A stretch of DNA of 32,544 bases from contig JBEDNI010000001.1 of the NCBI GenBank assembly GCA_041170685.1, positions 1-32,544 of the forward strand, written 5' to 3'. Shown here piece after piece: positions 1 to 32,544 of this stretch. The notes beneath the pieces were generated by a model that was not told the DNA's origin, made no database searches, and saw nothing but the letters and a program-made list of their open reading frames with translations. How positions within the stretch are numbered: position 1 is the stretch's first letter; each line of letters begins with the position of its first letter. The DNA is from Bacteroidota bacterium (GTDB lineage Bacteria; Bacteroidota; Bacteroidia; NS11-12g; UBA955). A program made the position numbers and the translations under genes.

Positions 1-2
1 CC

Positions 3-1355
3 CTTGATATCGGCTCACAAACACTAAACTTGTCTGCCGGTATTTCTCGCACCGCGGGCACTATAGCTGCATCTTCCGGCACCTTGGTATTTACAAACAC
101 CACTGCTCAAACTTTGCCATCTTCATTGTTTTCAAGCAATATAAATAACCTGACATTAAATGGCAGTGGAGGTATAATCTTGGGCAATGCATCAACATTA
201 ACAGGCACATTGACCCTCACGTCTGGTGTGCTCACTACCACATCATCCAATTTGCTTACCTTGGCTTCAGGAGCAAGTGTTTCCGGTGTTTCCAACAGCT
301 CTTTTGTGCATGGTCCGGTAAAAAAAGTAGGCAACACGGACTTTACTTTTCCTGTGGGGTCCATCGGCACCGGGTATCAACCGATACAAATAACCAACTT
401 TGCAGGCACTACGTCATCAACAGACGCTTTTACCGCAGAATATAAGCGAAGTTCTGCCGCAGGTGTGGGTACCAATATCAATAGTCCTGTTAACAGGGTT
501 TCTTTTTGTGAATATTGGCAGCTAGACCGAACCACCGGTACTCCCACAGTAGATGTAACCCTCCATTTCAACACCAATAGCGGCTGTGGCGGTGGTGTGC
601 CCGCAGATTACCTTGCCGGAAACAGTGGCCTGCTCTCCGAACTGAGGGTTTGCCGCTGGGACGGGACACAGTGGGTAAACTATAGCACTTCATATACTGG
701 AACAGCACCCAATGTGACATTAACAGCCACTGGGATCAGCTCTTTTAGCCCTTTTACCGTGGGATCCACGGGTTTGGCGCCGCTACCACTGAAATTGCTC
801 TCTTTCAACGGTGTTAAAAAAGATGGAAAGGTATATCTCAACTGGACAACACTGGATGAAACCAACATGAAATCTATCGTTTTACAGAGCAGTTCAGATG
901 GTGAAATTGTCGAAAAAGTAACAGAATTACTGGCCCAAAACACCTTGCACAACCTTTACACATTCACAGATACTTCTGATATGATGAAAAGAACGTATCA
1001 ATCACAAAACCACCGTTACTACCGACTTGAATTTGTTAATCTGGATCAGAGTGTCGAACAATCATCATGGATCAGTGTAACCGACAACGAGTTGATTAAG
1101 ATTAAGCCTCAATTTAGGGTTTATCCCAATCCGGCTAGCGGCAATGGATTTAATATTTACCCCACTAATTCAAGTTGTTCTTTTGCAACCATAAGGCTAA
1201 TAGACAATGCGGGTAAATTGATATTACAGCAAAAGATAAATTTTAAAAATCCATATAAGGTTCCTGTCGATGGCTTAAAAACTGGGCTGTATACCTTAAT
1301 GATAATTTTATCCGATGGTTCTGTTGAAAACCATAAAATAATCATTCAGCCTTAA
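3..1355 (+). CDS. Cell-surface protein with T9SS type A (Por) C-terminal sorting domain; 5' end truncated by the window edge
   Basis: The frame is open from nt 3, so the TTG at 30 is probably not the start. The N-terminal part has Thr/Ser/Gly/Leu-rich beta-helix-like repeats (LTLNGSGGIILGNASTLTGTLTLTSGVLTT). The last 81 aa (nt 1110-1352), QFRVYPNPASGNGFNIY...GLYTLMIILSDGSVENHKIIIQP, match the type A CTD pattern (YPNPA...G.Y). Confidence 0.85.
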   Translation, partial: LDIGSQTLNLSAGISRTAGTIAASSGTLVFTNTTAQTLPSSLFSSNINNLTLNGSGGIILGNASTLTGTLTLTSGVLTTTSSNLLTLASGASVSGVSNSSFVHGPVKKVGNTDFTFPVGSIGTGYQPIQITNFAGTTSSTDAFTAEYKRSSAAGVGTNINSPVNRVSFCEYWQLDRTTGTPTVDVTLHFNTNSGCGGGVPADYLAGNSGLLSELRVCRWDGTQWVNYSTSYTGTAPNVTLTATGISSFSPFTVGSTGLAPLPLKLLSFNGVKKDGKVYLNWTTLDETNMKSIVLQSSSDGEIVEKVTELLAQNTLHNLYTFTDTSDMMKRTYQSQNHRYYRLEFVNLDQSVEQSSWISVTDNELIKIKPQFRVYPNPASGNGFNIYPTNSSCSFATIRLIDNAGKLILQQKINFKNPYKVPVDGLKTGLYTLMIILSDGSVENHKIIIQP

Positions 1356-1367
1356 CCTTAATCTCAG

Positions 1368-1375
1368 TAAATTTG
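1368..1375 (+). promoter_or_regulatory. Putative -7 box (TAAATTTG) upstream of the type B CTD gene
   Basis: Exact TAnnTTTG match in the 24-nt gap after the upstream gene, ending 4 nt before GTG 1380. Confidence 0.25.
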
Positions 1376-1379
1376 CGTT

Positions 1380-3275
1380 GTGCGTCAGCTCTTGCTACTT
1401 TCTTTTTTTTGTGTTTGTGTTAGCAAGATGATAGCCCAGCCCTGCAAATCTATTCGAAACAGCTCCAAAGCACTTACTTCAAAATGCGTTAAAATTCGCT
1501 CCATCCTGGTAGATGCCTGTGGCAATCCAGAAGGAGAAAATGAAATTGTTCTGTTTGAAACCGGTAAAAATCCGGTCTCTATGGCATCCATCAGTGTGAA
1601 ATGGGCCAACACTACGAATAAGTGGCTGGGGCTAACCCAATCAACGGCTACAGCGGCGTTGGTTTCGGATATCAACGCCACCATTACCGGCTGCGGAAAA
1701 CTGCTGGAGCCCTCTGGTTTTACCATACCTGCCAACAAAAAGGTATATTTATTTACTTCCACCAATTTTATTGTTGGTTCCAATCAGTTCACCAATCTAT
1801 CGGATACAGCATATGCTATTTTTCAGCGGGCTGGCAATACCGCAGGGCATTTTGCCAATTATTCAACGCCATCCGGTTTGCGCACAACCATACTTTCAAT
1901 ATTGGGTTACTGCAGTGATACTGCTGTGTACGATAAAGTGAAAATGGTGAAGCAGAATGGCAATGTGGGCGCTGAAGATGGAGGTTATGTCAGTTTTGAC
2001 AGTGCAGGTAATCCAAGTTATCTTAATGATGGTTGCAGTGCGCCGGTAGATCCGCTTAAAGTAACTGCTTCTACCCTAAATGGAATTGATTTTTGTCCGG
2101 GAGACTATGTGATGCTGAAAGGTACTGTTTCAGGTGGCTTATGTTTTGTGTGGCGCTCAGCCACCGGGCGTTTTTCGGATACCACATCGCTTCTTCCCAC
2201 CTATTATCCCGATTTCACAAACCCATCTTCACCCGAACTGTGGCTGTACAGCTGCAATAGTAGCATTAAAGCCACTGTCAGTTACAATATCAAAAGCAAA
2301 CAGCCGGTATTCGCAGGCAATGACACACAGTTGTGTGCCGGAAGTGTTTTACCTTTGAAAATGACTTCAGGTTCAGGGCCTGTTTTGTGGAAGGCGGTAG
2401 GGGGAACGGGAATGATTCAAAATAGTGCTTCATCGGCTACAAGCTATAAACCATCAGCAAGCGATACAGCGGCATTTTTTATACTGCGGGCGTACAATGG
2501 ATGCAGCATTTCGGAAGACACCTTTAAGGCGGTGTGGATTCAAAAAAACAAACCCGATTTTCAATTGTCAGATTCTGTGATTTGTCAGAATTCGGATTCG
2601 GTTTTTTTGATGCCTCTCAATAAGGGCGGTGTTTTTAAGGGATTAACACTTTCTTCAACACCTGCACATTGGCCATCTATTCCCGGTCGCTACCGCATCG
2701 TTTACGTAACCAGCAACAAAGGATGCCTGGATTCTTCGGTACAATACCTGACAGTCCATCCCATACCCGATCCGCGATTTGACTTTTTACCCAATGATAC
2801 TGTCAATGTAGGAGAAATAATTATTGCATTGCCTCTTCAAACAGGTGTTTACAGGCATGTTTGGTCTGAAAGTGGAAACCCCATAACGTGGCCTTTTCCC
2901 ACTTTCAGGGAAGGACAATTGAGGATTTTACATACCATAACGGATTCCATTACGGGTTGCAGTGATACGTTTTCATCCACGATTACTGTGCTTGCCCCTG
3001 AGGACTTCAGCATGACCAATATTTTTACACCCAATGGCGATGGTAAAAACGATGTTTTCAACTTCCGGGGCACCGGCATTACGACTTCACAGCTGCGTGT
3101 TTTCAATCGTTGGGGTGAACTATTGTTTGAGAGCAATGACGCCAAAACCAGCTGGAATGGCAAAACCATGCAAGGTGTGAATTGTCCGGAGGGGACCTAC
3201 TTCTGGCAAATGAGCTATACATTGCGCAGCGGTAAGTACGGTAAACACAGCGGTTCTGTGAATTTGATACGCTAA
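1380..3275 (+). CDS. Secreted protein with T9SS type B sorting domain (gliding-motility-associated C-terminal domain, CHU_C type)
   Basis: GTG start with signal peptide MRQLLLLSFFCVCVSKMIA|Q. The C-terminal 85 aa (nt 3018-3272), NIFTPNGDGKNDVFNFRG...RVFNRWGELLFES...WNGK...GTYFW, is the classic type B CTD signature. Confidence 0.85.
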   Translation: MRQLLLLSFFCVCVSKMIAQPCKSIRNSSKALTSKCVKIRSILVDACGNPEGENEIVLFETGKNPVSMASISVKWANTTNKWLGLTQSTATAALVSDINATITGCGKLLEPSGFTIPANKKVYLFTSTNFIVGSNQFTNLSDTAYAIFQRAGNTAGHFANYSTPSGLRTTILSILGYCSDTAVYDKVKMVKQNGNVGAEDGGYVSFDSAGNPSYLNDGCSAPVDPLKVTASTLNGIDFCPGDYVMLKGTVSGGLCFVWRSATGRFSDTTSLLPTYYPDFTNPSSPELWLYSCNSSIKATVSYNIKSKQPVFAGNDTQLCAGSVLPLKMTSGSGPVLWKAVGGTGMIQNSASSATSYKPSASDTAAFFILRAYNGCSISEDTFKAVWIQKNKPDFQLSDSVICQNSDSVFLMPLNKGGVFKGLTLSSTPAHWPSIPGRYRIVYVTSNKGCLDSSVQYLTVHPIPDPRFDFLPNDTVNVGEIIIALPLQTGVYRHVWSESGNPITWPFPTFREGQLRILHTITDSITGCSDTFSSTITVLAPEDFSMTNIFTPNGDGKNDVFNFRGTGITTSQLRVFNRWGELLFESNDAKTSWNGKTMQGVNCPEGTYFWQMSYTLRSGKYGKHSGSVNLIR

Positions 3276-3301
3276 CTCCATTTTGTGGCTATCTTCGCAC
3301 A

Positions 3302-3715
3302 ATGCCCCGCATACTGGCTTTTGACTACGGAATGAAAAGAACCGGCATTGCGGTTACCGACCCCCTTAAAATGATTGCAAGCCCGCTTATGGCCGTTGAA
3401 ACCGATAAGTTGCATCTTTGGCTACAGCAATACCTTGCATCGGAAGCGGTAGAAGCATTTGTGGTAGGGCTTCCCAGCCGATTGAGTGGTGAAGATACCC
3501 ATGCCACCAGGCCTGTATTGAACTTTATTGAAAAGTTAAACGAAGTTTATCCTGATATACCTGTTTATACCATCGATGAGCGGCTGAGCAGCCGAGAGGC
3601 CAAACAAAGCATCATCAACAGCGGGGCAGGAAAACAAAAGCGTGCCGATAAGAAATTATTGGATACCGTGAGCGCAACCTTAATTTTGCAAACCCATCTT
3701 CAAAAAATTTCATGA
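3302..3715 (+). CDS. ruvX: Holliday junction resolvase-like nuclease RuvX (YqgF)
   Basis: 137 aa. The N-terminus MPRILAFDYGMKRTGIAVTD is the YqgF signature. It overlaps def in an ATGA arrangement. Confidence 0.9.
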   Translation: MPRILAFDYGMKRTGIAVTDPLKMIASPLMAVETDKLHLWLQQYLASEAVEAFVVGLPSRLSGEDTHATRPVLNFIEKLNEVYPDIPVYTIDERLSSREAKQSIINSGAGKQKRADKKLLDTVSATLILQTHLQKIS

Positions 3716-4263
3716 TACTGCCTGTATATGCTTATGGTCAGCCTGTTTTACGGCAAAAAGCCAAAGAAATAGATAAGGATTACCCCAATCTGCAAGGACT
3801 CATCGCAGATATGTTCGAAACCATGTATGCCAGCAATGGTATCGGTCTGGCAGCTCCGCAGATAGGGTTGGGGATTCGTCTTTTTATTACAGACGGTTCC
3901 GAAATAGAAGATATTAAACCCGAGGGGTTTAAACAGGTGTTTATTAACCCCCAGATTCTTGAGGAATTTGATGAAAAATGGGATTACGAAGAGGGCTGTC
4001 TCAGTATCCCCCAGGTGCGCGCCGATGTGAACCGCCACAGCAAACTGGTATTGCGATATTTTGATGAAAACTGGCAGGAGCATACGCATGAATTTGAGGG
4101 AATGGCCGCACGTATTATTCAGCATGAATATGATCATGTAGAAGGTATTTTGTTCACAGATCGCATTCATCCGCTCAAACGAACCATGTTGAAGTCTCGT
4201 CTTAATAGTATCAGTATGGGGAGAGTGAATGTTTCTTACAAAATGAAATTCCCAAAAAAATAA
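3712..4263 (+). CDS. def: Peptide deformylase
   Basis: All three PDF motifs are present: GIGLAAPQIG, EGCLSIP and QHEYDHVEG. Confidence 0.95.
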   Translation: MILPVYAYGQPVLRQKAKEIDKDYPNLQGLIADMFETMYASNGIGLAAPQIGLGIRLFITDGSEIEDIKPEGFKQVFINPQILEEFDEKWDYEEGCLSIPQVRADVNRHSKLVLRYFDENWQEHTHEFEGMAARIIQHEYDHVEGILFTDRIHPLKRTMLKSRLNSISMGRVNVSYKMKFPKK

Positions 4264-4276
4264 ATCAACTCAACAC

Positions 4277-5137
4277 ATGGTGGATCAGGGTAAACCGGCA
4301 TTTCGATATTACTGGATTCTGTTGCGCCCCCTTAATCTGGGCATCATTATTCTCACCATGACATTGTTCATGTTCCATGCCTCACAATGGAATGTTCATA
4401 ATCTGCGCTGGCCAGATGCTTTGTTTGCAGTGCTCGCTGTACTTTTTACGGCTGCTGCAGGTTATGTAATCAATGACATACTTGATATTGAAGAGGATAT
4501 CATCAACAAGCCTGAGAAACGCATTATTGCCAAACATATCAGCATTCGGTCAGGTATCATTTTCTATATCATTTTATTGCTGGGTTCTTTGGCGTTCGGA
4601 TTTTTAACAGGACTAAGCATGGGATTGGTCTGCCTCATGATTTCAGTATTACTCTACTTTTACTCCTCCGATCTGAAGGGTACCACACTTTGGGGTAATT
4701 TCCTGGTTTCGCTAATGAATGGGGTGGTGGTGTTTTTTTCTGCTCAGGGTGTAGATGAAAAGTTTAACGGATATTTTGCTGAATATGCATTTTTAGCTTT
4801 TCTAATCACGATGGTGAGGGAAGTGGTAAAAGATATTGAAGATATGGAGGGAGATAAATCACGCGATTATGAGACGTTTCCTATCATCTACGGAGCCCGT
4901 AAATCCGTTTGGCTGGGTATGGGAATTCTCACCCTGCTTAATTTTCACATGGTGTATCTGATCACTGAAAGTAAGAATTTGTACTTTGGTGTTTTTAGCG
5001 TTGTATTTGTGTTGCTGCCGGTATTTTATTTTTACCATCAGTTATTGACTGCTGACGAAAAAGCCGATTACACGCGAATTCAGCGCCGGTTAAAATGGCT
5101 GATGGTCAGTGGGATATTATCCGTTGTTTTTTTGTGA
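4277..5137 (+). CDS. UbiA-family polyprenyltransferase, integral membrane; resembles the Bacteroidota group usually annotated as geranylgeranylglycerol-phosphate geranylgeranyltransferase
   Basis: 286 aa with multiple hydrophobic helices. First Asp-rich motif is NDILDIEEDIINKPEKR (NDxxDxxxD); second is KDIEDMEGDK. Confidence 0.75.
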   Translation: MVDQGKPAFRYYWILLRPLNLGIIILTMTLFMFHASQWNVHNLRWPDALFAVLAVLFTAAAGYVINDILDIEEDIINKPEKRIIAKHISIRSGIIFYIILLLGSLAFGFLTGLSMGLVCLMISVLLYFYSSDLKGTTLWGNFLVSLMNGVVVFFSAQGVDEKFNGYFAEYAFLAFLITMVREVVKDIEDMEGDKSRDYETFPIIYGARKSVWLGMGILTLLNFHMVYLITESKNLYFGVFSVVFVLLPVFYFYHQLLTADEKADYTRIQRRLKWLMVSGILSVVFL

Positions 5138-5698
5138 TTCCCAGCCTGAAGCTAACGATGTCAATTCTGCAAACCATGCTTCACCCATTTTACGGATGAG
5201 GGCATCTTTAAGAAAAACATAAACAGGAACATTATAGTTTTCGCCGCGTTTGCAAGCCGGTTCGCAAATATCCCAACGATGGTAGTTCAGGGCCGTGTAT
5301 TCGCCGTATTGCTTGACACGAATAGGGTAGAGGTGACAGCTAATGGGCTTTTTAAAGCTTGTTTTGCCTGCTTTATGTGCATTTTCAATACCACAGGTGG
5401 CTGTCAAACCATCATACACCAGAAATGAGCATTCACCATCGGGTAAACAGGTTGTTACAGATTCTCCGTCGGGATCTGTAGTATGGAAACCCTGAGACTC
5501 AATATTTCTTAAACCGTCTTCTGATAGGAAAGGTTTGATAGACGGAAATTCATTTTCAATGATTTCAATTTCCTGTGAAAGGAGTGGGGCACCTGCATCA
5601 CCTTTTACACAACAGGCACCCAGACAGGCCCTGGTATCGCAGGCAAATTTTTTTTCAATAATGTCTTCAGAAACTAGGGCGTTTCCAACAATCAGCAT
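5117..5698 (-). CDS. DUF3109-family Cys-rich protein
   Basis: 193 aa. The N-terminus, ...FACDTRACLGACCVKGDAGAPL..., is typical of Bacteroidota DUF3109 proteins by my recollection. Its start overlaps the purE stop (TGATG). Confidence 0.65.
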   Translation of the reverse strand: MLIVGNALVSEDIIEKKFACDTRACLGACCVKGDAGAPLLSQEIEIIENEFPSIKPFLSEDGLRNIESQGFHTTDPDGESVTTCLPDGECSFLVYDGLTATCGIENAHKAGKTSFKKPISCHLYPIRVKQYGEYTALNYHRWDICEPACKRGENYNVPVYVFLKDALIRKMGEAWFAELTSLASGWESQKNNG

Positions 5699-6219
5699 CA
5701 GATATTTTCTTGTTTATTCAGGAAATCTTCGTGACCCAGTTTTTCCAAACGTGTAGCTTTATCAATCACTTCCTCGCTGATGCGTTTTTTGTAATTCTTT
5801 ACTTTCTGAGCAATATTTTCATCCTGAGCACCTAGAATCTGTGCTGCCATAATACCGGCATTTCTGGCACCGTTTATTGCCATAGTGGCAACAGGAACAC
5901 CCGGAGGCATCTGTACGATGCTGTAAAGACTGTCAATGCCGCTGAGGTTGCTGCTTTTTACCGGCACACCAATCACAGGGAGGTGGGTAATACTGGCCAC
6001 CATTCCGGGTAAATGGGCTGCACCGCCTGCCCCGGCTATAATAACCTTGATTCCTTTTTCGGGGGCTTTGGTCGCATAGTCAAACATCCGTTGGGGTGTT
6101 CTGTGTGCGGAAACAATCGTTAATTCATAAGAAATACCGAAATGCTCGAGCATGCGCGCTGCTTCCTGCATTACCGGAAGATCGCTGTCGCTGCCCATGA
6201 TGATACCTACTTTAGCCAT
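5698..6219 (-). CDS. purE: 5-(carboxyamino)imidazole ribonucleotide mutase (N5-CAIR mutase)
   Basis: [20 protein letters not shown] and [12 protein letters not shown] are PurE class I signatures. Confidence 0.95.
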
Positions 6220-6952
6220 GATTGGATTGGGTTACAAAGTTCGCAATAATTGACCATAAAACATAAATCAGTAAAAAAGGTATGCCGGCATACACCCCAA
6301 AAATGGGCACACAAATCAGTCCAAGCATAGGAACTGCTATTTTCCAGAGCAGCAGCGGATCACCTTTCTTAAACTTTAATGACAGCATAGGCCATTCCGA
6401 AACCATGAGATAAGCCGCAATAATGGGAGCAAAACTGAAGAAATAGGGATGCTCAAAAACGGCTTTAAATACGCCATCGTTCGTGTTTTCAAATGCCAAG
6501 ATCAAAGATCCGAATGCGAGGCCTGTGATGGGTGTGGGAACACCCAGGAAGCCCGTTTTCTGGCGGGTATCTATGTTGAAATTTGCCAGTCGCCAGGCCC
6601 CGGCCAGCGGTAAGGCCAGCCATGCGTAACGCGAAGTGCAAAATCCATTGGGCATGCAATACCCTTTTTCAAGGGTGTAATGTAACATCACCAGACCGGG
6701 CAGGAGGGCAAATGTGATGAGATCGGCCAGTGAATCCAGCTGTTTGCCCAGTTCACCGTCAGCACCCAGCAGGCGTGCCACAAATCCATCTGCAAAATCA
6801 AGCAATGCGGCCAGCGCCATACAAATCAGTATACTGTTCATATCGCCCGCCATGAGTCTTTCTATTCCAATGGCCCCGCAGGAAAGATTTCCTAGGGTGA
6901 GTATATTGGGGAGGCCTTTCAGCGTTTCTTTCATGCTTAAATCAAAGGTCAA
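6212..6952 (-). CDS. pssA: CDP-diacylglycerol--serine O-phosphatidyltransferase (CDP-alcohol phosphatidyltransferase family)
   Basis: Multi-TM protein with the CDP-alcohol transferase motif [30 protein letters not shown] (DGx2ARx8Gx3Dx3D). The size (246 aa) is typical of Bacteroidota PssA. Confidence 0.8.
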
Positions 6953-8780
6953 AGTTACAGAAAACAGAGAAACTGCTGCCTGTGAATTGCGTTTGAAGCA
7001 GGTTCTTGGAATAGTATAGGTTACTTTTTGCCATAAACCAGTCCTTGGGGCTTAAATCGTGGTGGTATCCGGCTGAAAATCCCAAATGAACAAATGGTAT
7101 AATCAGGTACTGCATTCTTGCCTGAAACCCCATACCCAAGGCATGGTTTTTAGCTACTTTCACAGGATCAGAGGAAGGTGTTAGAAAACCACCATCCAGA
7201 GGCCTGTATTTTAATTTCTCTGTAGCGTGAAATAGCAGTGGACCCGCATCCATGCTGAATTTTGCAATTTTTATGAAACGCCACCCCCAATAGGCCGTTG
7301 CTGACTGAATGGTATAGTTAAGGGTATACTGCTCATTTGCACGGTACAATTCTGTAGGTAAAGAGGAGTTCAATTGAACCGCTGTTGTAAAATTTTTATT
7401 GTTCCACTGAAGTCCCATTGAAAGCGGCCATTGATAGCCATTACGGGCTGTTTTTGCCGTATTAATATGGTTGTTTACATTGACGACAGTAGGGAGTGAA
7501 TAAAGCCCCAATCCCAGACTGAGCTGCAATGCCTGAATTTTATCTGACGGCTTATATTGAACCAAGGGGAATTTGCGGACTGCAATCAAAAAACCAAATC
7601 GTGAGGCCAGGGCAGGATTGCGTTTTTCATCGAGTTGTTTAATGCTAACAGCACCTCCGGGTGCTTCGGATAGCAACCGCTTAACTTCTGCTCTCTGTGC
7701 CGGATTTGCATCCGTATTTTCAGCGACGTCATTTTCCCTGTCTCCCTCATAAAAAACGCCCACACTTAGAACCTGGCTTTTTGACCTGAAATAGCGCTCA
7801 TTCAGTCTGTGTACGACACTTTGGTAAGCATACCAGCCACAATCTCCGTTCTGTATACTGTAAGATGCATGGCAGCGGCCAAACTGCCCGAAAAATCTTG
7901 CACCGGTATCGCTGTCAATGAGTCGGGTAAGTTTGCGGTAAATATGTTCTTCCCGCCAGGTGTAGTAAAATGCGCTACTGCGGTATTGATTCCATTGTTT
8001 GTATTCCCTTAACCCATTGATTCCGGTCTGAACTTCCGCATACTTTTTGCCCAGCCAATTTTTAAGTTCGGCATCCAGACTGTCAAAGTGCGAAACCATC
8101 AGGTCAATGCTCCTGTCAATTGAAAATGGGGGAGTACCCGACCGGTATTTCTCATTTCTGGATGTGACGTCAAACTCCTTTAATCCATCCTGTTTAATCC
8201 ATCCTGCCGCCTGGTGAACTGCGTGCACCGCAGAATACAAGTTATTGGGAACTCCTGATTTTGGTAGTAAATCGGATAATCGCAACAGGGCTATATCATT
8301 AAATCGCTCAACATCCACTCCGTGTATTTGAATTCGTTGTTCAGGAGACATTGTAAGGTTCCATGCACGAATGTTATCCAGAATTTTCATGTGTTCCACC
8401 GAGGTTGTGGCCTGAAGGCAATAGCGCTCAAGGGTATCCTGTTGATTTACGTAACGGTTGGCATACCAGCCCCGGGCTTCCCCAAGTTCGAGAATCAAAT
8501 GCCGAACGCCGGCTTTGTCATGCAGAAACTGCAGTAGTTTTAATTCAATTAATCCGTTGGTGGCAACGTGCAGGTGATTTTCACCGGAGATAAAAACCCT
8601 GTGCCCGGAAACTGCGGCCTTTAATTCTTCTAAGCCCGAGTAATCATCGGATTTTTGGAGATTGATTTTATGGAAAGGATGTTCAGCACCTGCAGCAATA
8701 TTGTTTCCTCCACTTTGTGGCTGTGCCACCAAATTGGATGCACAATACAGGAAAATTAAGGCCAGAACCCACCTCATCAT
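6942..8780 (-). CDS. Secreted two-domain protein, paralog A: erythromycin-esterase/ChaN/TraB (Tiki superfamily)-like N-domain with candidate catalytic residues intact, plus a beta-barrel-like C-terminal region
   Basis: Signal peptide MMRWVLALIFLYCASNLVA|Q. Motifs seen: GENH (nt 8574-8585), HLILELGEARGWYANRYV, HGVDVE, WREEHIYRKL and FGRCHAS. Residues ~415-612 have alternating hydrophobic, aromatic-rich strands. Coding status is solid; the functional call is by-eye motif matching only. Confidence 0.55.
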   Translation of the reverse strand: MMRWVLALIFLYCASNLVAQPQSGGNNIAAGAEHPFHKINLQKSDDYSGLEELKAAVSGHRVFISGENHLHVATNGLIELKLLQFLHDKAGVRHLILELGEARGWYANRYVNQQDTLERYCLQATTSVEHMKILDNIRAWNLTMSPEQRIQIHGVDVERFNDIALLRLSDLLPKSGVPNNLYSAVHAVHQAAGWIKQDGLKEFDVTSRNEKYRSGTPPFSIDRSIDLMVSHFDSLDAELKNWLGKKYAEVQTGINGLREYKQWNQYRSSAFYYTWREEHIYRKLTRLIDSDTGARFFGQFGRCHASYSIQNGDCGWYAYQSVVHRLNERYFRSKSQVLSVGVFYEGDRENDVAENTDANPAQRAEVKRLLSEAPGGAVSIKQLDEKRNPALASRFGFLIAVRKFPLVQYKPSDKIQALQLSLGLGLYSLPTVVNVNNHINTAKTARNGYQWPLSMGLQWNNKNFTTAVQLNSSLPTELYRANEQYTLNYTIQSATAYWGWRFIKIAKFSMDAGPLLFHATEKLKYRPLDGGFLTPSSDPVKVAKNHALGMGFQARMQYLIIPFVHLGFSAGYHHDLSPKDWFMAKSNLYYSKNLLQTQFTGSSFSVFCNFDL

Positions 8781-10549
8781 GATGCATTATCCTTTCTTCT
8801 GTTTGCATTTTTGCGTATCAGATGCAAACCTGCGGTGAGGTTAAAAAAAATTTGATTGCCTTTGAATTTGCCTGCGGGGCCGCTAAAAGCACCATTAACA
8901 CGCCAGCGTTTATCGGAAAAGTCCCATCCATAGCCCCCTTCGGCGGCCAGATAGAACCTGTTGATGTTGATAGAACCTTTGGCTTTAAGGCAAAAAAGAA
9001 ATACGGGGTTGATGGCCGCTGCAGGCAGTGAATATCGCGAAATAAAAACGGTATCACTGAGGTTGGATGAGCTGTTTACAATATGCTGTTGGTAACTGAC
9101 ACCACTGCCCACGCTAACCCGAAAGAGTGCGTTATTAGGGGATAGGTCTGCAACGCCCGAAATGTAAGTTCCCCAGTATTGGTAAGCCGAACCGGGAATT
9201 CTTGCCCTTTGGAAAAATCCGGCTTCAAATTTGTTATCGGCATTGTCACAAACCGTCATATTCAAACCATAGTCCTGTGTGGGTTGGGTCTCAGCTAATC
9301 CGTAATCCTTGAGGAGTTCATTGAGCATGTTAAGATTTGGCAGGTGCAGCCCGGAGCTGATACCCATACTGAATATGGGTTCCTTCTTTTGTTGTTTGGG
9401 TATTGCCAGTGCCGGGGTTAACTGATTGTTGCCCATAGCCAACATAAAGTCAAATGGGATTTTTGGTATCAGACTTTTAGTGTTTGTCAGTATTGCCGCA
9501 TTGGGTGGAGCCCCTGACCGTATTTTTTTCAGGGCTGATTGTACTGATGACGGTTCGTCTTCAGCATCCCGTGGGTCATTGTAATAAATTCCTACGTTGA
9601 AAAACTGACCATACAGACTGCTGTCCTCACTCAGATTGGCGCAAACCGGCAAAAAATCAAACAAATCGCAGGCGCCTTGCAGTCTGTCATTCGCAGCATA
9701 ACATCTACCCACGATAGACACGGATTTTTCCTTAGGAAACTGTTGCAAATGCTTTTTTATGTTTTCAGAAACCTGCTGAACGCGAAATGGGTCTTCAAAC
9801 GAAGTGTTGATCCATTTTTCATAGTTTATGGCTGATTTTAGTCCCAGCATCAGCGCCTCAAGTCTAAACCACTCATCATCACCCAACCATTGCTGATAAA
9901 GACTTTGCAAGCTATCGAAATTGTTAACAAATGCCTTGTAGGTGTTTTTTACCGGAAATTGGTCCTGCGAATATTTTTTATCGATAAAACCACTCTTTAT
10001 CTGTTGGTAACGAATGGCTCCCTGAAGGGCTTCTATGGGTATTCTGAGTCTGTCGGGGGGCGTTTTGTCCTTAAATAGGTTAAAAACACCCAAAGCGGGA
10101 ACAAGGGTTCGGTTTTCGGCGTCAATTCCGACAACCTGTATTTTCATGCTGTCTGACACACCTTCATTCAGGGCGTTCAGTCTTTTGTAGAATAATAAGT
10201 CTTCCTGGCTCAATACCAGCGTTAAATCAGGGATAACAGCATAATCATTCCGATAGACAAACCGGTTTAGCCATTCTCCGCAAATGGGAGAAACGGGTGC
10301 CATAAAGTAGCGGTGTCCTGCTGTGTTTCTGGCGTAAGTAATCAGTTTTATACCAATAGTTCTGTTAATTTCCGGATAGGCCCTGTTGATACCAATCACC
10401 ATGATTTTTTGTGATTTCAGTGCAGAATCCAGGATGTTTAATCCCCGAAAATCCCGGGAGTCAGAAAGGTTCAGAAAATGTTGGTTTGTTTGCGCATGCA
10501 GAGTGGCAGTCAATATCGTCAACCATAAATATGCCCTTACTTTACGCAT
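8777..10549 (-). CDS. Secreted two-domain protein, paralog B of 6942-8780, with degenerate active-site motifs (putative pseudoenzyme) and a beta-barrel-like C-terminus
   Basis: Signal peptide MRKVRAYLWLTILTATLHA|Q. It is collinear with paralog A: FDSLQSLYQQWLG vs FDSLDAELKNWLG, LNRFVY vs ANRYVN, VGIDAE vs HGVDVE. The key positions are changed: GINR for GENH, MAPVS for LELGE, GRCY for GRCH. Its stop overlaps paralog A's start (ATGA at 8777-8780). Confidence 0.55.
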   Translation of the reverse strand: MRKVRAYLWLTILTATLHAQTNQHFLNLSDSRDFRGLNILDSALKSQKIMVIGINRAYPEINRTIGIKLITYARNTAGHRYFMAPVSPICGEWLNRFVYRNDYAVIPDLTLVLSQEDLLFYKRLNALNEGVSDSMKIQVVGIDAENRTLVPALGVFNLFKDKTPPDRLRIPIEALQGAIRYQQIKSGFIDKKYSQDQFPVKNTYKAFVNNFDSLQSLYQQWLGDDEWFRLEALMLGLKSAINYEKWINTSFEDPFRVQQVSENIKKHLQQFPKEKSVSIVGRCYAANDRLQGACDLFDFLPVCANLSEDSSLYGQFFNVGIYYNDPRDAEDEPSSVQSALKKIRSGAPPNAAILTNTKSLIPKIPFDFMLAMGNNQLTPALAIPKQQKKEPIFSMGISSGLHLPNLNMLNELLKDYGLAETQPTQDYGLNMTVCDNADNKFEAGFFQRARIPGSAYQYWGTYISGVADLSPNNALFRVSVGSGVSYQQHIVNSSSNLSDTVFISRYSLPAAAINPVFLFCLKAKGSININRFYLAAEGGYGWDFSDKRWRVNGAFSGPAGKFKGNQIFFNLTAGLHLIRKNANRRKDNAS

Positions 10550-10632
10550 CAGGAAGCAATATACGAATTAATAAACAGACCTTGATGTTTGTAATGGGGG
10601 ATAACCAAGTTTGCCAGCGTAATTATTGCAGT

Positions 10633-11520
10633 TTAAACAATATTAAGCACCTGTTCTTTTATCTGCTCCAGCTTTTCTTTCATCAGCACCACAGCCTGTT
10701 GCATGGGAAAATGATTGCTTTTCACGCCCATGGTATTCATTTCCCTGCCCATTTCCTGCGAAATAAAGTTGAGTTTACGTCCCAGTGGCTCTTTTTTCAG
10801 GCACTCATCAAAATAGTCCAGGTGTTGTTTTAAACGTTGTTTTTCCTCTGCGATGTCCCATTTCTCCATATAAAGTAGTATTTCCTGTTCCAGCCGGTTC
10901 AGGTCTGCTATATTGTCGCGAACGTGCTCTGCCACAGAATTATTGATTTTGTTTCGCAGGTTTATCCTTCTGGGCTCTTCTTCAGATTCTACAATGTGGA
11001 GCTGCCTGCGAATTTCTTCTGATGCCTCCGACAGTTTTGCTAAAATGGCTTTACCCTCCTGCTTGCGGAATTCCAGTAATTTTTCAACGGCAGCGGCTGC
11101 GGTCTTCAAAATACATTGTTTCCCTTCTTCGGTGAGGGTTTTTTCTGCATTGCCCACCACATCCGGCATACGAATAATCTGATTGAATGGGTCGCGAAAA
11201 TCCAGGTTCAGCGACTGGCTAAGGTGGTTGAGTTTATCCAGATAGGTTTTGGCCAGTGCCTGATTGATATTGATATCAGGTGCGTTTTCTGTGCCGGTAA
11301 ATTCGATATTAAACATCATGGTAACCGAGCCACGCTCCAGTTTTTCCTGCAGTATTTTGCGTAGGGAAGCATCCAGTTCATATAGAAATCGGGGTAGCCG
11401 AATGTCGAGGTCCAGGTATCGGCCGTTAAGGGATTTAACTTCGCAAACTACGTTAATACCGGTTTCAGAGGCCTCTGCGCGGCCAAATCCGGTCATGCTT
11501 TGAATGACAGTGTTTTCCAA
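10633..11520 (-). CDS. yicC: YicC-family stress-induced protein (YicC/YloC endoribonuclease family)
   Basis: It has the N-terminal SMTGFGRAE motif and a C-terminal DUF1732-like segment, NFISQEMGREMNTMGVKSN. The start is uncertain: TTG at 11520 (MENTVIQSMTGFG) or ATG at 11496. Confidence 0.9.
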   Translation of the reverse strand: MENTVIQSMTGFGRAEASETGINVVCEVKSLNGRYLDLDIRLPRFLYELDASLRKILQEKLERGSVTMMFNIEFTGTENAPDININQALAKTYLDKLNHLSQSLNLDFRDPFNQIIRMPDVVGNAEKTLTEEGKQCILKTAAAAVEKLLEFRKQEGKAILAKLSEASEEIRRQLHIVESEEEPRRINLRNKINNSVAEHVRDNIADLNRLEQEILLYMEKWDIAEEKQRLKQHLDYFDECLKKEPLGRKLNFISQEMGREMNTMGVKSNHFPMQQAVVLMKEKLEQIKEQVLNIV

Positions 11521-11594
11521 TGATGCGAATATAAGCCCAAGGGGGCAGTGGTATCAACGTCAATAAATTTTCATTAATGCTCGGTAAATCAATT

Positions 11595-11602
11595 TATCTT
11601 TG
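11595..11602 (+). promoter_or_regulatory. Putative -7 box (TATCTTTG) upstream of the glutaminyl cyclase gene
   Basis: Exact TAnnTTTG match ending 7 nt before ATG 11610, in the divergent yicC/QC intergenic region. Confidence 0.3.
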
Positions 11603-11609
11603 TGGGTAA

Positions 11610-12611
11610 ATGAAAAGGGTACTTTTTTCTTATTTTCTTTTTTCTGCGCTGTTATTGATGTTTAGCTTGCCGTCATGCACGGGAACAAGTGATATTCAGG
11701 ATGATACCACTGAAACCGGTCCTTCCGTTATTACCCGGAAATACCCTGAAATTTCTCAAGATTCTGCCTATGCTTTCATTCAAAAGCAGGTAGATTTTGG
11801 CTATCGGATACCCGGCACACAGGCCCACGCTCGTTGCGCAGACTGGCTGTATGCCAAACTTAAAATGTATTGTGATACCGTTTATTACCAGAAAGCCACC
11901 GCTGTTACCTGGGATAAAAAAACCATTCCGGTATATAACATTGTAGGGGTTTTTAATCCCAAAGCCGTTCAGCGCGGTATTTGGGCTTCGCACTGGGATT
12001 CTCGCCCTTGGGCAGATAACGACACATCGCGTAAAGCGGAGCCAATTGCAGCGGCAAATGATGGCGCCAGCGGGGTAGGAGTGCTGCTAGAACTCGCCCG
12101 CAACCTGAAGAAAAATCCGCCTCCTTACGGAATTGATATTGTGTTTTTTGATGCCGAGGACTACGGAAAAAGCGAATACGAAAACTCCTATTGTTTGGGG
12201 AGTCAGTACTGGGCCGAAAATCCCCATATTCCCAAGTATAAAGCACAATTTGGGGTATTGCTGGACATGGTGGGCGGTAAAGATGCCATATTTGGCCGCG
12301 AAGCCCTTAGCATGCAGCAGGCGGGCTGGGTGATGAACCACACTTGGGCTATTGCGGAAGAACTGGGTTTTGGCAGCACGTTTTCCAACATCACGGTTGC
12401 GCCTATCACTGATGATCACCACTATGTTTTTCAGGGTAGTCAGATTCCTATGATTGATGTAATTCAGCACGACCCGTCAAGAAATACGTTTGCGCATTAC
12501 TGGCATACCCATGCTGATGATATGAATGCGGTGAGCAAAGAAACGTTGTTGAGGGTGGGTAAAACCATGTCGGCGCTGATGTTTAATCCTCCCATTGAGA
12601 TTCAGCCATGA
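11610..12611 (+). CDS. M28-fold glutaminyl-peptide cyclotransferase (animal-type/type II QC), lipoprotein
   Basis: The lipobox-like signal is ...LLMFSLPS|C. QC-like motifs are ASHWDSRPWAD, NDGASGVGVLLELAR, FFDAEDYG, VLLDMVGGKDAIF (compare human QC LLDLIGA), DDHHYVF..G.P.IDVI and WHTHADD (compare WHTMDDN). Confidence 0.75.
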   Translation: MKRVLFSYFLFSALLLMFSLPSCTGTSDIQDDTTETGPSVITRKYPEISQDSAYAFIQKQVDFGYRIPGTQAHARCADWLYAKLKMYCDTVYYQKATAVTWDKKTIPVYNIVGVFNPKAVQRGIWASHWDSRPWADNDTSRKAEPIAAANDGASGVGVLLELARNLKKNPPPYGIDIVFFDAEDYGKSEYENSYCLGSQYWAENPHIPKYKAQFGVLLDMVGGKDAIFGREALSMQQAGWVMNHTWAIAEELGFGSTFSNITVAPITDDHHYVFQGSQIPMIDVIQHDPSRNTFAHYWHTHADDMNAVSKETLLRVGKTMSALMFNPPIEIQP

Positions 12612-13321
12612 CCGATATTCTGGCCTTTGGGGCCCATCCTGATGACGTGGAACTGGCAGCAGCCGGAACCCTCATTCATCACATTAAAATGGGGGCAAAA
12701 GTATCCATTGTGGATCTCACCGCAGGTGAAATGGGAACACGTGGTGACGCTGAAACCCGCGCTGCAGAAGCAGAGCTCAGCCGCAAAATTATGGGGGTTC
12801 AAAACCGGATGAATCTTCAGCTCCGGGATGCTTTTTTTGAAAACGATGAAGCATCATTGCTGAAGGTAGTGGCAGCCATACGCCACTTTTGTCCCCGGGT
12901 GATTCTAGCCAATGCAATAACTGACCGACACCCAGATCATGGCCGCGCAGCGGCGTTGGTAGAGCGGGCCTGTTTTTTATCGGGATTGCCTAAAGTTGTT
13001 ACCCAGTTTGAGGGTGCTGAACAGGCTGCCTGGCGTCCTGAGTCGGTGTATCATTACATCCAGGATCGATATATAAAACCGGATCTGGTGGTGGATATTA
13101 CCGATAGTTTTTCACAAAAGATGGAGGCCATCCATGCCTTTTCGTCTCAGTTCTATAAAGCGGGTGATTTGGGGCCTCAGACACCCATTAGTTCTGAAGC
13201 ATTTCTGCAGTTCATTGAAGCCCGTGCAAGGGAGTTTGGCCGAATTATTGGCGTGGAATTTGGAGAAGGATTCACTGTGGAAAGGCCGCTGGGCATAACC
13301 AATTTAATGAACATCCAATAA
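12608..13321 (+). CDS. bshB1: Bacillithiol biosynthesis deacetylase BshB1 (PIG-L/LmbE family)
   Basis: LAFGAHPDDVELAAAGTL, GEMGTRG and HPDHG are LmbE/BshB1 signatures. It overlaps the preceding gene in an ATGA arrangement. Confidence 0.85.
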   Translation: MTDILAFGAHPDDVELAAAGTLIHHIKMGAKVSIVDLTAGEMGTRGDAETRAAEAELSRKIMGVQNRMNLQLRDAFFENDEASLLKVVAAIRHFCPRVILANAITDRHPDHGRAAALVERACFLSGLPKVVTQFEGAEQAAWRPESVYHYIQDRYIKPDLVVDITDSFSQKMEAIHAFSSQFYKAGDLGPQTPISSEAFLQFIEARAREFGRIIGVEFGEGFTVERPLGITNLMNIQ

Positions 13322-13340
13322 ATGTAATCCTAATTCCGTT

Positions 13341-14714
13341 ATGGTTTTAATATTGAAAAATGCAAAATCCATAACGCTGTTGGCTATCGGTCTGCTGTTT
13401 TGTGCGCTGCACGCTCAAAAAGTTAGTATCGACCAGCTAATGACCCTAAAGCCCGTTGGCATAGGTACCCAAAAAATAATACCTTACCCCGGTATGATTT
13501 ACCTCCCAATGCCTTTTTCCTCTGCGGAGTTCAAAGATGTATCGCAGTTGGCTGATATTCCATCACCGGACCGAATTCATTCCGTAGCGCTCGTTTATAC
13601 GCGTTTTAGGGAGGTGGATACTTTCAACCAGCCCAAGTTGAATTTTTACCGTTTTCAAAACCTAAAAAAAGTATACCCTGTTGTGTTTGAGGATACATCC
13701 ATTCAATGGAAAATCATGGAACAGCGGCAGGCCACCGAAAAGGAAGACGCCATGAAATGCTTTCATGGATTTATCATATTGCTTAAAAATGAACCGCCTA
13801 AAATATTGATTGAAAAGGAATTGTCAATGATGAAATCTGTTATTGACAGCTATCATGACAGCCTGACATGGATTCCGGAAAAAATTGACTGGAAGGTAAA
13901 GCGGGTGAAAGAAGAAACCGGCTATTATTTGCCTGTGAATAAGAATAAGCGCAAGCAAGGCATTCGATTTAGCAGCAGCTTTTTGGGGATGAGGGAAAAA
14001 GAGTATCGTTCCAGGAAAGACAGCAGCATTCGCAAAAAATCCGGTGGGTACTTCGCAAGAAAGGGACATTTTGATACAACACTCTTTAAAAATGTTCATG
14101 AATACAACTTTCTCATTTCTCGCCGTTGGAGTAAAAAAATGGCTGTCGTGGCCGATGTTACGGGCAGTATGAGCCCATATAGCACCCAGGTAATGCTTTG
14201 GCTGAAAAATAGACCTGAGATATTACGGGATGGCAGATTTGTGTTTTTCAATGATGGCGATGCCAAACCCGATATGCTAAAAAGAATTGGCAGCACCGGA
14301 GGAATTCATTTTGCGGCCTCCACCGATTATGATTCAGTCTATATGGCCATGAACCGCGCCATGCGTGCAGGTACCGGCGGTGATATTCCGGAAAACAACA
14401 TTGAGGCAGTTTTGGAAACTCTAAAACACTGGCCCGATACAGATACCGTATTGCTAATTGCTGATAATGAAGCTTCTGTAAAAGATATAAATTTACTTAA
14501 GAATGTGAAAAAACCCGTAAGTGTGATGCTTTGTGGTGCTACCGAAAAAATTCACAAAGACTACATTGAAATTGCCAGGGTAACTGGAGGTCGTTTGTTT
14601 GTGCTTAGCACTGAACTGGCAGAAATGAAGAAATGGCAAACCGGCACGGAAGTAAAAATACGGGGGAAAAAATACGAATATAAAAACGGTGAACTGGTCA
14701 GGAAGAGAACCTGA
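13341..14714 (+). CDS. Secreted hypothetical protein with a C-terminal vWA-like domain
   Basis: Signal peptide ...LLFCALHA|Q. A central Lys/Arg-rich segment (KNKRKQGIRFSS...RSRKDSSIRKKSGG) is followed by a MIDAS-like AVVADVTGSMS motif and an alpha/beta-like pattern (VLLIADNEA, PVSVMLCG). Confidence 0.55.
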   Translation: MVLILKNAKSITLLAIGLLFCALHAQKVSIDQLMTLKPVGIGTQKIIPYPGMIYLPMPFSSAEFKDVSQLADIPSPDRIHSVALVYTRFREVDTFNQPKLNFYRFQNLKKVYPVVFEDTSIQWKIMEQRQATEKEDAMKCFHGFIILLKNEPPKILIEKELSMMKSVIDSYHDSLTWIPEKIDWKVKRVKEETGYYLPVNKNKRKQGIRFSSSFLGMREKEYRSRKDSSIRKKSGGYFARKGHFDTTLFKNVHEYNFLISRRWSKKMAVVADVTGSMSPYSTQVMLWLKNRPEILRDGRFVFFNDGDAKPDMLKRIGSTGGIHFAASTDYDSVYMAMNRAMRAGTGGDIPENNIEAVLETLKHWPDTDTVLLIADNEASVKDINLLKNVKKPVSVMLCGATEKIHKDYIEIARVTGGRLFVLSTELAEMKKWQTGTEVKIRGKKYEYKNGELVRKRT

Positions 14715-15357
14715 TGGTTTTGATATCTCCCTCAATCACAAGTCGCCCCAGGGTTTTGGCTTTAACTTCATCTATCGTTACATCCTCAGCAATTTCCCTA
14801 AGTTCAAAACCACGTTCGGTAATGTCAAAAACCCCCAGTTCGGTAACTACTTTTTTCACACAATGTAAACCGGTAATAGGCAATGTGCAGGCAGGAAGTA
14901 ATTTGCTTTCGCCGGCTTTATTGGTATGTTGCATGGCCACAATGATATTCTTGGCCGAAGCCACCAGATCCATGGCCCCACCCATACCTTTCACCATCTT
15001 ACCGGGTATTTTCCAGTTGGCAATATCTCCTGTATCGCTCACTTCCATGGCACCCAGCACGGTTAAATCGACCTTTCCGGCCCTGATCATACCGAACGAT
15101 GTAGCCCCGTCAAAGAAGCTGGCTCCTTTGGCTGTAGTAATGGTTTGTTTGCCTGCATTGATTAAATCCGGATTTTCCTCGCCTTCAAAGGGGAAGGGGC
15201 CCATGCCCAGCAAGCCGTTTTCACTTTGTAACACCACCTCTACTCCCTCCGGAATATAATTGGCCACCAGCGTAGGAATGCCTATACCCAGGTTTACGTA
15301 GTATCCGTCTTGCAGTTCCTGCGCTATGCGCTTTGCGATTCCGTACTTGTCCAGCAT
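14698..15357 (-). CDS. scoB: 3-oxoacid CoA-transferase, subunit B
   Basis: The N-terminus IAKRIAQELQDGYYVNLGIGIPTLVANY and the catalytic-Glu motif LQSENGLLGMGP are present; 219 aa. Confidence 0.9.
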   Translation of the reverse strand: MLDKYGIAKRIAQELQDGYYVNLGIGIPTLVANYIPEGVEVVLQSENGLLGMGPFPFEGEENPDLINAGKQTITTAKGASFFDGATSFGMIRAGKVDLTVLGAMEVSDTGDIANWKIPGKMVKGMGGAMDLVASAKNIIVAMQHTNKAGESKLLPACTLPITGLHCVKKVVTELGVFDITERGFELREIAEDVTIDEVKAKTLGRLVIEGDIKTIRFSS

Positions 15358-15404
15358 ATTGATTACAAAATTCCGAAAAAAATATGAAAGCCGTATGCGC
15401 TACA

Positions 15405-17327
15405 TCACAACCTTTCCAGGATTTCTTTGGCTTTGCGATTATTGGGCTGTATTCTCAACGCTTCCTTCAGCTGGAATCTTGCCTGAGAATTATCGCCAAG
15501 GGAAAGGTAGATTTCTGCCAGGTACAGTCTTGCATTCTCGTTATCAGGGAAAAGCGATACCATTTTCTTCAAATGCCCCAGTGCCTTTCCGCTATTCCCG
15601 TTCAGCCATTCAGCCACCCCTAAATTTAGTAACGTGAGTTCGTGTTTGCCTTGCTGTTTCAGGGTTTTTGAAAGCACTTCCACGGCCTCAGTATAACGTT
15701 TGGTTCGTATGAAAGCATTTCCTAATTCAGCTGCAAAATCAGCTTGCAGTGGCATTTTTTCCACTGCTATCCGTAACCATTCCACAGCGTTTTCGGTCTT
15801 GTCTGTTTTATCAAACGCCTTGCCAATGCGGTATGCTGTCCATGCCGAAATACCTTCTTTATTCATTTTGTCAGACAAAGCGACCATCTTTTCCCATTGG
15901 CCATGGGCATAGTAATAGTGTATTTCCTGTTCCTGTGTGCCTTTGTTAAGTAATGTCCGTGCATTATTCAGATACACCGGATTGGCATCAAATTTTTCAA
16001 ACCATGTGAGGTAGGCCTGAAGTTGCATGCCCGGTTTAGGTGTCGGCTGATTTACCGCATACAAACCCACCGGGTTGCCAAGAGCCAAAGGTTTTGTTGT
16101 ACCCATCGGTTTGCGTATGTAATGATCGTGTACCGTGACATGAGGGATATCCGCGGTGCCACTTTTGGGCATATGACATCCCACACAGTTGTTTTTTAGC
16201 TTTAGCAATTCCGCTTTGGGGGCTTTGCAATGCTTGCTGGATGCATTTCCACCATTGCTGTGGCAATTGTTGCAGGCCTTATTAAATAGGTCAGTATTGG
16301 TTTTTCTCACGCTCACATGGGGATTGTGACAGGTAATGCAGGTAAGGTTTAGTTTGTTTGAGGCCTTGTTTGAAACCTGGAAACACTGGCTCATTTGTAG
16401 TCTTTCAGCGTGACCGGCCATGTAGAACGCTTTCCCTCCTTCATGCATGGGCATGTAAATTTCAAATACGCTATCTAGATGCATGCCCGGCCTGAAATCG
16501 GTAAATTTCTTTCCGGGTTTTAATACATTGTTTCCCTGAAGATGGCAACGCTGGCAGATATCTACCTGCAGTTTCCAAGGCAACCGGGCGGGATTCACAA
16601 TGGTTCGGTCAGCGGTTGTGGTAACATCCACAATTTTGCCCATGCGTTTTTCTGCGACATGCAATTCTCCCGGACCATGACATCGCTCACAATCAATGCC
16701 GGCAGGCATTCTGGTGAATTTATTGATGCTGCCGTCTTCCACTTTGGGCATTCCATTGTGACAGCTCATACATTCCACATCAATTTTGCGCGAAAAACCT
16801 GTATTGGTGGTTTCATAGCCCGGGGGTAAGTCCCATTTACCGGACTGGGTATAGAAGGTGAGTGGTGCCTGATACCAGTATTCTCCGTCTTGCCAAAAAT
16901 GGCTGTTAGTATGGTGCCCGCTGCCCACAATGTGGGTGATTTGCTCAGTTCGGCTGTGTGTGGTGTCGCCATTTTTTAACCGGTATTCCTTGATGAAATA
17001 CTTACCATCTGCACTAAATGGCAGGTAATACATGTCTTTTTTGGAATCGTAAACGGATTTCACATTATTCCATACGGCTTTTGTTTTGGTAGATGTTGCT
17101 ATTCCAAAACTACTTCCCATTCCGGTTTCGATGAAAGTGTGGTAGTGGTCAGCATGGCATTGTTTGCAGGTTTCAATTCCCACATAGTCCACAGTATCTT
17201 GTAAATTCAAGAAAAATGTCGTATCTTTATCTTGTATATCGGCCCCACCGCATTTGCTAAATGTGAGGGTGATGGTAAATCCACTCAGGCCAAGCCAGAT
17301 AAGGGGAATCAATTTTCTGCCGACCAC
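15405..17327 (-). CDS. Heptaheme c-type cytochrome fused to C-terminal TPR repeats, probably a lipoprotein
   Basis: GTG start with signal ...FTITLTFSK|C. There are seven CxxCH motifs: CKQCH, CMSCH, CERCH, CQRCH, CITCH, CNNCH and CVGCH (residues 54-385, nt 16173-17168). Residues ~465-640 form TPR-like helical repeats (...AVEWLRIAVEKMP...YTEAVEVLSKTLKQ...ALGHLKKMVSLFPDNENARLYLAEIYLSLGDNSQA). Confidence 0.85.
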   Translation of the reverse strand: MVGRKLIPLIWLGLSGFTITLTFSKCGGADIQDKDTTFFLNLQDTVDYVGIETCKQCHADHYHTFIETGMGSSFGIATSTKTKAVWNNVKSVYDSKKDMYYLPFSADGKYFIKEYRLKNGDTTHSRTEQITHIVGSGHHTNSHFWQDGEYWYQAPLTFYTQSGKWDLPPGYETTNTGFSRKIDVECMSCHNGMPKVEDGSINKFTRMPAGIDCERCHGPGELHVAEKRMGKIVDVTTTADRTIVNPARLPWKLQVDICQRCHLQGNNVLKPGKKFTDFRPGMHLDSVFEIYMPMHEGGKAFYMAGHAERLQMSQCFQVSNKASNKLNLTCITCHNPHVSVRKTNTDLFNKACNNCHSNGGNASSKHCKAPKAELLKLKNNCVGCHMPKSGTADIPHVTVHDHYIRKPMGTTKPLALGNPVGLYAVNQPTPKPGMQLQAYLTWFEKFDANPVYLNNARTLLNKGTQEQEIHYYYAHGQWEKMVALSDKMNKEGISAWTAYRIGKAFDKTDKTENAVEWLRIAVEKMPLQADFAAELGNAFIRTKRYTEAVEVLSKTLKQQGKHELTLLNLGVAEWLNGNSGKALGHLKKMVSLFPDNENARLYLAEIYLSLGDNSQARFQLKEALRIQPNNRKAKEILERL

Positions 17328-17342
17328 TTTTTCAGGATAAAA

Positions 17343-18104
17343 TTAACGGGGAATACCGGGTGGTTTGGTTTTGAGGGAAATCCATTTTTCAGGTTTCACC
17401 TGACCATCAGGCTGCAATCGGAAATCGGGCAATAGCACCTCTTTCTTTGCATTGATGTAGGGAATCAGACTGCAAAAAAATTGAGGTGCGTTAATATCAT
17501 TGCGATTTTTTGGGTTCCACAATCCCGTAAAAATAACTGAGGGTTCTTGCAAAAGCACATTTTTGGGTATCGAAACAATGGTATTGCTAATGGGGTGATA
17601 CAGAAACATGATTTTGAAAACCCCTTCGGCGGTGCCTGCAAATTTCCCGGTAGTATCTTCCGTAAGGTTGTAATTTCCTTCCACAAAGTGAATTTCCCAT
17701 CCCTGTTCTACCATGGAATCCATGTGTTGCATGGCCTGTGGTGTAGTATAAAAGGTATCGACACATTCCTCCATTTGGATCCTGACAATGCTGATAATCT
17801 TGGGTTTTATCAGGAATCGATTTTCGATACCATAGTGCCAGCTTTTGCCTTGCAGCAAATGGTGTTGGATATTACCACCGGTTTTGGCCCCGGAAATAAT
17901 ATATTTAACCATACCGCACTGCGTATCCGCGCCGAAACCTCCATAGAAGGTATCGGCAAGCCGCAAATAAATATCTTTGAAATTGGCAGCTCCTACTACG
18001 CCGGGATGATTCTTTTCCTTTTTGTAATATATGGAATCATGGCTATGCTGAGCCCATAGCCATAATGGAATAAAAAAAAGTAATATGGCAAAGGATCTTG
18101 ACAT
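17343..18104 (-). CDS. Secreted hypothetical protein with no recognisable domain
   Basis: I prefer the ATG at 18104 over the track's TTG at 18107. Signal peptide MSRSFAILLFFIPLWLWA|Q. Its start overlaps the rhodanese stop (TGATG), and it ends 15 nt before the cytochrome start. Confidence 0.7.
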   Translation of the reverse strand: MSRSFAILLFFIPLWLWAQHSHDSIYYKKEKNHPGVVGAANFKDIYLRLADTFYGGFGADTQCGMVKYIISGAKTGGNIQHHLLQGKSWHYGIENRFLIKPKIISIVRIQMEECVDTFYTTPQAMQHMDSMVEQGWEIHFVEGNYNLTEDTTGKFAGTAEGVFKIMFLYHPISNTIVSIPKNVLLQEPSVIFTGLWNPKNRNDINAPQFFCSLIPYINAKKEVLLPDFRLQPDGQVKPEKWISLKTKPPGIPR

Positions 18105-18409
18105 CAAGCCCCAAATTGTCTTTGCCAGTCTAGCATGCCCCCCAAAAGATTGCGCACTTTAGTAAAACCCTGAGATTCAAGAAATGCTTTGGCGGTAGCA
18201 CTGCGAGCACCACTGCGGCAATGCACCACAATTTCTTCAGGTTTATGGTCTTCCAGATCATCGGTTTTGCCGGGTAATTCGGCCAAGGGTATCAGCGTTG
18301 CACCAATGTTGAATTCTTCGTATTCCCAGGTCTCTCGTACATCGATTATCATGGGTGCAGTGCCATTATCAATTCTGGTTTTTAATTCTATTGCTGTAAT
18401 ATCTTCCAT
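18104..18409 (-). CDS. Single-domain rhodanese-like sulfurtransferase, cytoplasmic (no signal peptide)
   Basis: 101 aa with the active-site loop VVHCRSGARSATA. The overall pattern (IDVRE..E...G.I.GA..IP) is that of the rhodanese homology domain. Confidence 0.9.
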   Translation of the reverse strand: MEDITAIELKTRIDNGTAPMIIDVRETWEYEEFNIGATLIPLAELPGKTDDLEDHKPEEIVVHCRSGARSATAKAFLESQGFTKVRNLLGGMLDWQRQFGA

Positions 18410-18410
18410 A

Positions 18411-20330
18411 TCAAAGGTTTTTTATCAGTTTCCGGCTGCTGGTTCTTCCATAACTATCCGTGCATAGAACAACATACATCCCTTCTTTCAACTGCTCTAT
18501 GTTGATTTCTGCATTTGGATGGTTTATTTCCATTACTTTTTGTCCGTTTAAAGCCAGTATGACAATTTTCGTCAAATCATTCAATCCCTCAATTCTCACA
18601 GATCTTTCTGCAGGGTTGGGCACGATGGTGAAATCGGGTTTAGAAATGGTCTTTACAGACATTCTGTGGTCCATGGCAGAGCCCATTAGGGGTCTTAGCA
18701 TAGGCACACCTTTCACTGATGCATCTACGCTTTCCCACTGACCCAGGAGGTTGTAAAACAGATTGGGATTTTTTACGTTTTGTCGCTGGTATCTGTAATT
18801 ATTGTCGTAGCCCACATTAAGCACAAATTTCTGGAATTGAATCCAGCCAATGTAGTAACTGCCTTTATCCAGCAGCAACGAGGTGTCGAAGTAGAAATAG
18901 TGAAAACCGTTGTGTGTGTCTTTGTATGCAGGAAGCTCAAAAGGCGCTTCATAGATAAGCTCATCTTGATTGTCTGCAGCACCTATGGCTGATAATTTTC
19001 GCCACACACGAAACTTGAATTTTCGGTTGCTGACATCTTCTACGCTTTGGTTAAACATGACCGAAAGTCCGCGGAAGGTGTCTTTTTTTAACAAGTCGAA
19101 TTTCATGGCAAACTGTCCTTTGATGTCGGGCAAAAACTCATAATTCAGACCAAAACCTCCTTCAGCTGTTCCATCATCCCAGGCGTACCATGGAGAAAAC
19201 TCCTGACGGCTGAGGAAAAGATTGTTATTGCCTGCCGCATTGTAATTATCGGGTGTGATATCATCGCTTTGGGGGGCAATTTTATAGGTGATTTTAAGGT
19301 ATGGATTTTCGCCGGATAGGGTATCCATTTTTACCTGTCCAAAGTTTTCACCGTCTACACCGGGAGCAATGTTTTTACTGCTCAAGTTGAACGGCCTGAA
19401 CAAAACCAGCGAATCATATCGGTTGCGTATTTCCAGCTGAAAGCGGGTTTGCACGGTTACACTGTTATTAAGATTACGGACAGTTACACTGTGGCCGGGC
19501 AGGGTTTGATCCGTGAAGTTGTCCATAAAATGCCGATAGGGCATGGTAAAGTAATCCTTCAACAGGGAAGGAGATGCGAATTGAATAGTCACATCGCGGA
19601 TAGCACTATCTGCCATGCTTCTGTTTCGGTCCATACGCACATAGTCAATATGCCAGTGATTAAGGTTGCCGGTTGCCTTGGTGTAGTTTACCCAACGAAA
19701 CTGAAATGTTCCATGAAGAAATTCAGTCTGATAGGCCGGCACTATCACCTGTTTAAATGCAGACATGTTCTGTCCGGTTTGATTCCATACACGCTTCCAT
19801 TCACCGGTTTTGGTTTTGAAAAAAAGTATGAGCGAATCTTCAGCTTCAGGAATGTCACCCAGTCCGGCTGTCTGATAGAAGAAACTGAGGAATACGCTGT
19901 CTGCCGGGGTGTAATTCTTGGTGGTAACCGTGCCTGTTTTGTAAAACTGCAGGTTTATCGGCTGACTTGTAAGACTGTCGGCATAAACGTATTCGTTTTT
20001 ATTGAGCAGGTTTTTCCATGGTTTTCCTGCCGGGTTGAGGTGATCGAAGGTAGCTACATTGTAATCCGGCTGATTTATGGGAAAGTTGTTGTTTACCCAA
20101 ACCTGATTATCTGCCCACCGGCTGTAGGACGGATAACCTTTATCCACCGTAAAATTGTCGAAAAAAGGCAAGTCCAGTGTATCTGTAATTTTACTGTAAT
20201 GCAAATCGGCAGACGGCATGGATGTTTGTCTTAACGCAAGATGTAATGGAGATAACTGAATACCTTGTCCTTGCAACATTATATTGCAGTTAAACAATAG
20301 CATCATGGCTGGGACAATGTGTTTTTTCAT
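18411..20330 (-). CDS. T9SS type A sorting-domain-containing secreted protein
   Basis: I prefer the start at ATG 20330 (MKKHIVPAMMLLFNCNIMLQG), because the upstream ATG at 20381 lies inside a predicted -7 promoter box. The C-terminal 73 aa (nt 18414-18632), FTIVPNPAERSVRIEGL...GMYVVLCTDSYGRTSSRKLIKNL, form a type A CTD. The N-terminal LPFFDNFT...W pattern resembles choice-of-anchor/MAM-like cargo. Confidence 0.8.
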   Translation of the reverse strand: MKKHIVPAMMLLFNCNIMLQGQGIQLSPLHLALRQTSMPSADLHYSKITDTLDLPFFDNFTVDKGYPSYSRWADNQVWVNNNFPINQPDYNVATFDHLNPAGKPWKNLLNKNEYVYADSLTSQPINLQFYKTGTVTTKNYTPADSVFLSFFYQTAGLGDIPEAEDSLILFFKTKTGEWKRVWNQTGQNMSAFKQVIVPAYQTEFLHGTFQFRWVNYTKATGNLNHWHIDYVRMDRNRSMADSAIRDVTIQFASPSLLKDYFTMPYRHFMDNFTDQTLPGHSVTVRNLNNSVTVQTRFQLEIRNRYDSLVLFRPFNLSSKNIAPGVDGENFGQVKMDTLSGENPYLKITYKIAPQSDDITPDNYNAAGNNNLFLSRQEFSPWYAWDDGTAEGGFGLNYEFLPDIKGQFAMKFDLLKKDTFRGLSVMFNQSVEDVSNRKFKFRVWRKLSAIGAADNQDELIYEAPFELPAYKDTHNGFHYFYFDTSLLLDKGSYYIGWIQFQKFVLNVGYDNNYRYQRQNVKNPNLFYNLLGQWESVDASVKGVPMLRPLMGSAMDHRMSVKTISKPDFTIVPNPAERSVRIEGLNDLTKIVILALNGQKVMEINHPNAEINIEQLKEGMYVVLCTDSYGRTSSRKLIKNL

Positions 20331-20378
20331 CAATTTATCACCCAAATTAACAGGTATTATAGTCCTGTTATTGTAATG

Positions 20379-20386
20379 CAAAGGTA
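20379..20386 (-). promoter_or_regulatory. Putative -7 box (TACCTTTG) upstream of the T9SS-cargo/rhodanese/cytochrome operon
   Basis: Exact TAnnTTTG match on the minus strand, in the 60-nt gap between the PASTA gene stop (20391) and ATG 20330. I saw no clear -33 TTG. Confidence 0.3.
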
Positions 20387-20390
20387 AAAA

Positions 20391-21026
20391 TCAAAGGTCT
20401 CTTTTCCGCTTTTTTCTTTTGGGCGGATCTTCTTCGGTAGCAGGCACTTCTGCGTCATCGGAATCCACGGCAGTGCTGTCGTTGTTTTCAGCTGCGTCAG
20501 ATTGGTTTTTCACTACCACCAAATCAATTCGTGTGCCCTTTGTAATCATTTTGCCGGCCGGTACTTCCATGCCGTTAATCTGTTGTTTTGTAACCAGGTT
20601 ATTGCCAATTTCATCATACACATATTCAATATTACCCAGTTCTAAACCATTGTTTTTGATGAGTACTTTGGCCAGTGTCAGACTTTGATCAACCAGCATG
20701 GGCATTTTTACTTTGGGCTTGTCTAGCGCATTCACCACCAGATAAATAATGCGGTTGGGCTTTACATCACTGCCGGCCGAAGGATCTTGTTCAGTTACTG
20801 CGTCTCTTTTATAGTTTTCAAGGTACACAGAATCGATTATTTCAAAACGCAACCCCTCGTCATCCAGTTTTTCCGTAGCTTCCTGTAGGTTCATGCCCAC
20901 CAGGCTGGGCACCTTTACGGCTACATTATGGTTGGTAAACCAGTTCATCCATAAAAAAAGCAGAAGGATGAAAACACCAGTTGCTACGATTCCCAATCCG
21001 ATATTGAAAAACAAGTTCTTATTCAT
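20391..21026 (-). CDS. PASTA domain-containing membrane protein
   Basis: It has an N-terminal TM helix (IGLGIVATGVFILLLFLW) and two PASTA-like repeats (VPSLVGMNLQEATEKLDDEGL...; MPMLVDQSLTLAKVLIKNNGL...). The tail is charged (PPKRKKRKRDL). It overlaps the 3' end of ddl by 8 nt. Confidence 0.8.
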   Translation of the reverse strand: MNKNLFFNIGLGIVATGVFILLLFLWMNWFTNHNVAVKVPSLVGMNLQEATEKLDDEGLRFEIIDSVYLENYKRDAVTEQDPSAGSDVKPNRIIYLVVNALDKPKVKMPMLVDQSLTLAKVLIKNNGLELGNIEYVYDEIGNNLVTKQQINGMEVPAGKMITKGTRIDLVVVKNQSDAAENNDSTAVDSDDAEVPATEEDPPKRKKRKRDL

Positions 21027-23718
21027 GTTTCGATGTTAACGAATCCTTGCCGTATTTCAATATGTTTCTGATAAAATCAAAAGGTTTGTATCCATTGATT
21101 GCAGCCTGGTGGTAGATACAAGTTGCCGGGGTCATTCCGGGCAGGCTGTTTACTTCAATAATCCAGGTTTCTATGTTGCCGTCAGCCATGATTTTGACAA
21201 AAGCATCAATCCGGCAGTAGCCGGTAACCTGCAAACAGCGTGCAACTGCCTCCAATGTTTTTCTTACTTCTTGGCTAATTCGCGCCTGTTCAACTGCATC
21301 CCTGCTAAATCTCGATGGGGTTAGATTCTGCCCTTGCCCGGCAAGAAACTTTTCTTCCAGACTGAGAATTTCACTTTCTGCCAATGCTTCGCTGGGTTCA
21401 AAAACCTCATAACGAATGCTGCCATCTTCCATGCTGTGGGTGAGCATTCCACCTGTAATTTCCAGGAATCTGGCGGCGTTGCCTTTTTCTATGAACTTTT
21501 CAATGAGTAATTCCTGCTTCATTGGGAATTCTTCATTGGGGGTTAATCCCAATTTTTGCCTGATTTCGCTATCGTTGTATCCTGAATCGCGAAAAATTCC
21601 GGCAATGAAATGATGAAGTTCATCTGCTGTTTTTACCTTTCTTACGGCGGCACTGCATCCGTCATCGGCAGGCTTCGCAATCAGGGGCAGGCCAAAGCGA
21701 TTTATTATGTTTTGTTCTTGTTCAGTAGCATTGGCAAGCCATTCCTGTTTCGTCAGCATTTGGTGATCGGCTACCAGAAATCCATTTTCACGCAGTTTTT
21801 GGTTGGTGATGAATTTATTGATGGTAATGGCCGCACTATGTTGTCTGCTACCGTTGTAAAACAAGCCGTATTTTTCAAGTTCCTGCTGCAACGTTCCGTC
21901 TTCGCCGGGTCTTCCATGCAGAGCAATAAATACACCCGAAACCATTTCAGCCAGTTCCGCAAATGAAATTTCCTTTGGCACTGTAATCATACCGCTGGGA
22001 TTATAACGTTGCGTTATATGCTCAGCTTCAGCTGCAATGCTGTTCAGCACAGGGTTATGGTCGAAATGCAGTACCTTTTCTCTGATATCGTCTGCATTGT
22101 CTTTTAACATGATATTAAGCGGAAGCTGAAATAACCTTATGTTTTCGGCACTGCCCGTAAGAAACACAGGTATGGGCTCATATTCAGCACTGCTGCTGAG
22201 TTTTTCGTAAATATTACGACCACTTTCCATGCTGATGTGACGTTCATAGCTGTAACCACCCATGATAACGGCAATTTTCTGTTGTGTAGTTTGCCCTGAA
22301 GCCAACGCATCTATTTTGCTGTCTAATGATTTCAGCGTGTTATTAAGCCATTGTGCCCTAGGCTGGGTTTCAATGCGCTCTGCCACAGAATTGCGTATGA
22401 TGAAGGTTAAAAACCGTGCAGGATTTAGCCCGATTTCGGCAGCCTGATGAAAAAAGAAACTGCTGGGCATCATCCCGCTGGTGGTGTTTGGGTCGTTCAG
22501 AAAAACCTCGTTGTCATCTGAAACGAATCCATCAATACGGGCATACACATTAAAACCAAAAAAGTCATACAAAGCAGTACATGCTGTTCTAATCTCTTCC
22601 AGCAATTCAGCCGATCCGGGCATGGGCGTAATCTTGTGGCTCAACCCCGGCAGGTATTTGCTTCTGTAGTCAAAAAAGTCTGTTTTTTTTCTTATTTCTG
22701 TAGGCGGCAGGGCAATAGGATTGCCGCTGTCATCTCGAACAACAATGCAACTGAATTCTCGGCCCTGAATAAATTCTTCAAATACAATTTCTGTTTCGGC
22801 ATCAGGCGACTCCAGCAAGGCAGTGCTGTCTTGCTGTGAAAGCAATACGTTCAGTCGATTCATCAAATCATCGGGCATAAAACACCATTCTCCATTCAGC
22901 AGCAATGGTAGCCCCAGTCCGCTGCGTATATCGGTAATTTCCTTGATGCGTTCAACCTGTTCTTCTTCCGATAAGGTTGACCATTCTTCATGATTCAACT
23001 GTATTTGGAAGAAAGCCAGATTTACAGCCTTTTCAAAAGTGGAGAAATCGGTATTTTTAAGAACACTCACACCCAGTGAACTGCCTTGATTGGCGGGTTT
23101 TACAACAAAATGTTCATTGAATTCGCGATTGTAAAAGAAAAAAAGGTTTCCTTTCTCTTGGTCATCAGCCTGAACCCAGGCATCGCGTTTTAGGGTCTGA
23201 TAATGGTTTACATATAACCCCGCCCTTTCCTGAAAATCTTTTTGTCGGGCTTTGTTCATGCCCAGTGCAGATGCGAAAATCCCGGAACCTGAATAGGGGA
23301 TATTGTGCCATTCGAGCAGTCCCTGAATGGTTCCGTCTTCGCCCAATGTGCCATGTAAGGCCAAAAATGCAAAATCAAAATGGTTTTTTAAATCATTAGC
23401 AGTGATGGGTGTACCCAAAGATGCCAGCATTTGCTGCTGTGTTTGTTCATCAGGATTGAGGCTTTCTGCGTAAACCTGAAAACCATTGGGCAAATCGGGT
23501 AGAAAAGATGCAGGCGGATAAAAATCACGTATACTTCCTTTGTAAACAAATTCCCAGTTCAGAATTACAAAATTGCCAAATGAATCCACAAAAATGGGAA
23601 CGGCCTCAAACAGGTTTTTATCCAGATTATCATACACGGTTCGGCCACCGGCAAAAGAAACTTCCCTCTCGCGTGAAGCGCCACCAAAGAAAATTCCAAC
23701 ACGGATTTTGGATGTCAT
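21019..23718 (-). CDS. ddl: D-alanine--D-alanine ligase family protein with two tandem complete Ddl (ATP-grasp) modules
   Basis: Module 1 (aa 1-~455) carries IRVGIFFGGASREREVS, FLALHGTLGEDGTIQGLLE, VVKPANQGSSLGVS, EEFIQGREF, FFDYRSKY and ARIDGF...NDPNTTSGM. Module 2 (aa ~481-899) carries KIAVIMGGYSYERHIS, FIALHGRPGEDGTLQQELE, IAKPADDGCSAAV, IEKFIEKG, LEEKF and CRIDAF...IIEVNSLPGMT. Confidence 0.85.
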   Translation of the reverse strand: MTSKIRVGIFFGGASREREVSFAGGRTVYDNLDKNLFEAVPIFVDSFGNFVILNWEFVYKGSIRDFYPPASFLPDLPNGFQVYAESLNPDEQTQQQMLASLGTPITANDLKNHFDFAFLALHGTLGEDGTIQGLLEWHNIPYSGSGIFASALGMNKARQKDFQERAGLYVNHYQTLKRDAWVQADDQEKGNLFFFYNREFNEHFVVKPANQGSSLGVSVLKNTDFSTFEKAVNLAFFQIQLNHEEWSTLSEEEQVERIKEITDIRSGLGLPLLLNGEWCFMPDDLMNRLNVLLSQQDSTALLESPDAETEIVFEEFIQGREFSCIVVRDDSGNPIALPPTEIRKKTDFFDYRSKYLPGLSHKITPMPGSAELLEEIRTACTALYDFFGFNVYARIDGFVSDDNEVFLNDPNTTSGMMPSSFFFHQAAEIGLNPARFLTFIIRNSVAERIETQPRAQWLNNTLKSLDSKIDALASGQTTQQKIAVIMGGYSYERHISMESGRNIYEKLSSSAEYEPIPVFLTGSAENIRLFQLPLNIMLKDNADDIREKVLHFDHNPVLNSIAAEAEHITQRYNPSGMITVPKEISFAELAEMVSGVFIALHGRPGEDGTLQQELEKYGLFYNGSRQHSAAITINKFITNQKLRENGFLVADHQMLTKQEWLANATEQEQNIINRFGLPLIAKPADDGCSAAVRKVKTADELHHFIAGIFRDSGYNDSEIRQKLGLTPNEEFPMKQELLIEKFIEKGNAARFLEITGGMLTHSMEDGSIRYEVFEPSEALAESEILSLEEKFLAGQGQNLTPSRFSRDAVEQARISQEVRKTLEAVARCLQVTGYCRIDAFVKIMADGNIETWIIEVNSLPGMTPATCIYHQAAINGYKPFDFIRNILKYGKDSLTSKHE

Positions 23719-23723
23719 TGTTG

Positions 23724-23731
23724 CAAATTTA
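23724..23731 (-). promoter_or_regulatory. Putative -7 box (TAAATTTG) upstream of ddl
   Basis: Exact TAnnTTTG match on the minus strand, ending 5 nt before ATG 23718. Confidence 0.3.
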
Positions 23732-23838
23732 TGCTATGCCTGCATGCTTTTGAGGTGATGTAATGCACATGCTGTGGATGAGTGCTGAAAACAGGGCGGT
23801 TTTTCCCTGTAAATGCGTAATTTCGCAGTCCTTTATTT

Positions 23839-25230
23839 ATGTCAACCGTCTTATTAATTAAATCAAAAGAGTCCATTTTGGGAGTTTCTATCCCCGAGCC
23901 GGTAAAACAGTATTTTTCCATCGCATTGAGCGGCGATAGCTGGAGCCATGTTTATCGAGGTCAAGAGGGGGTTTTTTACCTGGAAAAAGCCGGCAAAAAC
24001 GAAGGACATGTAGAGTCGGAAAGATTGAGAAAAGCCGGAAGCAGTGTAGCGAAATCGCTTAACACCGATAAAACCAATGCTGTTAAGGTTTATAATGTAG
24101 ATGCAGATGCGGCATGGGGATTGGCACTTGCCGAAGGTATGGCTCTTACAAATTATAAATTTGATAAATATCTTAAAGACCGTGAAAAAACGGCACTTTC
24201 ACTAAAAACCATTGAGTACAGCGGTGCAGGCTCAGAGAACTGGAATGCGGTTCAAACTATTGTAGAATCTGTCTTTATGGCCCGAGATCTGGTTAATGAA
24301 CCGGTTTTAGGCTTAAATGCTACAGGTCTGGCAGACAAGTTTGTTCAAATGGGGCAAAATGCCGGATTTAGTGTGGAGGTTTGGAACAAAGCCAAAATTG
24401 AGAGTCAGAAGATGGGTGGCCTGCTGTCTGTAAACAAAGGCAGCCAGGATCCGCCTACATTTAGCATAATGGAGTATAAACCTGCCAATGCCAAAAACAC
24501 CAAACCGATTGTGCTGGTGGGTAAAGGTGTGGTTTTTGATACCGGCGGACTTAGCCTTAAACCCACCCCGGCCAGCATGGATTATATGAAATGCGATATG
24601 GCGGGTTCTGCGGTTGTTGGCGGTGTTATGTATGCAGTTGGAAAATTAAAACTGCCGCTGTGGGTTATTGGATTGGTTCCCGCCACTGACAACCGTCCGG
24701 GTGAAAACGCCATTTGCCCGGGCGATATTATTACTACATTCGACAGTACCACCGTGGAAGTGCTCAATACCGACGCCGAAGGACGTTTGATTTTGTGCGA
24801 TGCCCTTGCCTTTGCCAAAAAATATGAACCTGAACTTGTCATGGATTTTGCCACACTCACAGGTGCTGCTGCCAGGGCACTGGGTGCATATGGAAGCGCC
24901 ATGATGGGAACTGCAGCTGAATCTGTTAAACAAGCTGTAAAAGCTGCCGGTGAAACCGTGTACGAGCGTCTGGCAGAATTTCCGCTATGGGAAGAGTATA
25001 GCGAAGAAATGAAAGGCGATATCAGCGATCTGAAAAACCTTGGAAAAGCAGAAGGCGGAGCCCAGACAGCCGGTGCCTTCCTGAAGTATTTTACCGATTA
25101 TCCATGGCTGCATTTTGATATTGCAGGTACTGCGTTCAACCATGCCCCTGATGCATACCGCGTAAAAGGGGGAACTGGTGTGGGTGTTCGTATGGTAGTT
25201 CAGTTTTTAATGGACAAAGCGAATGGATAA
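23839..25230 (+). CDS. pepA: Leucyl aminopeptidase (M17 family)
   Basis: VGKGVVFDTGGLSLKP, MKCDMAGSA, NTDAEGRL and DFATLTGA are M17 signatures. Confidence 0.9.
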   Translation: MSTVLLIKSKESILGVSIPEPVKQYFSIALSGDSWSHVYRGQEGVFYLEKAGKNEGHVESERLRKAGSSVAKSLNTDKTNAVKVYNVDADAAWGLALAEGMALTNYKFDKYLKDREKTALSLKTIEYSGAGSENWNAVQTIVESVFMARDLVNEPVLGLNATGLADKFVQMGQNAGFSVEVWNKAKIESQKMGGLLSVNKGSQDPPTFSIMEYKPANAKNTKPIVLVGKGVVFDTGGLSLKPTPASMDYMKCDMAGSAVVGGVMYAVGKLKLPLWVIGLVPATDNRPGENAICPGDIITTFDSTTVEVLNTDAEGRLILCDALAFAKKYEPELVMDFATLTGAAARALGAYGSAMMGTAAESVKQAVKAAGETVYERLAEFPLWEEYSEEMKGDISDLKNLGKAEGGAQTAGAFLKYFTDYPWLHFDIAGTAFNHAPDAYRVKGGTGVGVRMVVQFLMDKANG

Positions 25231-26293
25231 AGTTAAACCTGTAATTGGAATAACCCAGGGCGATCCCAACGGTGTTGGGCTGGAACTCATCATTCGCACC
25301 TTTGCTGACGAGAATATTTATAAATACTGCACGCCTGTGGTATATGCTTCACCCAAAAGCTTTGTGTTTTACAAAAAGTTACTGAATTTACAGGAACCCA
25401 TGTATCACCTGGTGCAAAGTGCCTCTGAAGCTAAAGAAGGCAGGCTAAATCTTGTGGTGAGCAGCGATACAAGCATGGAAATTACACCCGGACAAGCATC
25501 TGATGCCGCCGGCAAGGAAGCTTTGTTGGCTTTGGATAAAGTACTTTTAGATGTTGCTGCAGGGCATTTACAGGCGATAGTCACCGCGCCCCTTGATAAA
25601 AATACTGTGGCTGCCAATCTGCCCGGATTTAGCGGACATACAGGATACATAGCCGATAAATTAGGCGTAGATCACTATGCCATGTTGCTGGTGAGTGAAA
25701 AGCTGCGCGTGGGGCTAGTTACCGAACATTTACCGGTGAGTCAAATAGCGCAAGCCATAACCATTGATAAAATATTTGCAAAGCTCAACATATTGCACAC
25801 CTCCCTGCGTGAAGACTTTGCATGTACCAAGCCTCGTATTGCAGTGCTTGGGTTGAATCCCCATGCCGGTGATGGAGGATTATTGGGTAAGGAAGAAATT
25901 GAAATTATCAAACCCGCCATCGCTAAAGTGTTTGCTGAGGGTAAACTGGTTTATGGGCCTTATTCAGCCGATAGTTTCTTTGGCAGCGGTGCCTACAAGA
26001 CCTTCGATGGAATATTGGCCATGTACCACGACCAAGGGCTGATTCCATTCAAAACATTCGCCTTTTACGACGGCGTAAACTATACGGCAGGTCTTAATGT
26101 GGTGCGCACCAGCCCTGACCATGGCACTGCTTACGACCTGGCCGGAAAGGGCACCTGTGAAACATTGTCTTTCAGGAACGCTATTTATGAAGCCATTGGA
26201 ATTGTCCGCAACAGACTGCAGCACCATCAGGATTATGAAAATCCGCTGCCCTACGCAGAACTGAGAAGAGAAAAGTTTCGTATTGATTTTTAA
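25223..26293 (+). CDS. pdxA: 4-hydroxythreonine-4-phosphate dehydrogenase
   Basis: GITQGDPNGVG, GHTGY, LNPHAGDGG and TSPDHGTA are PdxA motifs. It overlaps pepA by 8 nt. Confidence 0.93.
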   Translation: MDKVKPVIGITQGDPNGVGLELIIRTFADENIYKYCTPVVYASPKSFVFYKKLLNLQEPMYHLVQSASEAKEGRLNLVVSSDTSMEITPGQASDAAGKEALLALDKVLLDVAAGHLQAIVTAPLDKNTVAANLPGFSGHTGYIADKLGVDHYAMLLVSEKLRVGLVTEHLPVSQIAQAITIDKIFAKLNILHTSLREDFACTKPRIAVLGLNPHAGDGGLLGKEEIEIIKPAIAKVFAEGKLVYGPYSADSFFGSGAYKTFDGILAMYHDQGLIPFKTFAFYDGVNYTAGLNVVRTSPDHGTAYDLAGKGTCETLSFRNAIYEAIGIVRNRLQHHQDYENPLPYAELRREKFRIDF

Positions 26294-29200
26294 CGCATAA
26301 GCGTCAATACCCCTGATTTGTAATAAGGTTTAAAATTACTTCTGAAACTGGCGATCCAGGTATAGACACCGTCTGCTGCCATTACATTTCCAAGAGTTCC
26401 ATCCCACGCTGTCTGTCCTTCACGGTTCTCCCATATTTTTTCACCCCAGCGGTTGTAAATGGCTATTTTCAATTCCTGAACATCTTTAATAGTGGGGCCC
26501 CAAACATCATTTTTGCCGTCCCCATTGGGAGAGAAGGCCGTAGGGACATGCCATATTAACTGGCAATTACTGCCAATCATCATTTCATCACTGCCTGTGC
26601 AACCATTAAAGTCGGTTACTCTCACGCTGTATTTGCCATATTGAGTGGCAGTAATAGTATTGGCTGTTGAATTATTGCTCCAGGTAACCAACTGATAACC
26701 ATTTCCAACGGTTAAAGGATAGGAGAAAAGTCCGCAGAAAGCAGTATCTAAGCCCAGGTCGGGTTTGGGTGAAGCAAATACGCGAATATTAACAGTATCA
26801 CTATATGCTCCGCAGGCATTTGAGGCCGTAACAATATACAGGCCGGCAGAATTGCCTTTTATGCTTAGGCCGGTTTCACCTGTATTCCATGTGTATTGTC
26901 CCGGCCCTCCCAAGGCATTCGCTGTTAGGGTAGGAATGGGGCTTACAAAATCACAAAATGAACGATCTGAGGGTGCTTTAACTTTGGGAGAGTTAAGGAA
27001 AGCAATGCTGACGGAGTCTGTCACAGTGCCACAGTTATTGGTGCCTGTTGCCCAGTATCTACCCTGTGCATTCACAATTCTGTTGTTTGCTAAAGAACTG
27101 TTTTCCCACTGGATTTGACTCAGGAATTTAATAGATACGGGCACAATTTGCCAGGAAGCGGCATCGCAAATCAGTGTATCAGAGCCAAGATTTATGATGG
27201 GGCTGAAGCCTCTTTCTACCCGGAAGTTTGCGCTGCTGGTTCCACAAATACTCTCGGCAGTGGCTGTAATCAAACCTGTGTCTTTTATTTTCAGCTGTCT
27301 GCCCGTATCTCCTGTGCTCCAGCGTATGTTAGCAAAGCTGTTGTCATTTACCGTTTGCACCAGTTGATAATTGTCGCACCACAAAATATTACCCAGTGAA
27401 AATGGCTTGGGGATTTTGCCCATTTGCAGTTTGATTGTATCTGTATAGGACTTGCAACTGTTGCTGATGTTAACGGTATAAATGCCTGCTTTTGACAGTT
27501 TACGCGATGAGTCTGTACTTCCGTCATTCCACTTCACACTTGTCCATCTGGAGAATCCTTTGCGGGTTATTTGGAAACTGTCTTTATCGCAAATCAGGGT
27601 ATCTGTTTTGTAAGATATAGTAGGGATGCTGTCTGCATCTATACTTACACTGTCTTGTAATGAACCACACTGATTGCTGATTGCAATATTGTAAAGCCCG
27701 GCTTTGGTAACATTTATTTCACGAACTGAGTCCATCGTATTCCATACGTATGATGCAGAAATAGAATCGCTGCCCGAACGTAATTTAAGGGTGAAGGGTT
27801 TACAGAGTAGGGTGTCTTTTTGCCAAATGCCCCTTATGGGTTTATACTGTTTGGTGATCTGAATGCTGTCATAACGCCATTGGCAAACAGGTGTCCACAT
27901 AGCAACCAAGTATTTCCCAGTTGCATTGGCAAAAATCTGTTGTGTGGTATCGCCTGTATTCCAGAGATACTTGATTCCTTTGATGGTATCGTTTTTTGCA
28001 TCCAGCCGAATACCATATTTGTTGCAGATGAGGGTATCTTTTTTTAAGTAGGCTTTGGCGCTTGGAACCGTTTTAAAAATGATGGTATCAGTTTTATTTC
28101 CGCACCCATAGGTGGCTGTAACCCAGTATTTGCCCGGTTTTTGAACAATAAAGTACTTTAAGGTGCTGCCATCCTGCCATAAAAAAGTTCCGCCGGGATT
28201 GCCGGGATCAAGTATGCGATAGTTTCTATCACAGTTTAACACGTCCGGTCCAAAATCGATGGGATCAACCTTCAGTGTGTCTCTCCATTTAACTAACCTA
28301 CCACAATAGGATGTATTGTTAGGAACAACGGATTTCCATGCATTCTTAGTCGGATAATCATTGCCTGAACCCCAGCCCCCCATTAATATATGGCTAACAC
28401 ACCCAATTCTGCGTGTCTGAATGGCGAAAAAATAATCTGTACCGGTGCTGCCAAAGTAGGATAAATACCCAAAACTCCCATTGATGGATAATTTGCCTAC
28501 ATAGCCGTCATAACTGCCTTTCAGGGTTTTTTGATAAGCGTCGGAAGTGGTGGGCAGAGCATTGCTTGTGGTGCTTCCGGCAAATACACATTCATCTTTT
28601 GTGTTTATACTAATTCGCTGTCTCCAGGCATAGGTATTATTGGTTATGTAGGTTGTCCAGCGTGGGAAGGCACCGTTCTTGTAGATTCTCATGATAAAAG
28701 AAGAACCATTCCAACCTGTGCTGGATCCGCCAGGAAAGGCGTTGGTTGCGGCCGGAAGGTCGTTGGCCCCGGCTATGCCCTGAATGAAAATTTCTTCCTG
28801 GTCGTTTACTGCAATCGCTGAGATGTAGTCATATCCTGATGTTCCGATGTATTTAGAGATTAGAAATTTTGTAAACCCGGAATCCACTTTGAATAAAAAA
28901 CCGTCCCATCCGCCGCCTTTGTAAAATCCGCCAAAATTTTTGGTGCCGAAGGTTACAGGAAGGTTATCGCTGTTGGTCCATCCTGCAGCATACACCTGGT
29001 TGTTTGCATCAACACTGAGCGCATAGACATATTCAGAGCCAACCCCAATAAGGGCTACACAATTCAATATGGCCGATCCATCGTTTTTTAAGCGAATGAT
29101 ATTGGCTTCAGTCCCACCGCCCACCTGACCGGGTGGGTTGATGTCCTTTGTAACCGGATAGGTAGAGTTTCCATAGGGAGCAATGTAAACCTGCCCTGAT

Positions 29201-30414
29201 TCATTCACTTCAATGGTCCAGCAGTAGCCTTTTATGTATGTAGAGTAAATCAGGGCAGTACCATCAGATTTAATTCCTGTTATATAACTGGTGTAGGTTG
29301 AAGCGCTCGGAATTTTACTTTCTAGAACGCCACTGGTTACCGGGTAATCTGAAGATAAGGTATATCCTGTTAAAAAGGCATCACCATTTTCTTTGGTTGC
29401 TAGTGCATAACCATACTCTGTTGCGTTACCTCCCACGTAAATAAAATAATCCGGTTTCCCTCCACCTGAAGGAATTTTGCAAAGGAATGCATCCGATCCG
29501 CCATTCAATGACGTATCATAGGTGCCCGGCTTTGCAGGAAACTTATCATACGTAACGCCGGTGATGTAACTGTTGTTGTTTTCATCTACATCCACATCAT
29601 ATATGTAGGTCCAGGCGGTTACATAACTGTTTCCGTAGAAATAAGTGCTGTAATCAATGTAGAAGGGATCAATGAGGACGGGTAAATTTTTATCCCTGTT
29701 TTCAGGAATTTTGATTTTGAAGGTGTTTGTTCCTGTTTGTTCGTATGCAACATTTAAGGCAGATTGCTTGCCATCGAGGTAATAGCTACCCGGGATTTTA
29801 TCTACTATCTGCCCAAAAGCACTTTCCATGATGATATTTCCGTCCTTATCGGCATGGGTATTGGAAAATCCATCCAAACTGAATGCGATTTGGGGTTCAT
29901 AGCCTGCTTCTACCCGATAATCTACCTTCAATACCCCGTTCTGTTCCGTAAAAACTGCATTCACTCCGGGATATAGATTGATTATACTTAGCTGACTGCC
30001 TAAAGTTGGATACAGAATTTTGGATTGGGTGTTTTGATTAACAAAACCAACATTTTTGGTTTCAGTCGCTTTTAAATTATAATTGTAATTTCCGGTATTT
30101 AAATAGTGTACGTTCCATACCTGTGCAGATAACTCCGGATCCAGATGGCGTTGCTGCCCAGTAACAACATCAGTAAATAATTTTCCGCTGCTTTTTTCTT
30201 TGAAAGCACAATACGTAATCCGATTGTTAAAAAATCTTACATGAAACCGGCCCGCTTGATATCGATATAAACTGCCATCATCCCATTGTCCCTCATTTTT
30301 TACAAAGCATGCCGGCAGTTGTATCTGTTCCTGAGAGTTAGTAGCCAGCACTTCTAACCCAAAGTATGCGTTTAAAATCGCACTAAGGAATAAAAAAAAT
30401 ATCGTTTTCCTCAC
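26290..30414 (-). CDS. Giant surface protein: SBBP/beta-propeller-repeat region, eight ~72-aa Ig-like modules and a T9SS type B sorting domain
   Basis: GTG start with signal MRKTIFFLFLSAILNAYFG. The N-terminal FVKNEGQWDD motif is typical of SBBP-repeat proteins. Residues ~255-700 carry recurring Y.TY.GG....G..ia.d..GN.Y.tG.T.S..FP.T-like units. The tandem modules span residues 716-1285. The C-terminus (nt 26293-26547), FSPNGDGKNDVWGP...IYNRWGEKIWE...WDGT...GVYTW, is a type B CTD. Confidence 0.9.
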   Translation of the reverse strand: MRKTIFFLFLSAILNAYFGLEVLATNSQEQIQLPACFVKNEGQWDDGSLYRYQAGRFHVRFFNNRITYCAFKEKSSGKLFTDVVTGQQRHLDPELSAQVWNVHYLNTGNYNYNLKATETKNVGFVNQNTQSKILYPTLGSQLSIINLYPGVNAVFTEQNGVLKVDYRVEAGYEPQIAFSLDGFSNTHADKDGNIIMESAFGQIVDKIPGSYYLDGKQSALNVAYEQTGTNTFKIKIPENRDKNLPVLIDPFYIDYSTYFYGNSYVTAWTYIYDVDVDENNNSYITGVTYDKFPAKPGTYDTSLNGGSDAFLCKIPSGGGKPDYFIYVGGNATEYGYALATKENGDAFLTGYTLSSDYPVTSGVLESKIPSASTYTSYITGIKSDGTALIYSTYIKGYCWTIEVNESGQVYIAPYGNSTYPVTKDINPPGQVGGGTEANIIRLKNDGSAILNCVALIGVGSEYVYALSVDANNQVYAAGWTNSDNLPVTFGTKNFGGFYKGGGWDGFLFKVDSGFTKFLISKYIGTSGYDYISAIAVNDQEEIFIQGIAGANDLPAATNAFPGGSSTGWNGSSFIMRIYKNGAFPRWTTYITNNTYAWRQRISINTKDECVFAGSTTSNALPTTSDAYQKTLKGSYDGYVGKLSINGSFGYLSYFGSTGTDYFFAIQTRRIGCVSHILMGGWGSGNDYPTKNAWKSVVPNNTSYCGRLVKWRDTLKVDPIDFGPDVLNCDRNYRILDPGNPGGTFLWQDGSTLKYFIVQKPGKYWVTATYGCGNKTDTIIFKTVPSAKAYLKKDTLICNKYGIRLDAKNDTIKGIKYLWNTGDTTQQIFANATGKYLVAMWTPVCQWRYDSIQITKQYKPIRGIWQKDTLLCKPFTLKLRSGSDSISASYVWNTMDSVREINVTKAGLYNIAISNQCGSLQDSVSIDADSIPTISYKTDTLICDKDSFQITRKGFSRWTSVKWNDGSTDSSRKLSKAGIYTVNISNSCKSYTDTIKLQMGKIPKPFSLGNILWCDNYQLVQTVNDNSFANIRWSTGDTGRQLKIKDTGLITATAESICGTSSANFRVERGFSPIINLGSDTLICDAASWQIVPVSIKFLSQIQWENSSLANNRIVNAQGRYWATGTNNCGTVTDSVSIAFLNSPKVKAPSDRSFCDFVSPIPTLTANALGGPGQYTWNTGETGLSIKGNSAGLYIVTASNACGAYSDTVNIRVFASPKPDLGLDTAFCGLFSYPLTVGNGYQLVTWSNNSTANTITATQYGKYSVRVTDFNGCTGSDEMMIGSNCQLIWHVPTAFSPNGDGKNDVWGPTIKDVQELKIAIYNRWGEKIWENREGQTAWDGTLGNVMAADGVYTWIASFRSNFKPYYKSGVLTLMR
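26560..28269 (-). repeat. Protein-level tandem array of eight diverged ~70-73-aa modules inside the giant adhesin gene
   Basis: The module consensus is D(T)L.C......L.........Y.W..G.T...i.v...G.Y.V.....CG...D.i.I. Approximate module boundaries are aa 716, 786, 858, 931, 1001, 1071, 1143 and 1216. Similarity is at the amino-acid level only; I saw no near-identical DNA repeats. Confidence 0.7.
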
Positions 30415-30426
30415 GTCAGTCTTTCA

Positions 30427-30462
30427 ATACAACAGACAAAGTTAAGGGTTGTTCTGTTGTAT
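30427..30462. promoter_or_regulatory. Perfect 10-bp inverted repeat (ATACAACAGA-N16-TCTGTTGTAT) enclosing the predicted -7 box; either an operator or the cinA terminator hairpin
   Basis: The arms at 30427-30436 and 30453-30462 are exact reverse complements. The right arm abuts the cinA stop codon (30462-30464). Confidence 0.35.
30437..30444 (-). promoter_or_regulatory. Putative Bacteroidota sigma-A -7 box (TAACTTTG) for the giant adhesin gene, with a TTTG -33 element 18 nt upstream (30463-30466)
   Basis: This is an exact match to TAnnTTTG on the minus strand, ~20 nt upstream of the GTG start at 30414. The -33-like TTTG sits at canonical spacing. Confidence 0.4.
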
Positions 30463-31712
30463 CAAATCTTTAGATCATTTAGGATAACACTTTTTAACTG
30501 TTGCATGACACAATTAGCAGCCCTGATCATGAATTGTTCTCGGGTTCCAAATAGGTGGAATTTCTTTACAAAACTTCCTTTTTTTGTGGCAATACCGATA
30601 TAAATTAGACCCACTGGTTTTTGGTTTGTAGCGCCGCCCGGACCGGCAATGCCGGTAGTGCTAACTGCGATATCGGCATTGAATTTTTTCAAGGCCGCTT
30701 CACACATTAACCTTGCACAGGTTTCACTTACTGCGCCTTCTGTTTCAAACACGGAAGCAGATACACCCAGTTCCTGTTGTTTGATTTCATTGGAATAACT
30801 GACAATGCTGCCTCTGAAAACAGCAGAAATACCGGGTTCCAGCACCAGCTGATTGGCAATGAAACCTCCTGTACAACTTTCTGCAAAGGTGATTTTTATT
30901 TTATTTTGGATAAGCAGACGGGCAATATGTTTAACCGGGCTGATGTCTTCATCCACAAATACTGAATCACCGCACACCTCGCACATTCGGTTGAAATAAC
31001 CCTCAATTTCCGATTTTAATGAATCTGCGTCGTCAGCATGTCCGGAAAGTCGAAGTTTTACCGTATTGAAGGCCGGTAAATAAGCGAGACTGATGTGGGG
31101 TGGCAATGTTAACTCAAATTCTTCAAGACGTTTGCTAAGTAAACTTTCGGGCACACCTACCGTTACAGCGGTATAATGCAGGATTTCAGATGTTTTAAAC
31201 CGGTTTTTGATGCGAGGAAAAACCCTGTTTTCCATAATATGCATCATTTCATTCGGCACCCCCGGCATGCTCACCAGCACTTTGCCTTTTTGATCGAACC
31301 ACATACCAGGTGCTGTGCCCACTTCGTTGTGCAGAACCTCACATACTTCAAGCACATCGGCCTGCTGCCGGTTTATTTCGAGAAGTTGCCTTCCCCTGCG
31401 GGCAAAAATACTTTCAAGATGCGCTGAAACGCCTTCATCGCGCCTGAAACCACATCCATATAGTTTTGCCAGCGTTTTTTTGGTGATGTCGTCTTTGGTT
31501 GGACCCAGACCACCGGTTACCAGCAGAAAATCCACCCTTTGAAAGGCTTCATTTATAGCAGATATTATTTCGTTCTCACTGTCGCTGATGGCTGTTTTTC
31601 TTGAAATCTGAATGCCATGCAATGCAATGTTTTTGCCTATCCAGGCACTGTTGGTATCAACTGTCTGACCAATCAGTAATTCGTCGCCAATGGTTATTAT
31701 CTCCGCATTCAT
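30462..31712 (-). CDS. cinA: CinA-family competence/damage-inducible protein (MoCF-binding domain plus nicotinamide-nucleotide amidohydrolase PncC domain)
   Basis: The N-terminus MNAEIITIGDELLIGQTVDTNSAWI and LLVTGGLGPTKDDITK mark the MoCF-binding domain. The C-terminal half, AESCTGG...VSTTGIAGPGG, is the CinA/PncC domain. Confidence 0.9.
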   Translation of the reverse strand: MNAEIITIGDELLIGQTVDTNSAWIGKNIALHGIQISRKTAISDSENEIISAINEAFQRVDFLLVTGGLGPTKDDITKKTLAKLYGCGFRRDEGVSAHLESIFARRGRQLLEINRQQADVLEVCEVLHNEVGTAPGMWFDQKGKVLVSMPGVPNEMMHIMENRVFPRIKNRFKTSEILHYTAVTVGVPESLLSKRLEEFELTLPPHISLAYLPAFNTVKLRLSGHADDADSLKSEIEGYFNRMCEVCGDSVFVDEDISPVKHIARLLIQNKIKITFAESCTGGFIANQLVLEPGISAVFRGSIVSYSNEIKQQELGVSASVFETEGAVSETCARLMCEAALKKFNADIAVSTTGIAGPGGATNQKPVGLIYIGIATKKGSFVKKFHLFGTREQFMIRAANCVMQQLKSVILNDLKI

Positions 31713-31828
31713 TGATGGTATTATAAACCGATGATTTCAAGTTGTGATTGAATATCGGGAACGCAAAATTAAATTAGATGCTGCGTATTTCTTTTTTTAT
31801 CCGGATTAAACTGATAATAAAGAGAAAA

Positions 31829-31848
31829 CCCGGCCGTTTCCGGTCGGG
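31829..31848. terminator. GC-rich stem-loop (CCCGGCCG-TTTC-CGGTCGGG) in the cinA/rnhA divergent intergenic region
   Basis: The 8-bp stem has one G.U pair on the plus strand (C.A mismatch on the minus strand). It is flanked by AAAA upstream and CTTTCT downstream, which reads TTTTCTCTTTATT on the minus strand. No CDS ends next to it. Confidence 0.3.
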
Positions 31849-31887
31849 CTTTCTATAATGAAAAGGAAAAAGGGTGCTATTTCGGTG

Positions 31888-31905
31888 GATTTGATTTATC
31901 AAATC
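31888..31905. promoter_or_regulatory. 18-bp palindrome GATTTGAT-TT-ATCAAATC in the cinA/rnhA intergenic region; possible transcription-factor site
   Basis: The 8-bp arms are exact reverse complements separated by 2 nt, ~100 nt upstream of the preferred rnhA start. Confidence 0.25.
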
Positions 31906-32007
31906 ACTACTACAACATTAAATGACACTCACAATAGGTTATCAACCTTTTTGGCAGATTTGTACACATTTTTTGTGAATAAGTGCGGCTTAATTCAACT
32001 TTGTCGT

Positions 32008-32487
32008 GTGCAACCAATTATCGTGTATACAGACGGTGCTGCTTTAGGAAATCCCGGTCCGGGTGGCTATGCTGCCGTGCTGATGTATGGCGATAAAAGA
32101 AAGGAGATTTTTGGTGCCTATGAGCTCACCACCAACAATCGCATGGAATTGCTGGCGGTGATTCGTGCGCTCGACAACATAAAGAGCCGTGGCATTCCGG
32201 TACACATATACTCAGACAGTCAGTATGTGTGCAATGCTATACTGAAAGGCTGGCTATTTGGCTGGAAGAAAAAAGGTTGGGTAAAAGTAAAAAATCCTGA
32301 TTTGTGGCAGCGTTTTTATCCGTTATATGATTTGTTCAAACCTCAGTTTCATTGGGTAAAAGGACATTCAGGGGTGCCCGAAAACGAACGTTGCGATGTG
32401 CTGGCAACGCAGGCTGCCGCCAATGGGCCTTTTGAAAAGGATACTTGGTATGAAATCCATGTAGCCGCGCCGGATAAACTGCTTTAA
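32008..32487 (+). CDS. rnhA: Ribonuclease HI
   Basis: IIVYTDGAALGNPGPGGYAAVL, TNNRMEL, IYSDSQYV, W.KVKGHSG..ENERCD are RNase H1 motifs. I prefer the in-frame GTG at 32008 (159 aa, normal size) over the ATG at 31858. That ATG would add 50 non-conserved residues and lies immediately after a hairpin. Confidence 0.8.
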   Translation: MQPIIVYTDGAALGNPGPGGYAAVLMYGDKRKEIFGAYELTTNNRMELLAVIRALDNIKSRGIPVHIYSDSQYVCNAILKGWLFGWKKKGWVKVKNPDLWQRFYPLYDLFKPQFHWVKGHSGVPENERCDVLATQAAANGPFEKDTWYEIHVAAPDKLL

Positions 32488-32544
32488 TCTGCAAACATCT
32501 TAAGCAACTCATGGGCGTTGCCCACAGCAGCAGATCCGGCGGTG

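Follow-up and report, generated by a model that had tools for sequence, protein, structure and literature searches.

The window analysed here, a 32,544-nucleotide stretch of a Bacteroidota genome, carries on its minus strand the following run of closely spaced genes and one promoter-like box:

14698-15357, minus strand: homologue of CoA-transferase subunit B (PF01144, 2e-46), 47 nt downstream of the cytochrome gene
15405-17327, minus strand: cytochrome/TPR gene, GTG start, 640 aa
17343-18104, minus strand: gene for a 253-aa protein, ATG start; predicted secreted accessory protein
18104-18409, minus strand: rhodanese gene, 101 aa, loop HCRSGARS
18411-20330, minus strand: T9SS type A cargo gene, 639 aa counted from ATG
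20379-20386, minus strand: TAccTTTG, which fits the Bacteroidota -7 promoter consensus; candidate internal promoter for the genes from cargo to cytochrome
20391-21026, minus strand: gene for a membrane-anchored protein with two PASTA domains (PF03793, 2e-21)
21019-23718, minus strand: gene for an 899-aa protein in which two D-Ala-D-Ala ligase units are fused in tandem (ddl), assigned from the Pfam domains of its L081 and L091 orthologues

The four genes from cargo to cytochrome, with the sizes and motifs given for them in an earlier sequence-only reading of this DNA, agree with the list of open reading frames; the maximal frame of the cargo gene extends to 20381. Two of the junctions are exactly as described: the rhodanese gene and the gene for the 253-aa protein overlap by 1 nt within TGATG (18106..18102), and 15 nt separate the latter gene (17343) from the cytochrome gene (17327). 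The TGA-t-ATG junction between the cargo and rhodanese genes is also present, but it spans 18413..18407, the interval given earlier (18409-18413) having been two bases short at one end. Upstream, the ddl and PASTA genes share 8 nt, TAAATTTG lies at 23724-23731, and ddl is possibly the first gene of the transcription unit. At the other end, no terminator-like site was found on the minus strand between the cytochrome and CoA-transferase genes, and the CoA-transferase B gene, which follows the cytochrome gene in L003-L007, L041, L081-83, L086, L088 and L091, probably closes the unit, in the window's lineage only.

The exact TAnnTTTG box that had been noted in front of the four genes exists, as TAccTTTG at 20386..20379, immediately after the stop codon of the upstream PASTA gene, but it is no proof that an operon starts there. 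The motif is not enriched across the whole window (22 matches against 33 expected), and between PASTA and cargo genes it occurs in 6 of 21 related loci and is absent from most of the distant ones; we rejected it as a general marker of operon starts, since conservation of the motif does not extend to the relatives of the block. A 23-nt stretch consisting of the box and 15 flanking bases is identical in L081 and L083, relatives whose cytochrome is 79% identical to that of the window, and the bases beyond it differ. The exact retention of this stretch between diverged flanks makes TAccTTTG a plausible candidate for a lineage-specific internal promoter. Scans of the window for sigma-70 promoters and terminators stayed at background level, and no Rfam family or tRNA was found in it.

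Conservation of the gene block

The order PASTA-T9SS cargo-rhodanese-cytochrome, with gaps of 0-20 nt, is found in approximately 40% of 59 informative loci. Upstream of the cytochrome gene there is a cargo gene in 24 of these loci and, directly, a rhodanese gene in 21, and in 21-24 of them the three genes stand side by side in one orientation, with median gaps of ~4 nt from cargo to rhodanese and ~12 nt from rhodanese to cytochrome. The loci that carry the block come from no fewer than three distinct clades of the cytochrome tree, and their neighbours vary, with at least five kinds downstream and several upstream. Three of three cargo homologues that were picked independently of the cytochrome sit in the same block, among them the one at L093, where the flanks are unrelated on both sides. 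The cargo gene has the PASTA gene as its neighbour in 21 loci, 8 of them with an overlap or a gap of ≤0 nt, and the PASTA gene is also part of the block at L091-L093. Comparison of these loci shows a conserved, operon-like neighbourhood, contrary to the unconserved one that the sequence-only reading had named as a refutation; the proposed linkage of four genes is supported, but the unit is wider than had been supposed, since the PASTA gene and often ddl belong to the conserved block as well. Judged from gene order and spacing, the block [ddl]-PASTA-T9SS cargo-rhodanese-(β-barrel accessory)-cytochrome/TPR is probably co-transcribed, and the mixture of cellular compartments among its products, which had been called unusual for one transcription unit, is not unusual in itself.

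Approximately 60% of the members of the cytochrome family occur in other contexts, so neither the cargo nor the rhodanese is an obligatory partner. In other clades, the gene upstream of the cytochrome encodes a GNAT acetyltransferase or another housekeeping protein, and a gene for MltG lies directly downstream of the cytochrome gene in 29 of 68 loci, at a median gap of ~5 nt. The genes might be viewed as incidental neighbours, a core housekeeping cytochrome in a slowly rearranging region, the tight spacing reflecting compact genomes and the products not acting together. Consistent with this, the ~60% have neither a cargo nor a rhodanese gene nearby, the flanks consist of common housekeeping genes (ddl, dapF, mltG, a phosphoglucomutase-family gene, tyrS, GNAT, CoA-transferase), synteny within the window's own clade extends far beyond the four genes and includes plain housekeeping genes (ddl, CoA-transferase), and the source genomes are small, as exemplified by the 2.8-Mb chromosome of L044. 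However, the four-gene block is kept while both flanks change (L093, L018/L024, L009/L023, L044), it survives at only 39-45% protein identity, and all members found of the rare family of the 253-aa protein lie in the rhodanese-cytochrome slot. In L086, moreover, a gene on the opposite strand is inserted between the cargo and rhodanese genes, and the rhodanese, accessory and cytochrome genes have outlasted this insertion with 4-nt overlaps. Incidental association appears rather unlikely in the face of these observations.

Products of the block

The 639-aa protein had been read as a type A CTD cargo protein, and profile searches bear this out: its sorting domain scores above the cut-offs of two families (Por_Secre_tail, 1e-7, 32.4 bits against a cut-off of 27; TIGR04183, 30.6 bits against 23), and the n- and h-regions of a signal peptide can be read in its sequence. 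The signal peptide is followed by ~560 aa of unrecognised conserved domains and by the C-terminal sorting domain (residues 570-636; TIGR04183/PF18962), which is present in all 21 aligned members. The family is widespread, with full-length relatives at 39-94% identity. Outside the CTD, profile searches returned no significant PDB or Pfam family match; weak matches to Reelin subrepeat B are seen in 8 of the 21 members.

The 640-aa protein consists of a heptahaem c-type cytochrome part (residues ~40-410) and a C-terminal TPR domain (~430-640). Both had been recognised previously and both were recovered: the seven CxxCH motifs are present, with exactly seven in 198 of 200 relatives, the tail matches TPR families at 1e-12 to 2e-15, and there are weak matches to multihaem families of Pfam and NCBIfam. 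In the alignment of 200 sequences, seven further histidines are invariant or nearly so (≥94%); these could make all seven haems bis-His, in which case the protein would serve pure electron transfer and no catalysis. Candidate axial ligands are His139, 143, 223, 306, 337, 396 and 402 together with Met70, 303 and 386. A CxxCK site is absent from all 200. The N-terminal hydrophobic region has a conserved Cys26, kept in 90% of the 200 sequences, and the protein is probably a lipoprotein; lipidation is made less secure by position -1, where many sequences have K, Q or T, unlike a typical lipobox. The AF2 model, built without haems, is of low confidence in the haem regions (pLDDT 45-65); between haems 1 and 2 it contains, at ~73-166, a β-sheet domain modelled with confidence. 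Haem 7 is followed by the TPR domain, of ~13 helices, and not by a C-terminal three-helix bundle; the TPR domain fits generic TPR models only, reaching no family cut-off in NCBIfam, and its match to TPR_CcmH_CycH is weak (19 bits against a cut-off of 42).

Because a PDB profile search with the full-length cytochrome alignment is dominated by TPR matches, the search was repeated with the cytochrome domain alone. Among solved structures the closest is that of the nonahaem reductase OcwA (6I5B, E 3e-13), and the other matches are MtrA (3e-9), OmhA (1.5e-7), NrfA (1.4e-5), c554 (0.012) and MccA (0.016). The alignment to OcwA is colinear, with haem motif 1 and motifs 2-7 in the same order, and leaves unaligned OcwA residues 50-130, a segment similar in length to the β-sheet domain of the window cytochrome. 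Given its several CxxCH motifs and its significant profile similarity to solved members, the window cytochrome is, by these sequence criteria, a distant member of the OcwA/NrfA/c554/MccA superfamily. A Foldseek search of the PDB with the full-length model returned TPR proteins only and was uninformative on the haem domain. The family has at least 579 confirmed matches among species-representative genomes, and the best 120 protein clusters of relatives are full-length at 45-94% identity. The profile searches place the cytochrome in no well-characterised family, in line with the earlier description of multihaem-TPR fusions as poorly characterised, and full-text literature searches found no paper on a TPR-multihaem cytochrome family of Bacteroidota; the family is large, phylum-wide in Bacteroidota and previously uncharacterised.

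The 253-aa protein had been described as an orphan with no recognisable motifs. It does lack a Pfam or NCBIfam family, but it is not an orphan, belonging to a rare family with 11 close clusters and 15 cluster representatives among 1.8 billion proteins. Its gene lies between the rhodanese and cytochrome genes in 12 of the 12 loci with an HMM match, often with overlaps of 1-4 nt. The AF2 model (pLDDT 86) is an antiparallel β-barrel, His90 is invariant in the family, and the protein is predicted to be a small, soluble, secreted β-barrel. A fold search of the model against the PDB gave no match below 1e-3; since the matches are this weak, they indicate a generic calycin-like barrel only, and GID4, nitrobindin, nitrophorin and avidin were rejected as relatives. 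Remote homology of the family to other small proteins encoded recurrently beside the cytochrome (u186, u204, c28, c37 and c31) was also dismissed, the hhalign comparisons being negative.

The 101-aa protein is confirmed as a rhodanese (PF00581, 4e-16, 59.7 bits against a cut-off of 22.2), of the single-domain type by its fold and by the six-residue loop CRxGxR[ST], read in the sequence as CRSGARS. Its closest NCBIfam matches, to MoeZ/MoeB C-terminal and PspE/GlpE-type domains, all lie below the cut-offs, and no equivalog is reached. The rhodanese is 99-102 aa long in every related locus that gives its length and has no signal peptide, on which account it is predicted to be cytoplasmic; a protein so short and without a signal peptide would make no direct contact with the exported cytochrome. 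It is missing from the block in L021 and L027, where the cargo and cytochrome genes are still adjacent. A 98-aa gene found upstream of the cytochrome gene in two Saprospiraceae loci encodes a ParE toxin and not a divergent rhodanese.

These properties bear on the sulfur or polysulfide module proposed in the sequence-only reading, in which the rhodanese would give or take sulfane sulfur and the cytochrome, in the periplasm or at the surface, would oxidise or reduce thiosulfate, polysulfide, sulfite or tetrathionate. Such a module is suggested by the tight spacing of the rhodanese gene where it is the immediate upstream neighbour, by the presence of the sulfite reductase MccA in the superfamily of the cytochrome (PMC6703420), and by the precedent of Geobacter ExtHIJKL, in which a rhodanese is encoded with a multihaem cytochrome (PMC6148476). 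Yet the rhodanese, lacking a signal peptide, is unlike the exported lipoprotein of ExtHIJKL, L021 and L027 do without it, and the cytochrome gene stands elsewhere beside GNAT or housekeeping genes. The MccA match reaches only 0.016, and there is neither a CxxCK site nor an accessory gene of the MccA kind. Among the annotated genes of the window and the related loci, no other sulfur-metabolism gene was found, the list including Sox, Psr/Phs, TsdA, Mcc (MccABCD), Dsr-type and Otr genes. We regard the sulfur module as very unlikely.

Proposed role in the envelope

The reading that we favour, and to which we give about an even chance, is that of a conserved envelope block whose probably lipid-anchored heptahaem cytochrome serves as a periplasmic electron-transfer or small-molecule reductase module, with no recognisable sulfur pathway. 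The cytochrome would reside in the periplasm, tethered to the membrane, and electrons from the respiratory chain would pass along its seven-haem chain to an end point that may be either a small oxidised substrate at an OcwA-like haem (2 or 5) or another protein, docked on the TPR domain. The secreted β-barrel protein could be a dedicated periplasmic partner or ligand carrier in the window's lineage, and the rhodanese would be a cytoplasmic passenger, at most an indirect helper. No gene for a quinol dehydrogenase or another electron donor was found near the cytochrome gene among the annotated genes of the window and the related loci.

Alternatively, the TPR lipoprotein might be an adaptor for peptidoglycan enzymes, resembling NlpI, LpoA or CpoB, with the haem domain sensing periplasmic redox. 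The downstream mltG gene is retained whether a GNAT, a rhodanese or another gene lies upstream, ddl and the PASTA gene are located upstream of the cytochrome gene, as is dapF in the GNAT context, and in L012, L018 and L024 a ferredoxin gene and an NlpC/P60 gene lie downstream. The argument is nevertheless one of guilt by association, mltG is not adjacent in the window itself, and the TPR domain fits generic models, none of which reaches its family cut-off. We know of no haem-regulated peptidoglycan adaptor, and consider this scaffold quite unlikely. Highly doubtful is a redox-responsive envelope adaptor whose TPR domain docks MltG, NlpC/P60 or the PASTA protein and whose haem chain makes their activity, or the exposure of the co-encoded T9SS protein at the surface, dependent on the periplasmic redox state; if true, it would amount to wall-remodelling control of an undescribed kind.

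Multihaem cytochromes have been studied mainly in metal reducers and in specialists of the nitrogen and sulfur cycles. The seven-haem protein described here, OcwA-like and equipped with a docking domain, is kept across hundreds of species of Bacteroidota, the organisms that dominate polymer turnover in waters and soils, and many of its carriers are small-genome lineages from lakes and the sea. With its gene in a fixed block together with that of a surface-secreted protein and beside cell-wall genes, this points to a routine periplasmic redox function in Bacteroidota. The block provides four or five well-delimited genes for experiment, the rare β-barrel accessory protein being a candidate partner.

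Comparison with known multihaem and TPR systems

Like the envelope adaptors and maturation factors NlpI, LpoA, CpoB/YbgF and CcmI/CcmH/NrfG, the window protein has a C-terminal TPR domain and is exported and probably lipid-anchored, and peptidoglycan genes are abundant around it; it differs from them in that its TPR domain reaches no family-specific model. To our knowledge, none of these proteins carries a haem domain.

The ExtHIJKL cluster of Geobacter sulfurreducens encodes a rhodanese-family protein and, for the periplasm, a small protein and a multihaem cytochrome (PMC6148476). ExtH, however, is an exported lipoprotein, unlike the window rhodanese, which lacks a signal peptide, and the window block has no equivalent of the 21-strand porin ExtI; beyond the rhodanese fold and the CxxCH motifs, no homology between the two is detectable. 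Besides MtrA (6R2Q), the NCBIfam decahaem models DmsE and GSU2203 are matched, at 2e-9 to 2e-13, far below their cut-offs, but periplasmic cytochromes of the MtrA/DmsE type have ten haems where the window protein has seven and a TPR tail. In contrast to MtrCAB, the block has no gene for an outer-membrane β-barrel partner and none for an outer-surface cytochrome; a porin-cytochrome conduit of the MtrCAB or Ext type would include a porin-like barrel, and none is seen among the assigned genes of the block and its flanks.

OcwA, the nonahaem cell-surface terminal reductase of Thermincola potens, has the CxxCHGPGxxH motif in common with the window cytochrome, and the β-sheet domain predicted after haem 1 of the window protein is reminiscent of the extra β-sheet domain carried by OcwA and MccA (PMC6703420). 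The window protein has seven haems and not nine, and in place of the C-terminal three-helix bundle and last haems of OcwA it has a TPR domain of ~200 aa; it also possesses a conserved N-terminal cysteine. In OcwA haems 2 and 5 are open. OcwA comes from a Gram-positive metal reducer, whereas the window family belongs to diderm, apparently mostly aerobic Bacteroidota.

The heptahaem cytochrome gene block and its conservation

The ORF calls and the reading of the junctions confirm four adjacent minus-strand genes with the sizes and spacings given by the sequence-only reading, and the profile searches that it had proposed as a check yielded the domains it had named.

15405-17327, minus strand: cytochrome-TPR ORF, 640 aa, GTG start
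17343-18104, minus strand: accessory ORF, 253 aa
18104-18409, minus strand: rhodanese ORF, 101 aa
18411-20330, minus strand: T9SS cargo ORF, 639 aa counted from ATG

On the minus strand, the cargo/rhodanese junction reads TGA t ATG (18413..18407), the rhodanese and accessory genes overlap by one base in TGATG (18106..18102), and a 15-nt gap separates the accessory gene from the cytochrome GTG. Profile searches detected a type A T9SS sorting domain in the cargo protein, a rhodanese domain with a CRSGARS loop in the 101-aa protein, and TPR repeats together with weak multihaem signatures (Cytochrome_C7, c3_2, C554, MtrC II/IV) in the 640-aa protein, which contains seven CxxCH motifs; the 253-aa protein matched no Pfam or NCBIfam family.

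Conservation of the neighbourhood, the test named by the sequence-only reading, was examined in 80 loci taken from genomes that represent their species, whose called ORFs were compared with the window proteins. Among the 59 loci with sufficient upstream sequence, a cargo homologue lies upstream of the cytochrome gene on the same strand in 24, and a rhodanese gene directly upstream in 21. In the cytochrome neighbour-joining tree the block-bearing loci occupy at least three separate groups, and their flanks differ both upstream (same-strand ddl, opposite-strand single-domain ddl, or unrelated genes) and downstream (CoA-transferase, MltG, ferredoxin plus NlpC/P60, sigma-54 activator, or others). 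As an independent check, three cargo homologues (39-45% identity) were picked regardless of the cytochrome; each turned out to be part of a PASTA-cargo-rhodanese-(~260-aa ORF)-cytochrome block, and in locus L093 this block has unrelated genes on both flanks. The gaps are operon-like, with medians of about 4 nt from cargo to rhodanese and about 12 nt from rhodanese to cytochrome. The spread over the tree, the changing flanks, the cargo check and the tight gaps together establish that the linkage is real. About 60% of cytochrome family members have no cargo and rhodanese genes nearby; that the neighbours are syntenic only incidentally appears unlikely to us.

The linkage proposed for the four-gene operon thus holds, but its boundary does not: the conserved array reaches one gene further upstream, to a PASTA-domain gene that stands before the cargo gene in 21 loci, with a gap of zero or less in 8 of them. 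The exact TAnnTTTG box claimed before the cargo gene is present, as TAccTTTG at 20386..20379 (minus strand), four bases past the PASTA stop codon, but is not generally conserved, occurring at this junction in only 6 of 21 related loci. With 15 neighbouring bases it is matched exactly in relatives with a 79%-identical cytochrome, and the motif shows no enrichment in the window (22 copies against 33 expected, rarer than chance). The box is best read as a putative lineage-specific internal promoter inside a longer co-oriented array running from ddl to CoA-transferase B. Of the 22 copies, at least 7 precede a gene start by 5-50 nt, where the Bacteroidota -7 promoter element would be expected, including those at 1368, 3681 and 11595 (plus strand) and 23724, 30437 and 31764 (minus strand).

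The cytochrome and accessory families

A protein search with the cytochrome returned more than 5,000 matches; nearly all of the best 120 span the full length, with identities of 45-94%, and those that are named at all are called just "tetratricopeptide repeat protein" or "multiheme c-type cytochrome", or have misnomers prompted by the TPR repeats, such as CcmH/NrfG, PilF or TadD. When each GTDB species was scanned through a single genome, at least 579 family matches were confirmed. Titles among the matches listed are nearly all of Bacteroidota type (Chitinophagales, Saprospiraceae, Flavobacteriales, Sphingobacteriales, one Rhodothermales), and the sources listed are mostly lake, river, wastewater or marine MAGs. 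The Rhodothermales MAG locus (L065), the sole one of the 80 from outside class Bacteroidia, is also the only one with two family copies within 8 kb. Profile and protein searches found no dedicated Pfam or NCBIfam model for the family, and a literature search found no paper on it.

In a 200-sequence alignment, 198 members have exactly seven CxxCH motifs and none has CxxCK. Seven further histidines (139, 143, 223, 306, 337, 396, 402) and Met 70, 303 and 386 show conservation of 94% or more, and the two unpaired Cys 315 and 367 are conserved too; the conserved histidines suffice for seven bis-His haems. Where the hydrophobic N-terminal stretch ends, 90% of the sequences retain Cys26, which suggests lipidation; since the preceding residue is often K, Q or T, the protein is only probably a lipoprotein.

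The 253-aa ORF is a real gene. Its product, described earlier as an orphan secreted protein, does carry a signal peptide and belongs to no recognised family. It has a rare family of its own: there are 11 close clusters, each near 253 aa in length, and a profile search run exhaustively over 1.8 billion representatives yielded just 15 members. All five distant members looked up come immediately after a rhodanese gene and, wherever the contig continues, immediately before a cytochrome-TPR gene, often overlapping by 1-4 nt. Across all 93 fetched loci, the family HMM matched solely in the rhodanese/cytochrome slot, including in L001 and in L092, the latter reached independently via a cargo homologue. 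In L086 an opposite-strand DUF4199 gene is inserted between cargo and rhodanese, and the rhodanese, accessory and cytochrome genes still overlap. The AF2 model is a confident antiparallel β-barrel behind the signal peptide (pLDDT 86); no PDB fold matched below 1e-3, the nearest being generic calycin-like barrels (GID4, nitrobindin, nitrophorin, avidin). Nine positions are invariant, including His90 and a PD.R motif. The protein is best described as a periplasmic, lineage-specific accessory of the cytochrome; that it binds a ligand or haem is speculation.

Cell-wall neighbours and other genes of the window

The main alternative context of the cytochrome gene is HtrA(-)/SurA_N-like/DapF/unknown/GNAT, then cytochrome, MltG (YceG) and a phosphoglucomutase-family gene. 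In 29 of 68 loci (L009, L013, L020 and 26 others; median gap about 5 nt), the gene that immediately follows the cytochrome encodes MltG/YceG, an endolytic murein transglycosylase. This arrangement occurs whatever lies upstream, including in six loci with the cargo-rhodanese block, and is the family's most widespread adjacency; in the window itself no mltG adjoins the cytochrome gene. With MltG, ddl, PASTA, DapF and NlpC/P60 as neighbours, the cytochrome is found repeatedly beside peptidoglycan genes, which could be a sign of an envelope link or could be a mere housekeeping backbone; a redox scaffold linked to the cell wall seems to us distinctly unlikely.

In one clade the cytochrome gene is followed by genes for a small 4Fe-4S ferredoxin and an SH3+NlpC/P60 peptidoglycan endopeptidase (L012:1966-3032, L018:9941-10989, L024:9967-11017). 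The window ddl gene, which overlaps the PASTA gene by 8 nt, encodes a tandem fusion in which the complete D-Ala-D-Ala ligase unit occurs twice (domain order N, C, N, C). L081, L086, L091, L092 and many of the GTDB loci retain this fusion, whereas the ddl of other clades has a single domain and lies on the opposite strand. Other genes of the window are as follows.

30-1355 (plus), 1380-3275 (plus) and 26290-30414 (minus): three further T9SS substrates, of which one has a type A CTD and two are of the CHU_C kind (type B); a type B protein of 1374 aa has an L081 orthologue carrying DUF7948 and SBBP repeats
6942-8780 and 8777-10549 (minus): overlapping genes, 612 and 590 aa, without Pfam family, kept at the same position in L081 and L082
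12608-13321 (plus): PIG-L family deacetylase with a BshB-like N-terminal signature, possibly for the biosynthesis of a low-molecular-weight thiol, located on the strand opposite to the rhodanese-cytochrome block and three genes away from it
13341-14714 (plus): the gene that follows, 457 aa, only a weak VWA match
14698-15357 (minus): CoA-transferase subunit B with no adjoining subunit A gene, its 3' end overlapping that of the convergent 457-aa gene by 17 nt; in L081 the transferase gene as called reaches into the cytochrome stop codon
21019-23718 (minus): tandem ligase, 899 aa

Possible function and comparison with known systems

The sequence-only reading had suggested, as a speculation, a periplasmic or surface module for sulfur or other redox chemistry, for example thiosulfate or polysulfide handling; for sulfur it is the presence of the rhodanese that speaks. 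The rhodanese, 99-102 aa wherever its length is listed, has no signal peptide and should thus be cytoplasmic, whereas the cytochrome is exported; Sox, Psr/Phs, TsdA, Mcc, Otr and Dsr genes are absent from the annotated genes of the window and related loci; and the rhodanese is dispensable, being missing in L021 and L027. In the one precedent that the analysis could document, Geobacter ExtHIJKL, the rhodanese is a lipoprotein that is exported, and a porin is also used (PMC6148476); the window block has a counterpart of neither. For these reasons we consider the sulfur module very unlikely.

A profile restricted to the cytochrome domain found no close solved relative among all PDB sequences; its matches were OcwA (6I5B, identity confirmed from the literature; E = 3e-13), MtrA (6R2Q chain A; 3e-9), OmhA (6QVM; 1.5e-7), NrfA (1.4e-5), cytochrome c554 (0.012) and MccA (0.016). 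The alignment with OcwA is colinear and includes the CExCHGPGxxH signature, haem 1 of the family corresponding to OcwA haem 1 and haems 2-7 to its successive motifs. The AF2 model (pLDDT 74 overall) is poor in the haem regions and confident in the TPR domain and in a β-sheet domain between haems 1 and 2 (residues 73-166); Foldseek with the whole model retrieved TPR proteins only. An extra β-sheet domain is common to OcwA and MccA, and OcwA haems 2 and 5 are open, high-spin and able to reduce nitrite and hydroxylamine (PMC6703420). On the basis of the colinear alignment and the β-sheet domain, the family looks like a seven-haem relative of OcwA.

The account that we favour, with about an even chance of being correct, is a conserved envelope module centred on a heptahaem protein of the OcwA/NrfA superfamily, which would be tethered to the membrane in the periplasm and may relay electrons, the acceptor being either a small oxidised substrate or a partner that the TPR domain binds. 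Where OcwA has its final haems and a helical bundle at the C-terminus, the family has this TPR domain of ~200 aa. The domains are each of a known kind; new are the conservation of the four genes as a block and the β-barrel family specific to one slot of it.
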